A DNA stretch of 64,000 nt from a virus. A model generated the notes under the pieces. That model was given only the letters and a program-made list of their open reading frames with translations, did not search any database and was not told where the DNA came from. Positions within the stretch are counted from its first letter, which is position 1. Every line of letters begins with the position of its first letter. The stretch lies in the UHGV virus genome UHGV-1455077. The stretch is one strand, 5' to 3'. Shown piece after piece: positions 1 to 64,000 of this stretch. The translations under genes were made by a program, and so were the position numbers.

Positions 1-202
1 AAAATTTATATGTATTGGTTTTTTCATCATAAGTATAAGATTGCAACCAATCCGTATGTTTATAAGATTCGATAGATTCATTATATAATTTAATTAATGA
101 TTCTTCAGCCATTTTATAATTATCAAAAACACCGTGAATACTTGTATAATTCATATCTCCAAAATATTCTTTAATTAAAACAAATAATAAATTTTCTCCC
201 AT
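1..202 (-). CDS. hypothetical protein, 5'-partial ORF running off the window start
   Basis: Minus-strand ATG at 202..200 is preceded by AAAGGACAAAAT, and the frame stays open to position 1 (MGENLLFVLIKEYFGDMNYTSIHG...). It is missing from the ORF track because no stop lies inside the window. Confidence 0.4.
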   Translation of the reverse strand, partial: MGENLLFVLIKEYFGDMNYTSIHGVFDNYKMAEESLIKLYNESIESYKHTDWLQSYTYDEKTNTYKF

Positions 203-298
203 ATTTTGTCCTTTTAAAGTTTATATATTTATTTTTAATATGTGTGAATATTAGCAAAGAATAAAAAAATAATCAATATTATTCCAAAAATTAAAGCA

Positions 299-306
299 AT
301 AAATAT
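299..306 (+). promoter_or_regulatory. late-promoter-like motif ATAAATAT (T4 late consensus TATAAATA-like)
   Basis: Octamer 25 nt upstream of the ATG at 332. The same motif and spacing recur upstream of about 15 other genes in this window. Confidence 0.4.
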
Positions 307-331
307 ATCTATAAAGAATTAAGGAAATACA

Positions 332-1516
332 ATGGGTACAAACAATTATCATCTTTATCAAAAAGAAAGAAGTCAAAATTATAATTATATTGACCGTGTA
401 GTAAAAAATTATTTGGAACAAGGTGGTGGACTTTTTCACATTTATCCAATGAAATCAATTATTGATAATAATGGTGGTGAACACGAAATTGGTACTTCTG
501 GATTTTATGTAACTGATGCAGTTTTTAATGAAAACTCTAAACGTAAATACTCCCGTGAAACCTTTGATTTATGGGGTGTTACAATGATGAATACACCAAC
601 ATTTTCTTTTAATTTTGATGGTTTATCATTATTAGATGGCGACCAAAAAGAGATTTCATTTCACTATAATTCAATGGTTGCTCAACTTGGTCGAAAAATT
701 TTAGTTGGAGATGTTATTGAATGGTCTTGGTTACGTGATTTAGATATTTTAGGTTCTGATGAAGCCGCTAATAAATTTTATCAAGTAACTTCATCTGAAC
801 GAGATGAAAAAGGATGGGCGGCAAACTACAAATATCATTTATGGAAAGTTAAATGTAAGCCTATTACTAATTCTCCTGAATTTGAAGATTTATTTAATTA
901 TGATAAAGAAAATGATTTTTATGAAGATGTTAATTCAGGTAATGGTGGTGGTGGTTTAGACCCAAATAATACCGCAGAATCAAGCGAATTAGATATAAAT
1001 GACCAAGTTTTAGAAGAAGCAGAATTAAAAGGGCCTTCATTCAGATTACACGATGAACATCATATTTATTTAGATGAAAACAATAGATTATACGATACTC
1101 ACGGTCGTTTTATTCCACAAGGTATAGATGGTATTCCAAATCAATTAAATTGCATTGATGTACCATTTGGAGAATTTTTTCCTGATTCATCAACTGTTAA
1201 AGATGGTGATTATTATTTAAGAGTAGATATGAATCCACCTAGATTATTTAAAAGATTTACAAATGAACAATCAAAAGAAGGCGGTTGGAGAATGGTTGAA
1301 TATGATAATAGAGAAAAATGGACAGGTGTTCCTATGGTATTAAGAAGTGTTATTAACAATGACACAACTGTTAAATTTGAAGATGGAGAAGTACAACCTG
1401 CTCGTCAAAATATTAAAGACCTTGTTAAAGCAAGAGTTAAAAAAGAACACGGCAAACCAAGACCTTGGAAAGATATTACAATTATTGAGCCAGATGCAAC
1501 TCCAACAGGTATTTAA
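332..1516 (+). CDS. hypothetical protein, possibly a virion protein (late-promoter motif upstream)
   Basis: 394-aa ORF with RBS TAAGGAAATACA before the ATG. ATAAATAT lies at 299..306, 25 nt upstream. A hairpin terminator follows the stop. Confidence 0.6.
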   Translation: MGTNNYHLYQKERSQNYNYIDRVVKNYLEQGGGLFHIYPMKSIIDNNGGEHEIGTSGFYVTDAVFNENSKRKYSRETFDLWGVTMMNTPTFSFNFDGLSLLDGDQKEISFHYNSMVAQLGRKILVGDVIEWSWLRDLDILGSDEAANKFYQVTSSERDEKGWAANYKYHLWKVKCKPITNSPEFEDLFNYDKENDFYEDVNSGNGGGGLDPNNTAESSELDINDQVLEEAELKGPSFRLHDEHHIYLDENNRLYDTHGRFIPQGIDGIPNQLNCIDVPFGEFFPDSSTVKDGDYYLRVDMNPPRLFKRFTNEQSKEGGWRMVEYDNREKWTGVPMVLRSVINNDTTVKFEDGEVQPARQNIKDLVKARVKKEHGKPRPWKDITIIEPDATPTGI

Positions 1517-1547
1517 AAAAATGGTACGCATTGCGTACCATTTTTTA
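1514..1547. terminator. bidirectional rho-independent terminator hairpin
   Basis: AAAAAAATGGTACG-cattg-CGTACCATTTTTT sits between the convergent genes 332..1516 and 1545..2117. Confidence 0.6.
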
Positions 1548-2117
1548 GAATTCATCTAATTGTGTTTCCCAATACTCTTTCGAAAACCAATCATTATCAT
1601 CGTATTCTTTATTTTTACGATTTTTCTTTGCATTTTCTTCCAATTGTCTAATACTTGGAATATATGGTTTATGTATTAAATGCATATGTGATTCCTCAAG
1701 TGTTTTACCACCTTTTTTACTATTACATTCTCTACAAGCTGTAACAATATTATCCCAACAAGTTTTACCGCCTTTACAGCGAGGATGTACGTGGTCAAAT
1801 GTTAAATCATCTGCTTTAAATCTTTTACCACAATATTGGCATACATAATCATCACGAAGATAAACATTTCTTCGAGAAAATTTTGGAGTATGATTAACAT
1901 TTACATACTTTTTTAAAACAACTATTTTAGGCAGTTTCATTTCTTTATTTTGAATAATAATAGAATCATCATATTCTTTAACAACTGATAATCTTCCCTT
2001 TAATAAGGATTTAATAACTTTTTTCATACTATTCAAAGATAATGGGTATCTACTTAAAGGCTGATAATCTCCATTAAGAATTAAAACTGGTCTATTCATT
2101 ATACTTTTATTTGTCAT
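1545..2117 (-). CDS. HNH endonuclease (McrA-like, homing-endonuclease type)
   Basis: CQYCGKRF...DHVHPRCKGGKTCWDNIVTACRECNSKKG is a classic HNH/zinc-finger motif. Its start overlaps the upstream AAA+ gene by 11 nt. Confidence 0.85.
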   Translation of the reverse strand: MTNKSIMNRPVLILNGDYQPLSRYPLSLNSMKKVIKSLLKGRLSVVKEYDDSIIIQNKEMKLPKIVVLKKYVNVNHTPKFSRRNVYLRDDYVCQYCGKRFKADDLTFDHVHPRCKGGKTCWDNIVTACRECNSKKGGKTLEESHMHLIHKPYIPSIRQLEENAKKNRKNKEYDDNDWFSKEYWETQLDEF

Positions 2118-3294
2118 CGTTAATTACTTTTCTAAATTGGTCAATTGTTAATATATTCCATTTGACTTGTCTAATTAATTCTTGTAATGTTGCAGGATTA
2201 ATAAACTCCTTTTTAAATAAATTGTCAAGTCCTAATTTATCAAAAATCATTTTATTTGCCATTTCATTATTTAAATCGGTTAATTCTATTTTATAATCCA
2301 TACGACCATCACGTAAAAAGGCTTCATCTAATTGTTCAATATGATTTGTTGTGAAGAAACAAATTATTCCTTCTGGAGTATATAAACCATCTAATACATT
2401 TAATATATCTGATAATGTTATTTTATTATCTCTTGATGGATTAATAATATCACCCGTCATTTCATTATCAACTCTATTATTAACAGCCGTATCAGCACAG
2501 TCAATATCTTCAAATACAAATATTTTTCTATCAGGTGATGAAATTTGCCATATTAAATCATCAATATCTCTAATAGTTTTTAAACTAATCATTTTAATTT
2601 GAAAATTTAATTCACTTGCTAATGCAAATATCAAAGAACTTTTTCCTGTACCAGGTACACCATATAATAAATAATTTCTTTTATATAAAATGTTATTATT
2701 AATATAATCATTTTTTGATTTTAAGAAATGTTTTATATCATTTAAAATCTTATTTCCAATGTTATCATTTGTATATACACTTGTTAAAGGTCTTTTTGTT
2801 CTTTTAATTTCATTATATCCTTGAATAACAGTTATCTTATTATCATATGCTTCAACTGTATCCTTTAAAGATTCTTCTAATTTTTTAATAAATTTCTTTT
2901 TATTTGCAAAATATACCCTTAAAAATATTTTTAAAGTTACACCATTTGCATCAGATTCCCACGATTTTGAAAAATATACCAATTTTTTAAACATCCATAG
3001 CCAAGTTACTCCATAACCTTCACCAATTTCTTGTTTATTATTAATTTCATATGTATTTTGAAATAAATGTGTTTGATTTTTAATTAATAATTCTAAATTT
3101 TTATTTGGAACACTTTCATAATTGTATATTTTAGCATTATATGAAATTGAAAATGAAATTAATGATATAAGTTTTGTATAAACCCAACCAAAAATTACTT
3201 TACTATGCATAACAAACATTGCAACAATACCGCCACTATACATAGTTGCTAATGCAGGATTTGATTGTACAATTTCTTTAAAAAACTCTAACAT
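2107..3294 (-). CDS. AAA+ ATPase, BCS1-like, with an N-terminal hydrophobic segment
   Basis: Walker A is GVPGTGKSS and Walker B is IFVFEDID. FLRDGRMDYKIEL resembles the BCS1-family sensor region. The N-terminus GGIVAMFVMH...FGWVY looks like a transmembrane helix. Confidence 0.8.
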   Translation of the reverse strand: MLEFFKEIVQSNPALATMYSGGIVAMFVMHSKVIFGWVYTKLISLISFSISYNAKIYNYESVPNKNLELLIKNQTHLFQNTYEINNKQEIGEGYGVTWLWMFKKLVYFSKSWESDANGVTLKIFLRVYFANKKKFIKKLEESLKDTVEAYDNKITVIQGYNEIKRTKRPLTSVYTNDNIGNKILNDIKHFLKSKNDYINNNILYKRNYLLYGVPGTGKSSLIFALASELNFQIKMISLKTIRDIDDLIWQISSPDRKIFVFEDIDCADTAVNNRVDNEMTGDIINPSRDNKITLSDILNVLDGLYTPEGIICFFTTNHIEQLDEAFLRDGRMDYKIELTDLNNEMANKMIFDKLGLDNLFKKEFINPATLQELIRQVKWNILTIDQFRKVINDDK

Positions 3295-3361
3295 TATTTT
3301 TCCTTTTATTTAATTTTACATAATAATATCATTAAATTTAAAAATGTCAAGAACATATAAT

Positions 3362-3397
3362 AAAAAAAGAGGTTGAATTTCTTCAACCTCTTTTTTA
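3362..3397. terminator. rho-independent terminator downstream of the capsid gene
   Basis: AAAAAAAGAGGTTGAA-tttc-TTCAACCTCTTTTTTT is flanked by A/T runs on both sides. Confidence 0.7.
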
Positions 3398-3414
3398 ATA
3401 CTCTTTTCAGCTAA

Positions 3415-4620
3415 TTAGATGAAACGTAAGTTAGCAACTTTAATTTTAGCTAAGAAGTCGCCAGCGTTACCTAAAGAGTTAGCTGGGTTAGTTAAAGCGA
3501 AGAAGCCATAACGTGTGCTTAAAGCCATAACGTGTTCGAATGTATTAGGGTCTAAGATAGTACCTGATGACATTACTGGAATGTATGGGCAATAATAAGC
3601 TGCGGCATCAATTTCATCTGAACCTTTATAACCGATTAAAATATCATCATCTTTAGCATATGTGTTTACATAAACTTTTAATGTGTTATTTAATGTACCA
3701 ACAAATTTATTATTAGTTGGAGCTTCAAATGTACCTTCTGTTGTTCTTACGAACTGTGAAGCAGTAGCTGATTGTAAAACAGATAATACTGTGTGTGAAA
3801 CTACTGACCAGTTAGCAGAAGCTTTTCTGATTTTACGAGCAATTTCGTTTGAGTATCTGTTAATCATAACAGCCAATGCGGCGTGTTCGTCAACAACTGA
3901 TGTTGCAACACCTGAAATTCTGTTTTGGTCATAAGTTGCAACTGGTAAACCAGCAATAGCTTGTAATTTACCTAAAATTTCTTGGTCAATATCTAATACG
4001 ATTTCTTGAGCTAAAGCAGAAGTTAATTCTTGTTCAATATTAGCACCGTATTGAGATTGAGCATCTTGCATAGCTTCTAATGTAAATCTAGCTTTTAATT
4101 TACGAGAGCCAGCTTTAACATCTTCTTTTACGAATTCAATGTTAATATCGTTACCACCAGTACCTTCTAATACAGCAGTATCAGCCGCACCTGGGTTAAC
4201 CATATCTTCATTACCAGAATACCAAGCACCAACTAAGAATGGTGATAATGCTTCTTGACCAGCGATGATACCTGTACCATCAACAGGAGAATTTGTAGCA
4301 TATCTAATTCTCATAGTTGTAATTGTACCAGAAGGGCCTGATAATGGTTGAACACCTACTAATTCGTGTGCCATAACTGTTGGCATAATACGTTTAATTA
4401 AAGGCATCATAACTTTGTTAATAATTGCCACATTTGCGGCAACTGTTGAACCTTGGGTTGCGTGTTCTGCTAAGAATTGTCTACGTACATTTTCTAATAC
4501 AGATTCTGTAATACGTCTACGAGAAGCACCCTTAATGTCAGAAACCATACCTTTTTTCAATCTATTCCAAGCTGATGGACTTTCTAACAATAACACGCTC
4601 TTTTCAATATTTGTTGTCAT
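3415..4620 (-). CDS. major capsid protein, T4 gp23 family
   Basis: The C-terminal segment KVYVNTYAKDDDILIGYKGSDEIDAAAYYCPYIPV...DPNTFEHVMALSTRYGF aligns with T4 gp23 RVYIDQYAKQDYFTVGYKGPNEMDAGIYYAPYV...DPKNFQPVMGFKTRYG. RBS is AGGAGA. The gene follows scaffold and protease as in T4. Confidence 0.9.
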   Translation of the reverse strand: MTTNIEKSVLLLESPSAWNRLKKGMVSDIKGASRRRITESVLENVRRQFLAEHATQGSTVAANVAIINKVMMPLIKRIMPTVMAHELVGVQPLSGPSGTITTMRIRYATNSPVDGTGIIAGQEALSPFLVGAWYSGNEDMVNPGAADTAVLEGTGGNDINIEFVKEDVKAGSRKLKARFTLEAMQDAQSQYGANIEQELTSALAQEIVLDIDQEILGKLQAIAGLPVATYDQNRISGVATSVVDEHAALAVMINRYSNEIARKIRKASANWSVVSHTVLSVLQSATASQFVRTTEGTFEAPTNNKFVGTLNNTLKVYVNTYAKDDDILIGYKGSDEIDAAAYYCPYIPVMSSGTILDPNTFEHVMALSTRYGFFALTNPANSLGNAGDFLAKIKVANLRFI

Positions 4621-4643
4621 TATTTTTTCTCCTAAAAATTACT

Positions 4644-5903
4644 TTAAAATTTGCAATTAGCAATAACTTTATTAATTTCTTCTTCTAAGTCACTACTTAG
4701 ATTGCCTTCATTTAAGTCTATTGCATTTTTGTTTTTACTTTCACCTGTTAAAAATGTAACTTTTTTACCCTCTTTTAACACTCTGTCATTTTTATTTATT
4801 TGATTTGTTGAAGAATTGCCTAAAATCATAGGAATATATCTCTTAATTGATTCTTCCAACTTTTCAGTAGCAATTTCTTTAACCAAATTTTTCATCATAT
4901 TTTGCTTATCAATAGGTAAATGAGCTATTGATTCATTAATAATTTTATCTCTTGATAATTTATTATTGATAGCTGATAATTGATTTACCTGATTTTTAGC
5001 TTCATTTAATTGTTTTTCTAAAACTTTGTTTGAATGCATTAATTTATTCTGTGAAGCTTTAACTGATTCAAACATAGATTTAACAACTTTATCTTCATTA
5101 AAGAATTTAACAGCAAATTCTTTAGCAAATGATTCAAAAATTTTCATACCAAATGCTTTTTTACGATTTTCTGCAATATCTTGACGGAATTGTTTTAATT
5201 CACGTGTAAGTGTTTCTTGCATAAATTTTTGCATTTTAGTTGAAGCTTCTGCAAAGAATTGTTTTTTAGCTTCTGAAATTTTTTCTTTTTGTTCTTGAAC
5301 TAATCTAACTCTTAAAGCATCTAAAGATTTCATTTCATCTTTATGATTTTTTGCTTGCATAGAAACTTGTTCAGAAATAAATTTACCAAATTGTTCTAAT
5401 GCATCGCCCAACTGTTTTCTATCGTTATAATGTTCAGTCATTTCTTTTTTAACTGATTCATTTAACCATTTAGAAGCAGTATCAATAAATTTAGATTTTT
5501 CTTCTTCTAATTTATTTTGCATTGTTGTTTGAACATTTTTTAATTTATTATTAAAGTTTTCTTTAATAACAGCAACTTTATCTGCAACTTCTTTTGCTAC
5601 GTTAGCTTTAGCTTTTTGTAAAGCAAGTTTTTCTTCAATTAATTTTTTTCTATGAATATCAATTTTCTTCATTTCTTCATTAATAGTTTGGCGAGATAAT
5701 TTATCCATAGATTCAATAATTTTTTCTTTATCTTGTTTAGCTTGTTTAGATAATTCTTCATAAACTTCTTTACGAGCTTCATTTTTTAATTCTTTATATT
5801 TTTCAGTCATTAAAGCATTAAATGCATTCTTAGCATCGGCAGTTGTAATATTTAAACTTTCCATAAGTTTTTCATTTAATTCTTTATCTGTCAATCTTGC
5901 CAT
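4644..5903 (-). CDS. prohead scaffolding protein (gp22-like)
   Basis: 419 aa, K/E-rich with predicted coiled-coil character, lying immediately upstream of the capsid gene as in the T4 order 21-22-23. RBS is AAGGAG. Confidence 0.6.
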   Translation of the reverse strand: MARLTDKELNEKLMESLNITTADAKNAFNALMTEKYKELKNEARKEVYEELSKQAKQDKEKIIESMDKLSRQTINEEMKKIDIHRKKLIEEKLALQKAKANVAKEVADKVAVIKENFNNKLKNVQTTMQNKLEEEKSKFIDTASKWLNESVKKEMTEHYNDRKQLGDALEQFGKFISEQVSMQAKNHKDEMKSLDALRVRLVQEQKEKISEAKKQFFAEASTKMQKFMQETLTRELKQFRQDIAENRKKAFGMKIFESFAKEFAVKFFNEDKVVKSMFESVKASQNKLMHSNKVLEKQLNEAKNQVNQLSAINNKLSRDKIINESIAHLPIDKQNMMKNLVKEIATEKLEESIKRYIPMILGNSSTNQINKNDRVLKEGKKVTFLTGESKNKNAIDLNEGNLSSDLEEEINKVIANCKF

Positions 5904-5925
5904 TGTAATGGTCTCCTTTTAACCT

Positions 5926-6606
5926 TTATTTACAGCTCCAGTTTCTAAACCAAGATACAATATCTTCATTTAATTTAGATTCATATCTTGAAGAACTACT
6001 GTTTATTAAATCTTGAGCATTGTTTAATAATTTTTGACCACTACCAGTATACATTAATTTTTCATATATAGGTGTTGGTCTTGCATCTTGAGCTGAAGGG
6101 GTTGCCACAATATCAACTGTAACAATTTCAAAATCTGAAACCGTATTATCATAATCGCTTACATTACCAGAACCACGAGATGATACACCAAGTGGAACTC
6201 CGTCTTGTAATAATCCTTCAACTATTTTTCCTGATGGAGTATTTGATAAAATTTTCATTTTACCAATACCATCGTTTCCCTTCATATGTATTTCTTCAAT
6301 TAAGTGGGAAACATTATGAACATTGATAACCAATGTATCTGGGTGGTCTAATTCTCCTAAAACACCACCGTGCATTTGGATTTGTTCGCTTAAATCATTT
6401 ACTGCACTTTCAATTTCGTGTCTTGGGTAAATACGACCATTAAGGTTTTGAATTTCTCCCTGAATAAAGATACCTTTCAAATACCAATGTTTTTTACGAT
6501 TACCGTTTTCATCAACATAATCAGTCGGGTCAGCCATCATTCGTGACTGACCTGAACTGATATATTCTTGAAGAACTGGTTTATTATTAACTAACATATT
6601 ACCCAT
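5926..6606 (-). CDS. prohead core protease (gp21-like)
   Basis: 226 aa, matching the position and size of T4 gp21 (212 aa) between the core proteins and the scaffold. RBS is AAGGA. The call rests on synteny; no catalytic motif was verified by eye. Confidence 0.55.
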   Translation of the reverse strand: MGNMLVNNKPVLQEYISSGQSRMMADPTDYVDENGNRKKHWYLKGIFIQGEIQNLNGRIYPRHEIESAVNDLSEQIQMHGGVLGELDHPDTLVINVHNVSHLIEEIHMKGNDGIGKMKILSNTPSGKIVEGLLQDGVPLGVSSRGSGNVSDYDNTVSDFEIVTVDIVATPSAQDARPTPIYEKLMYTGSGQKLLNNAQDLINSSSSRYESKLNEDIVSWFRNWSCK

Positions 6607-6621
6607 TCTTACAAATCCTTA

Positions 6622-7665
6622 TTAGTTACCCATCATTGATTTACCAGCGGCAGGTTTATTAGCTGGTTTTTCAACTTTGTGCCATTGTTTAGCACCTTTA
6701 TTTTCAGTTGACTGAACTTTAACTTTTTTATCTGCTGATTCGCCTTTAGAATCAGTTGAACTTACACCTAAACGTGGTTTCTTATTTAATTTCATATCAG
6801 ATAATTTACCAAAGTTCATTGTACCTTTTTTATTTACGCCTTCATCTTCAGAAGTCATTTTTTTACGAGGGTCAGCAATATTTGACCAACCTTCTTCAAT
6901 TGCATCTTCTGAACCATTTTCAGCTTCTAAACGATTTAAAATATCCATTAAATCATCATATGTTTCTTCTGAAACTTCAACAGTACCTTCTGAATCTTCA
7001 CCCATTTCGTGAGCATCCATTTCATCTTCAATACCAGCTTCAATTTCATCTTCACCTTCAGCTTCTAAATCAGATACTAAATCATCACCTTCTGCTTCTT
7101 CAACTTTTATATCTTCTTCAAAATCAAAATCAGAATCGTCATCTTCAACATCTAATTCTTCAACTTCTGAACCATCTTGGAAATGTGAAGAAATTTCATC
7201 AAATAAATCATTAATTTCTTCATCATCAGCGGCACCAGCCATTTCATAATCAGCTTTTAAGTCTTCAATGATTGCTAATGCATCATCATCAGATGATGCT
7301 TCTTCATCATCACCATCACTTAATTTTCTTTCATCAACGATATTACGAAGTTCATCCAATTTACCTCTTACATCATCTGGTAATTCACCTGGATATTTTT
7401 CTTCTAATTCGTCAATAGCAACCATAGTTTGGTCGCTTGCTTCATTTCTACTATCAATTTCATCATTAGAAATTTCACTATTTAATTCATCACCCATATC
7501 AGATACTTCAAAACTTTCATCTTCAGCTTCTAACAAAGAGTAACAATTTTTAGCTTTTAAATCCCATTGACGTTTGAAAAGACGAGTAGCTTTAGCTATA
7601 TCATTATCATTAACCAAAGCATCAAATGCTTCTGCTAATAATTTTCTTTCTAAATCGTTAGTCAT
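6622..7665 (-). CDS. hyper-acidic protein in the head module (prohead core or internal protein candidate)
   Basis: 347 aa with long D/E runs (DDEEASSDDDALAIIEDLKADYEMAGAADDEE...). It sits where T4 has gp67/gp68 and internal proteins. RBS is AAGGAG. Confidence 0.5.
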   Translation of the reverse strand: MTNDLERKLLAEAFDALVNDNDIAKATRLFKRQWDLKAKNCYSLLEAEDESFEVSDMGDELNSEISNDEIDSRNEASDQTMVAIDELEEKYPGELPDDVRGKLDELRNIVDERKLSDGDDEEASSDDDALAIIEDLKADYEMAGAADDEEINDLFDEISSHFQDGSEVEELDVEDDDSDFDFEEDIKVEEAEGDDLVSDLEAEGEDEIEAGIEDEMDAHEMGEDSEGTVEVSEETYDDLMDILNRLEAENGSEDAIEEGWSNIADPRKKMTSEDEGVNKKGTMNFGKLSDMKLNKKPRLGVSSTDSKGESADKKVKVQSTENKGAKQWHKVEKPANKPAAGKSMMGN

Positions 7666-7755
7666 TTAATTAACTCCTTAATTGTTAAAAAATATTTTGT
7701 TCTATTTGTATTTATAAAAACTTATTAAGTTTTGATGAAAATTAGTATTTTTCTC

Positions 7756-7784
7756 TTGACAAATTAAAAAAATAATATACTATA
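7756..7784 (+). promoter_or_regulatory. sigma70-like promoter (TTGACA -N16- TACTAT)
   Basis: TTGACA is at 7756..7761. An AT-rich -10 candidate lies 16-19 nt downstream, ahead of the plus-strand gene at 7813. Confidence 0.4.
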
Positions 7785-7812
7785 TAAAAAAATTTATTGA
7801 TAAGGATAAAAA

Positions 7813-8016
7813 ATGGAAACTATTAAAAATATTTCATTGGATGATGCTTTTGCTTGCTTCCAAATTGAATATTCAAAATCTTATACAAACGTTTATTACA
7901 CATCAAATATTGCCGATAAAGATGTATATGGATTTTTTGCTGATGGTGTTGAAAAAGGTTATTGGTATAATGAACCATTAGATAAAAATAAAAATGGAAC
8001 AGCAATCTATTATTAA
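7813..8016 (+). CDS. hypothetical small protein (plus-strand insert inside the head module)
   Basis: 67-aa ORF with RBS AAGGATAAAAA and its own TTGACA promoter. Confidence 0.4.
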   Translation: METIKNISLDDAFACFQIEYSKSYTNVYYTSNIADKDVYGFFADGVEKGYWYNEPLDKNKNGTAIYY

Positions 8017-8032
8017 ACAATGGAGAAATAAT

Positions 8033-8308
8033 ATGTCTAAACTTAAATTATCCAATCTAAATGTTGTTGGCTGTTATAAGCATCCAACAAAAGATGTAGA
8101 ATGTGTTAAATTAATAAATGGACAAATATATGAACGCTTTTTTAATCCTTTTATTAAAGATTGGTCTGATTGGTCATTAGTAAAATCTTATAAATTAGAA
8201 AGGCATTTTGAAAAAAATAACACATATAATAATGTGTATGATATTAAATTTGTTTTAACATTACCAAATGGAATGAAATTATTAGATATTCCATTTGAAA
8301 AATTATAA
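8033..8308 (+). CDS. hypothetical small protein
   Basis: The ORF track gives 7994..8308. The internal ATG at 8033 (MSKLKLSNL...) has RBS GGAGAAATAAT and avoids overlapping the previous gene. Confidence 0.4.
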   Translation: MSKLKLSNLNVVGCYKHPTKDVECVKLINGQIYERFFNPFIKDWSDWSLVKSYKLERHFEKNNTYNNVYDIKFVLTLPNGMKLLDIPFEKL

Positions 8309-8316
8309 TTTTTTCA

Positions 8317-8344
8317 TTGACAATTAAAAAATATATGTTATATT
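8317..8344 (+). promoter_or_regulatory. sigma70-like promoter (TTGACA -N16- TATATT)
   Basis: TTGACA at 8317..8322 and TATATT at 8339..8344 precede RBS AAGGAG and the ATG at 8366. Confidence 0.45.
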
Positions 8345-8365
8345 TCCATTATAAGGAGATATACT

Positions 8366-8683
8366 ATGAAAAAACATATGATTATTAAAAAGAAAGATAA
8401 TGAAAAACTTTATCAAGAGATTTTCAAACGTGTTAAAAATCAGTATGATTGGGCAATGAAACAATCTGCTGAATGTCATTTTCCTTGGATGCCGTATTTT
8501 AAACAATACTTCATTTCAAATATGGAAAAACCCAAATTCCATTCTGAAAAAACGAAAGATAAATTATATATTCGTGCATTGCGTGAATTAAAAATTCTTC
8601 CCAATGAAGGAGAACCTATTCCTGAATATATGTATGATGCTTATGAAACCAAATATGGTGAAAAATTAAAAGAGAGTATGTAA
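8366..8683 (+). CDS. hypothetical protein
   Basis: 105 aa with a strong RBS (AAGGAGATATACT) and its own promoter. Confidence 0.5.
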   Translation: MKKHMIIKKKDNEKLYQEIFKRVKNQYDWAMKQSAECHFPWMPYFKQYFISNMEKPKFHSEKTKDKLYIRALRELKILPNEGEPIPEYMYDAYETKYGEKLKESM

Positions 8684-8695
8684 TATACTCTCTTT
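8669..8695. terminator. bidirectional terminator hairpin overlapping two convergent stop codons
   Basis: AAAGAGAGTAT-gtaat-ATACTCTCTTT has a perfect 11-bp stem. The plus-gene stop TAA lies in the loop, and the minus-gene stop (8695..8697) begins at the last stem base. Confidence 0.6.
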
Positions 8696-8973
8696 TACAT
8701 TGGCATTCCACCACCTAAATCTCCACCCATTCCTTCTGGATTTTCTAAATTTGGGCCGTAAAGAATTGGAACAAATACAGAATCTTGTGCTAATTCTTCT
8801 CTTTTACTATTACGAATTTTTTTTAATCTGTTAATATCAGATAATTTAAGCACTTTTTTTCGTTTTTTAAATATTTTTGGAATATTCTTATCATCCATTC
8901 TATCATATGGTTTATCCATATCATCATTATCATTTTCTAATAAAATTGTCAATTCTTTTAACATTGTACTCAT
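8695..8973 (-). CDS. small head protein (prohead core gp67/gp68-like candidate) with a Gly/Met-rich C-terminal tail
   Basis: The ORF track gives 8695..9075. The internal ATG at 8973 (MSTMLKELTILL...) has RBS AAAGGAAAAACA and avoids overlapping the portal gene. The protein ends ...PEGMGGDLGGGMPM. Confidence 0.45.
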   Translation of the reverse strand: MSTMLKELTILLENDNDDMDKPYDRMDDKNIPKIFKKRKKVLKLSDINRLKKIRNSKREELAQDSVFVPILYGPNLENPEGMGGDLGGGMPM

Positions 8974-8983
8974 TGTTTTTCCT

Positions 8984-10774
8984 TTATACTGATGGAGTTG
9001 AACCTGCACCTGCGGTTGGAGCAATACCCATACCACCTGCATCTCCTGATGGCATTCCACCACCCATTTCACCATTACCCATACTACTCATATCACCACC
9101 TGCTGGCATACCACCTAATGATTCCATACCAGCATTCATATCTGCCGCCATATCATTCAAGTAATCCATTGAAATATCTTCAATACCAACGGTACGTAAA
9201 CCAGGAATTTGATTTTTATCTTCAGTTGGTAATTCAACATCTTCATTTTTAAATCTATTTTGATTTTCAATAATCAATAAACGCTGATTTTCATTAAATT
9301 CTTCTTCTGTAAGTTTCAAATAATATTTTAATGCGAATTGTTTTGAGATATATTGACTTCCAGATGCACTAAGAAATGCATTTAATCTATTTGTTTTAAT
9401 TTCTTCTTCTGAAATTTCAGTAATATTAGATGGTTCATTAAAAGTTAAATTAAAACTATCTTCATTAACATTAATTCCTCTATGTTGCAAAAATCTTTTA
9501 TATTCTTTATCTAATTCAGGAATTAAAATATCTTGAATACGACAACAAAATTTAAAAAATCTTAATTCTTGAACATATGCATTTGCAACATTTGTTGGTA
9601 AAGTTCGTTGTCCGTCAGTTGGCCCGTAAGGTACCCAAGATTGTGGAACATTCATACCACGAATTAATAAATTCTCCCAAAAAACCATATCATTAATTTC
9701 ACCAAGTGCTTGACCACCAGCTAATTTTTCAATTTTTGGCTGAACACCATCTGAATCAACTGGTAAGAAATAATCTTCATTCATTGGAATTGAATTATAT
9801 GCAACATCTATTGTATTAAATACACCATCTGTATCTTTAGCAGGCATACGTCTTTGAGATAATTCATTTTTGGTTTTTTCAAGTATTTGTTTACGCTTAT
9901 AGCGAGGTATTCCCCCAACTGGAATATAAAAAACTAATTTTTCTGTTGCATTTTTAATTCTATATAATAAAATGCAATCTTGTAATAACATTTTTTGGAT
10001 ATAAATTTTATAAATTTTTTCTAAAATTGATAATCCAAATGGAAAAAGTAATACATTATCGACATTTAATGATAAATGAATTACATTATCAGCACTAACT
10101 GGTAAAGTTGTATTATCATCAGTTGGATTTGGAGAGGTTGATGCATTTGCAGTATTGCTTGCATTAACAACACCAGGAAAATTAGAATTAATTGTATTTA
10201 ATAAATTTCTTGTAGTAACATCTGATTGTGCAGTTGTTGCAACTTTTAAAGGAACATTTAATTCAACATTTTTAATAACATAATGTGTTGGATTTTTTAA
10301 ATCATCTACAACAACGCCTAACACATCATATATATTAACTTTTTGTAATTCATATGTATCAGGGTCACGAACAAAAAATACATCTCCATATTTTAATGCA
10401 TCTCGAATTGTTGGATACATTCTTTTTTTCCATTCATTTGTTTTAACCCAATCATCTAATTCTTTTTCAATTGTTAGTGTTTGGGAATCAGGCAACTTTT
10501 CATTTGCAGTATATTCAATTTTAAATGGCTTATCTTTATCAGCTTGGATAACATAATCTACAATCGTATCTAATGACCAAGAAATAATAGGGTCTTGTTC
10601 CATACCATCATAAATAGTATATCTTTCACAACGATTATTTGGGCCTTGATAAACTGCTGGTAAATAATTTTTATATCTATCATAAATTGACGTAGCATTA
10701 TCTCCAGAATTACCTCTAACTCCAAGCTTTGCTTTTGGTAATGTTACCGCTTTTAAAAATTTTTTATAAGACAT
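8984..10774 (-). CDS. portal vertex protein, T4 gp20 family
   Basis: KLAGGQALGEINDMVFWENLL aligns with T4 gp20 TLPGGQNLGELEDVLYFQQRL, and LRFFKFCCRIQDILIPEL with LKFSKFVHRLRIKFAEAL. RBS is TAAGGAGATTAA. The C-terminus carries a Gly/Met-rich tail. Confidence 0.9.
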   Translation of the reverse strand: MSYKKFLKAVTLPKAKLGVRGNSGDNATSIYDRYKNYLPAVYQGPNNRCERYTIYDGMEQDPIISWSLDTIVDYVIQADKDKPFKIEYTANEKLPDSQTLTIEKELDDWVKTNEWKKRMYPTIRDALKYGDVFFVRDPDTYELQKVNIYDVLGVVVDDLKNPTHYVIKNVELNVPLKVATTAQSDVTTRNLLNTINSNFPGVVNASNTANASTSPNPTDDNTTLPVSADNVIHLSLNVDNVLLFPFGLSILEKIYKIYIQKMLLQDCILLYRIKNATEKLVFYIPVGGIPRYKRKQILEKTKNELSQRRMPAKDTDGVFNTIDVAYNSIPMNEDYFLPVDSDGVQPKIEKLAGGQALGEINDMVFWENLLIRGMNVPQSWVPYGPTDGQRTLPTNVANAYVQELRFFKFCCRIQDILIPELDKEYKRFLQHRGINVNEDSFNLTFNEPSNITEISEEEIKTNRLNAFLSASGSQYISKQFALKYYLKLTEEEFNENQRLLIIENQNRFKNEDVELPTEDKNQIPGLRTVGIEDISMDYLNDMAADMNAGMESLGGMPAGGDMSSMGNGEMGGGMPSGDAGGMGIAPTAGAGSTPSV

Positions 10775-10800
10775 TTAATCTCCTTAATAACTCAATAAAA

Positions 10801-10808
10801 ATATTTAT
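10801..10808 (-). promoter_or_regulatory. late-promoter-like motif ATAAATAT, 26 nt before the portal ATG
   Basis: Minus strand reads CAATAAATAT-26nt-ATG. Confidence 0.45.
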
Positions 10809-10826
10809 TGTATGTATTTTTAATTT

Positions 10827-12980
10827 CTATATCATACCAGTATTTTTACTTGTTGCCATAAATCCAATATTTTCTAATTGTTGTGTTTGTCTTTGCTGAC
10901 CTCTTTCAATTCTTTCTAACGCATCAAGCATTAATGAATTAATTTCTTTAATATCTTTCTGAACTTGATTTGTTGCATTAAATCGTTGAGTTTCTGCATT
11001 TTGTGTTGATGCATTACTTGCTGATGTATTTGATGAAGAATCAAATGATGGTTGTGCAGGTGGAACGGTATTTGGAGTTGTTGTATTACTTGTTTCTTTC
11101 CATCCATATTTGTTTAATAATTTTGTTGTCATTTCTTCAATAGCAAATGCATATTTCATTGGATTTAATGCAGACAATGCATTTTCAAAAAGAGATTCTT
11201 GTTTCATTTCATTGGTATACATTTCTCCTGTACCAATAAAACCATTTTCAGAAACATCTCGTATACCAGAATATGCATCATAAGCTAATGCCATTGGAGC
11301 AACTAATTTTCCACCAATTCGACCAACTTTTCCTGCCATTTTACCTGCTTTACCAGCAAACTTACCAAGTTTACCAGCTTTACCGCCTTTACCAGAACCA
11401 CCAAAGAAATTACCAATACCATCCATTGCACTTCCGACAACAACAGTTCCAGCAGTAACAAACATTGCACCAACAGTATTAAGTAATTTAGATGCTAACC
11501 CATCAGCTAAATTACCTGCAATACTTGCACCTAAATCAATCCAAAAATTATCTGAAAATTTATCTTTTAAACGACTTAATGGAGATAAAACACTTTCATT
11601 AATCATTTGTAATTTATCAGCAAAAAAACCTAATTCTTTACCTACATTTTCAAGATTTTGTGTGCGTAAATTTTCTAATATTATTTTTGAACGTTCTATT
11701 TCATCTGAAAAATTTCTTGCTGATTTTAAAATATTACTATCAGTAGATTCTCCATTATAAGTTGCTAATTTTTGTCCTCTTGTACCAACAGCAACTTGAC
11801 CAAATAATGCGGCATTTTCAGGTCTATATACTAAATTTGAACCATATAAAGCATCATTTACTAATGATGAATTCATTCTATTACGTTCAGTTTGATTTCT
11901 ATCAAGGGAAGCATTAATAAAAGAAATCATTTCTTCCATTTGCATATTTGGATTACGAGCAACCATATTTCTTAATTGGGCATAATCTCTACCTTGTTGA
12001 ATTGCCATAGCTCCTAAATATTTTTCACTTGTAACATCATTTAAAATTAATGCACGAGCCATTTCAGGGCCAACTTGCTGTGCAAGTAAACCTTCAAGAG
12101 CTTCCATTGCTGGATTAGCACTTCGTAATGCCTGAATTGCAAATTCATCTTCTTTTAATTTATTTTCTTGTAAAATTAAATCAATACTTTTACCAGTTGC
12201 CATACTCAACTGTTTAAGATTTTTAGTATATAATTCTGTTTCTTTTCTTAAACGTTCACGGTCTAATTGTTCAATATTAGCATATTTTGTTCGTGTATCA
12301 AGATATTCAGATAAAATTGCTTCTTCTTCTTGACGTGTTAAATTAAATTGTCCTGATACAGATTTTAATGTATCATTAAAAAATCCAACCCCATCATTTA
12401 AAAAATTTGCAGATGCATTTAATCTTGATAATAGCTGTGAATTCTTTGTATATAATTTAACTAATTGAGTTTGTGGTCTTGCTAAATCTTCTGATGATTT
12501 ACGTAAACTATCAAATCCTTTTGCAACTGAAACGCCAGCACTTTCTAATTCTCTTAAAGATTCAATTCTTTTTAGTCCATTTTGAAGGCTTGATATAGTT
12601 GCTCCTGCAACAGCTTGTACAATTTTTGCCGCAACAGCTTTATTATTAGATTCTTCTTTACTTTTACTAGATTTTTTTCTATTTCTATCTTCTTTAATAG
12701 CATTATTAATATTATTAACCGCAGATGCTATTTTATCAAAAGATACTTTTCTTTCTTTTTGCTCAATATCAGATAATTTAATATATTTTTTAACATTTAC
12801 TGATAATTCTTGAAGATTTTTATCAACTGTTTTACCAAATTTTTTTGGAAAATAACGACTTAATAATTCATCTAATGGTTGAATAGAACCTAAATCATTA
12901 AAACCAACAGCAACTTCTTTCCCTCTATGTAATACAGGGATTTTTGAAGAAGTTTCCATTTCAATATAATCTTCAGCCAT
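10827..12980 (-). CDS. large virion-associated protein with coiled-coil, Gly/Lys-rich and hydrophobic Gly-rich segments (tape-measure-like candidate)
   Basis: 717 aa. The segment AGTVVVGSAMDGIGNFFGGSGKGGKAGKLGKFAGKAGKMAGKVGRIGGK and long helical regions are reminiscent of tape-measure or internal proteins. No motif confirms this. Confidence 0.35.
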   Translation of the reverse strand: MAEDYIEMETSSKIPVLHRGKEVAVGFNDLGSIQPLDELLSRYFPKKFGKTVDKNLQELSVNVKKYIKLSDIEQKERKVSFDKIASAVNNINNAIKEDRNRKKSSKSKEESNNKAVAAKIVQAVAGATISSLQNGLKRIESLRELESAGVSVAKGFDSLRKSSEDLARPQTQLVKLYTKNSQLLSRLNASANFLNDGVGFFNDTLKSVSGQFNLTRQEEEAILSEYLDTRTKYANIEQLDRERLRKETELYTKNLKQLSMATGKSIDLILQENKLKEDEFAIQALRSANPAMEALEGLLAQQVGPEMARALILNDVTSEKYLGAMAIQQGRDYAQLRNMVARNPNMQMEEMISFINASLDRNQTERNRMNSSLVNDALYGSNLVYRPENAALFGQVAVGTRGQKLATYNGESTDSNILKSARNFSDEIERSKIILENLRTQNLENVGKELGFFADKLQMINESVLSPLSRLKDKFSDNFWIDLGASIAGNLADGLASKLLNTVGAMFVTAGTVVVGSAMDGIGNFFGGSGKGGKAGKLGKFAGKAGKMAGKVGRIGGKLVAPMALAYDAYSGIRDVSENGFIGTGEMYTNEMKQESLFENALSALNPMKYAFAIEEMTTKLLNKYGWKETSNTTTPNTVPPAQPSFDSSSNTSASNASTQNAETQRFNATNQVQKDIKEINSLMLDALERIERGQQRQTQQLENIGFMATSKNTGMI

Positions 12981-12991
12981 CTATCTAACCT

Positions 12992-14500
12992 TTATAATTT
13001 AGAATTTAAACTATTATATGCATTTTTTACACCAGAAGTATCAATTCCTTTAAAAAATTGTTTTAATGCACCAAAAGTTGGTTCAACAACTAAAATAAAC
13101 ATTACTTCTCTTGATGAGTTATCAGTAAATGTTAAAATTGTTCTTTGTTGACCCATAGTTGTTGCACGTTCAGTTCTTGTTACTGTAAAAATACCATCTA
13201 ATAAATCATCATAACGAATAACTTTAATATATTCATTAATATCACCGTGAACTAATAATCTTTTTGAAATTTGTTGAAATAAACTATTATCAGCATTTCT
13301 AATTTCTTCTATTTTATTTAATTCAGTTTCTCTATCTTCTCCATATGATGCATTTGTCTGTAACTCTGACAAATAATATTTTTTTACGGTACTTAAATTT
13401 GGAACGTTTGTAAAAACATAATTAACATAATTAACTTTACCAACATTTTTCATTATATCTTTAATTCTTTTAATAATATCGGCTGATGCCTTTGCTTTTA
13501 ATGAAAATTCTTGTTGTAAATCATAGTCATCATCTTCTTTTTTAACAGATGACATCATTTTATCAAGAAATTTTACTTGATTTGGCTTATTTTGTTGTAT
13601 ATTTTTATAAACAGTTTCCCACCATTTTTGAGTAGCTGAATCAAATAATTTTTGTGTTTCTTCATCACGTTTATCATAAAATTCATCTAAATTTTTATAT
13701 TTTTTCTTTAATTTAGAAATATTTGCCTTTGCTTTAAGTTTTGATGTTCCACAAAAATATAAATTATTATATAAATCTTCCAAAATATCTATATTTTTTT
13801 GTCCAACTATATCTTTAAATTTTTCATCAAATAAAGGTATTTTATTATTTTTAAGAGATTCTTTTATGAATACTTCTCTTTTATCACTATCAATATCTAT
13901 ATCATTATCAAAATCTTCATCATTAATTTCTGTTTCATTATTAACTTCATCATCCGAAACATCATTTTTATTTTCTTCATTATTTAATGGTAATGCCATT
14001 TGTTTTTCATTTTCTTTTTCTTTTTTTAATTCTGGCTTATAATTTTGTTGAAAACGATTTAATGATTCATCTGCCATTTGTTCAGTTTTCTTTTCTAAGC
14101 TATAAGATATACCACCATTATCCAATAAATCTAAAAAATCTTTATTTAAACCATCTAAAATAATATCATTATTAAAAATTCTTCTTAATTCATTACTGAT
14201 TAAAGTTGCTTCTGTTGTTGTTTTTTCTTCATCAGTTCCATTTGGATTGATTGGTTCACTTAAACTTTTATACCAATCATATTTGGCTTGAGTTCCATAT
14301 TTACTATTAATTTTTTTAGCTGTTGTCTGGACAATATGATTAAACAACATTTTTTTTAATTCTTGAATTTCATCACGAGTAAATGTTTTATTTGATGAAC
14401 TATCTTCAAACAAAAGTACACCCCCATTTTTAATTATACTTTCATATAATTCATCAGTAATTGTAAATTTTTCATTATTTTTCAAAATATATTTAACCAT
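12992..14500 (-). CDS. hypothetical acidic protein
   Basis: 502-aa ORF with ATAAATAT at 14530..14537 upstream. Confidence 0.5.
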   Translation of the reverse strand: MVKYILKNNEKFTITDELYESIIKNGGVLLFEDSSSNKTFTRDEIQELKKMLFNHIVQTTAKKINSKYGTQAKYDWYKSLSEPINPNGTDEEKTTTEATLISNELRRIFNNDIILDGLNKDFLDLLDNGGISYSLEKKTEQMADESLNRFQQNYKPELKKEKENEKQMALPLNNEENKNDVSDDEVNNETEINDEDFDNDIDIDSDKREVFIKESLKNNKIPLFDEKFKDIVGQKNIDILEDLYNNLYFCGTSKLKAKANISKLKKKYKNLDEFYDKRDEETQKLFDSATQKWWETVYKNIQQNKPNQVKFLDKMMSSVKKEDDDYDLQQEFSLKAKASADIIKRIKDIMKNVGKVNYVNYVFTNVPNLSTVKKYYLSELQTNASYGEDRETELNKIEEIRNADNSLFQQISKRLLVHGDINEYIKVIRYDDLLDGIFTVTRTERATTMGQQRTILTFTDNSSREVMFILVVEPTFGALKQFFKGIDTSGVKNAYNSLNSKL

Positions 14501-14529
14501 TATATTTCCTCAATTTTATATGTATATGA

Positions 14530-14537
14530 ATATTTAT
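14530..14537 (-). promoter_or_regulatory. late-promoter-like motif ATAAATAT
   Basis: 29 nt upstream of the ATG at 14500. Confidence 0.4.
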
Positions 14538-14552
14538 TACATCTAAATAAAA

Positions 14553-14590
14553 TAAAAAAGCACCATTATATGATGCTTTTTGTTTTTGCT
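14553..14590 (-). terminator. rho-independent terminator (minus strand)
   Basis: On the minus strand, GCAUCAU-auaa-AUGGUGC forms a stem with one G-U pair followed by UUUUUUAUUUUAUUU. It sits immediately after the stop of the -1 frame extension. Confidence 0.5.
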
Positions 14591-14783
14591 TCATTTATTT
14601 TTTTATCATATTCCGTTTTCATTTTAATATAACGTTCTCTTAATTTATAAGGCATACTATAAATTTCTTGTAACGTTATTTGCCCATTAGAATATATTTG
14701 CATATTTAATAAAGAATTTTCAATACTATCTTTTTGTTTATTTAACTGCTCAATAAATTCTAAAATTTGTTCATCATTAGAAT

Positions 14784-15722
14784 TTAAGAGCTTAAACCGA
14801 AAAAATCCGATTGATTAAATCCATAAAATCTATCTTTCCATTGATGCCCGCAATAAGGACAGAAAAATTCTAATTCATTTGGTAAACCAATATCATTTAA
14901 TTCTTTAATTTTAGAAAAAATTTCATTAACAAAGGAAGCACTTGATTCTGAAATAAATTCATAAATTAAATTATTATCATCAACAAAACTACCATCAGGC
15001 AAAATTACTTTTAAAATACCATTAGATACAATTTTATTACCAATATCACTAATATTTAAATAAATTTTAGAAACATTCGAAACAAATTTTGTTCTTTCTT
15101 CTTCTGTTTGATTTTCATCATCAAATTTATAATCTTTAAATTGTTTTAAAATTGATTTTTCTTTAAAATTTAATAAATTAAATAAATTTTTATCTTTTGT
15201 AATATTTGGTCTAATATAGATTTTTAATCCATTTTCAGTTTCCATAATATATTCTTTTTCTAATACCGAAATTCTTTCTAAAATATTTCTACAAGAAAAT
15301 GAAAAGGATTGTGAATGTAAGCAAATTTTATTTTCTTTTTCTAATTTCGTTAACTTATCTGGTTCATTTTTTAATTTTTCTTTTAATTCCATACAATGTG
15401 GACAACTTAATTCTAATTTTAATTCATCACCATATGTTGCCGCTCTAATACCAAGCATTAAAACATTTAAATCTGGATATAACAACATTTCTGGATTTTT
15501 AATAGCTGGAACGCAAGATTTAATAACATCAATATTTGCTTGACCAGACAATAGTGCATCTGGATTAACCATTATTAATTCATCTTTAGGTAGCATAGGA
15601 AATATTTCAACTTCATTCAATGCATTTAATACAACAACATTAGAAGAATACCAATTTCCATTTGTTGGAAGTTTAATAGAAAGTTCTGCTTTACGAGCAT
15701 AATCAAGCAATGGATTACTCAT
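14784..15722 (-). CDS. Zn-ribbon protein (two CxxC pairs)
   Basis: CPHCMELKEK and CPYCGHQWKDRF. The ORF track starts at 15782, but the ATG at 15722 (MSNPLLDY...) has the strong RBS AAAGGAGAAATT. A candidate -1 frameshift extension is described in the findings. Confidence 0.6.
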   Translation of the reverse strand: MSNPLLDYARKAELSIKLPTNGNWYSSNVVVLNALNEVEIFPMLPKDELIMVNPDALLSGQANIDVIKSCVPAIKNPEMLLYPDLNVLMLGIRAATYGDELKLELSCPHCMELKEKLKNEPDKLTKLEKENKICLHSQSFSFSCRNILERISVLEKEYIMETENGLKIYIRPNITKDKNLFNLLNFKEKSILKQFKDYKFDDENQTEEERTKFVSNVSKIYLNISDIGNKIVSNGILKVILPDGSFVDDNNLIYEFISESSASFVNEIFSKIKELNDIGLPNELEFFCPYCGHQWKDRFYGFNQSDFFGLSS

Positions 15723-15750
15723 AATTTCTCCTTTAAAAACTAATTTATTT

Positions 15751-15758
15751 TTATTTAT
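15751..15758 (-). promoter_or_regulatory. late-promoter-like motif (TATAAATAA variant)
   Basis: Minus strand reads TTATAAATAAAAATAAATTAG...AAAGGAGAAATT ATG. Confidence 0.35.
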
Positions 15759-15786
15759 AACATATAAAATATGAAAAAACAAATAA

Positions 15787-15815
15787 AAAAGGAGTTTTAA
15801 ACTCCTTTTTTATTT
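15787..15815 (-). terminator. rho-independent terminator after the giant gene
   Basis: AAGGAGTT-tta-AACTCCTT followed by TTTTTATTTT. Confidence 0.6.
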
Positions 15816-18800
15816 TTCTTCAAAATATGATAACATTTTTTGAATTACAATTGCACTTTCAGCTTCTAAATAATCATATTTTGTTTGATTTCCTATGAAA
15901 ATTGAATCATCACGAGAATCATAATCACCATTCCAGAAATTTAATGTTACATTAAAATCTTCTGCAACAGTAACTTTACTACCAACAGGAACAGTTGCTT
16001 TTGTAAATGGTAATTCATTTGTTAAATATTCAAGAGTATCATTACTACCTGTTTTTAATCCTAATACAACTGCGGATGTTGAAACTCCTGAAACTAATGA
16101 AAATGTTATTGGATATTGATTATATCCTTCTCCAGATATATCTGGTGTATAAATTTTAACATTATTAGCAAAACTGTTTTTCATATATGAAGCATCTAAT
16201 ACACCGTTTTTAGTTATATTAATTCCCATATAATCATAACCATTCCATAAATCTTCGGTAATAATAAAATCAGTTGTTCTTGGTGTTTCATCTCTATACC
16301 AATTTGGAACATTATTTTTTAATTCTGCATCATCCATATATGTATATAAACTATCAGAAACATTAATTGTTCCATCTTGTAAACCAACAGTATGGAAGAT
16401 TGGAGATGTTCCTTGCATTCCTTCATATTGTTTAAGTATCCACTTGCCATCAGAATATATTTTTACAACATCGCCTGTTTCAAAATGATATTCTTCAAAA
16501 TGTTCTTGTAAATCAATCTCTGATTCAAAAGTTGCTCTTGGTGTTATCATTTTAATTGAATCATCAGCATATAAATCTTTATATGTCCAATATTTAGAAA
16601 CATCATAAGTTTGATATTTTAATAAAGTATAATCATTTAAATTATCCATTCTCCATAAAGTCCAAATATTTTCATATACTTCATCAGTTTTTACTAAAAT
16701 TGTTTTTCCAATTAAAGCTGTGTCTTCACTTGAAATCATTTCTAAATGAGTATCAAATGAATAATCATATTCTGGATATGGTTCTTTACTTAAAAATATA
16801 TTATTAAATTCACTTGAACCAACATCAATATCTGATAATACATCACGAGTATCAAATATATGATTTAATATATCAACGAAATTTTGTCTTGCTTTTGATA
16901 TATTTTCAAACATTGTTTGTCGAGGTCTAATGTAAATACCAATTTTATTTCTTTCTAATAATTCTGGGTCAGGAACAACTTGACCTAAAGAATCATAGCC
17001 AACTAAACTTGCTTTCATTTTATCCCATAATGAATCTGGAATTTCGGCATCAGTATTTTCTTTAACTAAAACCCATTCTTCGTGTTCAGTTACATCATTA
17101 TCGCCTAAAAAATTCAATTGAATTACAAAATCTCTACCTGCATTTATTGTATCAAAATTACCAATAATCATTGAACTATATTGTGTTTCGCCATCATACG
17201 CATATACAGGAGCATACCAAATTACACCTTCATCTTGTGGAGAATTGATAATTTGCGAAATATATAATGCACTTGTATGTCTGAATTGAACTGAAGGTAT
17301 TTCAGATGGATTTTTTACCCAATAGTAATAATATACTTCATTTTTTTCAGTTGAATTATTATATACTTCTTTAGTTACATAAGAAATATCTTTTGGTTCA
17401 GTTGTTGATTTAGTCCATTCCATTATAGCAATTTCTGAACCAGGCATTTGTTTACCCCAATTATTTCTTCTATAAGTAATTTCTCCTTGTGAATAGTCTA
17501 AATATTTAACTTTTGAAATATCCCACCATAATTGTCCAACTTTATTATCACCCCAAGTTGAATAATTATTATAATCAGCAGGGTCTTGTGCAATTATATA
17601 ATTAATTTCTTTTAATAAATTATTTGGAAAAACTCCTTGAATTGGGTCATAAGGCTGAATAGTTGCCATTGTTTCATTATTATCATCATTAACCATAAAG
17701 CAAGATTTAACTTCTTTAATATTAACTTTACGATTTTGTAAACGATATAATGAATATGTTTTATCAACTGTTGGTTTATAATCTATATCAGTTTCTCCAA
17801 CATCATAAACTTCTCCAGATTGTTCATTAATATATTTAAATACTGACCAAGCCATTTTATCAATAATATTTTGTGAATCATTAATATGATAAGATGGGTC
17901 ATAAATTTTCTTTAAGTTATCTACATTATTAATAACATCTCTTAATACATATATTAAATCGCCAATTTCTAAATGAGTTGTATCAAAACTATAAACATCA
18001 GCAATTTTATCAACAACCATAGAAATCCAATTGTTTTCTTCATCAACTTTTTTACGTATATCCCAACCTTGTTTAGTATTGGCAAATGAAATCCAAACTT
18101 TTTCACCAACTTTCATATTTTTTAACATTTCATCAAAAGTTGTTTCATTATCAATGATATAATTTGTTTCACCAATTTCTGCAAATCCAGCAGTTGGATA
18201 AAATTTAAAATTATTTGTAAAGTTAAATTTATTTAATTCTTTACTTTCTTTTTTCTTTAACCAATTTGAATTATTCCAAGTAATATCAATAATAGAATTA
18301 TTTAATTTAACATTATCAGATGTTGTAAATGAAACAATTTGAGGGTCTTGCGTGATTAAATCAGGTTGTACTTTTAATTCAATAATTGAACTATTTGAAG
18401 TATAACCAAATTCTCCAACTTTAAATGCCCAGTTTTCAAACAATTCAATTTCATTATTTTCTGCATCCATAATATAAGTTGAACGATTTAATTTATCAAA
18501 TGAACGTTTTGTCCCTTTTTCTTTAAGTAATCCTTTATAGAAATCAAAGATATTTCTATCATCAATTAATAATCTTTCCATAGATGGTAATTTTTGAAAA
18601 CCAATAGTTCTCTTTGCATAATCACCAAAAATACCTTGTGAGCGAACATCATCAGTATTATAGAAATATTTAAAATCATTAGCTAATTTATCATAGTTTG
18701 GATATGCTCCATTTTTATCAATTAAATAACCAGGAGCAAAATATGTTCCGTTCCAGCCATCAACTTTAATACCTAAAAGTTTTAAACGCTGTGCTTTAAT

Positions 18801-21800
18801 ACAAAGTAATGGGTCATATATAATGTCACCATAAATTGTTTGATTATCAAATAATATAATATGTTCATTTTCAATTTCTTTAATTTTCAAACAAGTAATA
18901 GCTTTATTTGTTGAGAATATATAAGTATCACCTTCTTTACGATAAACATCTAAATCTTCATTGAATATTGGTAAAGAAGCAGTATTTAATACTGACCAAT
19001 AACCATTAACATATTGTCCAACTTTATCAATAAATGCATCGTGGAAAATACCAATACCATCAGCACCAGGATTTAACATAATAATTGAATCTGTTTCAAT
19101 ATTTGTTGTCGTCCATAATAAGAAATCTCTAGCTTTATTTCTGAAATTTACCAATTCTCCATTGGTATCTAACATATTAAAATACCATCCTTCAACATCT
19201 TCAAGATATTTTCCATAACCATTAATAATATTATAAACATCTTGAATAGAAGAATAAACAGTTTTATAATTTATTTTTTCTAATTTATCAGTCCATTCAT
19301 TATAATAAATAACATTTCTTCCAGCAATATTAACAGTTGATTTTTTACCATTATATTGAGGAATTTTTACCATAAAATATGGCTTTTCATAATCATAACC
19401 ATCTATCATATAACCAGATTCAACTTTTTGAATTACAATTGCTGAATATGAATATTGTTTATCGGTAATAGTTTTATATAAATCTAATTCATAATTTTGT
19501 GAAGGAATAACTCCAAAATTATCTGATAAAATTTTAATACTATCATATTTGTAATAGCCTGCACATTTATAAGATAATTTCATTGTAATTTTTCTTATTG
19601 AATCAGCAATATAATTTGTAATATCTACATTTTCGTGTAATAAGAAATCTGAAATCCATTGTTGAATACCAATTTTTTGAATATAAGAATTATCAACTAA
19701 TTCATTATGCATAACAACATCAGATGGAGAAGGTCTTTTACCTAAATCATCATAAATAATTTGCTCATATGAAGTATCTTTAAAAATAACTTTAATATTT
19801 TGAGTATCCCAATTTCTTTCTACCCATTCTGTTGGTCTCATCATATATAAAATTGATTGAATTGAATATCTATATTCAGATGTATACATCCACGCAAATT
19901 CCCAACGACCAATATCACCAACTTTCCAAGATTGTCTTGCATAATATGGAATAGGAGCATTTAAAACAATACCAATATCAACTGGATTTAATAATTCACC
20001 ATTTTCATTAACTGGTAAATATTTTTCAATTAATTGTGGACGTTTTAAAAATTCATATTCTCCTTTTGATTCTCCATCAGCTACGTAACCATTTTCAATA
20101 TCTTGCCACATAGGTAAATTTGCAGAAGTATATGGTGCAGTACCATAATGTTCTTCCCACCATTCAGGCATTGAACCAAAACCTAACATTTCCCAAGGAT
20201 GAGTATGAGGTCTATAAGTATCATAGTAATACATATAAATTGATTTATATGAACCATATAATTGTTCGCCATCAGCATCTACACAAGTTGAATAATTCCA
20301 AGAAAATGGGTCATTTTGGTCAAAACCATCATTAATAGTATAATCAACACCTTTATCTTGACACCATTTTTCAAAAATAGGAGTTAAAAATTCTTTATAT
20401 TCTTGTTGATTATAACTTGTTTCTCTAAATTTACCAGGAATATATTCTAACTTATTGTATAATGGTAAACTATTTTTAAATTTATCTAAGATTGAATTAT
20501 AAATAGCTGTTTCAATTCCTAATAATGCTTCATCACGATAATCATTAAATAACATTTGATATGAACCATCGTGGCAAAGTAAAACTTTTGGTTTATTAGC
20601 ATTTTCTTCAAATACAATAATCTGTGGCTTATAACAAGAATCTAATCCTAAATATGCAGGAGTAGCTGGAATATAACATTCTCCATATTCATTTGCTACA
20701 CCATTATTATAAAATGAATTTAATCCTTCTTTACCAATATTAATTTTACTTAATGCAGTTTGAATAATTTTTTTAACATCTGTTTGTTGAGTTATATGAG
20801 AAACTGAACCTGTTGGACTAATAACATCAACAGTTTCATATTCATCATATTCTCCACTATTACTCATTGAAGTAATAATATTTTTAAATTTAGTTTTAAA
20901 TTTTGTATATTCATTAGTTATATATGTTAATACTGTTCTTATATTTGAAAATTCACGAGAATTTAGCAACATTGTTTTAAGGGCAGGACTTTCGTGTTGT
21001 AAAATTTCTGTACCTAATGATAAATCTTTTTTTGTATTATTATAATTATTATTTCCTGATGAATTACCACTAAATGCACTTTGATTTTCAATGATGCTTC
21101 TTAATTGGTCAAAACATTCATTATAATTAATTTGAGAAATATCTTCATTCATTGCATTTGAAGTAATAGTTAATGGTAAATCATAAAAATATCCATCAGC
21201 AATTGTATCAGTTAACTTTTTAACTAATAATTTAATATATAAGCTATCATCAGTATTTAAAATACTTGTTTCAGCAATCATTAATTTTTTATCTTTAATG
21301 ATATAATCAATACCGTCATTTAACAAAACACCATTTAGATATACAAATGATGATTTTTTATTTGTAACTTCGTCTGGCTGATATGCTAATTGAAAAACAG
21401 TATATTTCACATCATCAATTGTTTCATATACTTTATTATCTGAAACTGTTAACTCGGTTGTAATATATTGAGTAGTTATATCTTTAGAAATATACCAGTT
21501 ATTTAAATATACATCTTGTCCATTTAATTTAAAAAACTTAAATCCATCATACTCTTTTAATATTGTATAATCATAATAAGTAAATGTTTGTGTTCTAATT
21601 ATATTATCAAAAATGTAATTACCATAGCCATCAGTAACAATAGCTTTATTTAAATCTTCATCTATTGTTGCTCCTGCTTCATCAGTTGTAACATAATCAA
21701 ATAATTTACTTCCCTTAAATGATGATTGATTGTAATATAATTGATTATCTAAAGTGTTTTTTTCATCATCATAAAGTTGAAATAATGGTGATTGATTAAC

Positions 21801-23174
21801 ATTATGCTTTTGTTGTCCTGTTATCCATTCTCCATTGTTATAATAGTAATAAATACCTGCATAACGACCTTTACGTACAGTTATGCCTTCTCCTTCAACT
21901 GGTGAACCATCTGTTGATAAACCATTAATTACTGGTTGTAAAATAACAGTATTAATTGATGAAACGCCTGAAACTTGATAAATTCTATTATTTGATAATT
22001 CATCAGAATCGCCTGTGATTAAAATTGTCATTCCATCTTTTAAATCAACCCCTTGTATTGGTTGTGGAACAATACCATTTAAATCATTCTTTCTACTATT
22101 AACAATTAAATCAACATATCCACGATTATAAGTTCCATAATTATATAATTGAATATCTTTATTAAAACATAAAATAGGTTTTTTAGCCTGAATATATTGA
22201 ATTTTTCTTGTATTATCTGTGTATCTGATACTTTCAAACTCACCAAAAGTTTTAACTTTAATTGTTAAATCCATATCAGCATAAATCATTGTATCATCAG
22301 TCATATCTTCTGGCGATGCGTTTGTATAATATAATACATTATTACTTATTAATTGATAAATTATTGTATTTTCAATTTTATCTAAAACTGAACGATGAAA
22401 CCAACGATTTCTTAATGACCAAGCGTTACCATCAATTGCTCCTCTTTCCATAACATAATAATCAGGAGCTTTAGATATTGAAGATAAAATTTCACTATCA
22501 TTAATTAATTGAATTGATGAACCAACTCCTTCTACAATAAATGGAATATTATTATACTCTGGATTTTCATCATTAATAAATAACACTCTCATACCAGATG
22601 AAAAATTTACTGTTACTTCATTTTCATCTTCATCAATTCCTTTATAAGTATAATTTTCTTTTCCAATAATATCAGTAACAGCATTTGTTTTTGATAATAA
22701 TTCTACTGGTGGCTGACCATCTTCTACCCAATAATAAAAGTTATAGTTTAAAAACATATCTATATTAATTGGCGGACACCAAGACCAATATGTATCCGAA
22801 AGCAATCTGTTTTGGTCATTTGTTTCACAACCCTGAATTTTCAATGTATTTAAGAAATTACTAAAATCAACAACGGAATTATTTGATTCTAATGATTCAT
22901 CATTAGGATTTGTTGTTACTAAAACAGGTGATAATTGATAAGTTTTTCTTTCACTTGATGGTTCTGAAAGATAAAAATCACCTTTTTCTAATGCAACCGA
23001 TTTTTTACCAATATATCCATTAATATAACTTTCATATGATTGTTGGAAAAATGGATTTAAAACATAATCTATATATTTGCCAATTAGTTGTCTATTTGAA
23101 AATTCTGCTGGAAAAAAATCTTTTAAATCTTTTTTAACAATTTGTTTAACCGAAGTTGCTTCATTAATTGCCAT
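15810..23174 (-). CDS. giant virion structural protein (2454 aa), baseplate or tail-fibre candidate
   Basis: A single uninterrupted ORF with RBS AAAAGGATAAAATA and a late motif 26 nt upstream. It lies in a cluster with the tube protein and other very large structural proteins. No catalytic motif was seen. Confidence 0.6.
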   Translation of the reverse strand: MAINEATSVKQIVKKDLKDFFPAEFSNRQLIGKYIDYVLNPFFQQSYESYINGYIGKKSVALEKGDFYLSEPSSERKTYQLSPVLVTTNPNDESLESNNSVVDFSNFLNTLKIQGCETNDQNRLLSDTYWSWCPPINIDMFLNYNFYYWVEDGQPPVELLSKTNAVTDIIGKENYTYKGIDEDENEVTVNFSSGMRVLFINDENPEYNNIPFIVEGVGSSIQLINDSEILSSISKAPDYYVMERGAIDGNAWSLRNRWFHRSVLDKIENTIIYQLISNNVLYYTNASPEDMTDDTMIYADMDLTIKVKTFGEFESIRYTDNTRKIQYIQAKKPILCFNKDIQLYNYGTYNRGYVDLIVNSRKNDLNGIVPQPIQGVDLKDGMTILITGDSDELSNNRIYQVSGVSSINTVILQPVINGLSTDGSPVEGEGITVRKGRYAGIYYYYNNGEWITGQQKHNVNQSPLFQLYDDEKNTLDNQLYYNQSSFKGSKLFDYVTTDEAGATIDEDLNKAIVTDGYGNYIFDNIIRTQTFTYYDYTILKEYDGFKFFKLNGQDVYLNNWYISKDITTQYITTELTVSDNKVYETIDDVKYTVFQLAYQPDEVTNKKSSFVYLNGVLLNDGIDYIIKDKKLMIAETSILNTDDSLYIKLLVKKLTDTIADGYFYDLPLTITSNAMNEDISQINYNECFDQLRSIIENQSAFSGNSSGNNNYNNTKKDLSLGTEILQHESPALKTMLLNSREFSNIRTVLTYITNEYTKFKTKFKNIITSMSNSGEYDEYETVDVISPTGSVSHITQQTDVKKIIQTALSKINIGKEGLNSFYNNGVANEYGECYIPATPAYLGLDSCYKPQIIVFEENANKPKVLLCHDGSYQMLFNDYRDEALLGIETAIYNSILDKFKNSLPLYNKLEYIPGKFRETSYNQQEYKEFLTPIFEKWCQDKGVDYTINDGFDQNDPFSWNYSTCVDADGEQLYGSYKSIYMYYYDTYRPHTHPWEMLGFGSMPEWWEEHYGTAPYTSANLPMWQDIENGYVADGESKGEYEFLKRPQLIEKYLPVNENGELLNPVDIGIVLNAPIPYYARQSWKVGDIGRWEFAWMYTSEYRYSIQSILYMMRPTEWVERNWDTQNIKVIFKDTSYEQIIYDDLGKRPSPSDVVMHNELVDNSYIQKIGIQQWISDFLLHENVDITNYIADSIRKITMKLSYKCAGYYKYDSIKILSDNFGVIPSQNYELDLYKTITDKQYSYSAIVIQKVESGYMIDGYDYEKPYFMVKIPQYNGKKSTVNIAGRNVIYYNEWTDKLEKINYKTVYSSIQDVYNIINGYGKYLEDVEGWYFNMLDTNGELVNFRNKARDFLLWTTTNIETDSIIMLNPGADGIGIFHDAFIDKVGQYVNGYWSVLNTASLPIFNEDLDVYRKEGDTYIFSTNKAITCLKIKEIENEHIILFDNQTIYGDIIYDPLLCIKAQRLKLLGIKVDGWNGTYFAPGYLIDKNGAYPNYDKLANDFKYFYNTDDVRSQGIFGDYAKRTIGFQKLPSMERLLIDDRNIFDFYKGLLKEKGTKRSFDKLNRSTYIMDAENNEIELFENWAFKVGEFGYTSNSSIIELKVQPDLITQDPQIVSFTTSDNVKLNNSIIDITWNNSNWLKKKESKELNKFNFTNNFKFYPTAGFAEIGETNYIIDNETTFDEMLKNMKVGEKVWISFANTKQGWDIRKKVDEENNWISMVVDKIADVYSFDTTHLEIGDLIYVLRDVINNVDNLKKIYDPSYHINDSQNIIDKMAWSVFKYINEQSGEVYDVGETDIDYKPTVDKTYSLYRLQNRKVNIKEVKSCFMVNDDNNETMATIQPYDPIQGVFPNNLLKEINYIIAQDPADYNNYSTWGDNKVGQLWWDISKVKYLDYSQGEITYRRNNWGKQMPGSEIAIMEWTKSTTEPKDISYVTKEVYNNSTEKNEVYYYYWVKNPSEIPSVQFRHTSALYISQIINSPQDEGVIWYAPVYAYDGETQYSSMIIGNFDTINAGRDFVIQLNFLGDNDVTEHEEWVLVKENTDAEIPDSLWDKMKASLVGYDSLGQVVPDPELLERNKIGIYIRPRQTMFENISKARQNFVDILNHIFDTRDVLSDIDVGSSEFNNIFLSKEPYPEYDYSFDTHLEMISSEDTALIGKTILVKTDEVYENIWTLWRMDNLNDYTLLKYQTYDVSKYWTYKDLYADDSIKMITPRATFESEIDLQEHFEEYHFETGDVVKIYSDGKWILKQYEGMQGTSPIFHTVGLQDGTINVSDSLYTYMDDAELKNNVPNWYRDETPRTTDFIITEDLWNGYDYMGINITKNGVLDASYMKNSFANNVKIYTPDISGEGYNQYPITFSLVSGVSTSAVVLGLKTGSNDTLEYLTNELPFTKATVPVGSKVTVAEDFNVTLNFWNGDYDSRDDSIFIGNQTKYDYLEAESAIVIQKMLSYFEEK

Positions 23175-23200
23175 TATTTTATCCTTTTATATTCATAATA

Positions 23201-23208
23201 ATATTTAT
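23201..23208 (-). promoter_or_regulatory. late-promoter-like motif ATAAATAT
   Basis: 26 nt upstream of the ATG of the 2454-aa gene. Confidence 0.45.
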
Positions 23209-23270
23209 GATTTCAAGAAGTCAAATTTTTAAGGTATACAAATAACATAAATACATACAGAAGCATTTTA

Positions 23271-23278
23271 ATAAATAT
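23271..23278 (+). promoter_or_regulatory. late-promoter-like motif ATAAATAT
   Basis: 26 nt upstream of the ATG at 23305. Confidence 0.45.
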
Positions 23279-23304
23279 GTTTATAAAGATTAATGGAGAT
23301 AACA

Positions 23305-23910
23305 ATGGATTATGTAAATACACTTTCAAAATTTGGTGTTAAATTAGATGATAGAAACCAAAGAACTAAATTTAACCACTTAAAAACTCGTTATAGAGTT
23401 AGATTTGAAGGCTTCGCTTCACCAATCGGCGGTGAAAACATAACTATGGATATGCGTAGTTTTACAACACCAAAGGGTGCATTTGAAGACCAGACTATTG
23501 AAACAGTAAATGGCCCAATTTACTATCCAGGAAAATGGACTTGGGAACCAACATCATTTACTGTTTATGATTCTTATGATAATATGAATTATAAAGAATT
23601 ATATCGTCAAATTCAATTACAAAGAGATTTATCAGAACAAGTTACAGGTACTGTTTCTCAAAACTATAAATATGTAACAATGTTTGAATATACTGATGGT
23701 CACCAAAATGCTATTGCAACTTGGGTAATGGAAGGTTGTTTCTTACTTCAAGCTCAACCAGAAGATGGTGATAATGGAAACCACGAATCAATGTTAATTA
23801 ACTGTTCACAAAGATTTGATAACGCAACCTTATATGATTATGATGGAACTTTAATTACAGGTGATGGTGCAGTTTCAACATTAATGTCTAAAGTTTTAGC
23901 CTATAACTAA
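23305..23910 (+). CDS. tail tube / baseplate tube protein, T4 gp19-fold family
   Basis: RSFTTPKGAFEDQTIETVNGPIYYPGKWTWEPTSFTVYDS aligns with T4 gp19 KATALPAGIVEKIPVGFMNRKINVAGDRTFDDWTVTVMND. The start is taken at MDYVN (RBS AATGGAGATAACA) rather than the ORF-track start 23293. Confidence 0.55.
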   Translation: MDYVNTLSKFGVKLDDRNQRTKFNHLKTRYRVRFEGFASPIGGENITMDMRSFTTPKGAFEDQTIETVNGPIYYPGKWTWEPTSFTVYDSYDNMNYKELYRQIQLQRDLSEQVTGTVSQNYKYVTMFEYTDGHQNAIATWVMEGCFLLQAQPEDGDNGNHESMLINCSQRFDNATLYDYDGTLITGDGAVSTLMSKVLAYN

Positions 23911-23926
23911 TACATTTAACAAAATT

Positions 23927-23957
23927 AAAAAGAGAGGTTTTAAAACCTCTCTTTTTT
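23927..23957. terminator. bidirectional terminator
   Basis: AGAGAGGTTTTAAAACCTCTCT is a perfect palindrome followed by TTTTTT, between convergent genes. Confidence 0.65.
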
Positions 23958-23971
23958 AATATTCATTTGAA

Positions 23972-26758
23972 TTACTTATCATTACTAACTGTTATAATTT
24001 CCCCATTAGCAGGTTGATTATTTAATATCACATAATTCATTTCTTGCTTTGCGGCTTTTTCAAGTGTAGATTCATCTGATGAATATGCAACTTCTTCAGT
24101 AACTATTTTATAATCATCTTTAGTTAATAATACTGGATTTTCACTATAAATGACACTATCTGTTGTATATTCTTTATCAATATAAAAATTAGTAATTCTA
24201 TAACGAGAAGAATTTACTTCTTGAATATTTTCAAAATACAATTTTTCATCATTAATAAAAATATATCCCATAAAAGAAGGTTTAGAACTTTTAATTTCAA
24301 TTTTATTACCATCATAAATATTATTTTTATTAGTTACAGTTGGTAAACCTAAAATTTCAATATTATCTTCATTGCTTGTTGGAGATGTTAAATTACTAAT
24401 TGTAATATCTATATTTTGTAATGGCATTATGACTAATTTATTATCATAAATATATGCTTTAACAATATTTTTTGTTGCCGATAAATTATTAATTGTATCA
24501 ACAGCATCTTGTAATGTACCTCTTTCTGGATGTTCTTTCATATATCCAGTTGAATTTTTATCTGAACCCCAAACAACATTATTTTTATTAATTCTTAATC
24601 CATTTGAACCATCTTTTAAAATTGGTGTATCTGTTGTTATATATGCTTTAGTTCCTTGAACATATGTACCTGTTAATTCTTGTAAAGGACTTCCAACATT
24701 ATTACTAAGTACGATACTTTTTCCCTGATTAGCAATCATAACTATATTATTATTATCTTTAATAATATTAAAATTAGATATACCAGAAGTTGATTGTTTC
24801 ATATATGTTATAAATTCATCAATACCTGTTATATTTTTTGTAATTTTGACAATATATGTTTTATTTCCAATAATAACATTTAAATTCTGATTTGAATGAA
24901 TTACTAAATTATTTGTTGGTATTGTTAATGACACATTACCTGGTTTATAGATATTATCACTTGAAATATCAAAATATGTACTATTATATTTTATTGGTGT
25001 TAATAAATTTATTAATGGCTTAATCATTACATTAACTTTTTCATTATCAGTTAATGTACCTGGAATTATAAATTTATTTTCTACATCATCGGTAATAAAT
25101 GTCATTATTGATTTAACTCGTGATGAACAATCTTTTTGTGTAGATTCTCTAAAATCAATAACATAATCATTTATATTATGTTTTTCTGCTAAATAACTTC
25201 CGTCTGCACCTCGTCTTATTCTTTTTAAAATATTATTTGCTTCATCAACTTCATAAAATTCAATAATTTCAGAATTAATAATTATTTTTCCTGGAGTAAT
25301 ATCTTTGTTTTTTTCAATAATTGGTAGTTTAAGAGCATTAATATTTTTAACATATATTTCAGAATCACCAATATTTAAATCTTTTGTTAATTGAGTAATT
25401 TTACTTTTACTAAAATTCATTTTATATTGATAATCTTTATAATCACACCCATATAATGAAGTTGGAACATTATTATCATCAACATTATAAATCATTAAAT
25501 ATGGTAATGGAGCAGATACACAAAGTTCAGATGGTCTTTCAACTTCATATGAAGGTCTTAAAAAACCACTACCATCAACATTAATAACATTGTTTGATTG
25601 TCCATAACGGTCTTCCCAAGTATATATTTTATCATATATATAATAATAATCAATAGTTGTTACAATTATATGTCCATTTTCCACAATTCTATTATCATAA
25701 TATTGATTATTTTCTTTATCAAATGGAAGATAAACTTTACCATCAACTAATTCCCAATTTGTTAATGGAACTCTTGTAATTTGTTCACTTATATCTCTTG
25801 TACCATTTGGATATTCAATATTAACAGTTATTTTATTACTATTAAATCCGCCTTCTGGAACATCAAAATACTCTGTACCATATTCTTTAAATTCTTTTAA
25901 TCCTGTATCTGATGACATTTTATTAAATGGATGTCCAACAAAAACCCAAGATTTTTTTTGACCATCTTTATTTTCAGTAATAACAAGTTTTTCTAAGTTA
26001 CGAATTGTATAAAATAATGTTAATAAATTATTTTCTAATGAATAATCAGTAATTTCTGTTTCTATTCCATTAAAATATGATGTTATTGTAATAAAATTAT
26101 GTTGTAATAAATCTTCATTTTCTAATTTAAATGTTTGTAAACCAACATTTACAAATTCTTTTATATAAGGATAATCAAAATTTTCATTATAATTAACTAA
26201 ACAATAATCATTAGTTACTGTTGGTGCATCATACAAAGTTGAATCATATAAAAATGCATCATATCCAGCCGTATCAACATTAAATGTTGAACCATTAATT
26301 GTAATTCCTTTAAAATGGCAATTTAAATAATCTTTAATATCATCTAAATTTTTAGTTTTATATGCATATAATCTGTTTGCCATATGTGTGTCCATATATT
26401 CAATATCAGATAAAGAACCTTGAGGGTCAACTGCTGATGTTACAGCATCATAACGAATATACATTGTTATATTATTTTTTTCTTGTTCTTTTGCCCCAGA
26501 AACATTTACATCATCTCGTTGAGAAGAATATTTTTCAATAAATTGTTCAAATTCCACGTGATAGGGCTTAATTTGATAAATGTAATCAATAACATCTTCA
26601 ATAACTGAATCTTGTTTATATTTTTTATTATTAACTGTTGAGTTAATACCAGTATAATTCACTAAACTGGTTTTTAATGCCCAATCAACGTTTTTTTGTT
26701 CTGAAAAAATATAATGCAATAAACCAAAAAATATTTTATTTTTATCTAATAATGACAT
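23972..26758 (-). CDS. large structural protein (928 aa), baseplate or fibre candidate
   Basis: ORF with RBS AAGGAA. Called from its position in the tail/baseplate module. Confidence 0.5.
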   Translation of the reverse strand: MSLLDKNKIFFGLLHYIFSEQKNVDWALKTSLVNYTGINSTVNNKKYKQDSVIEDVIDYIYQIKPYHVEFEQFIEKYSSQRDDVNVSGAKEQEKNNITMYIRYDAVTSAVDPQGSLSDIEYMDTHMANRLYAYKTKNLDDIKDYLNCHFKGITINGSTFNVDTAGYDAFLYDSTLYDAPTVTNDYCLVNYNENFDYPYIKEFVNVGLQTFKLENEDLLQHNFITITSYFNGIETEITDYSLENNLLTLFYTIRNLEKLVITENKDGQKKSWVFVGHPFNKMSSDTGLKEFKEYGTEYFDVPEGGFNSNKITVNIEYPNGTRDISEQITRVPLTNWELVDGKVYLPFDKENNQYYDNRIVENGHIIVTTIDYYYIYDKIYTWEDRYGQSNNVINVDGSGFLRPSYEVERPSELCVSAPLPYLMIYNVDDNNVPTSLYGCDYKDYQYKMNFSKSKITQLTKDLNIGDSEIYVKNINALKLPIIEKNKDITPGKIIINSEIIEFYEVDEANNILKRIRRGADGSYLAEKHNINDYVIDFRESTQKDCSSRVKSIMTFITDDVENKFIIPGTLTDNEKVNVMIKPLINLLTPIKYNSTYFDISSDNIYKPGNVSLTIPTNNLVIHSNQNLNVIIGNKTYIVKITKNITGIDEFITYMKQSTSGISNFNIIKDNNNIVMIANQGKSIVLSNNVGSPLQELTGTYVQGTKAYITTDTPILKDGSNGLRINKNNVVWGSDKNSTGYMKEHPERGTLQDAVDTINNLSATKNIVKAYIYDNKLVIMPLQNIDITISNLTSPTSNEDNIEILGLPTVTNKNNIYDGNKIEIKSSKPSFMGYIFINDEKLYFENIQEVNSSRYRITNFYIDKEYTTDSVIYSENPVLLTKDDYKIVTEEVAYSSDESTLEKAAKQEMNYVILNNQPANGEIITVSNDK

Positions 26759-26805
26759 TTGATTCCTTACTTTTTAATATAATTATTTATTGATTGATTT
26801 CTCAC

Positions 26806-26857
26806 GAATAAATATATATACAAAAGAATAAATATATATACAAAAGAATAAATATCT
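26806..26857 (+). repeat. tandem direct repeat, 20-bp unit x2.6 (GAATAAATATATATACAAAA)
   Basis: Units at 26806..26825 and 26826..26845, with a partial unit at 26846..26857. Each unit contains ATAAATAT, and the last copy sits 26 nt before the ATG at 26882. Confidence 0.7.
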
Positions 26858-26881
26858 TATTGATAACCAAAGGTTAAATTT

Positions 26882-27409
26882 ATGAGCTATTCAGGTTTTT
26901 TAAGTGACCCAGAGTATACACGCAGAAGTCAGGATGAAAATGTTACAGGAAATTGGACATTTGAACATATTGTGACTTGCAAAGAAGCTATTCGTGGTAC
27001 AGCTATTGCCACATATTATGGTGACTTAGCAGAATATTATACACATTCTGTTATGGAACAAATTCCTGTGGGAACTTTAGTTAAATTTGGTGGCGAAAAA
27101 GAAATTACAAAAACCCAACCTAATGATAAACATTGCTTTGGAATTATTTCTTCAAAACCTGGTATTGAATTAAATAAAAAAACTCAAGAAGGTGCATTAC
27201 CTGTTGCATTATGTGGTAAAGTTCCTTGTAGAGTTTCTGGAACAATTAAAAAATTTGAAAAATTAACAACTTCTAAAATTGCAGGTGTTGCAAAAAAGAA
27301 AACATTTTTAGATTGGTTACTCTTTAAACCAACAATTGGTATTTCTTTAGAAGAAAAAACTAAAAAAACTGAAAAACTTATTGAAATTTTTATGCACACT
27401 CATATATAA
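26882..27409 (+). CDS. hypothetical protein
   Basis: 175-aa ORF with RBS AAAGG. It is the first gene of a plus-strand island. Confidence 0.5.
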   Translation: MSYSGFLSDPEYTRRSQDENVTGNWTFEHIVTCKEAIRGTAIATYYGDLAEYYTHSVMEQIPVGTLVKFGGEKEITKTQPNDKHCFGIISSKPGIELNKKTQEGALPVALCGKVPCRVSGTIKKFEKLTTSKIAGVAKKKTFLDWLLFKPTIGISLEEKTKKTEKLIEIFMHTHI

Positions 27410-27454
27410 TAATTCTTATAGTAAATAATTTTATATTATTACATAGGAGATATT

Positions 27455-28279
27455 ATGAAAACTTTAATTGTTTACCCAACTTTTTTATGCCCTTATTCTT
27501 GTGCATTTTGTCTTACTAAAGATAAAAACTCATTAAATGAATTTTTAGATATTTTTAAATTAAGAGATTTTTTAGAAAAGAATGCATCAAAATTTGATAA
27601 AATTAAAATTTCTGGCGGTGAACCAATGTCAATCAATTATGATTATTTTAATGAATTGGTTGATACTTTAAAAGAATTTAATACAAACATTGTCGTATCA
27701 TCATATCCTGTTGAATTAAAAAATTATCGTGATGATATTGAATATGAATTTTCATATGATTTTTTAGCTAGACCTCGTGCATTAGAAGTTTGGGAAAATC
27801 TTTTGAATTTTCCTAAAAAATTTGATGTAAAAGTTTTAGTATCTCCTCAAATTTTAAAAACATTTCACCCAAATGTAATATTAAATAAATTGTCAATATT
27901 ACCAAACATTAATACTGTTGAATTTAAAGAATATTATAGAAATGAAACAACTATGTGGAATTTAAATAGTTTAGTATATGATAAATTTATTAAATTAGTG
28001 TTATCATCTCAATTAAATGTTCCATTTATTAACTTAAATAAAGAAAAAATGAGATTTTTAAATGGTAAAACCTCTAAAGCCAATGAATCTTTTTTTGAAG
28101 AAGAATATTGTTTATTACCTGATAATAAATTATATGTTCAACAGTTCAATGAAAACGATATTTCTTATTTTAAAGAAATAAATGAAAATGATATTGGTTT
28201 AGAAAAAGTTAATTATCCAGAAGAATATAATTTTTATTCTAAAAATTTAAGACAATGGAGTCTTAATAATGACATCTAA
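27455..28279 (+). CDS. radical SAM enzyme (QueE/NrdG-like small radical SAM)
   Basis: The CxxxCxxC cluster FLCPYSCAFC sits near the N-terminus, and KISGGEPM is the glycine-rich SAM-binding motif. Compare B. subtilis QueE TAGCDYSCSWC / TISGGNP. RBS is TAGGAGATATT. Confidence 0.8.
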   Translation: MKTLIVYPTFLCPYSCAFCLTKDKNSLNEFLDIFKLRDFLEKNASKFDKIKISGGEPMSINYDYFNELVDTLKEFNTNIVVSSYPVELKNYRDDIEYEFSYDFLARPRALEVWENLLNFPKKFDVKVLVSPQILKTFHPNVILNKLSILPNINTVEFKEYYRNETTMWNLNSLVYDKFIKLVLSSQLNVPFINLNKEKMRFLNGKTSKANESFFEEEYCLLPDNKLYVQQFNENDISYFKEINENDIGLEKVNYPEEYNFYSKNLRQWSLNNDI

Positions 28280-29015
28280 TAAAGCAAAATTAGTTAATGC
28301 TCCCTTAAACATTAACGATATGGATGAAGACTTAGAATCAAAAACTGTTTATGTATTTGATTATTCTAAGTCTTCATTACAAGGTTTAGATTTTTTAAAT
28401 TACATTAAAAATACAAGTGTTGTGTCAGATATTTTTATTTCTGCCGATGTGCCAACATTTACAAAAAATACATTATTAGAATCCTATATGAAATCATCAA
28501 CATTTTATCATATAACTTCATTTAATTTAACAATATTAAATATGATTTATATTATAAAAAAATCTAAAAAAAGAATAACTTGTACATTTTTTTCAGAAGA
28601 AGAATCTAATCAATTTATTAATACACATTCAGACTTACTAAATGAATGGATAAACGTGTATGATTCATTATTTGCTTATATGTTAATTTTATCTTCTATG
28701 GATAAAAATGATATTTTTAATAATGATAAAATTCGTTCTTTTTATGATGCTGATAAAATGAATAACAATTCATCATTATCTCCAAATGTTATGTCTTTAC
28801 TTCTTGATGATGTATTTTATTACTATTATGAAGATGGTATTAATCGTTCAAATGTATCATACTATAAAAAATATTTTGAAGAAAAATTATATGACAATAA
28901 ATCATTACAAATGATTTTATTAAATGATGCTAATTTTATTTTTAAAATATTATATGATATGGTTCATAATGATGAATTTAGTAAATATTTAGAAAATCAT
29001 CCAAATCTAAAATAA
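28269..29015 (+). CDS. hypothetical protein translationally coupled to the radical SAM gene
   Basis: 248-aa ORF overlapping the upstream gene by 11 nt. Confidence 0.5.
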   Translation: MTSNKAKLVNAPLNINDMDEDLESKTVYVFDYSKSSLQGLDFLNYIKNTSVVSDIFISADVPTFTKNTLLESYMKSSTFYHITSFNLTILNMIYIIKKSKKRITCTFFSEEESNQFINTHSDLLNEWINVYDSLFAYMLILSSMDKNDIFNNDKIRSFYDADKMNNNSSLSPNVMSLLLDDVFYYYYEDGINRSNVSYYKKYFEEKLYDNKSLQMILLNDANFIFKILYDMVHNDEFSKYLENHPNLK

Positions 29016-30422
29016 ACTTAATACCGAGTCCATAGATATATTTGTTGTATTAGTAATTTTTCCAATAATTGAAGATGGGTCATCAACCACTTTTAGAATA
29101 TATTTGCCTTTATCTTCCGACTCATTGTAATTTTCTATGGTTTTTTGTACTTGTAATACAAAATTTGTTTCATCTGCAAAACCTAATTTACGAGCTGTAT
29201 CAAGTAATTGAGATTTAAATTTATCCCAACGTTCTTCACTTGGAGCATCTAAAATACCTTTAATAAATGATACTGCGTTTTCAACAGTAAATTGAACGCC
29301 TTCTTTATATCTTTTATTTAAAAATGTTGCCATATTACCAGTAATTGATGAATTTATCATTGCTTTAAGATATGATTTACTTTCTTCACTTCCAAAAGTT
29401 GTTGTATAAGGTTCAACATCTAATAAATCATTTGTTATTCCTTCAAATTTAAAAGTAATATTAATTTCATTTGGTGCCCAACTACCAATTTTTCCTGTAC
29501 CAAAATCTATTGATGTAATTTTTGGATTCATATATGTATAAACCATCATTTTATCCATATACATTTCAATAACAGATATTTTATCAATGAAATTAAAATA
29601 ACTATCTAAATTCCATCCCCAATGAGTTGGGTCAGTATCAAATTTATGTAATAATATTTCCTTATTATAATCATTATAATCTTTACATAAAAATGTATCG
29701 TTAATTACTTTTAAATACGCAAAGAAAAATTGCTGAACTGGATTTTCTTTAACATCATAAAAAGAAATATTTAAATCACCATATGATAATTTTTCATTAA
29801 CTAAACGTGGACGATTATATTCATTAAATTGTTTAACTTCTATATCAATTTTTGGTTTACTAACTGTTTTAACAAATTTTGATAATTCAAATGATAATTG
29901 CTTTAATAAAAATTTATCAGGTAAATAATCTGCATTTGTTTCGGCATCAACATCTGCATTAAGACCTAATGCTCCACTAACCGCATCAGTAACTCCTTTT
30001 TTTAAATTTGAAAGAGAATTAGAAACTGATGAAATCGTATCAGATATACTATCTGATATTGTATCAAAAAATCCTTTATTCTTGCTTTCAGAAACAGAAT
30101 TTTGATAAGATTCAGATGCATCAGTTGAAGATTGTTGTGCAGAAAGTCTTGTTAAGTATTCAATTAATGATTTTTTTTGATTTATTAATGTTTGAATATT
30201 TGGATTTAATGAAAAATAAACAAAAAACATTGTTTCTGGTTTTGGTAAATTTGGAATTGGTGCTTTTGTTTGATATTTCTTTTGACCTTCCAAATTTGTA
30301 TATTCTGGAACAAAATCTTGACCATAAACGGTGCTGATATAATCAACACCACTTACTGCTTTTACAACGTTTGAATTATATAATTTATTAGTAACACCAC
30401 TAATTAATGATTCTATTCCCAT
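29007..30422 (-). CDS. hypothetical protein
   Basis: 471-aa ORF with a late motif 26 nt upstream. Confidence 0.5.
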   Translation of the reverse strand: MGIESLISGVTNKLYNSNVVKAVSGVDYISTVYGQDFVPEYTNLEGQKKYQTKAPIPNLPKPETMFFVYFSLNPNIQTLINQKKSLIEYLTRLSAQQSSTDASESYQNSVSESKNKGFFDTISDSISDTISSVSNSLSNLKKGVTDAVSGALGLNADVDAETNADYLPDKFLLKQLSFELSKFVKTVSKPKIDIEVKQFNEYNRPRLVNEKLSYGDLNISFYDVKENPVQQFFFAYLKVINDTFLCKDYNDYNKEILLHKFDTDPTHWGWNLDSYFNFIDKISVIEMYMDKMMVYTYMNPKITSIDFGTGKIGSWAPNEINITFKFEGITNDLLDVEPYTTTFGSEESKSYLKAMINSSITGNMATFLNKRYKEGVQFTVENAVSFIKGILDAPSEERWDKFKSQLLDTARKLGFADETNFVLQVQKTIENYNESEDKGKYILKVVDDPSSIIGKITNTTNISMDSVLSLF

Positions 30423-30443
30423 AAATAAATCTCCATTTTCTAT

Positions 30444-30456
30444 TATAAATATTTAT
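30444..30456. promoter_or_regulatory. divergent late-promoter core, palindromic (TATAAATATTTAT)
   Basis: The plus strand reads TATAAATAT toward 30492, and the minus strand reads ATAAATAT 26 nt before the ATG at 30422. The two divergent genes share one AT palindrome. Confidence 0.45.
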
Positions 30457-30491
30457 GTATTTTATATAAACTATATTTTTAAGGATAATTT

Positions 30492-30977
30492 ATGGCAAAT
30501 AAGAAGAAACTTGATGATGAATTTAATATTCTTACATCTTCAGAAATTAAACAAGCAAACGATATTGCCGCCGCATTAAGTGTTATCAATAAAGAAAATA
30601 TTGTAACAGAAATTGAACCAATGGAAATTAAAAAATTTATTGTTCAGCAAAATGAAAATATTAAAGATTTATCAAAATTATCATTAGAAGAAAAAACCGA
30701 AGTTGAATTAGACACAATTGCTAATCAAGCTGACCAAGCATTTGTTGATTTAATGGATATAGCATTAAATACTCAAGGTAAAGCCTGTGGAGATATTGCT
30801 TCTGCCGCTAATAATTTTTTAACAATTAAATTAAATTCTAAATTAGCAAAATTAGATGCTAAAATGAAAAAACTTAATTATGATTTAAATAAACAAAAAT
30901 TTGAAGCAAGTTTAAATAAACACAATGACGATGAAGACGATGATGAAGATGATGGTATTCAAATTATAAATGTTTAA
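30492..30977 (+). CDS. hypothetical coiled-coil protein with an acidic C-terminus
   Basis: 161-aa ORF with RBS TAAGGATAATTT. Confidence 0.5.
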   Translation: MANKKKLDDEFNILTSSEIKQANDIAAALSVINKENIVTEIEPMEIKKFIVQQNENIKDLSKLSLEEKTEVELDTIANQADQAFVDLMDIALNTQGKACGDIASAANNFLTIKLNSKLAKLDAKMKKLNYDLNKQKFEASLNKHNDDEDDDEDDGIQIINV

Positions 30978-31000
30978 AGGTGTCGAAAACGACACCTTTA
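30975..31000. terminator. hairpin between convergent genes
   Basis: AAAGGTGTCG-aaaa-CGACACCTTT has a perfect 10-bp stem. The flanking T-runs are weak. Confidence 0.5.
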
Positions 31001-31003
31001 AAC

Positions 31004-32026
31004 TTAATTTTCCATTATTTCATAATTATCAGAATTTTCTTCAATATCTTCTGACTCATCAACAATTTCATTTCCGTCATCATCATATAATATATTTTTA
31101 AATTCTTCTTCTAACTGCTCATTAAATGTTGGATTATATCCAATTTCTTGCATCAATTTAGATTTTATTCTTCGTTGTGTTTTTTCAGAATTTAATGTAG
31201 CTGTAAATTTATTTGATGCCACTTGTGTTAAATATGAAAATACATTATTAGATTTTGATTCCTCAAATTTTAATGCCACATCGCATAAATGAACCAATGC
31301 AGAGCCTTTCATATCATCTAAATATGTATATCCAGACCAATTTCCTGATTTTGCAAATTGGTCAACCAGCATAATAATCATATATACTAAGCCATCACTC
31401 AAACGTCCTTGAGATATATCAAAATGACCGCTTTCAATAGTATCTCCTTTCCAATGTGACCTTAAAACTTCTTTAGCATCTTTTAAAATATCTGTTGAAA
31501 ATGTTTCAGATAATTTTTTAATTTCATTTGTTAAATTTTCAATGTTTTCTTTACATAATTTATTATTTTCTTTAAACGGTATTTGTTTATCTTTTGTTTG
31601 TTGATTTAATCTTATATTCCGATTATTATCCTTAATTTTTTCTTTTAAATTTGAAATTTTTAAATTTAATTCATCAATTTTATTCAAATTACTTCCAAAA
31701 TTTTCAAAAGTTTTTTCAAAATCATCTTTATCAATTAAAAAATGTTTAAATGGCGACATTTTAAGTTCTTGTAAATTAACTTTACCATTCTTACAATATG
31801 GTAAAACGTGTTCATTCGTCATCACTCTAATTATAATATATGAACTATTTGGATTTTTCTTGAAAAAATCATTCATAATATTCGGCGTAATTAAATTATA
31901 ATCCTCACATATAATATCATATTGTCCATATTCAGGTTTTTCATAACAACAATATGTTAATTTTGATTTATGTACTTCTTCCAGCAAATTGGAATTTTTT
32001 AAAAAATAACGTTTCTCATTTTGCAT
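31004..32026 (-). CDS. hypothetical protein
   Basis: 340-aa ORF. Confidence 0.5.
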   Translation of the reverse strand: MQNEKRYFLKNSNLLEEVHKSKLTYCCYEKPEYGQYDIICEDYNLITPNIMNDFFKKNPNSSYIIIRVMTNEHVLPYCKNGKVNLQELKMSPFKHFLIDKDDFEKTFENFGSNLNKIDELNLKISNLKEKIKDNNRNIRLNQQTKDKQIPFKENNKLCKENIENLTNEIKKLSETFSTDILKDAKEVLRSHWKGDTIESGHFDISQGRLSDGLVYMIIMLVDQFAKSGNWSGYTYLDDMKGSALVHLCDVALKFEESKSNNVFSYLTQVASNKFTATLNSEKTQRRIKSKLMQEIGYNPTFNEQLEEEFKNILYDDDGNEIVDESEDIEENSDNYEIMEN

Positions 32027-32096
32027 AATAATCCTTTATCAATATTTAAATTTTATTGATATTATAACATATATATAATTTTTATCAAATATTTAA

Positions 32097-32372
32097 TTAA
32101 AATAGTAATGAATATACGATACCAGAAGTTTGTTTGTAATGACCATTAATATCTTTCCACTTATAACCATCACATAATTGTAAACATTGATGGTCTTCAT
32201 TAAAACGAATAGCACCTTTGTAATTTTGATTTGGTTCTATTTCCTGTGAATTACCTAATTCATCCAAATAAGTACCATCACCAACCTTTAATGCCCCTTT
32301 ATCTGTAATTTGAATTAAGGTATCATCATCAGTAATAATTGTACTATTTTTATGATTTATATTTATAGCCAT
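32097..32372 (-). CDS. hypothetical small protein
   Basis: 91-aa ORF placed immediately after the 291-aa gene (2-nt gap). Confidence 0.4.
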   Translation of the reverse strand: MAININHKNSTIITDDDTLIQITDKGALKVGDGTYLDELGNSQEIEPNQNYKGAIRFNEDHQCLQLCDGYKWKDINGHYKQTSGIVYSLLF

Positions 32373-32373
32373 C

Positions 32374-33249
32374 TTAAACCTTTACAATTTCAATATCTAA
32401 TTCCCATTCTACCCAATCCATTTCTGGAGTAACTAATGGATTATCTGTACCAACACCAGAAACGGTAATCATTAACCGATTATCAAAAATAGTTGGTTCA
32501 ATTACCCAATTTAATGCTTGTCCAGATGTTTTACCAATAGTTTCATAATTTGGTTGTCCAACAATAATAACTTCATTTGCACCATTTGATAATTTATAAG
32601 ATTCAACAAGTAATCTAATAATCCAAGAAGCAGTTTCAGGATTTCTTATACCAAATTCAGGATTTGAACCCTTATCCATTTTTTCTTTTGCAACAGCTTT
32701 AATAGTTACTAAATTTGCAGATTCTTCTTGTATATCAATTTGTATGTTTGAACTTGTTATATCACTTGTTGATTCTAAAATCGTTGAAATATTTTCTTTA
32801 TTATAAAAATTTTGTGGGCCAATTAAAACCCAACCACCATTATCACCAACAGTATCATCATAAACATAAAATTTCTTTTCTTCTTTGTTATAATAAATAT
32901 CACCTGCTTGATGGGCGCCAGAATCATCAAAATTAATAGATAAGATTTTTTTCCAACGTTCAGATTCAACATCCGAAGTTTCATTTACACACATATATAA
33001 ACCATTATAATCACTATCAATTCTAAAACATAACATACCAACAACAGGGTCTGATGGAAATTTTTCATTTGCAAAATTTTCAACTAAATGAAAAAAGTTA
33101 TTAGATTGGTCTTCACCATAATCAGCCGATAATTTACCAATCAATGATAAGTATGAAGAATTTTTATCTAATACATTGATAATTTTACTATCAGGTATTA
33201 AACCTTGTGAGTATTGTGAGCCATTTGTTCTTGTAATTTGATATGTCAT
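32374..33249 (-). CDS. hypothetical protein (structural module)
   Basis: 291-aa ORF. Confidence 0.5.
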   Translation of the reverse strand: MTYQITRTNGSQYSQGLIPDSKIINVLDKNSSYLSLIGKLSADYGEDQSNNFFHLVENFANEKFPSDPVVGMLCFRIDSDYNGLYMCVNETSDVESERWKKILSINFDDSGAHQAGDIYYNKEEKKFYVYDDTVGDNGGWVLIGPQNFYNKENISTILESTSDITSSNIQIDIQEESANLVTIKAVAKEKMDKGSNPEFGIRNPETASWIIRLLVESYKLSNGANEVIIVGQPNYETIGKTSGQALNWVIEPTIFDNRLMITVSGVGTDNPLVTPEMDWVEWELDIEIVKV

Positions 33250-33283
33250 ATTTAATCCTATTATTTCTTATAATTATTTACCA

Positions 33284-36200
33284 CTACTCACCTATTCTGA
33301 TATTATGTTCTGTAATTTTTGTAATAATTTGAACATCATCAATAGATGCAGATGATAATAAAATTTCATCTTCTTCACATTCAATTTCAAATAAATTACC
33401 AAATTTATCATTTGAATATGTTGGAACAATAACAACAGTACCAATGTTTTGTTGTAATTTTTGATGAATATAAGTTGATAATTGAGTGAAAAAGAACTTT
33501 TCTCCTGCTTCCATAGTTGCAAAAAATTCATCAATTGCTTGGATAATTTGTTGCTTAATTTCATTATCACTCATAGTTGTTGTTTCATTTTTAATAACTC
33601 TGAAATTAGCTTTATATTCATTATCAGATTCATTACCAAATAAAACTTTATAACTGATTGGATGCCATACCATTGTATCTGACACCATACAATAATTTTC
33701 TAATTCAGCAAATAATGATTTTAATTCATATGCAGATGGTAATTTAGGGAATGTACCTTTTTTACCATTATTTAACCATTCTTGAACAGATTCATAATAT
33801 GTATTAGTTAATACAAACATATCCATAATATTTGTTGGACAAGGGTCAATTACATATGATGAAGATGCATAATGCTTCCATAAGAACAATAAATTATCAA
33901 TACCAGTTCTAATATAATAACTGTCATCACTATATCTATCCATAGTTTTATACATTGAATTCCAATAAACTAATTGTGAGCCAATTTCAATATCAGAAAC
34001 TAATGTCGTATTGCCTTCAATATCTGTTGTCCATTCAACTTCGTGTCCATCATAAACAACATCGACATCATATTTTTCACCTTTATTAAATGTAAATGGA
34101 TTTGAAGGTGTCCATTCATATGTAACACCATTAGATAATTTAACTTTTTTACTAACAGTTACAGAAACTGGTAAAATTGTACCAGCAGGAAAAATTGTTC
34201 CACCTGTTTGACAATAATATAAACTTGATTCAGTTGTATGACCCCATAAACTATCAATTTCTTGAACTGAACTATTAAATGAACCATATTCATCACTTGT
34301 TTTTAAGAAAAACAAGTTTTTTTCACCAATAGAAGTTATTTCACTAAATTGACGAGGATTTTCACTTGAAGAATCTTTATCTAAATCATAACTTGAAACT
34401 TTAAATTGATAAGGGTCAGTATAACCATCTGGATATTTTATTGTTTCAATTGGTTTCCAAAAATAATCTTCTGCTAAATTTTTATTATTATTTGAATTTG
34501 TTTTTAAAACTTTAATATAATCACTTGTAACAAATGATGCGTTATCATCACTTTTATCATTTGTATTAAAGAAGAAGGCAACTTTTTTATCTGAACCAAA
34601 AATATAATCTAAATATCTAATTGTATAAGTCCAATATTGTGAAGACTCATATCTAATTTTCATTATCCAGTTTTTATATAATCCAGATTCAGTATATGGA
34701 TTTTCATAATCAAAACTTATAGAATCATCGGCTAATGTTTCATAATCTAAAACATCCCAACGTTGATTTATATAATCATATGATAAACCAAAAGAAACTT
34801 TATCTTCAATTTTATTTGAAATTTCATAACGAGCTTGAGCATTTAAAATTGTTGAAAATACTCTGTAACCGCCTTTAGCATACCATTTATAATTTGGGTC
34901 TAATACTTCATTAATTGTAATTGAATATTCTTCTTCACTTTCATCACTTGTTACAATATCTAAAATTTTTGCCCAAATTTCACCATCATATCCATCTGCT
35001 TGGAATTTAATCATATATCCAACTTGCATTTGTTTTAATATTTCAGATTTTGGAACAACAACGCCAGTTGCTAAAGATTCTTCACTAATATCAACCATAA
35101 ATCTACCAACTGAACTATTTAAACCAGTTGTATAAGTTTCATTCCAAAATATTTCTTTTGATGAATAAGAATAAGAATTTTCTGGATAATATGAATAAAA
35201 GAAATTATTCAAACTATTAGATGATAATAATGTTTCTATCATATTAATAATTTGTGTTGTATTTGTTGTATCTTCAATAGATGTTTCTGTCATATATAAA
35301 ACATCTTGTTTATAAACATATCCATCTTCTGCTAATATATTTAAATCTTGATATGTTCCTGTCGGGTCATTAAAGTTAATATAACGAGAATTACCTGAAT
35401 AAGTTCTATTAATAGCTTTCAATACTTTAACTTGTTGACCAATAGATTTTGGAAAATAATTATAATCTTGGGCAGTTACCATTCTATTTTGAGTTGAGTA
35501 TACTTGTGGTGCCCTTTCACGAATATATTCCATTGATTCTTGAGTTACTGACTGTCTAATATGTGAAGCATCAGTAATGCTAAATACAACAGTTAAATAA
35601 TATATATTATCATCAGATGTATTATTTGATTTATATGGAATTTTAATAGTTACATCTTGAATATCAGTTGGTTTTAAATATAAATTATCATTACCATTTG
35701 AAACACGATACCATAATTTAAATACGCCAACAGGAATAGTTCCAAATTTACCATCAGAAAATCTTAAAGTAATTCTATCATTTTCTCTTGTTTCAACTTT
35801 AAAAATATCTCTAATAGTTGTATCTGTATTATTATAAACAAGATATTCATTATTTGCTATCTTTGTCCATACATTTTTTACTAATCCAGTTGAAATATCT
35901 AATTCTTCAAACCATACATCATATTCATTAATATTATCTTTATTAACATCAATAAAATAGTTTTCAACTTTTTGTGAAATTACTTGATTTTCATATTGTA
36001 ATGTTCCTTGCTTCCAATAAACAAAGAAACCTGTATTATTTGACCCATTACCAGTTCCATCATTACGATATAATAAATGAAATGCCTGTTCAGGAATTGG
36101 TGTTCTTTCTTCAATTTGAGCTAAATCACTATTAATATCTGGATTAACAACTTCAAACTGTTGAGTTGTCGCATTAACTTGTGATGTAAAAGAAAATACA

Positions 36201-36775
36201 GTATTAGAAATTGTTGTTGTATTCATTTGATATAATTGTGTTGTAATATTATCAACTGTTTCTCTTTTTAATGGCTTTCCATAAGGATTATTTGATACAA
36301 ATGAAGCATTCATAACTGTTAAAAATTGTTCTAACCAGTCAGGATTTGATGCATCATTCCAAAGAATTGGTGTATCTTTTAAAATATTTCCTGATGTATC
36401 AGTAATATTTTGAGATGTTGTAATAGATTTAATTTTAGCAATACCTGTTGCACAAATATTTCTTTTTGGAGAATATGACAACATTTTAGTAAAATCTAAT
36501 AAAGATTGTCTTCTTTCCGTTGTTGATGGGAAAACATCGTGAGCATTTAAGTCAACACGATAATGGATTGATTCACCAAGATATGAAAGACCATTTGAAA
36601 ACATACCAACTTCAGATGATTCTGCCCAGTCATTATAATTTTCTGGGTTTTGACTTGCAATATAACGTCTGATAACATCTTTTAATGAATCAAAATCACC
36701 TGCAACAAAATTAACAACTGATTGATATTTTTCATAAACATCAGTCCAAGATTGTGCATAATTATTAATTGCCAT
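33284..36775 (-). CDS. large structural protein (1163 aa), baseplate wedge or fibre candidate
   Basis: ORF with RBS AAAGGA and a late motif upstream. Confidence 0.5.
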   Translation of the reverse strand: MAINNYAQSWTDVYEKYQSVVNFVAGDFDSLKDVIRRYIASQNPENYNDWAESSEVGMFSNGLSYLGESIHYRVDLNAHDVFPSTTERRQSLLDFTKMLSYSPKRNICATGIAKIKSITTSQNITDTSGNILKDTPILWNDASNPDWLEQFLTVMNASFVSNNPYGKPLKRETVDNITTQLYQMNTTTISNTVFSFTSQVNATTQQFEVVNPDINSDLAQIEERTPIPEQAFHLLYRNDGTGNGSNNTGFFVYWKQGTLQYENQVISQKVENYFIDVNKDNINEYDVWFEELDISTGLVKNVWTKIANNEYLVYNNTDTTIRDIFKVETRENDRITLRFSDGKFGTIPVGVFKLWYRVSNGNDNLYLKPTDIQDVTIKIPYKSNNTSDDNIYYLTVVFSITDASHIRQSVTQESMEYIRERAPQVYSTQNRMVTAQDYNYFPKSIGQQVKVLKAINRTYSGNSRYINFNDPTGTYQDLNILAEDGYVYKQDVLYMTETSIEDTTNTTQIINMIETLLSSNSLNNFFYSYYPENSYSYSSKEIFWNETYTTGLNSSVGRFMVDISEESLATGVVVPKSEILKQMQVGYMIKFQADGYDGEIWAKILDIVTSDESEEEYSITINEVLDPNYKWYAKGGYRVFSTILNAQARYEISNKIEDKVSFGLSYDYINQRWDVLDYETLADDSISFDYENPYTESGLYKNWIMKIRYESSQYWTYTIRYLDYIFGSDKKVAFFFNTNDKSDDNASFVTSDYIKVLKTNSNNNKNLAEDYFWKPIETIKYPDGYTDPYQFKVSSYDLDKDSSSENPRQFSEITSIGEKNLFFLKTSDEYGSFNSSVQEIDSLWGHTTESSLYYCQTGGTIFPAGTILPVSVTVSKKVKLSNGVTYEWTPSNPFTFNKGEKYDVDVVYDGHEVEWTTDIEGNTTLVSDIEIGSQLVYWNSMYKTMDRYSDDSYYIRTGIDNLLFLWKHYASSSYVIDPCPTNIMDMFVLTNTYYESVQEWLNNGKKGTFPKLPSAYELKSLFAELENYCMVSDTMVWHPISYKVLFGNESDNEYKANFRVIKNETTTMSDNEIKQQIIQAIDEFFATMEAGEKFFFTQLSTYIHQKLQQNIGTVVIVPTYSNDKFGNLFEIECEEDEILLSSASIDDVQIITKITEHNIRIGE

Positions 36776-36804
36776 TACTGTAATCCTTTAATATTCTAAT
36801 AATA

Positions 36805-36812
36805 ATATTTAT
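36805..36812 (-). promoter_or_regulatory. late-promoter-like motif (TATAAATAT)
   Basis: Minus strand reads TTTTATATAAATATTA, 29 nt before the ATG at 36775. Confidence 0.45.
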
Positions 36813-36814
36813 AT

Positions 36815-36850
36815 AAAAATAAACTCCCAATTTGTTATGGGAGTTTATTG
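36815..36850 (-). terminator. terminator hairpin after the acidic gene
   Basis: AAACTCCCA-atttgtta-TGGGAGTTT followed by an AT-rich run. Confidence 0.55.
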
Positions 36851-36865
36851 AATTTATTTTATTAA

Positions 36866-38656
36866 CTACTTACCTTTTTTAGCATCAAGTAACATTTTAC
36901 TTGCAGTTGAATAGCCAACACCTTCAAGAATTAATTTTTCAATATATCTTCTATCTAATTTTAACCAATCATTTGCATCATATTTTTTATACATTGATTT
37001 AGCTGTTTCATAAATAGATTTAATTTTTTTCTTATTAATTGTTGATTCAAAAGTCATTGTTAAAGGATTTTCTTTCATACCTTCAGATGCTTCTTTACCA
37101 AAAGTTGTTGTATCAACTTCGTGATAATCAGGTTCATTACCTTGTTCATTTTCATCATCATTTGCAAATAATGATTCATCTGTAACTAGTTCACCAACAT
37201 TAGTATTAACAGCAACATCATCATCAGCTTCATTAATTTGAACACCAGCATTTCTTAAAATAGCATTAATATGTTCATCTAATTCATCATCGGATAATTC
37301 AATTTGTATATCATCAGTTTCTTCTATATTATTTTCTTCAATTTCATCATTTTCATTAATTAATTCAAAGTCTTCAGGTAATGCATCATATTGGTTGCCA
37401 TCTTCAAATTCAATAACATAAGCTATACCACCAGTATCAAATAATTGTTGTCCAATTTCATAAATATCAATAATCTTTCCTGTCATTCCTTGAAAATCTT
37501 CTGCTGTATCTTTAATTCTAACAACATCTCCAACTTTTGGTTCATTATTATAATTTGATTCATCAGCTTCACCAACAATTTCTTCTGCATTTTCTTCTTG
37601 TTCAGAATCATCAACCATATCGTGAGCAAAATCTAATTGTGGAGTTTCTTCCAATGTACCATCATCATCAATAAAATCATCACCTGGTACATTTTCTTCT
37701 GATTCATTTAATTTATCAAAATTTAAATCTTCAACACCTGCAATATCAAATGTTTCACGCATTAACATTTCTAATTCTTCATCAATTTCTGAATCATTAA
37801 TTTTTTCAGAAGCAACAACTGTTGAATCCTTTTGAGAAGGGTCTAAAACAACATCTTCATCAACTTCATCATACATACCATTATCCATCATATCATCCAT
37901 TGACATATCTTCGGCTGGAATATTCATATCATCTGACGTTTCCATATCATTCATTGGTTCTTCCATTCCTGCATCAGAAACTTCTGCATCAACAATTTCA
38001 GTATCATTTGGTAATTCTTCATCAAAATTAATATCATCGCCTGAATCATCAAAAATAGATGATGGCATACCAATTTCCATTGAATCCATTGGTTCTTCTG
38101 GTTCTGTTGGTTCTTCCATTCCTGTATTATTCATCATAGGTTCATTTGCTATACCACCCATACTTAATGGGTCAGCAAGCATTGGGTCAGAAATTGTTGA
38201 GCTATTTTCAGCTTGACTTGCTAAAGATAACATTTGAGATAAAGCATCAGCATCTTCAGTTTCTAATCCATTAATAGAAATATTATATTGTGCTTCATTA
38301 AGTTTATTCATTTTATTCTCCGTAATTACTGGTGTTATTTCACTTTCAGATGCTGATATTTGTGTATTATCATCAGCATTTCTTAAAATAATATCACTTT
38401 TATTATTAATATTTATTACTTCATAATGATTTTCAAGTGAATCTCCGTTTAAAGTAACAATATCACCAACACGAATTTCTTCTGGTCTTATTGAATTATC
38501 TTTGACAGTTTTATCTGCTTTTTTATAAAATTCATTATATATTATATTTGGATTAATGTGATATTGTTGACATACAACTGAAATTGCTTGTGTAATTGAA
38601 GAACCATTATTAATCAATTCTTTAATTTCATTAAAAATATCTAATTTTATAGGCAT
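36866..38656 (-). CDS. hyper-acidic, Met-rich protein (596 aa)
   Basis: The central ~250 aa are dominated by D/E/M (DMETSDDMNIPAEDMSMDDMMDNGMYDEVDEDVV...). The termini are more ordinary, with VGDIV/VGDVV KOW-like motifs. RBS is AAAGGAATTTTTA. Confidence 0.5.
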   Translation of the reverse strand: MPIKLDIFNEIKELINNGSSITQAISVVCQQYHINPNIIYNEFYKKADKTVKDNSIRPEEIRVGDIVTLNGDSLENHYEVININNKSDIILRNADDNTQISASESEITPVITENKMNKLNEAQYNISINGLETEDADALSQMLSLASQAENSSTISDPMLADPLSMGGIANEPMMNNTGMEEPTEPEEPMDSMEIGMPSSIFDDSGDDINFDEELPNDTEIVDAEVSDAGMEEPMNDMETSDDMNIPAEDMSMDDMMDNGMYDEVDEDVVLDPSQKDSTVVASEKINDSEIDEELEMLMRETFDIAGVEDLNFDKLNESEENVPGDDFIDDDGTLEETPQLDFAHDMVDDSEQEENAEEIVGEADESNYNNEPKVGDVVRIKDTAEDFQGMTGKIIDIYEIGQQLFDTGGIAYVIEFEDGNQYDALPEDFELINENDEIEENNIEETDDIQIELSDDELDEHINAILRNAGVQINEADDDVAVNTNVGELVTDESLFANDDENEQGNEPDYHEVDTTTFGKEASEGMKENPLTMTFESTINKKKIKSIYETAKSMYKKYDANDWLKLDRRYIEKLILEGVGYSTASKMLLDAKKGK

Positions 38657-38684
38657 TAAAAATTCCTTTATTTTATAACTAAAA

Positions 38685-38692
38685 ATATTTAT
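38685..38692 (-). promoter_or_regulatory. late-promoter-like motif ATAAATAT
   Basis: 28 nt before the ATG at 38656. Confidence 0.4.
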
Positions 38693-38707
38693 TCAATATA
38701 TTTAAGT

Positions 38708-38716
38708 TATAAATAT
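38708..38716 (+). promoter_or_regulatory. late-promoter-like motif TATAAATAT
   Basis: 36 nt upstream of the ATG at 38752. It matches the T4 late consensus exactly. Confidence 0.4.
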
Positions 38717-38751
38717 AAACATAGGATATTCAATAAAAAGGTATTAAAAAT

Positions 38752-40113
38752 ATGACTGTTGATGTTAATTATTGGTATAATGCACAAATAAGAACTCTTG
38801 TTCTTCATACTCAACGTTTATTTTCAAATTTTTATATTTCAACTGGTAAAGATGAAAATGGTCAAGATAAATTAAAACGAATACCTGTTGTGTTTATGAC
38901 AACTGATAAATCCGTTGCATCTATAATTAACAAAAATACTGATACTATTCTTGAAACTGTTCCTAAAATGGTATTAACAATTTCTGAAATTCGTTTAAAT
39001 AATGATTTAATTAGCGGCTCACCATATTATGAATATGAAAGTGAAGTTACTGAAAAAAAATTTAATGATGAAATTGGGAACTATGAATATGAACCTGGAA
39101 ATTCATATCATATTAAAAGATTAAATCCAGTTCCAATTGGATTTGTATTTAAATTATATATTTTAACAACCAAATTAGAACAAAAATTTCAATTGTTAGA
39201 ACAAATTAGAGCATTATTTTCACCAACATTAGAATTACAAACTTCTGAAAACCCATTGGACTGGACACGTTTAACTTCAATCACTTTAACAGGTTTAAAT
39301 TGGTCATCAAAAGGTATTAATAGTTTAGATTCAACAGCATTAGATACTATGGATATGACTTTTGAAGTTGATACAAATTTAGATTTACCTTCTTTAATTT
39401 CAAGAAATAGAATGATTGAAAAAATTATTATGGACATTGGAGAAGCTGATACTCGTGAAAATATGTGGGGTTGGACAATGGAAGATATTATTAGAACTTA
39501 CTATACTCCATCTGATTCAACAATAATTGTTTCAAACAATACTGATGTACAACTTGTTCCAAACAAAAATATTAAAACTTGGTATAATTTATTTAAAATG
39601 TATGGGCTTAAATATAATAAATCTAAAAATAACACCTATCTTCATTGTATGATTAATTATGATATTGATAAACAAAAAGAGGTTCTTGGCAATTTAACAA
39701 TCAATGAAAATGACCCAACAAAAGCAAACTGGATTATTAATGAAGACATTTTACCAACTGCAAATATTCCTGCTGTAAATGCAATTATTGACCCACACGA
39801 CACTAAACCTACAAATGTTGAAGGTGAGCGTTATTTATTGGCTGAAGATTTAGGAAATAATACAAAATTATGGGGAAAATTATTAGATAAATCTGGAAAA
39901 GAAGTTTCATCAATCCCTGAAAATTGTATAATTGAATATAAAAATGGATTTTGGACTTTATCATTAAATCCAATAGAAGAACCAGCAATTTATTATTTAA
40001 GAGATAATTCAGATGCAAAATTTTTATATACTTGGAATGAAGATTATTCAGTTTGGGTTGACGTAATTAATAAAAAATATAGACCTGGTTTTTGGAGAAT
40101 ATCACAAATATAA
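38752..40113 (+). CDS. hypothetical protein, likely late/structural
   Basis: 453-aa ORF with a late motif upstream. Confidence 0.5.
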   Translation: MTVDVNYWYNAQIRTLVLHTQRLFSNFYISTGKDENGQDKLKRIPVVFMTTDKSVASIINKNTDTILETVPKMVLTISEIRLNNDLISGSPYYEYESEVTEKKFNDEIGNYEYEPGNSYHIKRLNPVPIGFVFKLYILTTKLEQKFQLLEQIRALFSPTLELQTSENPLDWTRLTSITLTGLNWSSKGINSLDSTALDTMDMTFEVDTNLDLPSLISRNRMIEKIIMDIGEADTRENMWGWTMEDIIRTYYTPSDSTIIVSNNTDVQLVPNKNIKTWYNLFKMYGLKYNKSKNNTYLHCMINYDIDKQKEVLGNLTINENDPTKANWIINEDILPTANIPAVNAIIDPHDTKPTNVEGERYLLAEDLGNNTKLWGKLLDKSGKEVSSIPENCIIEYKNGFWTLSLNPIEEPAIYYLRDNSDAKFLYTWNEDYSVWVDVINKKYRPGFWRISQI

Positions 40114-40120
40114 TAAATAT
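40113..40120 (+). promoter_or_regulatory. late-promoter-like motif ATAAATAT
   Basis: 26 nt before the ATG at 40147. Confidence 0.45.
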
Positions 40121-40146
40121 TTTTATAATTAAAGAATAAGGAATTT

Positions 40147-40695
40147 ATGATGGCAATGGATTTAAAATCAATTTTGGAAACTATGAAAAAAACATATTCT
40201 TTTAGAGTTAAAATTGCGGCTGATATTTCAGAAGAAAGTTTAAAAAGTGTTGATACAATTTTAACTGTTAAAGGTATGTCTAAAAGAACAAAACCAGAAG
40301 CATTACCTTTAGCATCAACACCATATGATTTCCCAAGATTACAAGGTTTTTTTGGAACAATTTATAAATTTGAAATGGATTTTGAATATCCAATTACTCC
40401 TTCTCAAATTGTTAATGAATTATCAACACAATTAGGATTAGATAGAGCTTATATTGTTGTAAGAAATATTGATGCCCCTGTTGAACAATATGAATCAACA
40501 TATTTAGAATATAAAGATGAAGATTATATTTCACAATTAGTTCAAGATGAAATTGATAATAAAATTAATGCAGAAGATTACTATGGTGATAAGTACAATG
40601 AAGAATTAGTTAAAGCTTTACAAACAAAAGAAGCCAAAAAGCATCAGCAAGGTTTTAAAGAATTAGATAAAAAGAAATATAAAGGTGCAGAATAA
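40147..40695 (+). CDS. hypothetical protein
   Basis: 182-aa ORF with RBS TAAGGAATTT. Confidence 0.5.
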   Translation: MMAMDLKSILETMKKTYSFRVKIAADISEESLKSVDTILTVKGMSKRTKPEALPLASTPYDFPRLQGFFGTIYKFEMDFEYPITPSQIVNELSTQLGLDRAYIVVRNIDAPVEQYESTYLEYKDEDYISQLVQDEIDNKINAEDYYGDKYNEELVKALQTKEAKKHQQGFKELDKKKYKGAE

Positions 40696-40724
40696 AAAAG
40701 GTGGTATTTTTACCACCTTTTTAA
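40695..40724. terminator. bidirectional terminator
   Basis: AAAAAAGGTGGTA-tttt-TACCACCTTTTTAATTT. Confidence 0.65.
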
Positions 40725-41488
40725 TTTGTAGAACCAACAACAATTCCGACTTTTGATGAAATATCATTTTTTCCACAAAAAACAATTTTATCAGCAAATA
40801 CTTTAATTTTATATTCATCATTAACCGCCATTGCTTTAAACATATTAATAAAATATTCAACGGAAAAATACATATTATCTTTAAATTCAATATTTTCTTC
40901 TTTATCAGAAATCTTAATTAAACCATTATCAATTGTTTGATTCTCATTTCCAAATAAAACAAAAATTCCTTCTGATGTATTTTTTAATCTAAAATTTTTT
41001 TCTGAAAGTAATGAACTCATTTTACTAATATTTTTAACAATTTCTTCTGTTATATAATCATCGCCTTCACCAGAAAATTCTTTTAAATTTAATTTTTTCT
41101 TTGTATAATTAGCTAATAAATCTTGCTGGCTTGATACCATATTATAACTTTGCAAATAATGATTAACTTTCAATCGTCCTGATGTAAATGTTGCTAAATG
41201 AGGATAATTATAATCATTATATGCTAATTTCACCTTCATTTTTTCTTCATTTTCACCAGAAAATGTACCTAAAATTGAACTCATTACGCTCCAATCTCTA
41301 ATTGCAAATTCTTTTTCTTCATAATTATCTTCATTAGATTCAGCATATACAAACACTTTATCATCAAATGTACGACAAGATATACAACAATGAGAAGTTG
41401 ATGACGGATATACAACAACTGGTTTAAACTCAAATTTGCTAAACAATTTATTCACATCTAAAAACATTTTTTCTAACATTTCTTTCAT
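40721..41488 (-). CDS. hypothetical protein downstream of the DNA polymerase (weak sliding-clamp-like C-terminus)
   Basis: 255 aa. The C-terminus KIKVFADKIVFCGKNDISSKVGIVVGS loosely resembles the clamp terminus of T4 gp45. Its size and position next to the polymerase are the only other support. Confidence 0.3.
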   Translation of the reverse strand: MKEMLEKMFLDVNKLFSKFEFKPVVVYPSSTSHCCISCRTFDDKVFVYAESNEDNYEEKEFAIRDWSVMSSILGTFSGENEEKMKVKLAYNDYNYPHLATFTSGRLKVNHYLQSYNMVSSQQDLLANYTKKKLNLKEFSGEGDDYITEEIVKNISKMSSLLSEKNFRLKNTSEGIFVLFGNENQTIDNGLIKISDKEENIEFKDNMYFSVEYFINMFKAMAVNDEYKIKVFADKIVFCGKNDISSKVGIVVGSTN

Positions 41489-41512
41489 CCTTTTTTATAA
41501 TATATCTTAATT

Positions 41513-44440
41513 TTAAACCAATGTCAAAAATCCACCTAAATCATCATCAATAGTTTGAATAGCTGATTTCATTGATAAATTCCAATTTAATGAACCAAAA
41601 ATTGAATCCATTGTTGTATCAACAATTGTATCAGACATATCTGCTTCATCAAATGGTAACTTTGCAAACCATTCTGGAACATCTGACAAATCTCTTGGAT
41701 AAGCAATTGAAGTCATATTAAATGGATTATTTTTTTTCAATTTACAAACAACAATTTTATTTCCATCCAAAATTCTTGTTGTAGATGTATCGCCATTAAT
41801 TTCTAACATACGATTATAATTAATAGATGCCATAACGTGTCCTGGAACTCTTGCTTTTGGATTTTGACGATATTCTTCTGTATATTTGGTTAAACCATTA
41901 ACAGCTTTTGGTGTTCCTTTTTCCCAAGGTTGTAATGTATTCCATTCATCATTATAAAATGATTTAATAATATCAATTAATTCTTCTTTTTTACCAACCG
42001 ATAATAAAGATTCCATCATTTTCTTTAATAATTTTCTAACAATCATTGGAGTATCAGAACGTTGAATTTGTAAACCTTTAATTTTTAATTTTCCTGCTTT
42101 TCCGTGAACATCATAACGTTCTCCCTCATTATCAAATACCATTAAAGCATAACGTTTTTTTGAAACATACAATCCACGAGTTGCAACAATTTCTCGTGCG
42201 GCTTTAATGATTTTTGCATTTTCATCTGTAACGTGAAAAATGCTTTTTACGTGTTCAGCATAGGAACTGTCCACTTGTTGAGAAATCTCATCTACATATT
42301 TCATAACATTTTCTTTAGTAAAAACAAAATCAGGATGTTTTTCTTTAAATTCAGGTCTTGACAATGCAAAATATGTTGAATCAGTATCACCATAAACAAC
42401 AATACCGCCTGTATGCTTATATGTTCCAACTGCAATTTCATTTAATTTACTTGCCATATGTTGAACAATTTTTCTACCAGAAGCAGTTGTTGATGCTCCT
42501 AATCTAAAATCATAAAAAATTGAACCTGTATTCAACAATGCACCATATGATGAATTTAAATTAATTTTTCTTAAATATTGTTCCAAATCCCAATAATCTT
42601 CTTTTTCTTTATAATAATCTTTATGAATAGGCTCAATAATATTATCATTAAGAATTAAATTATATTCTTCCATATAATTTTGTATTCCATCATAATCACA
42701 ATTATCAATTAAAGTTTTTAATTCTTTTAAATCATATTCCTTAAAATCATATTCAGGTTCATACGGTTTAATATGTTGTTTAATATCATCCGAAACTTTA
42801 ATACCATCTTTTAAATTACGATACATTTTAGATTTAGCTTTCATTGATTTTCTATCCGCATACCATTCAGATAGAATTTTAGCAACTAATCCTTGCTTAT
42901 CCGTTCTAAAAAGAGTTCCAAATGCAGAAATGCATAAATTGCTTCCTTCTTCAAATACCAAATTATAAATCTCTTTAGCTGTCATTTCAGCCGTTTCACC
43001 AGTTTCTAACTGTAACTCTAAAATATCATCCGTTTGATTCATAATTTTTTGGTATTCAAGAGTACCAAACATTTCATCTCCGCCCCAAGCTTCACCCCAA
43101 GATGGAATTCTTTCACCTTTTTTAAACCATAAATTATCTTCTTCAATCTTTTTCCATAAATAAGGCATCGTATAAGTTAATTTAACTTGAGCCACAATTG
43201 TTTCAGGACTCATATTTAAACAACGAATAGTTGATGGATAAAGTGAATTTAAATCTGTATCAGAAATCCATTCGTGCATACCAACTACTGGGTCTTGAAC
43301 AAATGCACCAGGAGGTCTAATACCTTTCCATTCATCACCTTTTCCTTCAACTCTATCGGGAATATATAATCCAGAATCGTGGGCATTATTAATAACAGCT
43401 TGGTCAAACCAAGCAACTGTACCCATTGTTGCTTCTAAAGTTACTAAAATTGAATGTGCTTGTCTATTATGAATATTAATATAATTTAATTTTTTATCTA
43501 AACGAGCCAACAAATCAGTATCTTGACGGTTATATCTTAAAAATAATTCATAATCATCAAAATACAGTCTTGTTAAAGTTCCTTCATATTTAACTTTTCT
43601 ATCACCTAATTCTTCATAAGAAATATTATCCAACGAATATGATTCGTGTTCATTTGGAGTATGTTTTTTATACAATTCCAAATAATCAACTACCCATTTA
43701 CCAACAAATGAATAATTTTTTACAACACGACCATAAGTTTCAACTTCTTTACAAATTGGCTCTTGTTTCCATAAACAGTAATCTTTAATTTTTTCTTTTC
43801 CTAAAACTTTTATTGTTCTTCCAATAATATAAGGAATATCAAAAAAATCAGAGTTCCAACCAGATATTACATCAGCATCATCAAAAAATCGTATCATCAA
43901 ATCAATCAATTGTTTTTCATCTTGACACAAATAGGTATCACCAATACTATCACAAATTTTTTGAGCTTCTTCCCAAGATAAAGTATCAGGTTTAATTGTT
44001 AATGTAATTGTTTTATCAATCCAATCTAAGTAAATTGACACAGCATTAATTGCACACGGAGTTTCAGCTACCAACGTATTAATATCCCCAGATACTGCTG
44101 GGTCATAGTCAACTTCAATATCAAAAAATGCTTTATGTAATTTTGGTTCTTGACAGTTTTTATAATTCTGATATAAAACTTTATGTACCAAATTAAAATT
44201 CATCTCATATGTACGAACACCCGATTCTTTACATTGTTTCTTATGAGTATAAAATTCATTATATTTTCTTAATGTTATTTTCTTCAAACGTTGACCATCA
44301 ATTCCCATATCATATCCATTTTCATCAGGAACTAAATACTCATAAATTAATGGATAAGTTGTTGTTACTCGCTCACCATTAATACGTTCAGAAACAAATA
44401 GTAAATTATTTTGTCTATCTAAATAAGTGCCTACATACAT
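41513..44440 (-). CDS. DNA polymerase, family B (T4 gp43-like)
   Basis: Exo I FDIEVDY, Pol motif A DTDLNSLYPSTI, Pol motif B KINLNSSYGAL and Pol motif C VVYGDTDSTYF are all present. The ORF track's TTG start at 44488 has no RBS. The ATG at 44440 (MYVGTY...) follows AGAGAGGATAATTAT. Confidence 0.9.
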   Translation of the reverse strand: MYVGTYLDRQNNLLFVSERINGERVTTTYPLIYEYLVPDENGYDMGIDGQRLKKITLRKYNEFYTHKKQCKESGVRTYEMNFNLVHKVLYQNYKNCQEPKLHKAFFDIEVDYDPAVSGDINTLVAETPCAINAVSIYLDWIDKTITLTIKPDTLSWEEAQKICDSIGDTYLCQDEKQLIDLMIRFFDDADVISGWNSDFFDIPYIIGRTIKVLGKEKIKDYCLWKQEPICKEVETYGRVVKNYSFVGKWVVDYLELYKKHTPNEHESYSLDNISYEELGDRKVKYEGTLTRLYFDDYELFLRYNRQDTDLLARLDKKLNYINIHNRQAHSILVTLEATMGTVAWFDQAVINNAHDSGLYIPDRVEGKGDEWKGIRPPGAFVQDPVVGMHEWISDTDLNSLYPSTIRCLNMSPETIVAQVKLTYTMPYLWKKIEEDNLWFKKGERIPSWGEAWGGDEMFGTLEYQKIMNQTDDILELQLETGETAEMTAKEIYNLVFEEGSNLCISAFGTLFRTDKQGLVAKILSEWYADRKSMKAKSKMYRNLKDGIKVSDDIKQHIKPYEPEYDFKEYDLKELKTLIDNCDYDGIQNYMEEYNLILNDNIIEPIHKDYYKEKEDYWDLEQYLRKINLNSSYGALLNTGSIFYDFRLGASTTASGRKIVQHMASKLNEIAVGTYKHTGGIVVYGDTDSTYFALSRPEFKEKHPDFVFTKENVMKYVDEISQQVDSSYAEHVKSIFHVTDENAKIIKAAREIVATRGLYVSKKRYALMVFDNEGERYDVHGKAGKLKIKGLQIQRSDTPMIVRKLLKKMMESLLSVGKKEELIDIIKSFYNDEWNTLQPWEKGTPKAVNGLTKYTEEYRQNPKARVPGHVMASINYNRMLEINGDTSTTRILDGNKIVVCKLKKNNPFNMTSIAYPRDLSDVPEWFAKLPFDEADMSDTIVDTTMDSIFGSLNWNLSMKSAIQTIDDDLGGFLTLV

Positions 44441-44499
44441 ATAATTATCCTCTCTTAAATTACCATCATAATATAACTTAAGATACAATAATTTTCAAT

Positions 44500-44715
44500 T
44501 TAAAATTCTCCACCATCTATTTTTAATTCAGTTGAATCATTTGATATTGAAGAATTTGAAAAATGTTTTTCAGTTAATTCAGACATTATTTCAAAAATAA
44601 TATAACCCAAATCATCAATTTCCTGTAAAGAAAATTTAACTTCTTTTACTCTTTGTTTTTTAGCTTCTAATAACTTTTTATTAAAATTTTTTAATACAAA
44701 ATCTCGGCTTATCAT
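44500..44715 (-). CDS. hypothetical small protein
   Basis: 71-aa ORF in a chain of four tightly packed small genes upstream of the polymerase. Confidence 0.4.
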   Translation of the reverse strand: MISRDFVLKNFNKKLLEAKKQRVKEVKFSLQEIDDLGYIIFEIMSELTEKHFSNSSISNDSTELKIDGGEF

Positions 44716-44945
44716 TTTCCTTCCTTAGTTGTAAATAATTCTTCAAATTTTATTTTAGATTTCCCAATATAAGTGCAGTTTTCTAAAATATACTTAGTTT
44801 CCAAATATCTCGTTTGATTATTATCATACAATACATCAAATGGTTTGTACACAGCATAATCTGTATCTTTTATCATATCATAAATAAAAAAACGTCTGTT
44901 TTTATTATTATCATACCACACTTCATTAACTTTTGGCTTTTTCAT
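44712..44945 (-). CDS. hypothetical small protein
   Basis: 77-aa ORF. Its stop overlaps the downstream start by 4 nt. Confidence 0.4.
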   Translation of the reverse strand: MKKPKVNEVWYDNNKNRRFFIYDMIKDTDYAVYKPFDVLYDNNQTRYLETKYILENCTYIGKSKIKFEELFTTKEGK

Positions 44946-45350
44946 TTAATTTTCTCCTTCATCACATAATGAATACCACATACTTGGTTCTTCATTGTTG
45001 AAAATAAGTTCTCTAATTAAATTAAAAACTTCTTTTTTAAATTTTTTTGAAATAACTTTTCCATCATAAAAAATATTATATTTTTTATAATTTACAAATT
45101 TAAGTGAACCATAAGGCAAAAAATCATAACTAAAAACAATTGTAAAAGTCGTTTTTTTATTAAGTTGAAATATAATATGGCGAATAGGGTAACTCCTTGA
45201 TGGAAACACATCATCATAAAATTTTACAATTTTATTAAAAGAATCATAATTGTTATAAATTTCAATTTTTAATTTATTAACTTGCTCTTTTTCATTTAAA
45301 TATTTCTTATAACAATTTTTTAAAAAATGTTTCATAAACCAAATTTTCAT
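44946..45350 (-). CDS. hypothetical protein
   Basis: 134-aa ORF abutting its neighbours. Confidence 0.45.
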   Translation of the reverse strand: MKIWFMKHFLKNCYKKYLNEKEQVNKLKIEIYNNYDSFNKIVKFYDDVFPSRSYPIRHIIFQLNKKTTFTIVFSYDFLPYGSLKFVNYKKYNIFYDGKVISKKFKKEVFNLIRELIFNNEEPSMWYSLCDEGEN

Positions 45351-45652
45351 TATTTTACTCCAAACTTTTTTGGGTCATCATATTTTTGAATTATTGTTCC
45401 ATCATTACAAATAACATAATCTATTATATAATATGTAATAGAATTACACATTCTAACACAACCTCTATCTTCATATTCTGTATAGGATTTAATTAAAAAG
45501 CTTTTAGCCCCACCAAAACTATCACATTTTTCCTCTATTTGTTTAATATCACTATTATTTAATGGAGCAGAAGATGAATAATCATCGCACGCAAATAATA
45601 AAATTGTACTTAATATAATTAACATTATTTTATGAATATTTAAAAATTTCAT
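45350..45652 (-). CDS. putative lipoprotein
   Basis: Signal peptide with lipobox MKFLNIHKIMLIILSTILLFAC|DDYSS. RBS is GGAAG. Confidence 0.5.
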   Translation of the reverse strand: MKFLNIHKIMLIILSTILLFACDDYSSSAPLNNSDIKQIEEKCDSFGGAKSFLIKSYTEYEDRGCVRMCNSITYYIIDYVICNDGTIIQKYDDPKKFGVK

Positions 45653-45674
45653 TTCTATACTTCCTGTTTTTTAA

Positions 45675-45703
45675 CAAGGTTAAGGCATTATGCCTTAACC
45701 TTG
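45675..45703. other. strong 13-bp-stem hairpin overlapping the RtcB stop codon
   Basis: CAAGGTTAAGGCA-tta-TGCCTTAACCTTG is GC-rich for this genome. It lacks a clear downstream U-run on the minus strand. Confidence 0.5.
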
Positions 45704-46906
45704 TGCTTTAAAGTTATAAATTGGAATGATACGGTCAACAATATCAACAGTTTCACCAATTGCATCAATAATAACATTCATATCTTTATATGCCATTGGA
45801 GATTCATCTAAAGTTGATTCTGATACACACGAAGACCAAACATCTACCATCTTATCTTGAAATTCTTCAATTGATAAAATAGACTTTGCTTTTCCTCGTG
45901 AAAGAACTCGTCCTGCACCGTGCGGTGCAGATTGATTCCATTCATCATTTCCTTTACCAACACCAACTATTGAACCATCTTTCATATTTAATGGAATAAT
46001 TACTCGTTCTCCCTTTTTCGCAGAAATAGCACCTTTACGAATAATCATTTCCCGATTACCAAGAAATTCAATATAATTATGATGAGTAAAAATTGAATCA
46101 ACAACATTCCAACCCATATGTGAACATATTTCGTGAACAATAACCTTATGATTTACAGTTGCAAATTCTTCAGCTACCTTCATATGCTCAACATACAAAT
46201 CTAAATCTTCACCATCCAAATAACGTAATTCTGGTGGCAATTTGTTAACTTCAATATGATTTTGCAACCATTCCTGACGTTCCTTTGGTGGAATTTGTGA
46301 TAAAGCATATGCTCTTTTTGCATCAAGACGCTCTTGATGAATTCTAATCGCTTTATCTTGATGAAAATCACAAATCTTCTTTCCAAAATTTCTTGAACCA
46401 CAATGAACAGAAAGCCATAAATAACCATCTTTATCTTTGTTTATTTCCAAGAAGTGATTACCACCACCCAAAGTTCCAATTGATTTTAAGTGACGATTAT
46501 ATCCATTTTCATCACCAATTTCCTTGCAAACCTTTTCAATTTTAGCTTTTAATTCATTGGTAACTAACTTGGAAACAGTTGAGCGAATAGACATTCCTGA
46601 TGGAACATACTTACGAATAACATTATCCAATTGCTCAAAATCAACTTCTTTAACATCAAGTTTATAAGTTGAAATAGAACAGGAAATATCAACACCAACC
46701 AAATTCGGAATGATTCTATCTTTAATTGATGCAGTAAATCCAACTACGCAACCTTTACCAGCGTGGCAATCAGGCATAATACGAATTTGTGAATCCTTAA
46801 ATATTTCTTGTGAACACAAAGTTACTAACTGTCCCACGCATTCTTCTTCAATCTGGTCAGTCATTACTACTGCTGAATTATATTTTCCTTTAATTTCTAA
46901 TTTCAT
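45695..46906 (-). CDS. rtcB: RNA ligase RtcB (3'-phosphate/5'-hydroxyl RNA ligase)
   Basis: RtcB signature HGAGR in SAPHGAGRVLSRGKAK. N-terminal Cys/His metal ligands (MPDCHAGKGC) are present. Size is 403 aa. Confidence 0.85.
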   Translation of the reverse strand: MKLEIKGKYNSAVVMTDQIEEECVGQLVTLCSQEIFKDSQIRIMPDCHAGKGCVVGFTASIKDRIIPNLVGVDISCSISTYKLDVKEVDFEQLDNVIRKYVPSGMSIRSTVSKLVTNELKAKIEKVCKEIGDENGYNRHLKSIGTLGGGNHFLEINKDKDGYLWLSVHCGSRNFGKKICDFHQDKAIRIHQERLDAKRAYALSQIPPKERQEWLQNHIEVNKLPPELRYLDGEDLDLYVEHMKVAEEFATVNHKVIVHEICSHMGWNVVDSIFTHHNYIEFLGNREMIIRKGAISAKKGERVIIPLNMKDGSIVGVGKGNDEWNQSAPHGAGRVLSRGKAKSILSIEEFQDKMVDVWSSCVSESTLDESPMAYKDMNVIIDAIGETVDIVDRIIPIYNFKAQG

Positions 46907-46932
46907 TTTTTATTTCCTTTGCTTAATAAAAT

Positions 46933-46966
46933 AAAAACTATGATATATAAATACCATAGTTTTTTC
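46933..46966 (-). terminator. terminator hairpin
   Basis: AAAAACTATG...CATAGTTTTT, followed on the minus strand by TTTTATTTTATT. Confidence 0.45.
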
Positions 46967-46991
46967 ATTTGTCAAGAGAGAAAATATATTT

Positions 46992-47336
46992 TTATTGTTT
47001 TTCTTCAAAAATATTCCTTAATCCTTGGCATCTTTGTCCATTATTCCAATAGTTATTAAAATTATCCTTAATAAATTTACCATCTTTTTTAGCTGATACT
47101 TGATAATCTGGTAAGTTTATTTCTTTTTCCCATAATTTACTTTCAATTTCATTTAATAATTTTACAAATTTTTTCTGCCATTTTGCTGGCATAGATTGTA
47201 AAACACTTCTTGGTAAAACTAAATAATGAGCATAAGATAATCCAAAGAAAGAATGTATAAAATCATCTTCATCATAATTTTTTATAAATTTTAATTTATT
47301 TGATATTAAATAATACATTCTTTTTAAAATATTCAT
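46992..47336 (-). CDS. hypothetical protein
   Basis: 114-aa ORF directly downstream of glyA. Confidence 0.4.
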   Translation of the reverse strand: MNILKRMYYLISNKLKFIKNYDEDDFIHSFFGLSYAHYLVLPRSVLQSMPAKWQKKFVKLLNEIESKLWEKEINLPDYQVSAKKDGKFIKDNFNNYWNNGQRCQGLRNIFEEKQ

Positions 47337-47338
47337 TT

Positions 47339-48766
47339 TTAATCCTTTTTATAAATTGGATGTTCTAAACAAAAATGTTCTACACCTTCTTTAATAAGCA
47401 TTAAAGCGGCTTCTTCATTTGTTAATTTTCTTCCTTCACAATTTTCAAAAGATTCTTTAATAAAATCAATTCCTTCATAATCATAATCACCTTCTAAAAT
47501 TTCAATAATATGAGCAATCTGATGAGCAATCCACGCACAATCATTTTCAGTTGCACCTCTTGTTGTTATTGCCGCTGTTCCCAATCTAATACCAGAAGTT
47601 TCAGATTTTGGTTTAGGGTCATCTTTAACAGCATTTTTATTAACAACAATTCCAACTTCAGATAATTTATCTTCAACTTGTTTACCTGAAATACCATATT
47701 TTCTTACATCAAGAAGAATCAAATGATTATCAGAACCACCAGAAACCATTGGAATTCGTCTTTCTTCAAAAACTTTTTCCATTGCTTTAATATTTTTAAG
47801 AATTTGTTCTTGATATTGTTTAAATTCTGGTGTTAATGCTTCTTCAAAACAAATTGCTTTACCAGCAATAATATGTTCAAGAGGGCCTCCTTGAATGCCA
47901 GGAAATACGGCTTTATCAATTTTTTTACCTAATTCTTCGTTATTTGAAATAATAATACCACCACGAGTACCACGTAGAGTTTTATGAGTAGTTGAAGTAA
48001 CAACATCTGCATAAAGAAGTGGAGATGGATGTAAACCAGTTGCAACTAATCCTGCAATATGAGCCATATCAACCATTAAATAACAATAAGTATTATTATA
48101 TATTGATGAAATTAACTCATTTGTTACATCAATTGTTTTTCCATAAAATCTTACAGTATTATTCACAAAACCTGGATTTTCCACTACGGAGTGAATAATA
48201 TAATCTTTTAAGTCTTTATTATATTTGTCAACAATTTCTCGAATTCTTTTAAAATCAATAATTCTTGAATATGCAGATGCACCAACAATTAAAATTCTTG
48301 GAAAATGTTGATAAAGTTTTTCTTTAATTTCGTCATAATTAATAATACCATCTTCATCTAAACCATACGAAACTGCATTATATAATTTACCTGATGCAGA
48401 TACTTTACTTCCGTGTGTTAGATGACCCCCTGCATCCAATGACATACCTAAAATTGTATCATCTGGTTTACATAAAGCTAAATAAACAGCCTGATTTGCT
48501 TGTGAACCTGAATGAGGTTGAACATTAGCCCATTTACAATTAAATAATTCTTTACATTTATCAATTGCATATTGTTCAATTTCATCAACATATCGGCAAC
48601 CACCATAATATCGTTTATTTGGATAACCTTCGGCATATTTGTTTGTTAAAATTGAACCAACTACGTTCATAATATCTTTTGATACATAATTTTCAGAAGC
48701 AATCAAACAAATTTCTTCTTCTTGTCTTCTTCTTTCTTTTTCAATAATATCAAATACTTTATTCAT
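47339..48766 (-). CDS. glyA: serine hydroxymethyltransferase (GlyA) with a ~45-aa insertion
   Basis: PLP-lysine motif [15 protein letters not shown] and HLTHGS are present. 475 aa versus ~417 typical. The extra segment lies between REIVDK and [10 protein letters not shown]. Confidence 0.9.
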
Positions 48767-48986
48767 CTTTAATATAATATCCTTTACTCATTTCTGAATT
48801 AATTGACATTTTTACTTTATATTGAGAAACAAAATCTTCAACTCTTGAAATAATATTTTTCTCATCAATTAAATCTGTATTGATAGGTAATACTAATTCT
48901 TTATCACCCATTGTCAATTTTATTTCAGTTGCATTAAATACTTTATCATTTGTTCTCCAAGGTATATTTTGTATTTCAATTTTCAT
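48759..48986 (-). CDS. hypothetical small protein
   Basis: 75-aa ORF overlapping the glyA start by 8 nt. It shares an LPI(N/D)TD motif with the next small ORF. Confidence 0.4.
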
Positions 48987-48988
48987 TA

Positions 48989-49162
48989 ATTTTCCTCATC
49001 AAAATTTTTCATCAATTTCTTTAATTCTTTTAAATTAATTCGGCGTGTATCAATAGGTAACGTTATTGAAATATCATAAACATCAATGGTTAAATCCAAT
49101 CCTTGAATTGTTTCACCATTTTCTTCAAAATTGACTTCTTCAATTTCATAAATATCACTCAT
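48989..49162 (-). CDS. hypothetical small protein (58 aa, below the ORF-track cutoff)
   Basis: The minus-strand ATG at 49162 opens MSDIYEIEEVNFEENGETIQGLDLTIDVYDISITLPIDTRRINLKELKKLMKNFDEEN. It resembles the 75-aa neighbour. Confidence 0.35.
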
Positions 49163-49172
49163 ATATACCTCA

Positions 49173-49421
49173 TTAATTACAATAATTTTTATGATTTGTT
49201 CTATAACAAGTTGATTTTGCCTTATAAGGTCTTCTTTCCAAGGTTACTTCCTTATATGTTTTTGGTTCATAAACTGTTCTATAAGTTGTATTACGATAAA
49301 TTACTTCAACTGGTTGAGATACTGTGTATGATTGTTCTCGACCATAATAACAATTATCACACATTGATGAACAAGCAGTTAATGCCAACACCAAACTAAA
49401 AATAGATAACAATTTCTTCAT
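49173..49421 (-). CDS. putative lipoprotein
   Basis: Lipobox MKKLLSIFSLVLALTAC|SSM. 82 aa. Confidence 0.5.
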   Translation of the reverse strand: MKKLLSIFSLVLALTACSSMCDNCYYGREQSYTVSQPVEVIYRNTTYRTVYEPKTYKEVTLERRPYKAKSTCYRTNHKNYCN

Positions 49422-49422
49422 A

Positions 49423-49665
49423 TTATTCTCCTTCTTTAACTTCTTCTACTTCTTCTGTTTTTGGCATTGTTCTATCTAAAAATGAAAACAAAAATAATGT
49501 TCCTTTTTCCAATGTTTCTGGACGAGAAGTATGTTTTCTAAAACCTTTTGTATAATGATTCCAACCTTTTCCTTCTACAAAATTATAGCAACGACCACTA
49601 TCTTTACGTTTTTGAACAACTTTTTTATGTTCAAGTTTCATACGATAAGTTTTTAATTTACCCAT
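49423..49665 (-). CDS. hypothetical small basic protein
   Basis: 80-aa ORF. Confidence 0.4.
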   Translation of the reverse strand: MGKLKTYRMKLEHKKVVQKRKDSGRCYNFVEGKGWNHYTKGFRKHTSRPETLEKGTLFLFSFLDRTMPKTEEVEEVKEGE

Positions 49666-49714
49666 TTATTTTTCTCCTAAAATATTTTTAATAATTGTAA
49701 CATACTATTTTAAT

Positions 49715-49966
49715 TTAATCAATTATATCAGCCAAAATCATTTGTAATCTTTTATATTGGCTCTCATATAAAAACATTGAACCGTCTTCTTGCCAATATT
49801 CTTTTACCCATTTTTTTAATTTTTTTATTAAATCTTTATCGGATTGATTAACTAATTTTCTAACATTAATTGATGTCAATTCATCTAAAAATTGTTGTGG
49901 ATTTTCATAATATTCAATGACTTTCATTCTTTCCATAAATATATCCTTTTTATGGAAATATATCAT
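49715..49966 (-). CDS. hypothetical small protein
   Basis: 83-aa ORF. Confidence 0.4.
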   Translation of the reverse strand: MIYFHKKDIFMERMKVIEYYENPQQFLDELTSINVRKLVNQSDKDLIKKLKKWVKEYWQEDGSMFLYESQYKRLQMILADIID

Positions 49967-49990
49967 TACATTTTTAAATTGTCAATAAAT

Positions 49991-51118
49991 TTACGATATT
50001 GATACTAAAAATAATGTATCATCATACGGAGTATTTTCTAATTCATTTGGTATATCAGGCATTATTTCAAAATCTAAATCATACTTATCTTTACATTGTA
50101 AATACATTAAAATTATCGTTAATGATGCTGTAATTAAATCATCGTGTCCTGAACCATTTGCTGAATATGATGTTGCCATCACAGATTTATTAGAAAAATT
50201 AGATAGTTCTGTTAAATAATCACGAGAAAAAATGTGAAATCTATTTGTTTCAAATAAAATTTTTAATTGTGAACAAGCTTTAGGTTTTGTAATTTTAGTA
50301 GTTGTAAACCCTTTTCTTTTATTACCAATTTCATTTATTAAAGTTGCTCTTTTAATATATGGTTGACCATATTGACTATCTTCAATTTGCTTTAATGCAC
50401 ATAAAAAACCTTCTGCTGACCCATTATTTTCTAAAGACCAATAAATTTCAGGATGCTTATTCCCTTTTTCTTTAATATTAATATACATCCAATCAGTTAA
50501 AACTTTCATTTTTTCAATTTGGTCATTTTGATTTAATTTATCAGATTTCCATTCAGCAACCTGTATAAATCCTGGAAATTCAAAAACTTGAATTGCCGCA
50601 AAATCTCCTGATAAACCCATAGATGTATCAATAGCAACCAAATATTTTTTCCAAGGTTTTAAATCTTGATAAAAACGTATATCTTCATCAACAACAAATT
50701 TATATGTAATTTTATTATTATCAATTTCTAAAATTTTTTGGCGTAAAATCATTGAATCAATTAAAGAATTTGATTTACCAATAAATTCACAATTATGAAC
50801 TAAAATATCATTAGCAAAAAATCTATTTCCATCTGAAACATTTAAAATATCATAAACATCTGTAACTTCACCTTGTTGAATATCTTTTATTTGTTCCAAA
50901 CCATTTTTTGTTAATATCCAATCATCAATTTTTAATTTATTTGCTTCTATACAAGTATATAAATCAATATATATATTATGGTCAGCGGTACAATTAATAA
51001 TATTACCGTTTTTTAATATAATATTTAATGTGGGCATTGATGGTATTTTTTTAATACCATCAAATTCTGCCCACCCATCTGGCGTTAAAATTTTATATTT
51101 TTTATTATTTTTTATCAT
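49991..51118 (-). CDS. terminase large subunit, C-terminal nuclease half, preceded by a 109-aa split-intein C fragment (IntC-TerL-C)
   Basis: Residues 1-109 carry intein block B (NCTADHNIY, the TxxH motif) and blocks F/G (GEVTDVYDILNVSDGNRFFANDILVHN|C). The extein CEFIGKSNSLIDSMIL aligns with T4 gp17 [16 protein letters not shown]. The downstream YLVAIDTSMGLSGDF is typical of the terminase nuclease domain. It has its own ATG, 11 nt after the RNase H stop. Confidence 0.8.
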   Translation of the reverse strand: MIKNNKKYKILTPDGWAEFDGIKKIPSMPTLNIILKNGNIINCTADHNIYIDLYTCIEANKLKIDDWILTKNGLEQIKDIQQGEVTDVYDILNVSDGNRFFANDILVHNCEFIGKSNSLIDSMILRQKILEIDNNKITYKFVVDEDIRFYQDLKPWKKYLVAIDTSMGLSGDFAAIQVFEFPGFIQVAEWKSDKLNQNDQIEKMKVLTDWMYINIKEKGNKHPEIYWSLENNGSAEGFLCALKQIEDSQYGQPYIKRATLINEIGNKRKGFTTTKITKPKACSQLKILFETNRFHIFSRDYLTELSNFSNKSVMATSYSANGSGHDDLITASLTIILMYLQCKDKYDLDFEIMPDIPNELENTPYDDTLFLVSIS

Positions 51119-51129
51119 TACTTTATTTA

Positions 51130-52185
51130 TTATCCTTTTGGATATGAACGACTAAAGTAACCAGTAAAAGTCGGAGCAATTTCCAAAAGTTTAGCAAGAT
51201 TCCATTTTGTTAAATATTGCATTAAACGTATACCAACCAAATCAATTTGTTGTGTTTTAACTGAATTCATTATATGATTATCAATATTACTTCTTAAATC
51301 ATCAGGAATTTCTCTTAAATCAATAATTTTTTTATTAAATTCATAACTTTCTTTAACAATATGCTTATTTCCTAAAGGGTCTTCCCAAGTTGAATTCATA
51401 AATGTTTGCCAATTATAACCTCTTTCTTTTCTATCAGCAAATGCATCTAAAATTCCAACAGTTTTTTTTGTTGATTTTTCTCTAATACCTGGATAAGCTG
51501 AAAAAATATTATCAGATTTATCACCACGAATACATTTTGTAAATAATGCATATTCAATCCAATCATCCATTGGAACTAATTTATCACCCTCTTTCCATAA
51601 CATATCAGTTCTTGATACCGAAATTTTACCATCTTTTAAAGTAAATTTCATTGGTAAATGTTTATCATCTGCTGTAAACATACAAGATTCAGTAATAATT
51701 CTATCATCCATTGTATTATAAATAATAACATTCTGATTAACTAATTGAACAAAGTCATTATCTGTTGAAACAATAATTACATTATCATTTGGATGTAATG
51801 CTATAAAACGAGCAATTAAATCATCAGCTTCTGCCTTTGGATAATCTAAAAATGATATATTTGTAGATTCTTTTAAAAATGGTATAAAATCCTTTTCAAA
51901 AATATCTTTTAATTCTTGTTCTTTTTGAATTTCATCAGGCGTTTTATCTTGTAAACGTTCAATACGATTTGCTTTATATTGTGGATAAATGTCTTTTCTC
52001 CAAGTTCCTTTACCATCAGCACAAATAATAGTATGTGTTGGCTTAAATTTATCACACGCTTTTTTAATCATATAAAACATTGTATGTAATAGCATACCTT
52101 TACGTAATTCATTATCCTTTTCCGTAATAGTATACATTGCTCTAAAAAATAAATTATAAATATCAATTAATATAAAAGTATTCAT
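51130..52185 (-). CDS. 5'-3' exonuclease / flap endonuclease (T4 RNase H-like)
   Basis: FILIDIYNLFFRAMY and ICADGKGTWRKDIYPQYKANR match the FEN/PolA 5'-nuclease N-terminal motifs (compare Taq LLVDGHHLAYRTF and FDAKAPSFRHEAYGGYKAGR). Confidence 0.85.
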   Translation of the reverse strand: MNTFILIDIYNLFFRAMYTITEKDNELRKGMLLHTMFYMIKKACDKFKPTHTIICADGKGTWRKDIYPQYKANRIERLQDKTPDEIQKEQELKDIFEKDFIPFLKESTNISFLDYPKAEADDLIARFIALHPNDNVIIVSTDNDFVQLVNQNVIIYNTMDDRIITESCMFTADDKHLPMKFTLKDGKISVSRTDMLWKEGDKLVPMDDWIEYALFTKCIRGDKSDNIFSAYPGIREKSTKKTVGILDAFADRKERGYNWQTFMNSTWEDPLGNKHIVKESYEFNKKIIDLREIPDDLRSNIDNHIMNSVKTQQIDLVGIRLMQYLTKWNLAKLLEIAPTFTGYFSRSYPKG

Positions 52186-52556
52186 TCGCCAATCTCACTA
52201 AAATCTTTATATTGTTGAGTATCTGTATCCCAAATACATTTTTTGGTTTTCATATCACCCATTTTTTCATTCATTAATGTATATGTATATTCATCTAATG
52301 GTATTAAATTAATAAGTTTTGCTTCCTCATTATGAATAACTTTATCTTCAATTGTAAAATAAAATTTAAAATTATTATTCTTACAATATTTTTTAAGAAT
52401 TTTTGCACATTCCGTAGTCATATCATCTTCAAATTCTTCTTCATTATTGTATTCATCCTGTTTTTCTTTCATCTGCAAACAAATTTCTGCTAATTCCTTT
52501 GTCATATCATCAATAATAATTTTTTCTTTTTCCATTATTTCCTTAAGTTCATTCAT
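52182..52556 (-). CDS. hypothetical acidic protein
   Basis: 124-aa ORF overlapping the RNase H start by 4 nt. Confidence 0.45.
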   Translation of the reverse strand: MNELKEIMEKEKIIIDDMTKELAEICLQMKEKQDEYNNEEEFEDDMTTECAKILKKYCKNNNFKFYFTIEDKVIHNEEAKLINLIPLDEYTYTLMNEKMGDMKTKKCIWDTDTQQYKDFSEIGE

Positions 52557-52561
52557 ATTTT

Positions 52562-53197
52562 TTATCCCATTAAAATTGTATTATCACCTAATTTTCGTTT
52601 TGTTAAATATCTTTTTTCTTCTTCTGACTCATTTTCATCAAGCATTGAAGTAATATCATCTAAATCCATATTTGCCATAAAAAACAATTTTAACCATTGT
52701 TCGGCAATTTCTTCATCTGTATCACCTGGAAGCCCTTTTTTACGCATATTACTAATAAATGTTTTATTATAAACAACTTCAACCATTAAATTATCAGGGT
52801 CATTCTGCTCATCATAATCAGTATGAATAGCTACCCACGGTTTTCCAAGTAAATCATTTTTTTCTTTGCAATAATCAATTTCACTAATTTTTTTATACTT
52901 ATGCTTTAAATCAATTTCATTTATTAATCTTTCAGTTTCAGGCTTATCAATATCTCTAATTTGAAGTAATTGATATTCATAATCAAAATCATCAATTTTA
53001 TTATATTTTTTTTGAATTTCTAATTTTCTTAACTTATAATCAGCTAATTCTTTTAAATTTTCAGATGGATAATCTAATTTCAATATTTCCATTTCCTTAT
53101 CATACCCATTTTCCATTTCATAATCAATTTTAGCATATTCTCTTGCCTTGCCTGTAAGTAATAATCCTTTAAATGTTAATCCAAATGGTATTTTCAT
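52562..53197 (-). CDS. hypothetical protein
   Basis: 211-aa ORF. Confidence 0.5.
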   Translation of the reverse strand: MKIPFGLTFKGLLLTGKAREYAKIDYEMENGYDKEMEILKLDYPSENLKELADYKLRKLEIQKKYNKIDDFDYEYQLLQIRDIDKPETERLINEIDLKHKYKKISEIDYCKEKNDLLGKPWVAIHTDYDEQNDPDNLMVEVVYNKTFISNMRKKGLPGDTDEEIAEQWLKLFFMANMDLDDITSMLDENESEEEKRYLTKRKLGDNTILMG

Positions 53198-53261
53198 TTA
53201 TAAATCCTTTTTATAATTGTTAACCAATTATAAAACAAAAATATTGAAAAATTCAATAATA

Positions 53262-53295
53262 AAAAACCTCTAAAAAATTTTAGAGGTTTTTTATT
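53262..53295 (-). terminator. terminator after the sheath gene
   Basis: AACCTCTAAAA-aa-TTTTAGAGGTT followed by TTTTTATTT. Confidence 0.65.
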
Positions 53296-53312
53296 TATTA
53301 TACTAATAAAAA

Positions 53313-56300
53313 TTAGCTATTACTACTTGATAATGCTCCAGTACGAACAATACGAATAGGAATATAAATTTGTTCAACACCTTTAACAATTTCAATAGCA
53401 ATTTCTGCCCACAATTCTTTACGACCAATTCTTTCAGAAGTATTAACTGAATTATCAGTAACTAATGTATAGTCATATAATTCATCTCTTGATACATAAT
53501 CATTTAAGATGCTTCTTAATGTTTTATCAAAATCACGTCTTAAAGCTTCTGTATTTGGTTGGAAGAAGAATGGTAAGCAAGCGGCATCTAATTCACGTTT
53601 TAATCTTAAAATAGTTAAGATTGCGTGTTCATCAGATAATGAAGATGAATAACTATTTTCAGTATTTTCACCCCAGAATAATAAACCTGTATTACGCTGT
53701 GGCATAATTGGGTTCATTGATTGAGCAACAATAACTTCACCCAAACTATCTCTAACTGTTACTGGTGCATATTCATTTTCATCTGTAATATAACCAACAG
53801 ATGCTAAATTCTTAACTTGACCATATTGAGTACCAGCGGCAAACATACCTCTTGGTAATACTAATAAGTTTTTCATTTTTGCAACTGAAGTTGGAACAGC
53901 AATATCTGAACCATCAACATTTGAAGTTAATCCCATTGGTGGATATTGACGTGTGATATAAGGACTTCTAATAACACGACCATCTAAACCGTGTGCTGAT
54001 GCATTATTTTGATTTGAACCCCAAGCAATAATATCATTAGCTTTTGGAGCTAATCTTGCTGGAGAATCACTGACAATATAGAACATTTCTTTTTTATCAG
54101 TATTCAAACTAATTAATTCATCATCCAATTCTGGATAACCTGTACAAGTTGCAAAGAAGAAGTCATAATCTTGAGAACGAATTTCATCATTAGAATTAAT
54201 AGCTTCTGCTAATGCTTTTATAATCATTGCTCTTTGAGCTTTTCGACCAAATAATCCTGCTCCATCAGTTGAATTACCTGAAATTGTTGCCCAACGAGTT
54301 GTTTTTGGGTTTGTTGAAGAACCTGGTGTTGGGAAATCTTTAGAAGCACCAACAGTAAATGTTCCACCTAATTCCTTAACAGCATTTTGATATTCATTTG
54401 TCATTTCTTTAACATTATTTGTTGAGTATAATGTATTGAATAACAACATACCAGCGGCATATGTTTGAGGATTTGGACAGTTAGGGTCAACATAATCTGA
54501 AATTAATAAATCTTCTGATTTTGTTGAAAATGGTGTATGAGTTGAATCTGCATAAGCAGGGCCTGCATTCTCACGTGCATCTGCAAATACAACGCCTAAA
54601 GGTGTAGTTTGGTCAGTATTATCAACTAATTCCCATTCACCTTCATAATATCTATACATTGTTGGATATTCATTTGCGGCTGTATCAATCCATAAATCAT
54701 ATTCTTGTAAAGCAGAACCATCTGCGTGTTGTGTTGGCTGTTCAGAAGTTACAAAAATGTCTGCACATTCGTACATATTTTTATAACCTTTCCATTCATC
54801 ACCATCATTAACCATAATATCAACATTTAATGCATCATTAAACCATAATGTACCATCTGTTGCAATTTCAGTTGGTTCAACAGCACTTGCAATATAAGTT
54901 GGTTCACTCCATTTTCCTAATTCTCCAGAAGCAATACCAACAGTTTCTAAGATTTTACCATCGGCAACATCTTGGAAATCAATAGTATTACCTGTTGAAG
55001 AAACTAATCTTAAATAACCTTCAGTTGTTACATCAGCAACAATTGTTGGAATTTTAGCATTATTAATTGCTTTAGCTAAATATTCGACTGTTGTTCCATA
55101 AGCTCTAATTGTATAAGTTTTAACTTCTGTTCCAATTAAAGTTCTAATTGTAAATGCTTCTCCTGATGTAATTGTTGGATTTGAAACTGTACCAACAACT
55201 TTTAATCCTAATGAACCATATTGTGCTAATCTTGTTTCTGCTAAACCTTCATTATCATATTTAACAATGATTGAACCAGAATTTAAAGAAGCACCTAAAA
55301 CTCTTTCAGCTTCAATAAATGAGCCATACATTGGCATTTTAATTGTTTTCCAAGAATCATTAGTTGAATTATATTGTTTCATAATATAATTTACACCATT
55401 ATTTGGTTCTGTTGTTTTAACCCAAATTGAACCTTGTACTGAACCATTTGGAACTTGAGAATGAGTTTTATGAACTAATGAAACGGCATTAACAACTGCT
55501 TCATCACCATTCATTACAAAACCTAAAGTTTCTAATGCTTTTCTTGAATCTTGAGTAATAGTTAATAAAGTTGCTGTATTTTTAATAACCAATGCATTAT
55601 TTTCATTGATTGCAACAATATTTTCAATTGATGCATTATTAATATCTTTAACAGCATCATCAATTTTTGTAGTTGATGATACACCACTTAATGTTACTTC
55701 TGTACCATTAATTGTAATTTTAGCTCCTGTATCATAAGTTCCATTTGCTTTACCTTTAGCACTTGAAGGGAATTGTAACATCCATTCATTTGAACCTAAT
55801 TCATACCATTCACTTGCAATATTTTCATAAATAACTTGTTTATTTCCTGATGTAACAACAGCAATATCATTATTTGCACCGTATGTTCCAAGAGGTTTAC
55901 CATCTTCACCAATTTCATTTTCTGATGGAATTAATACATTTTCAATTTTATCCCAAGCTAAAGCAGGACGAGAATTACCATTTGCTCTAAATAAACCATA
56001 TGAAGTTTCCGCAGTATCAAACCATAATGTTTGATTTGGAACGTTACTTGTTGGTTCTGCTTGAGTTGCCTGTAATTGTTTTAAGTCAATATCAGCTCTA
56101 AGTGCATATGCTAAAGATGAACTTCCTAAAGCACTATACAAAGCGTATAAACCAACTTCATTTAATTCATCACCTTGTTGAACTGTTCCATCATTTGTTG
56201 TATAATTTGGTATACCATATGTATCAGTAACATCTTTTTGTGAAGTCATAACAAGTAATTCATTAGCAACTGATTTTGAGGTACCAGGTGCAATTTCACC

Positions 56301-56426
56301 TGTACTTTCGTCAATAACTTTATCTTGTTCTGTCGCAAAGATATAAAGAGGAATTATCGGAGAAACACCTGTTCCATATGATGATTCATCTGTTATTTCA
56401 ATGTGAGATTTTGCTAATTCTGACAT
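53313..56426 (-). CDS. tail sheath protein (gp18-like, extended to 1037 aa)
   Basis: The C-terminal region (FFATCTGYPELDDE...LLFWGENTENSYS...LRLKRELDAACLPFFFQPN...YIPIRIV) corresponds to the conserved C-terminal domain of T4 gp18. Extra insertion domains are common in sheath proteins. Confidence 0.8.
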   Translation of the reverse strand: MSELAKSHIEITDESSYGTGVSPIIPLYIFATEQDKVIDESTGEIAPGTSKSVANELLVMTSQKDVTDTYGIPNYTTNDGTVQQGDELNEVGLYALYSALGSSSLAYALRADIDLKQLQATQAEPTSNVPNQTLWFDTAETSYGLFRANGNSRPALAWDKIENVLIPSENEIGEDGKPLGTYGANNDIAVVTSGNKQVIYENIASEWYELGSNEWMLQFPSSAKGKANGTYDTGAKITINGTEVTLSGVSSTTKIDDAVKDINNASIENIVAINENNALVIKNTATLLTITQDSRKALETLGFVMNGDEAVVNAVSLVHKTHSQVPNGSVQGSIWVKTTEPNNGVNYIMKQYNSTNDSWKTIKMPMYGSFIEAERVLGASLNSGSIIVKYDNEGLAETRLAQYGSLGLKVVGTVSNPTITSGEAFTIRTLIGTEVKTYTIRAYGTTVEYLAKAINNAKIPTIVADVTTEGYLRLVSSTGNTIDFQDVADGKILETVGIASGELGKWSEPTYIASAVEPTEIATDGTLWFNDALNVDIMVNDGDEWKGYKNMYECADIFVTSEQPTQHADGSALQEYDLWIDTAANEYPTMYRYYEGEWELVDNTDQTTPLGVVFADARENAGPAYADSTHTPFSTKSEDLLISDYVDPNCPNPQTYAAGMLLFNTLYSTNNVKEMTNEYQNAVKELGGTFTVGASKDFPTPGSSTNPKTTRWATISGNSTDGAGLFGRKAQRAMIIKALAEAINSNDEIRSQDYDFFFATCTGYPELDDELISLNTDKKEMFYIVSDSPARLAPKANDIIAWGSNQNNASAHGLDGRVIRSPYITRQYPPMGLTSNVDGSDIAVPTSVAKMKNLLVLPRGMFAAGTQYGQVKNLASVGYITDENEYAPVTVRDSLGEVIVAQSMNPIMPQRNTGLLFWGENTENSYSSSLSDEHAILTILRLKRELDAACLPFFFQPNTEALRRDFDKTLRSILNDYVSRDELYDYTLVTDNSVNTSERIGRKELWAEIAIEIVKGVEQIYIPIRIVRTGALSSSNS

Positions 56427-56503
56427 ATTTTCACTCCTATTAAATTAAATTATTTTTATTGTAAAAATAATTATAAAAACTTGTCTAAAAGTCTTTACAT
56501 ATA

Positions 56504-56533
56504 TTTATGAAATAGGGTAAAAATAAAGGGGTA
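56504..56533 (+). promoter_or_regulatory. sigma70-like promoter (TTTACA -N18- TAAAAT)
   Basis: Upstream of the leader hairpin and the gene at 56594. Confidence 0.35.
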
Positions 56534-56550
56534 AACACATAACGAAATAA

Positions 56551-56581
56551 TTTGAAAGATATTTATTAAATATCTTTCAAA
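56551..56581 (+). promoter_or_regulatory. perfect 15-bp-stem inverted repeat in the 5' leader, abutting the RBS
   Basis: TTTGAAAGATATTTA-t-TAAATATCTTTCAAA ends where RBS AGAGGA begins. No T-run follows, so it is not a terminator. A covarying copy precedes the paralog at 63768..63796. Confidence 0.55.
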
Positions 56582-56593
56582 GAGGATTTTATT

Positions 56594-57010
56594 ATGACTG
56601 ATATTAGTAAAATAAACATAGAAAGAATCAATGAGTTATCAACGAAATTAGATAATTTTAATACACAAATTAATAATATTAATTCAAAAATAAATTCAAT
56701 GAAATATGTTATTGATGCTAATTCTGATGGTAATCGTTGGTACCGAAAATGGAATGATGGATTTATTGAACAAGGCGGAAATAATATTATAAATTTAAAT
56801 AATGCTAATGAAGGAACAATTACATTTTTAACTCCATTTAATACTACTTCTTATATACCTCAAATAACTGTATATAATAGTAATGGTTCTTGGGTTTATG
56901 GTTGGATTAAATGGGATTCACGAACAAAAAATAATTTTATTTATTTTACTGCTGGTAGTAGAGCTGGTGATACTTCTAATGGAGCTTTTTGGTATGCTTA
57001 TGGATATTAA
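56594..57010 (+). CDS. hypothetical protein, paralog family A (N-term M-DISKI-N-RIN ... WY-KW-DGFIEQGG)
   Basis: 138 aa. A paralog begins at 63807 with the same N-terminal pattern. The stop overlaps the TerL-N stop (TTAA). Confidence 0.55.
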   Translation: MTDISKINIERINELSTKLDNFNTQINNINSKINSMKYVIDANSDGNRWYRKWNDGFIEQGGNNIINLNNANEGTITFLTPFNTTSYIPQITVYNSNGSWVYGWIKWDSRTKNNFIYFTAGSRAGDTSNGAFWYAYGY

Positions 57011-58083
57011 TAATATTCATATAACATTTCAAGAGAAAGACTTCTTATATATCCTTTTTCATCCATAATTTGCACAATATTATTTCCACCAATACAATTA
57101 TATTCTCGTTCAAAACGTTCAGCACCAACTTTTTTAATTTCAGCTTTTGCCCAATTTTCATCTTTTAATGGGCAAGCATCCCATCTAACTAATTGACTTT
57201 GAAATCCATTATTTCCATATGATTTTTTTGGAACAACATTAACAATTGTATTTTCATCTCTTAATGATTTAGCATATTCTTCTGCTTGGTCTTTATCTTT
57301 AAATAAATGAAAATCTCTATATAATTCACCATTAATTTCTAATATATAATCATCTGGTATATTCATTCCATAATCATCAATTTTGTTTTTAGCTCCTGAC
57401 CATAATCTAAAAAATAAATCTGTTTCAGAAATAGGAGTTGAAGTAATAAACAATTTACCTTGTGTAGCTGATAATGTTGGTGATAATGCACCATAAAATT
57501 CTTCTTGTTTCTCTAAAGCTTTATCTCCAGAATCTTGTACACCAATAAAAGCAAACTCATCACAATAAACAATTGCAGGAGAAATACCACGGGGAGCTTT
57601 AATAGTTGATGGTCTTACGTGAATTTCAGACCCATTATCAAAAACCATTTTTGATTTGTTATCTTCTTTTAATCCTTTCTTCAAAAAATCAGGACAATTT
57701 TCATACACACCTTTTATTTTTCCGAGGTTTTCCGATGCGGCACGCAAATCTTGAGCAGTTACCAAAATAATTTTATTATTAAATACCATTGCGTACCAAA
57801 GTAAATAAATGGCTGTTGTAATTGTTTTACCATTCTGACGAGAAAATAAAGAAATTAAAGAATGGTAATTATGCATATTAAACATCATTTCTCGTTGATA
57901 ATCAAATGGAATATATTGTTCCAAACCATTTCTATTAACCCAACAACAATGTTCGGCAAAAAACAACGCCCCATTAATTGGGTCATAAACTTTACGATAA
58001 ACCATTTTTTGAACATCTGTCATCTTTTTAAATGGTTTTGTTTTTTTAATAACACCAGTACCTTGAGGTAAAACAATTTTCAT
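57007..58083 (-). CDS. terminase large subunit, N-terminal ATPase half, ending in a 29-aa split-intein N fragment (TerL-N-IntN)
   Basis: Walker A SRQNGKT matches T4 gp17 SRQLGKT, and Walker B IVYCDEFAF matches T4 MLYIDECAF. FDYQREM aligns with T4 LADYQRDM. The extein end ...AERFEREYN aligns with T4 ...AQFRQEHTA. The final 29 aa, CIGGNNIVQIMDEKGYIRSLSLEMLYEYY, form intein block A (Cys1 plus hydrophobic strands). The ORF track extends to 58170, but the ATG at 58083 has RBS AAAGGAAAAATT. Confidence 0.8.
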   Translation of the reverse strand: MKIVLPQGTGVIKKTKPFKKMTDVQKMVYRKVYDPINGALFFAEHCCWVNRNGLEQYIPFDYQREMMFNMHNYHSLISLFSRQNGKTITTAIYLLWYAMVFNNKIILVTAQDLRAASENLGKIKGVYENCPDFLKKGLKEDNKSKMVFDNGSEIHVRPSTIKAPRGISPAIVYCDEFAFIGVQDSGDKALEKQEEFYGALSPTLSATQGKLFITSTPISETDLFFRLWSGAKNKIDDYGMNIPDDYILEINGELYRDFHLFKDKDQAEEYAKSLRDENTIVNVVPKKSYGNNGFQSQLVRWDACPLKDENWAKAEIKKVGAERFEREYNCIGGNNIVQIMDEKGYIRSLSLEMLYEYY

Positions 58084-58103
58084 AATTTTTCCTTTATTAA
58101 AAT

Positions 58104-58111
58104 TATTTATA
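58104..58111 (-). promoter_or_regulatory. late-promoter-like motif TATAAATA upstream of TerL-N
   Basis: Minus strand reads CGAATATAAATAATTT, 20 nt before the ATG at 58083. Confidence 0.35.
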
Positions 58112-58149
58112 TTCGCATATTTATAAAATATCTTGTTTTCAGTTTTACA

Positions 58150-58157
58150 ATAAATAT
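58150..58157 (+). promoter_or_regulatory. late-promoter-like motif ATAAATAT
   Basis: 31 nt before the ATG at 58189. Confidence 0.35.
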
Positions 58158-58188
58158 TCTTATAAAACATAGAAATATAAGGTTGATT

Positions 58189-59895
58189 ATGAAATATACC
58201 TCACTTAAAAATGATATTGTGAATATTTTACATAGTTCAGATTATGATTTATATTTAAAATTTTATGATGAAGATGGTCGTAACACTTTAGATACAGAAA
58301 AATCTGAATGGTGTTATATTAGTAATTATAACATTATAATAAAATTTATGAATGACGAAAATTCAGTTATTCAAATATGGAAAGATAAAAATACATTAGA
58401 TGAAAATATGAAACATATTATCCAGAGAATTAGAGAACTTTCTGGATTAAATGGGGTACAAGTTCAAATCAGAATTTATGATGATTTAAATCAAAGAAAA
58501 ATTTACAATTTAATTAAAAATGATATTTTAAAACAAAGAGAAAGTGAAGATATGGATGAATCAGTAAACAATGATGATAAAGTATTAATTGAAACATTAT
58601 ATAATATTGTTAATACTGCAAAGGATACAAAACGCCCATCTGATTTTTATATTTCAGAAGCAATGCAATTAGAAAATACAAGAAAAATTTTTTCTGAAAT
58701 TATTAAAGAAATTTCTTATTTAAATGCCTTCAAAAATACATCAATATCAGAAACTTTAAAACCTTTAATGTCATTAAAAACATTAGATGAAGTTAAAGAA
58801 TTTTCGAAATCAATTAAAAATTCTGAAATTATTAAAGAAAATGCAAATAATATCAAAAATATTGCATCATTTGTTAAAAAAGAATATTTAAATAACGGAG
58901 ATTTTATTGTATCAAAACCAAGAACATTATTTGTTCTTGAAAATGTTAAAGTTTATACAGCCAAAGAAAAAAATAATCGTGAAAATTTAATTAATGCTTA
59001 TAATCAATTATTGTCTTTTACTCAAAATGCAACAAAAGGTACAGATATAATTCGTGAAATTAGAAATAATAAAATTTGTGAAACTTTTAATGTTTCTCGT
59101 AAAGAATTAGTTGATTTATGGTTATCAAGAACAAACAATTTAAAAATTGAACCTAAAAAAGTTTTTGTTGTTGAAAACTATAAAGGTGAAAAAGTTATTT
59201 TTAATGAAGCAATGAAAAACGGTATCAAAGCATTAGCTCAATACATTAATAATGGTGGCTCTCGTGATGATATAATTTGTAAAAATATTATGTTAGAAAC
59301 TGTTAAATATAATCAAATTTCTGATTTTATTAAAACATATCAAGATAATTATAAAGTTAGAAAATTTTTACCAAAATTTAAAAATATTTTTAGTGAAAAT
59401 GCAAATAAATTATCATCAGCTTATTTAAATTTTAATAAAGAATTATTTGAATCAGTTGAAGAAGAAATTGATTATACTTCACAATATCAAAAACTTTGCA
59501 AAGATATGGGCGTTGAACATCCAGCTATTAAATATCTTGCAATTGAAAATGCAAAAAAAGATGCGGAATATTGTTCAGTTTTAATGGAACAAACCTTATC
59601 CGATGAAACAATTTTAACAGAAGGATTAAAACCTTACATTCAAAATCCATTTACATTATATAATATTGTCAAAACAATTATGGATAATCAAATAATATTA
59701 AATAAAACATTAGTTGAAAGTGTAAATGATTCTAATATTAAATCGGTAGCAACTAATTTATATAATAAAATATGTTTTGAAGATAATATAGTATTAATGC
59801 CTATTGCTTCTTCATTATTTAATATTATGCATACAAAAAATTTAAATGAAAGTAAAATTACATATTTAAATACCTTAATTAAATATATAAAATAA
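58189..59895 (+). CDS. hypothetical protein
   Basis: The ORF track starts at TTG 58183. The ATG at 58189 (MKYTSLKN) follows TAAGG. About 568 aa. Confidence 0.5.
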   Translation: MKYTSLKNDIVNILHSSDYDLYLKFYDEDGRNTLDTEKSEWCYISNYNIIIKFMNDENSVIQIWKDKNTLDENMKHIIQRIRELSGLNGVQVQIRIYDDLNQRKIYNLIKNDILKQRESEDMDESVNNDDKVLIETLYNIVNTAKDTKRPSDFYISEAMQLENTRKIFSEIIKEISYLNAFKNTSISETLKPLMSLKTLDEVKEFSKSIKNSEIIKENANNIKNIASFVKKEYLNNGDFIVSKPRTLFVLENVKVYTAKEKNNRENLINAYNQLLSFTQNATKGTDIIREIRNNKICETFNVSRKELVDLWLSRTNNLKIEPKKVFVVENYKGEKVIFNEAMKNGIKALAQYINNGGSRDDIICKNIMLETVKYNQISDFIKTYQDNYKVRKFLPKFKNIFSENANKLSSAYLNFNKELFESVEEEIDYTSQYQKLCKDMGVEHPAIKYLAIENAKKDAEYCSVLMEQTLSDETILTEGLKPYIQNPFTLYNIVKTIMDNQIILNKTLVESVNDSNIKSVATNLYNKICFEDNIVLMPIASSLFNIMHTKNLNESKITYLNTLIKYIK

Positions 59896-59901
59896 CATAT
59901 T

Positions 59902-59984
59902 TGCTCCAAAAGGTATTAAATAATAACACTTTTTGGAGCATATATATCAATTAAATGCTCCTAATTAGGAGCATTTAATTTTTT
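59902..59984. terminator. two adjacent terminator hairpins between convergent genes
   Basis: TGCTCCAAAA...TTTTGGAGCA at 59902..59940, then the perfect palindrome AAATGCTCCTAATTAGGAGCATTT at 59953..59976 followed by AATTTTTT. Confidence 0.6.
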
Positions 59985-61490
59985 CACAACATCTTTTGAA
60001 AATGCTTTCATAAATTTCAAAATATAAGTATCTTCTCCATTTTTTTCTTCATTAATACGATTTCGTTCCTCTCTTGTTAATGGTCTAAATGGATTATCAT
60101 TTTTACTCAATGCCATATCAATTTGAATTTGGCGATTTAACAAATTAAAACCAACAAGATTTGTAATTGCTTTATGACCACCTGACATTTTTTCAATTAA
60201 ATTTATTAAAGAAACACGCTGATTATTCATAAATTTTATCATTCTCATTGATTGTTCAGCACGAGCAGGATTCATATTTTCACACCAATATTTTGACATT
60301 CTTAATCCCATAGAAATGCCTATTTTATTATCAATGTCAACATCAAATTCTTTTCCACAATTTGGAAAATTACTATCAAAATCAACCATATTAAAACCAA
60401 TTAATAGTTTTTCTTTTTCAACTTCAATACCTTTTTCAAATTCTGCTTTTATAGCCAACAAAGAAACTGTCTTATCTTTCAACCAATGAGATTTAGCATA
60501 TTGTTCAAGAAACATATCATTTAAGACAATTTTCCCTAAATCAATTTTATCATCAACATTGGGATTCCACGGATTTCTTGAAACTTGCATCATACCCATC
60601 TCATCCCAAATCATAATAAAAAATTTAGCTTGTGGAAAAATTCTAAAAGCAGTATATCGTTCATAAGAACCAACTTTTTTCATATTTCCACCACCAACCT
60701 GAACAATACAATCACCATTTAAACATAATTGCCCATTCTTTAATATATCAATAATATTATAGTCATCTGTAATCTGACTTTTTGACTTTTGGTCATTAAA
60801 ATATGCTTCAACATTTTCGTTAATTTCTTCTGGTTTTTTATACCATCTTGAATCTTCTTTATTATTAGTATCAATCCAATCAATCAATTGTTTATAGATA
60901 GATACTAATGATGGTGAACATTGCAATACTAAATTAGACAGCCAAGCATTTTTATTTTTATAAGTTAATAGCAACTTATTACAAGCCAACGCCATCTTTA
61001 AATGTCGTTGTAAATGATTTTCATTTTTATCAAATTTAAATACAGCATTTCCAACTTCTTCAGGCATTATATTATATTCATTAAAACTTACTGAATCAAT
61101 CATATCAATTGCTTTTTCATCATCAGTAGAAAAAATACCACTTCCAATAATTGAAGATATAGTAGATGCATTTGATTTTGAATGTCTAAAATGAGTTGAT
61201 GAACCATCATAAACAATTTGTGATTGATGATGGTCAGTATGTATTTGAATAAATTTTTTTCCGTGAGAAAAATCAACCATTACTCCCATATTTCCTTCTT
61301 CTGGAGCTGGAATGTTATATTCACCATCTCCATAATTTACTTTATGAGCCGCAACAACTTCAATATCATATTTTCTTAAATATTCCTTCATTGCTAAAGC
61401 ACTTGTTACACCATCTAAGTCAATATGAAAATAAATTTCAGCTTTTTTATATTTTTTAGCTAATTGTTTAATATTTCTAATACCACTCAT
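59961..61490 (-). CDS. DHH-family phosphoesterase (RecJ/NrnA-like)
   Basis: Motif I is FHIDLDGVTSA. The DHH motif lies in IQIHTDHHQSQ. 509 aa. Confidence 0.7.
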   Translation of the reverse strand: MSGIRNIKQLAKKYKKAEIYFHIDLDGVTSALAMKEYLRKYDIEVVAAHKVNYGDGEYNIPAPEEGNMGVMVDFSHGKKFIQIHTDHHQSQIVYDGSSTHFRHSKSNASTISSIIGSGIFSTDDEKAIDMIDSVSFNEYNIMPEEVGNAVFKFDKNENHLQRHLKMALACNKLLLTYKNKNAWLSNLVLQCSPSLVSIYKQLIDWIDTNNKEDSRWYKKPEEINENVEAYFNDQKSKSQITDDYNIIDILKNGQLCLNGDCIVQVGGGNMKKVGSYERYTAFRIFPQAKFFIMIWDEMGMMQVSRNPWNPNVDDKIDLGKIVLNDMFLEQYAKSHWLKDKTVSLLAIKAEFEKGIEVEKEKLLIGFNMVDFDSNFPNCGKEFDVDIDNKIGISMGLRMSKYWCENMNPARAEQSMRMIKFMNNQRVSLINLIEKMSGGHKAITNLVGFNLLNRQIQIDMALSKNDNPFRPLTREERNRINEEKNGEDTYILKFMKAFSKDVVKKLNAPN

Positions 61491-61544
61491 TTTTCATCTT
61501 TCTAAAAGTTAATATTAAAACTGTATATATCATATTTTTTATAT

Positions 61545-61573
61545 TTGTCAAGCATTTTATCCATAAATATTAT
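61545..61573 (+). promoter_or_regulatory. sigma70-like promoter (TTGTCA -N17- TATTAT)
   Basis: 24 nt upstream of the ATG at 61597. Confidence 0.45.
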
Positions 61574-61596
61574 TATATTTAAAGGAAATAATATTT

Positions 61597-62958
61597 ATGA
61601 GTATCTTAGAAGAACAATTATTAATGAGTGAAATAACATTTGGTTTTGAATTAGAAGCCTATGTAAATCAAAACAAATTAGTATTTAAAGATAATCATCA
61701 ATGGAAACACGATATTGAAAATGTTCCATTAATGACCAGAACTCAATTTGTTGATTATGATAATTTATATAAAAATTTAAAATATTTTTTTCAAACAAAT
61801 TATTTTGGTAATAGTTCTTTTTCTATTGATTCTGATTCTTCATTAAGATATAATGGATTTGAATTACAATCTCCTGTTTTTAATTTAACTCCAAAAAATA
61901 TTCAATATTGTATTAATTTTTTAATGGAATTATCAACAACACCATATCAAATTTATACTGATAGAACTTGTGGATTTCACGTTCATTTATCATTTCCAAC
62001 AATAACTCCAGAAGATGTTTATTGGTTAGAATGTAATTTAGCATTAGACGAAGATATGATAAAAAATTTATCTTCAATAATAAATCATAACGGAGCAATA
62101 ATTAATTTTATTACACCAACATATTCTTCTGATGATTATTTAGAAGATTTAAAAAATGCAATTATGAATGATAATTTTCAAGCAATATCTAGTGAATTAA
62201 ATGAAGAAAAAATGAGATTAATTCGTAATCATCCACAAGGAACACTTGAATGGCGAGGCCCAAGAAATTTCTTAAATAAACCTGATATTGAAGTTATTAA
62301 ACGTTTCTTTATGAAATTATATAAATTCGCAAAATGGATTTCTGATACATTAGAGAAAAAAGAAATTAACGGATATGATAAAAAAACATTTCTCAATTTA
62401 ATTAATGATTTTAATCCTCAATATAAAGAAGTTTTTAAAAAATCTTCAAAAATTTTAACAATTGTTGATAAAATTTTAAAAAAACCATCTTCATTATTAA
62501 ATCTAAATTTAAGTTTAAAAGATACTTTAGAAGTTGTTGAAACTATTTCTAAAAAGATTCCATTGCAAAAATTTACTTTAAATTTTGCCACAAAAAAATT
62601 ACCAGAAAAAATTTTAGCGGCATTTTTATTTTTATATCCACAATTTTTTAAATATTCAATTCAACATCAACCAATTCCTTATAAAGAATTAAACATTATT
62701 GATGGTGGATATTATTTAATTAACATTGTTAATGAAAATAAAAAATATTTAACTTTAAAAGATATTAAAAAAATTATTTTAGATGCTAATTTAACTTATT
62801 ATTCAACATTTGAAATTATTAGACAGATTTCTGTTAAATTAAGAAAAAATTTACTTACAAAATCTTTCTTATCTGCAATCGCTAATCATTTTGAAGGAGT
62901 TCCATATAGTGAAGTATTAAAGGATGCAATTGAATATACTCCAATATTTGATAATTAA
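61597..62958 (+). CDS. hypothetical protein, possible carboxylate-amine ligase (amidoligase/GCS2-like)
   Basis: N-terminal FGFELEAY (GxExE-like) and CGFHVHLSF (H-x-H) echo the glutamine-synthetase-like amidoligase pattern. Not confirmed. Confidence 0.3.
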   Translation: MSILEEQLLMSEITFGFELEAYVNQNKLVFKDNHQWKHDIENVPLMTRTQFVDYDNLYKNLKYFFQTNYFGNSSFSIDSDSSLRYNGFELQSPVFNLTPKNIQYCINFLMELSTTPYQIYTDRTCGFHVHLSFPTITPEDVYWLECNLALDEDMIKNLSSIINHNGAIINFITPTYSSDDYLEDLKNAIMNDNFQAISSELNEEKMRLIRNHPQGTLEWRGPRNFLNKPDIEVIKRFFMKLYKFAKWISDTLEKKEINGYDKKTFLNLINDFNPQYKEVFKKSSKILTIVDKILKKPSSLLNLNLSLKDTLEVVETISKKIPLQKFTLNFATKKLPEKILAAFLFLYPQFFKYSIQHQPIPYKELNIIDGGYYLINIVNENKKYLTLKDIKKIILDANLTYYSTFEIIRQISVKLRKNLLTKSFLSAIANHFEGVPYSEVLKDAIEYTPIFDN

Positions 62959-62980
62959 TTTATAAAAAATCAAGCAAATT

Positions 62981-63046
62981 ATTACCGAACGGTAATATTT
63001 TATCCAATTTTATAAATATATCTTTTAAATATTACCGTTCGGTAAT
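62981..63046. repeat. pair of GC-containing 16-bp palindromes (ATTACCGAACGGTAAT and ATTACCGTTCGGTAAT), each followed by ATATTT
   Basis: Copies at 62981..62996 and 63031..63046 are reverse complements of each other at the centre. Each forms a 7-bp-stem hairpin. The spacer contains TATAAATA (63011..63018). Confidence 0.7.
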
Positions 63047-63102
63047 ATTTAAATTAAATTTAGGGTACTTGACAAATAGTTTATTCTCATTAACAAATTA
63101 AT

Positions 63103-63135
63103 AAAAAGAGTGTCATTTGACACTCTTTTATTTTA
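63103..63135. terminator. bidirectional rho-independent terminator
   Basis: AAAAAGAGTGTCA-tt-TGACACTCTTTTATTTT. Confidence 0.7.
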
Positions 63136-63708
63136 TACAATTTGAATTCTTAATAAGTAATCAAAAACCAATGTAATATTTGATGTTTTAGAAATAGGAT
63201 AATGGCAAATATGAGTAATTAAATCACCTTTACTTGTTCTCAAACCAACTTCAGAAAAAGTATATTCTGAAATAATTTGAGAATCATTATTTAAAACATT
63301 TTGTTCTGTTGGCTCACCTTTTTCCAATGTACAATGAACTAAAATATCTGAATATACGTTACCAGTAACGTGTGAAACCGTCATATAATTACGAGTTTTT
63401 TCTAAATTATCAGTAATTGAATGTTGGTCAACAACTTTATAATATGTTTCATTATATAACGATGCTGTACGACCAATTGTCTGTGGGGTACTATATAAAA
63501 ATTCATTTGAAGCATTTACTCTAACACCGCCGTTACCAAAAACTAATTGTGTTATATATCCACCATTATTTGATAAAGAATTAGCTAAGGCGATTGAAAA
63601 ATTTTCAGGGTGAATATCATTATGTACATCTAAAAGAACTTTACCTGTTTCTTCCTCGTGAATTCTTAAATGACCTTTAATTTTTGGCTGACTATAATCT
63701 TTAAACAT
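63133..63708 (-). CDS. hypothetical protein
   Basis: 191-aa ORF with a late motif 28 nt upstream (63737..63744). Confidence 0.5.
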   Translation of the reverse strand: MFKDYSQPKIKGHLRIHEEETGKVLLDVHNDIHPENFSIALANSLSNNGGYITQLVFGNGGVRVNASNEFLYSTPQTIGRTASLYNETYYKVVDQHSITDNLEKTRNYMTVSHVTGNVYSDILVHCTLEKGEPTEQNVLNNDSQIISEYTFSEVGLRTSKGDLITHICHYPISKTSNITLVFDYLLRIQIV

Positions 63709-63736
63709 AAATTTATCCTTTATCTTACATATACAA

Positions 63737-63744
63737 ATATTTAT
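63737..63744 (-). promoter_or_regulatory. late-promoter-like motif ATAAATAT
   Basis: Minus strand reads GCAATAAATATTTG, 28 nt before the ATG at 63708. Confidence 0.4.
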
Positions 63745-63767
63745 TGCAAAAGAATTATAAAAAACAG

Positions 63768-63796
63768 TTTGTGGTTATTTATTAAATAACCACAAA
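63768..63796 (+). promoter_or_regulatory. perfect 14-bp-stem inverted repeat in the 5' leader of the paralog gene
   Basis: TTTGTGGTTATTTA-t-TAAATAACCACAAA is immediately followed by RBS GGGGA. The centre ATTTATTAAAT is identical to the 56551 hairpin, and the outer stem differs by compensatory changes. Confidence 0.55.
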
Positions 63797-63806
63797 GGGG
63801 ATTATT

Positions 63807-64000
63807 ATGGCTGATATTTCAAAAATAGATATGAACAGAATTAATGGACTAATTGACAAATTTGAAGAAGTAATTAATAAATTAAATATGATAAGATATA
63901 TTGTTGAAGAATATCATTCGGGAACACAATGGTATAAAATATGGTCAGATGGTTGGATTGAACAAGGTGGTTATGTAATAAATCCATCATCTAATGAAAC
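63807..64000 (+). CDS. hypothetical protein, paralog family A (3'-truncated by the window end)
   Basis: MADISKIDMNRINGLIDKF...QWYKIWSDGWIEQGG parallels the protein at 56594. Confidence 0.5.
   Translation, partial: MADISKIDMNRINGLIDKFEEVINKLNMIRYIVEEYHSGTQWYKIWSDGWIEQGGYVINPSSNE

Follow-up and report, generated by a model that had tools for sequence, protein, structure and literature searches.

Probable programmed −1 ribosomal frameshifting at the end of a phage baseplate-hub assembly gene of the gp26/gp51 type

A −1 frameshift is conserved in the tail assembly chaperone genes of long-tailed phages, including gpG/gpGT of lambda, according to PMC5009743, which cites Xu, Hendrix and Duda 2004. 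In lambda, a heptamer towards the 3′ end of a tail-assembly gene is where ribosomes slip; the short product is abundant, the C-terminally extended one is rare, and both are assembly factors. Only in T4 is a requirement for this family in central-hub assembly known (PMC3004832, Table 2): its genes 26 and 51 both encode hub-assembly chaperones, gp51 being named a ‘catalyst’. These are two diverged and divergently transcribed paralogues, and gp51 carries in frame the C-terminal domain that other phages encode in the −1 frame. In E. coli, dnaX produces tau and gamma through a −1 frameshift at A AAA AAG accompanied by a downstream hairpin. The locus described here, in the virus genome UHGV-1455077 (64,000 nucleotides, the whole stretch analysed, hereafter the window), is very probably a cassette for programmed −1 ribosomal frameshifting, situated at the 3′ end of one baseplate-hub assembly gene of the gp26/gp51 type. 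Where T4 has two genes, this virus would rely on recoding to obtain both forms from one.

The 0-frame coding sequence of this Zn-ribbon gene lies on the minus strand at 14784..15722 (ATG at 15722, stop TAA at 14786..14784) and encodes 312 aa. Its product is a member of PF12322, ‘T4_baseplate’, by Pfam profile HMM (28.8 bits against a cut-off of 24.5, E 1.2e-6) and matches phrog_150 in a PHROG profile search (E 5e-9). PF12322 and phrog_150 constitute the family of T4 gp26 and gp51, to which the window gene thus belongs; the preliminary description of this DNA had recognised neither that family nor how widespread the signal is. No further Pfam family scored above threshold, no PDB sequence homologue was found for the protein, and an AlphaFold2 model of the fused product computed without an alignment was uninformative (pLDDT 32). 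Across the relatives, conservation of the two CxxC pairs (C107/C110 and C288/C291) is complete or at least 90%, and F307/F308, the C-terminal FF motif that closes the domain, are invariant or nearly so. Upstream on the same strand, TATAAATA can be read straight from the sequence at 15752..15759, 30 nt before the ATG, and we take it to be the T4 late-promoter consensus and a putative promoter; a Shine-Dalgarno AAGGAG, also read from the sequence, stands at about 15733..15728 (minus strand).

Near the end of this gene the proposed slip site, U UUU UUC, occupies 14805..14799 (minus strand) in the X XXY YYZ register (GA-T TTT TTC), as had been reported. The preliminary description had placed it twelve codons before the stop, a distance that proved wrong: four sense codons follow the last codon of the heptamer, and the 0-frame stop comes next. 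A 7-nt spacer, GGUUUAA (14792..14798, minus strand), separates the heptamer from a predicted stimulatory stem-loop at 14748..14791 (minus strand), composed of GCUC, the 9-bp pairing AAAUUCUAA:UUAGAAUUU and GAGC. Its minimum free energy is −18.5 kcal/mol, with a z-score of −2.75 against dinucleotide shuffles, and the 70-nt segment downstream of the heptamer folds with a z-score of −4.6. The window cassette thus combines a heptamer in the 0-frame register, a −1 frame open across it and a structure within 5–9 nt downstream. No Rfam family was found at the slip site, and an upstream Shine-Dalgarno-like stimulator is not evident in the window cassette. The 0-frame C-terminus reads FYGFNQSDFFGLSS, and the predicted tryptic junction peptide of the transframe product is FYGFNQSDFFR.

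The −1 frame stays open over 82 codons, beginning at 14814 and ending with a stop at 14568..14566, in agreement with the initial claim. Counted from the heptamer, the extension (14566..14805, minus strand) comprises 79 codons, FFRFKLL...KSII plus the stop, and would form the C-terminal domain of the long product; the fused product is 385 aa, 308 from the 0 frame and 77 from the −1 frame. An AlphaFold2 model of the extension with a multiple alignment reached a pLDDT of 89.4 and contains helices at residues 2–7, 11–38, 45–49 and 53–78. The extension matched no Pfam family and no PDB sequence, and its model had no significant Foldseek match in PDB or BFVD. A weak match to phrog_10922 was set aside as probable coiled-coil noise from the window's scaffold-like protein.

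The gap between the 0-frame stop and the next gene (ATG at 14500) is 283 nt, the length originally given. An intrinsic terminator-like hairpin with a U-tract at 14555..14581 (minus strand) overlaps the −1 stop, which bears out the terminator previously proposed at the end of the extension, and another terminator-like hairpin at 15781..15815 (minus strand) follows the upstream 2454-aa gene. Two such sites fall within 1.7 kb against 0.1 expected, and these predicted terminators, as the end and the upstream boundary of the unit, appear to mark the gene and its extension as one monocistronic unit. In the window the gene is preceded by the 2454-aa virion protein and followed by 502-aa and 717-aa ORFs without assignment. 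In S-PM2 the gene directly after is a tape-measure-like ORF (phrog_9570, 5e-21), and Aeromonas phage 65 and LPCS28 share the order gp54, gp26 plus extension, an unknown protein of ~600 aa, and gp3.

The comparison with orthologues that had been called for covered four close IMG/VR contigs, 12 GenBank jumbo phages of the Rak2/PA5oct/Atu_ph07 type, 80 IMG/VR loci chosen by N-terminal motifs only, and nine T4-like phages infecting or grouped as cyanophages, vibriophages, aeromonads and rhizobiophages (S-PM2, P-SSM5, phiM12, Aeromonas phage 65 and a vibriophage among them), at 25–100% protein identity. All ~100 relatives examined, T4 and one close T4 relative excepted, have an in-register heptamer that precedes the stop by 2–14 codons, together with a conserved −1 ORF 58–94 codons long. 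Close contigs that are 77% identical have the same slip site, and in them the −1 ORF begins exactly at the heptamer. Heptamer and −1 ORF were found in 12/12 jumbo phages, to whose homologues the window protein is only ~25–30% identical, and in 9/9 of the distant T4-like phages; all 80 IMG/VR loci have the heptamer, as T TTT TTC in 65, A AAT TTT in 13 and T TTT TTT in two. The relatives belong to the same family (PF12322 scores of 8e-23 for CBB and 2.9e-25 for PA5oct). In-frame fusions number zero among 120 homologous protein clusters and zero among 101 extension-homologous clusters. One possible fusion, the 135-aa P0140, has an N-terminus that does not continue the gp26-like protein and was taken for an assembly chimera. 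A distant-mode blastn search of positions 12000–18000 against the phage collection gave no match, and an alignment mixing body and extension homologues was dropped after MAFFT misaligned it. To judge from these sequences, the recurrence of a heptamer in the same register together with a homologous −1 ORF is far beyond chance.

The pattern of variation in the relatives points in the same direction. NNT TTT TTC is present in 71/83 sequences, where the chance expectation given the peptide is ~0.12 per sequence, and the remainder retain another in-register heptamer. The codon before the heptamer ends in T in all 83 unique sequences despite a varying amino acid. The −1 protein alignment is almost gapless, amino-acid conservation begins at the slip site with FFR-x-x-LL, and nucleotide differences by −1 codon position number 690 at the third, 336 at the first and 203 at the second, a distribution indicating purifying selection on the −1 frame, beginning at the slip site. 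The 0-frame tails past the slip site are 1–13 residues long, mostly 1–6. Structure downstream of the heptamer is likewise stronger than background, with a mean z of −2.02 compared with −0.24 for 415 control windows (p = 1e-21). Pairing probability of the 5′ arm in the 83 relatives peaks 4–12 nt past the heptamer, the hairpin starting ~5 nt downstream; it has no single consensus because the distance to the 3′ arm differs between clades.

The correspondence with T4 completes this picture. T4 gp26 and gp51 are both full-length members of PF12322 (8.8e-64 and 3.9e-52) and of phrog_150. The gp26 sequence reads CPECG...EFFELL and stops, two residues past the domain, where the short product also ends; the 312-aa product accordingly appears to correspond to gp26. 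T4 gp51 has an additional 48 residues at its C-terminus, which match phrog_634; the −1 extensions of S-WAM1 (4e-31), LPCS28 (6e-11) and OLIVR5 (3e-8) match this profile too. In a MAFFT alignment gp51 is colinear with the frameshift product through the slip site in one frame, an 11-residue gp51 segment facing FFRTKLLISEPEEI. Neither the window extension nor the jumbo-type profile matched phrog_634, and in hhalign the jumbo-type alignment (A3) met the gp51-type alignment (A7) at E 1.9e-4, colinearly over 53 columns. That the extension corresponds to the C-terminal ~50 residues of gp51 is thus moderately supported. The fused-protein profile gave only weak local matches to the single T4 gp51 and gp26 sequences in hhalign, the gp26 match pairing its C-terminal CxxC with the first CxxC of the profile, so it is the Pfam and PHROG profiles, together with the MAFFT alignment and the A3–A7 comparison, that support the link to T4. 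An extension HMM found nothing significant in the six-frame translated T4 hub region. T4 differs in having no slippery site, with GAG TTC TTT in gene 26 and GTG TTT AAG in gene 51, and in its shorter proteins (208 and 249 aa against 312). The 50–60-aa cyanophage ORFs called ‘gp51 / baseplate hub assembly catalyst’ (phrog_634) are the same −1 extension; they differ by annotation, as free-standing genes, with frameshift, heptamer and gp26 fusion unannotated in the records inspected.

Three other explanations deserve consideration. The gene could in truth be a single 385-aa ORF broken by a sequencing or assembly error or by a genuine 1-nt deletion in the T6 run, the alternative already raised in the preliminary description. 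Homopolymers are error-prone, and T4 gp51 proves that an in-frame version can exist; the frame break, however, recurs across many sequencing projects, in ~100 independent genomes and contigs at identities down to ~25%, and the 13 IMG/VR loci with only five T's nevertheless hold A AAT TTT in register. An indel is excluded because the frame break and the heptamer recur in independent assemblies and isolates with no fused clusters, and this explanation retains practically no probability. RNA polymerase slippage on T6/A6, which would fuse the frames in a minority of mRNAs, has the homopolymer run in its favour and predicts the same protein outcome, yet it is very improbable: the run is six long and just five in those 13 loci, which keep a canonical heptamer, whereas productive transcriptional slippage usually involves runs of 8–9 nt or longer, and a hairpin with a 5–7-nt spacer is the hallmark of ribosomal frameshifting.

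It is somewhat easier, if still improbable, to envisage two genes, in which case a gp26-like gene would be followed by a small ‘gp51’ or hypothetical gene that is translated independently, whether it has a start codon of its own or depends on termination-reinitiation. GenBank annotates two genes in hundreds of records, and in some phages an ATG overlaps or soon follows the 0-frame stop (ATGA in JNE01, TAAGCATG in S-PM2). In S-PM2, JNE01 and Vibrio F86 the ATG is only a few codons past the slip site, and there separate or coupled initiation could contribute. In the window, by contrast, the first ATG/GTG/TTG of the −1 frame is at codon 37 of 82; the earlier statement that a single in-frame start exists holds, the sole such ORF being 14703..14566, with a product of 45 aa and not 46. 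Among the relatives, 68/83 sequences have their first ATG 10 or more codons inside the domain or have none, its position is scattered, and gene callers predict products of 40–90 aa; the conserved FFRxxLL..PEEI reaches upstream of annotated starts to the heptamer. Two separate genes would also leave the heptamer, the hairpin and the constant −1 frame of the small ORF unexplained, and T4 gp51 is a fusion. Programmed −1 frameshifting, as originally suggested, is upheld by heptamer conservation at synonymous sites, selection on the −1 frame, the lack of a conserved start, the position of the hairpin and the T4 gp51 equivalent.

Under programmed frameshifting, most ribosomes would pass U UUU UUC, add four residues and stop, giving the 312-aa short form equivalent to T4 gp26. 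Some would pause at the hairpin 7 nt downstream, where both tRNA-Phe would slip back by one base, from UUU UUC to UUU UUU, and the slipped ribosomes would read 77 further −1 codons to give the 385-aa long form, whose added helical domain would be the counterpart of the gp51 C-terminus. We infer that the slip does occur, at a low fixed ratio, and that both isoforms are needed for assembling the central hub and the tape-measure complex; the T-even lineage may have exchanged the frameshift for a gene duplication. The literature search found no description of a frameshift in the gp26/gp51 family, a text search of PMC4066793 for U UUU UUC gave no match, and neither CBB_250 nor CBB_249 is among the proteins in the CBB virion table.

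The proposed cassette resembles dnaX in its tandem-slippage heptamer, short spacer and simple stem-loop near the stop, and in two isoforms at a fixed ratio, and differs from it in the heptamer itself (U UUU UUC rather than A AAA AAG) and in that slipping here would lengthen the product, where in dnaX it shortens it. The likeness to lambda G/GT extends to the position of the slip near the 3′ end and to a short and an extended assembly factor, the isoforms being deduced here from sequence, and the tape-measure-like gene next in S-PM2 recalls the G/GT-H order. The lambda proteins, on the other hand, belong to an unrelated family, the window protein being a PF12322 member with a Zn ribbon; the T4 homologues act in hub assembly; and in the window and the jumbo phages, unlike lambda, the gene has no recognised flanking tube and tape-measure genes. 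No homology to tail assembly chaperone families was found by Pfam and PDB sequence searches or, for the extension only, by fold search. It is tempting to propose, tentatively and as a suggestion that is rather less likely to be right than wrong, that the gp26/gp51 frameshift pair is the T4-superfamily and Rak2-type jumbo counterpart of lambda G/GT, the abundant short form chaperoning the tape measure (gp29-type), the rare long form nucleating hub/tube assembly on it via its C-terminal helical domain, and the essential T4 genes 26 and 51 being a duplicated, frame-fixed derivative of an ancestral one-gene recoding system. Xu et al. reportedly found in 2004 that the ‘universal’ tail-chaperone frameshift is absent from T4-like phages, and the proposed equivalence to G/GT, if true, would fill that gap.

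In GenBank the −1 ORF appears as a small “gp51” gene of its own or as a hypothetical gene, or carries no annotation. If the frameshift is real, hundreds to thousands of phage genomes would be mis-annotated at this locus, among T4-like cyanophages, vibriophages, aeromonad phages, rhizobiophages and jumbo phages of the Rak2/PA5oct/Atu_ph07 type, through a spurious small ‘gp51’, a hypothetical ORF whose start was chosen arbitrarily, or a gap left unexplained. The ratio of the isoforms in hub and tape-measure assembly could be tested in the cultivable S-PM2, KVP40-like phages, 121Q, CBB and PA5oct. If true, the relationship would give a concrete reason for the existence of two essential T4 genes that are poorly understood, with gp26 as the short isoform of a single ancestral protein and gp51 as its long isoform, and would provide a natural case of a recoding signal traded for gene duplication.

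On the minus strand of the window, a 312-aa ORF (ATG at 15722, stop at 14786..14784) ends in the mRNA sequence GA-U UUU UUC-GGU UUA AGC UCU UAA, in which U UUU UUC (14805..14799) forms a slippery heptamer in the X XXY YYZ register. Between this ORF and the next gene on the strand, which begins at 14500, lie 283 nt in which no ORF has a usable start. The -1 frame stays open for 82 codons, from 14814 until its stop at 14568..14566, and a -1 slip at the heptamer would yield a predicted protein of 385 aa. The preliminary description had noted the gap, the open frame, the heptamer and a terminator at the end of the extension, and all four are present, the last as a terminator-like hairpin at 14581..14555 (minus strand) that encloses the -1 stop. 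It had also counted twelve codons from heptamer to stop, which are actually four sense codons, and had correctly found a single ATG among possible ATG, GTG or TTG starts in the -1 ORF, with a product of 45 aa instead of the 46 stated.

A second terminator lies upstream of the gene (15815..15781, minus strand), two such sites being found versus 0.1 expected from shuffles; with terminators at both ends, gene plus extension appear to form a single monocistronic unit. The motif TATAAATA, which corresponds to the T4 late-promoter consensus, is located 30 nt 5' of the ATG (15752..15759, minus strand) and suggests T4-type late transcription, and an AAGGAG Shine-Dalgarno sequence precedes the ATG at approximately 15733..15728 (minus strand). 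The 2454-aa ORF immediately upstream (15810..23174, minus strand; phrog_10938, “virion structural protein”) ends in its own terminator.

Three 77%-identical contigs share the slip site and carry a TGA in the -1 frame immediately 5' of the heptamer; their -1 ORF therefore opens exactly at the slip site. The fused protein matched 94 phage records by tblastn, all of jumbo myoviruses, and in each of the 12 genomes fetched (JNE01, Ecwhy_1, CBB, GAP32, fHe-Yen9-03, Serratia BF, XaC1, PA5oct, Atu_ph07, Phosso, SCTP-2 and Vibrio 2.275.O) an identical, in-register T TTT TTC stands 4-14 codons before the stop and is followed by a -1 ORF of 73-85 codons. An IMG/VR scan seeded with N-terminal motifs only confirmed at least 591 relatives among the 600 pattern matches listed. 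In all 80 loci kept from it an in-register heptamer precedes the stop by 2-6 codons (T TTT TTC in 65, often within A AAT TTT TTC; A AAT TTT in 13; T TTT TTT in 2), and the -1 ORF spans 77-94 codons wherever the contig reaches its stop. In all 120 homologous protein clusters, coverage of the fused query stays at or below about 80%, and all 101 clusters of extension homologues are stand-alone calls of 40-135 aa. The preliminary description had looked to orthologues for either a fused ORF or the same break, with a 1-nt homopolymer deletion as its alternative to frameshifting; since the break is kept in close and distant relatives, jumbo phages and IMG/VR loci alike, such a private deletion, or an assembly error, is excluded on comparative grounds.

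Several features of the -1 frame are evidence that it is translated from the slip site onward. The extensions align almost gaplessly from their first residue (FFR-x-x-LL...PEE-I...(Y/W)S..E...M(S/P)..ER), with conservation reaching upstream of the ATG starts annotated in GenBank, and all four CGN codons are used across lineages for the Arg following FF. Differences between 26 moderately diverged pairs fall mainly on third codon positions of the -1 frame (690, versus 336 first and 203 second). Among 83 unique sequences the codon preceding FF ends in T without exception, whichever amino acid it specifies (N, S, H, D, T or Y), and FF is written TTT TTC in 71, against a per-sequence expectation of about 0.12 for NNT TTT TTC. 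The -1 ORF's first ATG varies widely in position: in 68 of the 83 it is missing or lies 10 or more codons within the domain, and in only 5 does it precede the heptamer. Where a lineage has an ATG nearby, a free small protein may also arise, through independent or coupled initiation.

RNA structure 3' of the heptamer points the same way. In the window, a hairpin (14791..14748, minus strand; -18.5 kcal/mol, z -2.75 versus dinucleotide shuffles) begins 7 nt after the heptamer. Across the 83 relatives the 70 nt after the heptamer average z -2.02 and -16.1 kcal/mol, compared with -0.24 and -9.6 kcal/mol in 415 control windows drawn from the same genes (Mann-Whitney p = 1e-21). A 5' stem arm is likeliest 4-12 nt past the heptamer, where its probability reaches 0.86. 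The distance of the 3' arm differs between clades, with no single consensus, and no Rfam family matched at the slip site.

The 0-frame protein belongs to PF12322 “T4_baseplate” (28.8 bits versus a cut-off of 24.5) and to phrog_150 “baseplate hub”. T4 gp26 (8.8e-64, residues 1-206 of 208) and gp51 (3.9e-52, residues 1-201 of 249) are both full-length PF12322 members and paralogues of each other (direct BLASTP 2e-6), a relationship for which no statement was found in the literature examined. Their genes are divergently transcribed from adjacent positions (5803..6429 and 6480..7229 of the T4 stretch L011). The 48 residues of gp51 past the domain define phrog_634 “baseplate hub assembly catalyst”, which matches the -1 extensions of distant T4-like phages (S-WAM1 4e-31, LPCS28 6e-11, OLIVR5 3e-8). 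In a joint alignment gp51 is colinear with the transframe products across the slip site (in CBB, ...DPSNFFRTKLLISEPEEI...SYEMLLNMPVTDRDLLVK...), and gp26 terminates at ...KEFFELL; at this position both T4 genes lack a slippery run. On this evidence T4 gp51 is the single-ORF orthologue that the preliminary description had sought, and gp26 corresponds to the short product. The profile of jumbo-type extensions, those of Rak2/PA5oct/Atu_ph07-type phages and the window, matches the gp51-type alignment colinearly across 53 columns (E 1.9e-4); position, motif and profile-profile score link the window's extension to gp51 with moderate strength.

The arrangement extends through the T4-like phages. The S-WAM1 transframe protein matches 580 phage records (tblastn); 58 of the 60 rows listed show the match in two pieces, and the features under the matches listed are mostly “gp26 baseplate hub” together with “gp51 / baseplate hub assembly catalyst” or “hypothetical protein”. 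An in-register T TTT TT(C/T/G), 3-4 codons before the stop and followed by a -1 ORF of 59-63 codons, occurs in S-PM2, P-SSM5, phiM12, Aeromonas phage 65, Vibrio F86 and Rhizobium RHph_I46. Among the genomes examined, the slip site is absent only from T4 and Aeromonas avDM7, in both of which gene 25 directly follows gene 26.

As a mechanism, -1 frameshifting is long established; the apparent novelty lies in its occurrence in the PF12322 family, in how widespread it is there and in how it corresponds to T4 gp26 and gp51. No GenBank record inspected has a joined or slippage CDS at the slip site. The extension is unannotated in PA5oct, S-WAM1 and LPCS28 and annotated only as a fragment in Aeromonas phage 65 (26 aa) and Atu_ph07 (40 aa), so that in these five phages the hub gene is followed by a 160-220 nt gap left without explanation. 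Full-text search of papers outside subscription journals found none reporting a frameshift for this gene, and the word “frameshift” is absent from the genome papers of PA5oct, MIJ3, CBB, Atu_ph07, XacN1 and phAPEC6.

The neighbourhood offers some hints as to function. In S-PM2, the ORF straight after gp26/gp51 matches the tape-measure family phrog_9570 (5e-21); this 1167-aa ORF (S-PM2d207, 5813..9316 of stretch L110) is annotated only as “hypothetical protein” and also matches peptidase and lysin families. Aeromonas phage 65 and LPCS28 share the gene order gp54 / gp26 with extension / ~600-aa unknown / gp3. Directly 3' of the window's extension, a 502-aa ORF (12992..14500, minus strand) has no Pfam or PHROG match; against a 16-protein database, BLASTP gave it a weak local match to residues 58-123 of T4 gp25 (E 0.008), whose gene follows gene 26 in T4. 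The next, likewise unassigned 717-aa ORF (10827..12980, minus strand) adjoins the portal gene, contains a Gly/Lys-rich repeat (GGSGKGGKAGKLGKFAGKAGKMAGK) and is a possible tape measure. It is weakly similar to and colinear with CBB_251 (phrog_14121, “virion structural protein”), GAP32_244 and the corresponding JNE01 ORF (WOL22782), and most Rak2-type phages inspected have a counterpart adjacent to their gp26-like gene. The CBB virion proteome includes CBB_251; CBB_250 and CBB_249 are absent from the list, which is weak evidence for a non-structural role. The extension is confidently predicted (pLDDT 89.4) to consist of two long helices with a short helix connecting them, and the model has no informative structural neighbour. 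Its weak match to phrog_10922 is probably spurious and explained by a 419-aa ORF of the window (4644..5903, minus strand; phrog_10922, 1.5e-48), probably the scaffold, between the genes for the major head protein (3415..4620) and the prohead protease (5926..6606).

In the G/GT system of phage lambda, tail assembly depends crucially on a 30:1 ratio that a -1 frameshift sets (PMC5009743). The gp26/gp51 arrangement, read here from sequence alone, recalls this system. The rare frameshift product would be the counterpart of the catalytic gp51, labelled an assembly “catalyst” in GenBank, and the abundant 0-frame product that of gp26, a pairing of rare long and abundant short forms that fits the roles of the two T4 proteins; by analogy, it may be hypothesized that they act in the manner of tape-measure chaperones.

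Follow-up and report, generated by a model that had tools for sequence, protein, structure and literature searches.

A jumbo phage large terminase encoded by two separated genes and probably joined by an atypical split intein

The large terminase (TerL) of the phage studied here very probably consists of two polypeptides that are joined by an atypical split intein of the AceL-TerL/GOS-TerL/Cat family. Short-N/long-C split inteins in phage terminases are a kind known since 2009–2014; the distinguishing point here is that the two halves are genomically uncoupled. Our reading builds on sequence features, family membership in sequence and predicted fold, colinear exteins, conserved catalytic residues and a reproducible assembly, all of which were observed directly. 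The phage (UHGV-1455077) has a jumbo genome of ~290 kb and 26% GC and is associated with animals or humans. The window, that is, the whole stretch of DNA that we analysed, covers 64 kb of it.

Two terminase genes with intein fragments at their facing ends

A first-pass annotation had described an ATPase half ending in a short intein fragment and, some distance away on the same strand, an ORF opening with a long one. The residues it quoted and both ORFs agree residue for residue with the ORF listing. The two genes are composed as follows.

57007..58083, minus strand: TerL N-half gene, 358 aa plus stop, ATPase domain and IntN (Pfam Terminase_6N, 2e-10)
57097..58083, minus strand: N-extein, 329 aa, ending in ...FEREYN (KVGAERFEREYN), delimited by alignments to P0102 and T4 gp17
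57010..57096, minus strand: IntN, 29 aa, Cys1 followed by beta1-beta2 and a helix (CIGGNNIVQIMDEKGYIRSLSLEMLYEYY); stop at 57007..57009
49991..51118, minus strand: TerL C-half gene, 375 aa plus stop, IntC and nuclease domain (Pfam Terminase_6C, 2.7e-5)
50792..51118, minus strand: IntC, 109 aa, with its own ATG, ending in ...FFANDILVHN (CatC, 6dsl_B, E 3.5e-12)
49994..50791, minus strand: C-extein, 266 aa, starting with Cys+1 (CEFIGKSNSL..., CEFIGKSNSLIDSMIL), RNase H-like nuclease domain; stop at 49991..49993

The ORF caller extends the N-half to an ATG at 58170. We prefer 58083 as the better start because AAAGGA lies 7 nt upstream of it, because the cluster representative P0121, which is 100% identical to the N-half, is 358 aa long, and because the alignment to the intein-free TerL P0102 starts at residue 5. 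The N-half has both Walker motifs, A (GKT, residue 85) and B (IVYCDE, residue 171). In the C-half gene a purine-rich AAAAGGA lies before the ATG, and IntC carries block B as C-T-A-D-H, block F as VYDILNV and block G as ILVHN. Block B thus lies inside IntC, as the short-N/long-C split of the first-pass annotation would have it. Since the Terminase_6N match falls on the N-extein and the Terminase_6C match on the C-extein, the host protein is a T4-type large terminase. The C-half shares a 90% cluster with GenBank DAF56640.1 ('large terminase protein, Myoviridae sp. ctWb16').

The fused fragments are an intein by sequence, profile and predicted fold

As a single sequence, the fused IntN and IntC matched CatC in the PDB over 102 residues; IntN against CatN (6dsl_A) gave a weak match (E 0.38, 26 residues). 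A profile of 13 paired IntN and IntC sequences, one row of which is the window's own, had 35 matches in the PDB, all of them Hint/intein-type domains. The best were CatC (1.8e-19), gp41-1 (6e-15) and VidaL (1.7e-10), the last running across both the IntN and the IntC part. Searched over the six-frame segments of the window, the HMM of these 13 pairs hit two places only: IntC (E 1.6e-47) and IntN (i-E 3e-5), the latter being the last 29 residues of the N-half. All other segments had E>0.6. The pairing of IntN and IntC in the window is well beyond chance. At 44757..44879, tblastn gave a weak echo of blocks F and G of IntC (E 0.14), which was considered as a second intein and dismissed as chance; it lies in a 77-aa ORF to which the family HMM gives E 1.7.

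The AF2 model of the fused intein has a pLDDT of 85.6 and a pTM of 0.73. Over the IntN part the pLDDT is low (55–72) because the alignment rows gave no depth there. Foldseek searches with this model returned Hint/intein-type structures for all of the top 50, with TM scores of 0.80 for VidaL and 0.80 for Cat (normalised to target). The profile search and the predicted fold both point to the Hint/horseshoe fold of a class 1 intein. Together with the sequence match they uphold the idea, already voiced in the first-pass annotation, that the fused fragments form a Hint domain. The Pfam model Intein_splicing (PF14890) scores the C-half at E 4e-4 and 20.6–25.4 bits, under its gathering cut-off of 35.8, in a match that spans blocks F and G alone; the same model is listed for many C-half homologues in the precomputed Pfam column. 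This sub-threshold score is a matter of the model's sensitivity for the TerL intein family and no evidence against a Hint fold.

Residues needed for splicing are invariant

All class 1 residues are present: C1 (CIGG...), T44 and H47 (CTADH), H108-N109 and C110. Alignments A1, A2 and A5 show these catalytic residues to be invariant, and A2 and A4 do so for Cys1 of IntN. Among 23 diverse homologues of the C-half, T44, H47, D90, N103 and N109 of IntC do not vary, nor does C110 (Cys+1), and many further extein columns in this alignment are invariant as well. The architecture is kept just as widely: more than 100 metagenomic C-half clusters, at 91% to 33% identity, retain IntC plus nuclease, and ~60 N-half clusters retain ATPase plus IntN, these ~60 relatives terminating in C[LI]xGD..v.ImDE.G.I..vSL..LY.fY-stop like the IntN of the window. 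The sampled sets show no variation at Cys1, the block B T and H, the block F Asp, the terminal Asn or Cys+1. At large distances IntC and the extein are equally conserved (0.32–0.43 for IntC and 0.32–0.34 for the extein).

One could also argue that the intein fragments are splice-dead and now serve merely as a non-covalent heterodimerisation module in a two-subunit TerL. Split intein fragments bind tightly ahead of any chemistry, the split lies at a hinge between domains that might do without a covalent link, and in more distant family members the penultimate His is replaced by Ser or Lys. However, the window copy keeps this His (ILVHN), and residues that matter for the chemistry only (Cys1, block B Thr/His, Asn, Cys+1) are invariant in dozens of diverged homologues. 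Docking alone would not preserve such residues, and the fragments are therefore unlikely to be mere docking modules; reports of splicing by close relatives in the family (PMC11766414) argue in the same direction.

For a splicing intein, homology and conservation suggest the following course in vivo. After translation of the N-extein (329 aa) with IntN (29 aa) from 57007..58083(-) and of IntC (109 aa) with the C-extein (266 aa) from 49991..51118(-), the short IntN (two beta strands and a helix) would dock into the near-complete Hint fold of IntC. An N-S acyl shift at Cys1 would be followed by trans-thioesterification at Cys+1 and by cyclisation of the terminal Asn109. The outcome would be a TerL of 595 aa, and DNA packaging would probably depend on the reaction.

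The exteins abut without a gap

Spliced in silico, the 595-aa TerL reads ...EREYN-CEFIGK... at its junction. Over its full length it shares 51% identity with P0102, a contiguous intein-free TerL of 597 aa, and the junction is gapless. The N-extein pairs with residues 6-335 of P0102, and with T4 gp17 up to FRQEHT. The spliced product also aligns to T4 gp17 with no gap at the junction (FEREYN/CEFIG..., the slash marking the junction), and P0094 has the empty site (...SREFE/CRFIGKS...). Hence, removal of the intein yields a host protein that is colinear with P0102 and T4 gp17, and the claim of the first-pass annotation that the exteins abut exactly holds for T4 gp17 and for P0102. The junction presumably is the hinge between ATPase and nuclease, going by T4 gp17 structures.

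Five genes separate the halves

Between the stop of the N-half and the ATG of the C-half lie 5,888 nt with five ORFs. By Pfam and PHROGs they are those that had been listed before (the tail sheath, a FEN/RNase H, two hypothetical genes and a plus-strand gene).

56594..57010, plus strand: gene 1, 138 aa (Pfam Gp53-like_C 3e-5, exactly at the gathering score; weak phrog_15547)
53313..56426, minus strand: gene 2, tail sheath, 1037 aa (phrog_10581 2.8e-168; Phage_sheath_1C)
53258..53295, minus strand: terminator-like hairpin, 17-bp stem and T run, directly 3' of the sheath gene (consensus match)
52562..53197, minus strand: gene 3, virion structural protein, 211 aa (phrog_13349 5.5e-22; no Pfam match)
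52182..52556, minus strand: gene 4, 124-aa ORF (no PHROG or Pfam match)
51130..52185, minus strand: gene 5, FEN / T4 RNase H-type 5'-3' exonuclease, 351 aa (5_3_exonuc_N 2.9e-26, RNaseH_C, phrog_107)

Gene 1 is convergent with the N-half and overlaps its stop by 4 nt, and the exonuclease gene terminates 11 nt short of the ATG of the C-half. A homing endonuclease domain was found in none of the five ORFs with Pfam and PHROGs. The hairpin at 53258..53295 weakly suggests that the C-half belongs to another transcription unit than the sheath gene and the N-half; by consensus match only, 2 terminator-like hairpins were found versus 2.0 expected by chance. A sigma-70 promoter scan of this 26% GC DNA gave 69 sites versus 67.9 expected. 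We assume that the halves are co-expressed. No tRNA genes were found in the window.

For a metagenomic source it is natural to ask whether the gap arose in assembly or from a chimera, or whether the halves are joined as RNA, since group I introns interrupt the TerL genes of other gut jumbo phages, the Jug phages (PMC12880540). Both versions are hardly credible here. The same interval is found in an independent assembly (IMG/VR contig L008) that is colinear, 99.5% identical and different only by a 434-bp indel. It is also syntenic in L003/L004; one of the syntenic versions is a 66%-identical relative, and others are at ~54–74% identity. Misassembly, which the first-pass annotation had named as a way to be wrong, thus does not explain the gap. 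The interval is made up of five undisrupted ORFs; three of them match known families strongly, and one is encoded on the other strand. An in-frame intein fragment and a stop codon close the N-half, and translation of the C-half can start from an ATG of its own, with AAAAGGA upstream. Moreover, one relative has the reverse order, with the C-half 12.8 kb upstream of the N-half, and therefore cis RNA splicing could not bridge the halves. A group I intron as in the Jug phages is out: intein fragments flank the break, the ORFs are intact and the order is inverted in a relative.

Another possibility is that a terminase gene has broken up, leaving these two ORFs as remnants, and that an intact TerL outside the 64-kb window packages the DNA. 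The window is about a fifth of the ~290 kb genome, and paralogues occur at times in jumbo phages. However, tblastn found no second TerL-like sequence in the window, and none of the few contiguous TerL-like proteins among the homologue matches could be linked to this genome. Both halves are full-length and without frameshifts, conserved from 91% to ~33% identity over more than 100 clusters. They are colinear with intact TerLs, with Walker A/B and the invariant extein columns of the C-half preserved. We consider it very unlikely that such genes are remnants.

The arrangement varies in a large clade of jumbo phages (~260–290 kb, hundreds of contigs). Proteins identical to the halves occur on 101 and 148 contigs of up to 293 kb, the 101 being those with P0121 (up to 290 kb). 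The gap from N- to C-half is 5–6.7 kb among clade members. For the P0072 phage (L005), a search within ±10 kb on its 283-kb contig found no N-half. Some relatives have TerL in three pieces and carry another atypical split intein within Walker A; this P-loop site has Thr+1. The relatives L089/L090 show a classical fractured arrangement with a DUF559/Vsr-like gene, at the P-loop site instead. A megablast search of the 8.2-kb region against 50,697 GenBank phage records gave no match, and hence no cultured close relative among them.

Comparison with known split inteins

Naturally split TerL inteins and the consensus Cat intein (PDB 6DSL) were reportedly described by Thiel in 2014, Bachmann and Mootz in 2015 and Stevens in 2018. 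The natural TerL split inteins that have been characterised are slow or cold-adapted, with an optimum of 8 °C for AceL-TerL. AceL-TerL and GOS-TerL are reported to trans-splice at measured rates, and the family has been engineered into Cat (PMC11766414). In TerL atypical split inteins IntN has 25–37 aa and IntC 104–122 aa (PMC11766414; PMC2677866), and the S2 split position lies after the first helix (PMC13014065). An IntN of 29 aa before a stop and an IntC of 109 aa with its own ATG and block B fit this type. The first-pass annotation was right about the atypical type, but not about its novelty: from metagenomes, a T4-type large terminase with an atypical split intein had been reported in 2009 (PMC2677866), and AceL-TerL, GOS-TerL, Cat and PX29 are further cases.

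The window shares with AceL-TerL, GOS-TerL and Cat the TerL host, the S2 split and block B inside IntC; Cys1/Cys+1 nucleophiles are likewise found in AceL-TerL. We measured family similarity against Cat and compared AceL-TerL and GOS-TerL by published descriptions. Beyond the sequence and profile matches and the like predicted fold, the CatC chain ...SHACE aligns to ...VHNCE of the window, with the same start of the C-extein. In contrast to these inteins, which come from Antarctic lake or marine/freshwater metagenomes, the window belongs to an animal- or human-associated phage. The known TerL split inteins also sit in one 'fractured' locus, whereas here structural and replication genes fill 5.9 kb between the halves.

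Similar halves exist in cultured phages. In Aeromonas phage PX29, gp17A is annotated 'N-intein' and gp17B 'C-intein'. The N-halves of PX29 and Yersinia phage MHG19 end in ...QEH/C plus ~35 aa and a stop, and the C-half of MHG19 opens with an IntC of ~110 aa ending in ...THN/C, all resembling the window. Their intein sites in the TerL hinge differ from ours by one residue at most. The exteins are only ~26–31% identical to ours. Unlike in the window, the halves of PX29 and MHG19 are adjacent: PX29 has a GIY-YIG endonuclease fused to its C-half, whereas no endonuclease domain was detected between the halves here, and MHG19 has a single 236-aa ORF between the halves instead of five. Both thus show the fractured arrangement in its classical form. 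Serratia 92A1, Providencia PSTRCR_127, Vibrio EniLVp02 and VP-1 are named here on the strength of tblastn matches through the IntC part of the query.

With five ORFs, 5,888 nt and no endonuclease domain, the locus is not a 'fractured gene' (Dassa et al. 2009). It corresponds to step IV, 'genomic uncoupling', of their gene-breaking model. A rearrangement may have placed five unrelated genes between the halves of a fractured gene, and the present arrangement would be its uncoupled end-stage. Cyanobacterial DnaE and Nanoarchaeum PolB are likewise essential enzymes made by trans-splicing from two unlinked genes. Those, however, are cellular replicative polymerases with canonical splits (IntN about 100 aa, IntC about 35–50 aa), while ours is an atypical split in phage packaging. 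In addition, distance and order of the halves differ among close relatives in our clade.

Implications

Our results show that the atypical TerL split intein is more than an oddity of metagenomes, since a large and diverse jumbo phage clade has it fixed. The uncoupled end-state, so far reported for DnaE and PolB, now has a case in a phage structural module. In this clade the halves have moved away from each other and in one relative even changed places, and an essential enzyme of virion assembly would, judging from sequence, rely on trans-splicing.

It is conceivable, if rather improbable, that in this widespread clade of phages from animals and humans the split intein has turned from a tolerated parasite into a fixed, domesticated step, in which TerL is made from pieces with their own genes and probably their own transcripts and splicing gates the active enzyme. 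If this were true, splicing would set when the active ATPase-nuclease appears during infection, with TerL assembled from two pieces here and from three in the relatives with a P-loop intein.

For biotechnology, the more than 100 IntC and ~60 IntN variants are a pool of candidate mesophilic atypical split inteins. Several come from animal or human samples, their IntNs of 29–35 aa are accessible to synthesis, and the pool also holds the inteins of the second, P-loop site with Thr+1. Unless the halves are fused in silico, such genomes will be handled wrongly in TerL-based phylogenies and by completeness tools. The deposited annotations of both halves read just 'large terminase protein' or 'hypothetical protein'.

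Two genes for the halves of a terminase

The first-pass annotation had described a large terminase (TerL) divided between two separated genes, and translation returned both open reading frames with the same residues and fixed their sub-coordinates. The N-half carries the ATPase part followed by a short intein fragment (IntN), and the C-half a long intein fragment (IntC) followed by the nuclease part:

57097..58083 (-): N-extein, 329 aa, C-terminal residues ...KVGAERFEREYN
57010..57096 (-): IntN, 29 aa, CIGGNNIVQIMDEKGYIRSLSLEMLYEYY; then the stop, 57007..57009
50792..51118 (-): IntC, 109 aa, with its own ATG, last residues ...NRFFANDILVHN
49994..50791 (-): C-extein, 266 aa, first residues CEFIGKSNSLIDSMIL

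The N-half stop and the C-half ATG are 5,888 nt apart. Mechanically, the N-half frame reaches further, to an ATG at 58170. The start at 58083 is the better one, because AAAGGA lies 7 nt upstream, homology to intein-free TerL begins there, and the length fits that of the database protein P0121 (358 aa). P0121 is identical to the N-half and is found on 101 contigs, the largest of 290 kb; the commonest member of the C-half cluster is found on 148 (largest 293 kb). In GenBank the halves are DAF56639.1 and DAF56640.1, "large terminase protein, Myoviridae sp. ctWb16". The Pfam match of the N-half is Terminase_6N and that of the C-half Terminase_6C; Intein_splicing also matches the C-half, below threshold. 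The N-half has both Walker motifs intact, A as GKT at residue 85 and B as IVYCDE at residue 171.

When residue 329 of the N-half is joined in silico to residue 110 of the C-half, the resulting 595-aa protein is 51% identical, end to end and without a gap at the junction, to the contiguous intein-free P0102 (597 aa). The precise abutment of the exteins on T4 gp17 also held up: the alignment is gap-free across the junction, where FEREYN meets CEFIGKSNSLIDSM. In view of T4 gp17 structures, we place this junction at the ATPase–nuclease hinge. Among cultured phages, the TerL exteins closest to these (30–35% identity) are those of jumbo phages of 340–380 kb (CBB, GAP32, Munch and 7t3).

A known kind of split intein

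Concatenated, IntN and IntC match chain B (CatC) of 6DSL, the engineered consensus of atypical split inteins named Cat, in the PDB (E 3.5e-12, 102 residues), and weakly CatN (E 0.38). A profile of 13 true IntN/IntC pairs from loci having both halves, one of them the window's own, gave 35 PDB matches, all 35 to Hint/intein-type domains, with CatC at 1.8e-19 and gp41-1 at 6e-15. The match to the atypical split intein VidaL (1.7e-10) covers profile positions 6–144 and thus includes the IntN part. Across six-frame segments of the whole window, the same HMM matches at the two annotated places only (E 1.6e-47 and i-E 3e-5).

The fused fragments are also predicted to adopt a Hint fold, as the first-pass annotation would have it. 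The AlphaFold2 model is all-beta, with a mean pLDDT of 85.6 and a pTM of 0.73; confidence is lower over IntN, where there were no alignment rows. Foldseek returned 56 PDB matches at E ≤ 1e-3, the best 50 of which are all Hint/intein-type structures, with TM scores of 0.80 for VidaL and, normalised to the target, 0.80 for Cat.

Three inteins serve as a reference: AceL-TerL (25/104 aa, Cys1/Cys+1), GOS-TerL (37/115 aa) and the consensus Cat (30/104 aa), all of which are listed as splicing in trans, with measured rates (PMC11766414). The first helix is followed by their split site, known as S2 (PMC13014065). Judged from its sequence and predicted fold, the window's intein fits this family on every testable defining feature and hence would join a known kind rather than found a new one. 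The novelty implied at first reading is not borne out, as a gp17-like terminase was already among the "fractured genes" that Dassa et al. (2009) found in GOS metagenomes (PMC2677866). Cultured T4-like phages offer parallels: Aeromonas phage PX29 has gp17A ("putative N-intein") and gp17B ("GIY-YIG endonuclease and C-intein"), and in Yersinia phage MHG19 ...KQEH is followed by CISRDS... and a stop, a 236-aa ORF, and then an IntC ending in ...ILTHN. What is modestly new is the uncoupled arrangement of the halves, together with relatives in which TerL comes in more pieces.

Conservation and the case for splicing

Could the separation be an assembly artefact or the halves be decaying? An independent IMG/VR contig (L008) is colinear from N-half to C-half and 99.5% identical, except for a 434-bp indel, and TerL-N, sheath, two ORFs, FEN and TerL-C follow one another likewise in a 66%-identical relative (265-kb contig). 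More than 100 C-half clusters, with identities from 91% to about 33%, and some 60 N-half clusters have this architecture; the sampled alignments show no variation at Cys1, the block B Thr and His, the block F Asp, the terminal Asn or Cys+1. Among close relatives IntC diverges a little faster than the extein does, and at large distances both reach the same floor (identity 0.32–0.43 for IntC and 0.32–0.34 for the extein). Together with a single TerL in the window, these observations dispose of misassembly and of a pseudogene, and we rejected both.

We consider it highly probable that the two precursors are spliced in trans by docked IntN and IntC. IntN would dock into IntC and complete the Hint fold; class 1 chemistry, through Cys1, Cys+1 and cyclisation of the Asn, would then yield a TerL of 595 aa joined at the ATPase–nuclease hinge. 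One could also argue that the halves complement each other non-covalently, without splicing. This seems improbable to us, as the invariant catalytic residues argue against a splicing-dead docking module. Even less likely is that another part of the genome encodes an intact, redundant TerL; the 64-kb window holds no further TerL-like sequence.

Genes between the halves

PHROG and Pfam searches recovered the intervening genes that had been listed at first reading:

56594..57010 (+): small ORF convergent with the N-half, Gp53-like_C at Pfam threshold, 4-nt overlap with the N-half stop
53313..56426 (-): tail sheath (phrog_10581, 2.8e-168)
52562..53197 (-): virion structural protein, 211 aa
52182..52556 (-): ORF of no assigned function, 124 aa
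51130..52185 (-): FEN/T4 RNase H-type exonuclease, its end 11 nt short of the C-half ATG

None of the five has a homing-endonuclease domain in Pfam or PHROGs. The halves probably come from different transcription units, since a convergent gene follows the N-half, a strong terminator-like hairpin follows the sheath gene (53258..53295, minus strand; a consensus match, with 2 found against 2.0 expected), and the C-half is the last in a run with the 211-aa ORF, the 124-aa ORF and FEN. A promoter scan of the window gave 69 sites against 67.9 expected.

The interval is a site of gene-content variation, as shown by the insertion of 434 bp in L008 (L008:7485-7920). It lies between sheath and next gene, at about 53190..53199 of the window, and encodes an extra ORF of about 145 aa (MENQKEERTKF...LIYQGAN).

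Distance and order of the halves

Unlike those of the window, the halves stay together in the TerL cases described in the literature and in most relatives from IMG/VR. They are 17 nt apart in L011/L028, overlap by a few nt in L021, and are 0.5–2.7 kb apart in L006, L012, L013, L016, L019, L022, L024, L025 and L030. Within the clade of jumbo phages to which the window belongs, the spacing is 5.9 kb (window), 6.3 kb (L008), 6.7 kb (L003/L004) and 5.0 kb (L010); for L005 no N-half was found within 10 kb either side of the C-half. The order is inverted in L009/L088 (JGI 3300028591 Ga0247611_10000840, 59,169 bp). There, on one strand, FEN–TerL-C (~33.9–35.0 kb) comes first; SHMT and PolB separate it from TerL-N–sheath (~20.0–21.1 kb), which follows 12.8 kb downstream. 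The C-half is still next to FEN, as is the contiguous TerL in CBB-like jumbo phages (FEN→TerL), and the N-half is still next to the sheath gene, as in T4-like phages (TerL→sheath).

Dassa et al. predicted that endonuclease loss would be followed by "genomic uncoupling" (step IV), and this is the arrangement in the clade; earlier reports of it concern cyanobacterial DnaE and the Nanoarchaeum polymerase (PMC2677866). No terminase with such an arrangement turned up in the literature searched, of which coverage was incomplete.

Further apparent intein sites in relatives

About 18 clusters matched as N-half relatives are middle pieces of TerL (P0148, P0151-P0156, P0164, P0167-P0169, P0173, P0175, P0177, P0179, P0183, P0185, P0188 and P0189). 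These proteins of 385–406 aa begin with an IntC-like segment of about 117 aa (...YYTNGILSHN, then T), continue with the residues after Walker A, and end in the usual IntN (REYN, then C...). At two loci (L089:8435-11170 and L090:7627-10362) a 121-aa ORF comes first, then a gene for a Vsr-like endonuclease (DUF559) and then the middle piece. The 121-aa ORF breaks inside Walker A: ...LMSRQIGK is followed by CELGTTKIKVKNKKTNEIKELTLEEFFNLIKNKK and a stop, the IntN being C plus 33 aa. The third piece was not found on those contigs. By sequence, such phages appear to have a three-piece TerL with two atypical split inteins, and their P-loop (GK, then T) appears to be rebuilt by trans-splicing; that of the window's N-half is intact. 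P0094 (625 aa, ENA) has an N-terminal P-loop-site IntC and an empty site at the window's intein position (...SREFE directly followed by CRFIGKS...); hence, the two sites are occupied independently in different phages.

The TerL N-terminal ORFs at L012:782-1558, L015:2892-3659 and L022:6659-7300 end at Walker B (...ILY, then CLEGDT(S/T)..., about 35 aa and a stop), and the corresponding C-halves too begin with IntC. This suggests that Walker B is a third atypical split-intein site, in more distant relatives.

Intein content appears to vary even between close relatives, given that the window's family-B DNA polymerase (41513..44488, minus strand, 991 aa) is without an intein and its orthologue in the 66%-identical relative (L003:13568-17278, L004:13577-17287) has 1236 aa, with faint Pfam matches to Intein_splicing and LAGLIDADG.

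Nearly all large ORFs in the window are on the minus strand, GC skew is steadily negative, GC is 21–32% across 1..64000, and no tRNA genes were found in the 64 kb. Inspection by eye suggests an RtcB-type RNA ligase in an ORF located downstream of the C-half and a serine hydroxymethyltransferase (SHMT) in another, whose syntenic genes in relatives have SHMT Pfam matches; with a 2454-aa ORF, these occupy 45695..46906, 47339..48766 and 15810..23174, all on the minus strand.

Follow-up and report, generated by a model that had tools for sequence, protein, structure and literature searches.

Every small receptor-binding (tail-fibre tip) gene of this human-gut jumbo phage is preceded by a 27-31-bp DNA palindrome whose fixed centre is two back-to-back copies of the phage's late-promoter box. 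The element therefore looks like a dedicated control and shuffling cassette for host-range genes rather than an ordinary RNA leader, although we hold this reading only tentatively, because no transcription start has been mapped and promoter activity is pure inference. Receptor-binding proteins set phage host range, and how large phages regulate and diversify many alternative fibre tips is poorly understood. The lineage is a prevalent one, as a single cluster of these proteins was seen on 269 contigs.

A family of covarying palindromes ahead of tail-fibre genes

We began with an initial annotation of 64,000 nucleotides of UHGV virus genome UHGV-1455077 (the window), which had noted two paralogous genes each preceded by a perfect-stem hairpin abutting the ribosome-binding site. 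Both palindromes were confirmed. Copy 1 reads TTTGAAAGATATTTA-T-TAAATATCTTTCAAA (15+1+15) and copy 2 reads TTTGTGGTTATTTA-T-TAAATAACCACAAA (14+1+14), and both are perfect. They share ATTTATTAAAT and the outer TTTG/CAAA, and the middles of their stems are fully compensated. In copy 2 the variable part is 5 nt (TGGTT/AACCA), whereas the 6-mers of the initial annotation include one core base. Each palindrome ends directly at the SD (CAAA|GAGGA in copy 1 and CAAA|GGGGA in copy 2), and the two downstream proteins share 45% identity over their first 62 residues. Features are collected in the table below, in which sequences from other phages are designated, as in the text, by L numbers.

Positions of the palindromes and associated features in the window
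Position	Strand	Feature	Basis
56551-56581	.	Palindrome copy 1 (31 bp); arms 56551-56565 and 56567-56581, centre base 56566 (T on the + strand)	Covariance model hit, 46 bits; DNA hairpin -10.4 kcal/mol
56560-56572	.	Invariant 13-bp core TATTTATTAAATA; minus strand reads AATAAATA, the perfect late -10 box; + strand reads ATTAAATA, with a mismatch at -12	Role of A(-12) from PMC7892883
56561-56571 and 63777-63787		Shared 11-mer ATTTATTAAAT of copies 1 and 2	
56582-56593	+	SD GAGGA and spacer, directly abutting the foot of the palindrome	Unpaired in the consensus fold
56594-57010	+	138-aa tail-fibre tip / receptor-binding protein, predicted N-terminal helix plus gp53-like_C beta-sandwich	Pfam PF21882 at its cutoff; AF2 model pLDDT 79; Foldseek top hits R1/R2 pyocin fibre C-termini; a cluster member is named "putative tail fiber protein"
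63768-63796	.	Palindrome copy 2 (29 bp); core 63776-63788, centre 63782 (T on the + strand)	Covariance model hit, 49 bits; DNA hairpin -10.7 kcal/mol
63807-64000	+	Paralogous fibre-tip gene, cut by the window end	131 aa in L150
56502-56508	-	Separate consensus late box (ATAAATA on the minus strand) for the divergent tail-sheath gene, 42 nt from the palindrome	
63738-63744	-	Separate consensus late box for the divergent gene 63133-63708, 23 nt from the palindrome and 29 nt from that gene's ATG	
53313-56426	-	Divergent neighbour of copy 1: tail sheath	
63133-63708	-	Divergent partner of copy 2 (phrog_11259, function unknown); ATG 59 nt from the palindrome	Partner genes in 17 of the 24 other divergent contexts sit at the same 54-63 nt
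57007-58170	-	Convergent terminase ATPase gene, overlapping the fibre-tip gene's stop by 4 nt with no terminator between them	Same arrangement in L206 and L192

The two copies belong to a family with at least 9-10 copies per ~285-kb genome in AT-rich (26% GC), T4-superfamily jumbo phages from the human gut. To assess how strictly pairing is maintained, we compared 22 distinct sequence variants from two phage clades. Of 290 cells, 99.7% were Watson-Crick paired, with double-sided compensatory changes at 7 of 14 pairs, in 65 cells, whereas slid controls paired at only 40-50%. There was no one-sided change and not one G·U pair, and the single imperfect copy is C·A on the gene strand. A covariance model built from these variants found only the two sites in the window, with the next best hit at 20 bits. 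Hairpin z-scores were -7.0 and -4.6 for copies 1 and 2 when folded as DNA, and -4.8 and -2.9 as RNA in 81-nt context. In contrast, the 11-mer core alone is not significant (5 matches against 2.2 expected), and its other three matches in the window, at 10196, 15168 and 27985, are in coding sequence and are not palindromic.

The element precedes only tail-fibre or receptor-binding genes. These come from at least three unrelated N-terminal families, and so the element is not specific to one paralogous family. Every MxDxSK family member found in these jumbo phages has the palindrome, and thus the initial annotation's own test, a search for family members lacking the hairpin or breaking its pairing, is passed. 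In the main clade the palindrome is 8-13 nt from the ATG in most copies, with the foot abutting the SD within 0-2 nt, and 20-23 nt from the ATG in four contexts. In the second clade (L192 and L218) it lies 18-41 nt from the ATG, and two palindromes each sit between head-to-head fibre paralogs. Searching for the two L218 palindromes found only that contig.

Megablast of the 11-kb region against the phage collection gave no match, and tblastn of the small protein against the same collection gave one weak hit only. A loose pattern search of IMG/VR returned mostly chance hits and had to be filtered for palindromy, and a scan of the genome collection gave only chance matches plus one 283-kb bin that is the phage itself, and thus no host clue. 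A terminase-based synteny search recovered only close relatives and L214, which has no fibre gene there. The closest cultured relative by sheath, Vibrio phage 2.275.O, has no such palindrome in 43 kb around its sheath gene.

The late-promoter box at the palindrome core

Interestingly, the invariant 13-bp centre, TATTTA(T/A)TAAATA, carries the phage's late -10 box (ATAAATA) back to back on both strands, such that the two boxes share the central base pair. In the window, 18 of 60 ATAAATA occurrences lie 10-45 nt before a start codon, far more than for any one-base variant; for TTAAATA the figure is 5 of 117, and two of those five are the hairpins themselves. The motif sits upstream of the sheath, portal and baseplate genes, the window encodes a T4-type portal, baseplate wedge and sheath, and the same motif is reported for the Rak2-like jumbo phages CBB and GAP32 (PMC5259590). 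The palindrome centre is position -12, the adenine that T4 gp55 flips into a deep pocket (PMC7892883). The centre base is only ever T or A, and only the strand that carries A has the full consensus.

Few contexts show another promoter. In 48 of 51 distinct contexts there is no ATAAATA on the gene strand within 500 nt upstream, where chance predicts about 12 occurrences against the 3 seen. Several palindromes begin 0-6 nt after a terminator or 1 nt after a stop codon. In the second clade, the two palindromes between head-to-head paralogs place their perfect box 25 and 30 nt from one ATG, which is the normal late-promoter distance, and no other late box is present. The initial annotation had proposed sigma70-like upstream signals, but this claim is not supported, as no + strand sigma70-like site lies upstream of 56594, the one weak site upstream of 63807 lies inside the neighbour's coding region, and site counts do not exceed those in shuffled sequence. 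Its description of the genes as antisense among minus-strand late genes is right for the immediate neighbours.

Given these observations, we tentatively infer that the element is a fibre-gene-specific, palindromic (bidirectional) late-promoter cassette that acts on DNA. A late-sigma RNA polymerase would start about 6 nt past the box, in the conserved CAAA/TGAA at the foot of the arm, giving a short leader that carries the SD. With T at the centre, the fibre gene would get the weakened box (ATTAAATA, 16-22 nt before the ATG in most main-clade copies) and the perfect box would fire the other way, either toward a divergent partner gene or straight into an abutting terminator; with A at the centre, the fibre gene would get the perfect box. 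However, in about 93% of copies, including 9 of 9 in one complete genome, the perfect box faces away from the fibre gene, which would then depend on a box lacking the key A(-12). The centre state does not correlate with the presence of a divergent gene (Fisher p = 0.43), and the arms are richer in G/C than true late-promoter downstream regions, which are T-rich. Moreover, a plain promoter does not need complementary arms. We suppose that the arms stay complementary because the element works, or is copied and repaired, as an intrastrand DNA hairpin or cruciform, but what the hairpin does mechanistically is the least certain step. The same cassette head appears to serve as the junction for exchange of fibre genes, since identity between swapped cassettes (L317 against L004, and L277 against L264) ends exactly at the outer left edge of the palindrome.

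Alternative explanations

The initial annotation argued that covariation indicates a conserved RNA stem-loop rather than a protein-binding DNA site. We found this partly supported. The compensatory changes make a sequence-reading dimeric DNA-binding protein unlikely, but the step from covariation to RNA is not established. An RNA leader, acting either as a 5' or processing-site stabilizer that keeps the SD accessible or as an operator through which a factor binding the apex co-regulates translation of all fibre-tip genes, is less likely than the promoter model but remains a live rival. RNAalifold recovers the same helix and leaves the SD and AUG unpaired, the proximity of foot and SD in most main-clade copies is naturally explained, and the G/C enrichment of the arms relative to surrounding DNA favours stem stability. 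The apical 5 bp plus triloop and the basal 4 bp are conserved, as in protein-bound RNA hairpins such as the T4/RB69 gene 43 operator (PMC3014915), and in three operon-type contexts (L001, L153a and L149) the element must be present in read-through RNA. An outer helix sequestering the SD or AUG, seen in single folds, was absent from the consensus. On the other hand, the lack of G·U pairs is unexpected for RNA, and the one C·A pair would be a U·G wobble on the opposite strand. The RNA model also leaves the identity of the core with the late box as a coincidence, no promoter is recognizable upstream in most contexts by sequence alone, and in the second clade the hairpin is not next to the SD, while the two divergent arrangements would need fully overlapping transcripts. 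The best Rfam hit, to a miRNA model, was a chance match (16.6 bits against a gathering score of 70).

It is less likely that recombination is the primary function, with the palindrome extruding as a cruciform or folding in single-stranded DNA, then being cut or used for template switching, and the late-box core being secondary. In keeping with this idea, different strains carry different stem-plus-gene units at a fixed locus, the same stem occurs in up to 6 genomic contexts, the same N-terminus occurs behind different stems, and the proteins are N-terminal x C-terminal mosaics. Strict Watson-Crick perfection and T-to-A centre flips are also what hairpin-templated strand switching produces, and PeSL cassettes set a precedent for regulatory motifs that act as exchange points (PMC4122927). 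Yet a jump in divergence at the start of a fast-evolving receptor-binding gene is expected anyway, no nuclease or recombinase has been linked to the element, and neither the fixed orientation of the centre base nor the need for a late-box core is explained. This reading is not exclusive of the promoter model. Very unlikely is an intrinsic terminator or insulator that would stop antisense late transcription through the fibre gene before the next late promoter. Copy 2 does score as terminator-like on the minus strand, about half of the contexts have a T-rich run after the hairpin on that strand, and the fibre gene's stop overlaps a convergent gene. No + strand terminator-like site was called at either copy. 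However, the T-run is inconsistent (copy 1 has TTATTTCG, and several contexts have none), and several contexts have a classical terminator immediately beyond the palindrome, which makes it redundant. The stems are AT-rich, unlike the phage's real terminators, which have GC cores flanked by A and T runs, and the constant feature is the fibre gene on the other side. Equally improbable is a double-stranded operator for a dimeric regulator reading TTTG...TATTTA-T-TAAATA...CAAA. Its conserved blocks are symmetrical and the element is confined to one functional class of genes, but such a protein gives no reason for the variable 4-5 bp to stay complementary, or for both arms to change length together (8 against 9 bp), and the outer block differs between clades (TTTG/CAAA against TTCA/TGAA) while pairing persists.

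Relation to known systems and variation at the centre base

The core contains the exact box that precedes late genes of this window at 25-30 nt, corresponding to the gp55 -10-like box TATAAATA of T4-type late promoters and ATAAATA of Rak2-like jumbo phages. Ordinary late promoters, however, are not palindromic, whereas here two opposed boxes overlap and are flanked by 7-10 bp of covarying complementary arms. If the promoter reading is right, this is a new promoter architecture for T4-type late transcription. It also offers a handle for finding host-range genes in uncultured phages by a DNA motif alone. PeSL/PmSL cassettes of T4-type phages (PMC2839356, PMC4122927) likewise combine a stem-loop with a promoter motif at the boundaries of swapped modules. 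A PeSL, though, is a terminator stem-loop followed by a separate sigma70-type early (or Mot-type middle) promoter in hyperplastic regions of non-structural ORFans. Here there is no TTGACA/TATAAT pair, the late box sits in the apex of the stem-loop, there is no U-run on the gene side, and the cargo is always a structural receptor-binding gene.

Start-associated sequences (SAS/ESAS) of Cluster K mycobacteriophages (PMC3203893) are also phage-specific repeats a few bp before the start codons of a subset of genes; half carry an inverted repeat and their function is still unknown. SAS is an asymmetric 13-mer that contains the SD, ESAS arms have a consensus sequence, are imperfect and are separated by 4-13 bp, and the genes marked are non-structural and from many families, whereas the arms described here vary freely but pair perfectly and the targets form one functional class. 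Translational operator hairpins (T4/RB69 gene 43; MS2 coat protein) share a conserved apex next to or near the ribosome-binding site, but they are single-copy, short stems that tolerate non-Watson-Crick pairs and are known to act in RNA. The present element is multicopy, has a 13-14-bp strictly Watson-Crick stem and can face genes on both sides. Even under the RNA reading it would be a multicopy post-transcriptional regulon for fibre genes, and none has been described. An N4-type DNA hairpin promoter, recognized as a 5-7-bp hairpin, was not supported, as the stem is longer and the 2454-aa virion protein has no RNA polymerase domain match.

Invertible promoters and tail-fibre inversion switches (fimS-type invertons; Mu Gin / P1 Cin) also place inverted repeats around a promoter determinant for host-range or surface genes. 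We speculate that the palindrome could be a minimal invertible late promoter in which the invertible segment is the single central base pair, although we consider this unlikely. Only the strand carrying A at -12 can feed the late sigma's adenine pocket, and flipping T to A would redirect the promoter into a fibre gene or, in the second clade, between two alternative head-to-head paralogs. The complementary arms would make the flip possible through hairpin-mediated template switching, giving a stochastic, recombinase-free way of varying which of roughly 10 receptor-binding tips are strongly expressed. No recombinase has been identified, none having been looked for beyond the window annotation. 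If the central base pair acts as a direction switch, it would be the smallest phase-variation device known. Both centre states exist in natural populations, with T or A at four loci in near-identical strains, but flips were seen only between assemblies, not within a population, and without read-level data. For instance, strains L356 and L001 differ at 4 positions in 1090 nt, and one of those is the centre. Only one other polymorphism was seen inside any palindrome, in L140.

Two palindromes and the genes they precede

The window contains two perfect palindromes, which share the core ATTTATTAAAT and the outer TTTG/CAAA and differ in the middle by fully compensated changes. Each ends directly at the SD of a plus-strand gene, and the two gene products are 45% identical over their first 62 residues. 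Both palindromes lie in divergent intergenic regions, copy 1 next to the tail sheath gene. A covariance model that we built later from the wider family found only these two sites in the 64 kb, at 46 and 49 bits compared to 20 bits for the next hit. The original observation stands. A sequence upstream of copy 1, GGGGTAAACA, is shared with the syntenic locus of sister genomes (L131) and resembles the foot plus SD of the element (CAAAGGGGATAA); it may be a relic of an earlier cassette head. Sequence similarity between the genomes ends about 15 nt before the palindrome.

Coordinates of the palindromes and associated features, in the window and in related sequences (L numbers).
Sequence	Coordinates	Strand	Feature
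Window	56551-56581		Palindrome copy 1, perfect, 15+1+15
Window	63768-63796		Palindrome copy 2, perfect, 14+1+14
Window	53313-56426		Tail sheath gene, next to copy 1
Window	63133-63708		Gene next to copy 2
Window	57007-58170		Convergent terminase large subunit gene
L214	563-1738		Terminase homologue, 67% identical
Window; L206; L192	57007-57010; 3426-3429; 1770-1773		4-nt overlap of the stops of the fibre-tip gene and the convergent downstream gene
Window; L131	56526-56539; about 1432-1445		Possible relic of an earlier cassette head
L153; L264	899-1491; 9602-10169		Tandem cassettes and fused genes
L218	4312-4338 and 9808-9836		Palindromes between head-to-head paralogous fibre genes
Window	about 26800-26860		Three tandem copies of a ~20-bp unit carrying the late box
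Window	23972-26758	-	Gene flanking the tandem units
Window	26882-27409	+	Gene flanking the tandem units
Window	30443-30457		Two late boxes overlapping face to face
Window	30492-30977	+	Gene served by the face-to-face boxes
Window	29007-30422	-	Gene served by the face-to-face boxes
Window	15810-23174		2454-aa virion structural protein (phrog_10938)
Window	59961-61490 and 61597-62958		Divergent pair, DHH-phosphoesterase-like and amidoligase_2-like

To understand what these genes encode, we examined the 138-aa product of the first, which hits Pfam gp53-like_C exactly at its cutoff. Many homologues carry that domain in precomputed annotation, and one cluster member is named "putative tail fiber protein." An AlphaFold model (pLDDT 79) shows a long N-terminal helix plus a beta-sandwich, and its best PDB matches are the receptor-binding C-termini of R1/R2 pyocin fibres. 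The window as a whole is 26% GC and encodes a T4-type portal, baseplate wedge, sheath, family B DNA polymerase, and a split terminase. The sheath is about 33% identical to those of Rak2/121Q-like jumbo phages and of a 349-kb Vibrio phage, and near-identical contigs of 283-287 kb come from human-gut metagenomes. The terminase large subunit gene encodes only the N-terminal ATPase part (387 aa), whereas its homologue in L214 carries an extra N-terminal segment of ~110 residues and is followed by a radical-SAM-like gene instead of a fibre gene. The fibre-tip gene and the convergent downstream gene overlap at their stops with no terminator between them in the window, in L206, and in L192, and each transcript must therefore run antisense into the other gene.

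A family of covarying palindromes

To determine how widespread the element is, we combined a protein search of IMG/VR, a loose pattern scan filtered for palindromy, a scan based on a protein alignment, and pattern scans of the metagenome and genome collections, which together gave about 50 distinct genomic contexts. Every gene starting M-x-D-x-S-K that was found in these jumbo phages has the palindrome. Pattern matches with mismatches were, with one exception (L140), unrelated chance hits with no fibre gene downstream. The main clade has 17 distinct stems, four of which have the basal G-C pair replaced by A-T (TTTA...TAAA). A second clade from another sample (L192 and L218) adds four more stems; L192 sits at the syntenic position beside the terminase and has six pairs changed, all compensated. 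Each complete genome has at least 9-10 copies.

On an alignment of 22 distinct sequences, 99.7% of 290 cells are Watson-Crick paired, compared to pairing of only 40-50% in slid controls. Double-sided change was observed in 7 of 14 pairs, in 65 cells, and there is no one-sided (G·U) change. When flanks were included, only this helix was conserved, and the SD and AUG were unpaired.

The late-promoter box and its genomic context

Upstream regions of the window's genes show a clear late motif, [A/C]ATAAATAT, 25-30 nt before the ATG. ATAAATA occurs 60 times, 18 of them 10-45 nt before a start codon, and no one-base variant comes close. The same motif has been proposed as the late promoter in the Rak2-like phages CBB and GAP32 (PMC5259590), and it resembles T4's TATAAATA. 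The part of the palindrome that never varies is the 13 bp TATTTA(T/A)TAAATA, which is two opposed boxes that overlap at their upstream ends. The strand with A at the centre reads AATAAATA, and the other reads ATTAAATA. In the T4 open complex the adenine at -12 is flipped into a deep gp55 pocket (PMC7892883), and the centre of the palindrome is exactly that position. In most copies the centre is T on the fibre-gene strand, so the perfect box points away from the fibre gene.

We next compared the surroundings of the palindrome across contexts. In 29 of 51 contexts the left neighbour is a divergent gene whose ATG is usually 54-63 nt from the palindrome, and in most of the contexts inspected that gene's own late box lies 22-25 nt from the palindrome. 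In the rest the left neighbour is co-directional, and the palindrome starts 0-6 nt after a classical terminator or 1-25 nt after a stop codon. No ATAAATA was found on the gene strand within 500 nt upstream in 48 of 51 contexts, where chance predicts about 12 occurrences compared to the 3 seen. Sigma70-like sites, which the initial annotation had described upstream of both genes, were not above shuffled expectation.

The genes behind the palindrome are not one family. They include the small gp53-like_C proteins, a 171-aa tail-collar-like protein, fusions of both, and, in the second clade, 190- to 370-aa proteins with a different N-terminus. Some genes fuse the MxDxSK N-terminus to a tail-collar-like C-terminus, and cassettes can be tandem, with the next palindrome starting 1 nt after the stop of the preceding fibre gene (L153 and L264). 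In the second clade the palindrome is 18-41 nt from the ATG. Two palindromes (L218) each lie between two head-to-head paralogous fibre genes, which share N-termini and differ in their C-termini; the perfect box sits 25 and 30 nt from one ATG, with no other late box present.

Polymorphism, exchange, and interpretation

The centre base is A instead of T in a minority of copies and differs between near-identical strains at four loci. For example, L356 and L001 differ at 4 positions in 1090 nt, one of which is the centre, and L330 and L153 are identical for 400 nt up to the centre. All such changes are T/A, and only one other polymorphism was seen inside any palindrome (L140). At fixed loci, strains carry different stem-plus-gene units, and identity ends exactly at the outer left edge of the palindrome; in one case it resumes at the downstream terminator. 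The same stem occurs in up to six contexts, and the same N-terminus occurs behind different stems. The fibre-tip proteins (P0002-P0018, and those of L006 and L330) are themselves mosaics, in which N-terminal types (MADISKIDMERING..., MADTSKLPISRVD...) combine freely with C-terminal types, with the junction near WYRKWNDGFIEQ. L330 carries an expanded NNNFNII heptad repeat in the N-terminal helix.

Pairing potential is under strong constraint, which makes a sequence-reading dimeric operator unlikely, as the initial annotation had argued. Its further inference to an RNA stem-loop is weak, however, given the strict Watson-Crick pairing, the late box on both strands, the lack of any recognisable upstream promoter in most contexts, and the bidirectional use in the second clade. 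We therefore tentatively favour a DNA-level, fibre-gene-specific palindromic late-promoter cassette, although no transcription start is known, the perfect box mostly faces away from the fibre gene, and a promoter as such needs no arms. Under this hypothesis the central base pair would decide which direction gets the full box, and the arms would be kept complementary because the element acts or is repaired as an intrastrand DNA hairpin. An RNA leader or operator appears less likely, and a primary role as a recombination signal, which would be compatible with either of these models, is doubtful. A minus-strand terminator and a duplex operator both seem very unlikely. We also cannot exclude the more speculative and improbable possibility that the element is a single-base-pair invertible promoter.

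The closest described analogues are T4-type late promoters, PeSL cassettes (PMC2839356, PMC4122927), the SAS/ESAS repeats of Cluster K mycobacteriophages (PMC3203893), and translational operator hairpins (PMC3014915). None has a promoter box in the apex of a covarying perfect palindrome tied to receptor-binding genes, and the nearest cultured relative examined lacks the element in 43 kb around its sheath gene. Elsewhere in the window, TTATAAATATTTATG holds two late boxes overlapping face to face on opposite strands, the opposite geometry to the fibre-gene palindrome, and three tandem copies of a ~20-bp unit carrying the late box (GAATAAATATATATACAAAA) lie in another divergent region. A consensus late box precedes the gene for the 2454-aa virion structural protein, which has no Pfam domain. 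In the divergent DHH-phosphoesterase-like and amidoligase_2-like pair, which sits among the structural genes, a sigma70-like TTGACA promoter faces the first gene and a late box faces the second.
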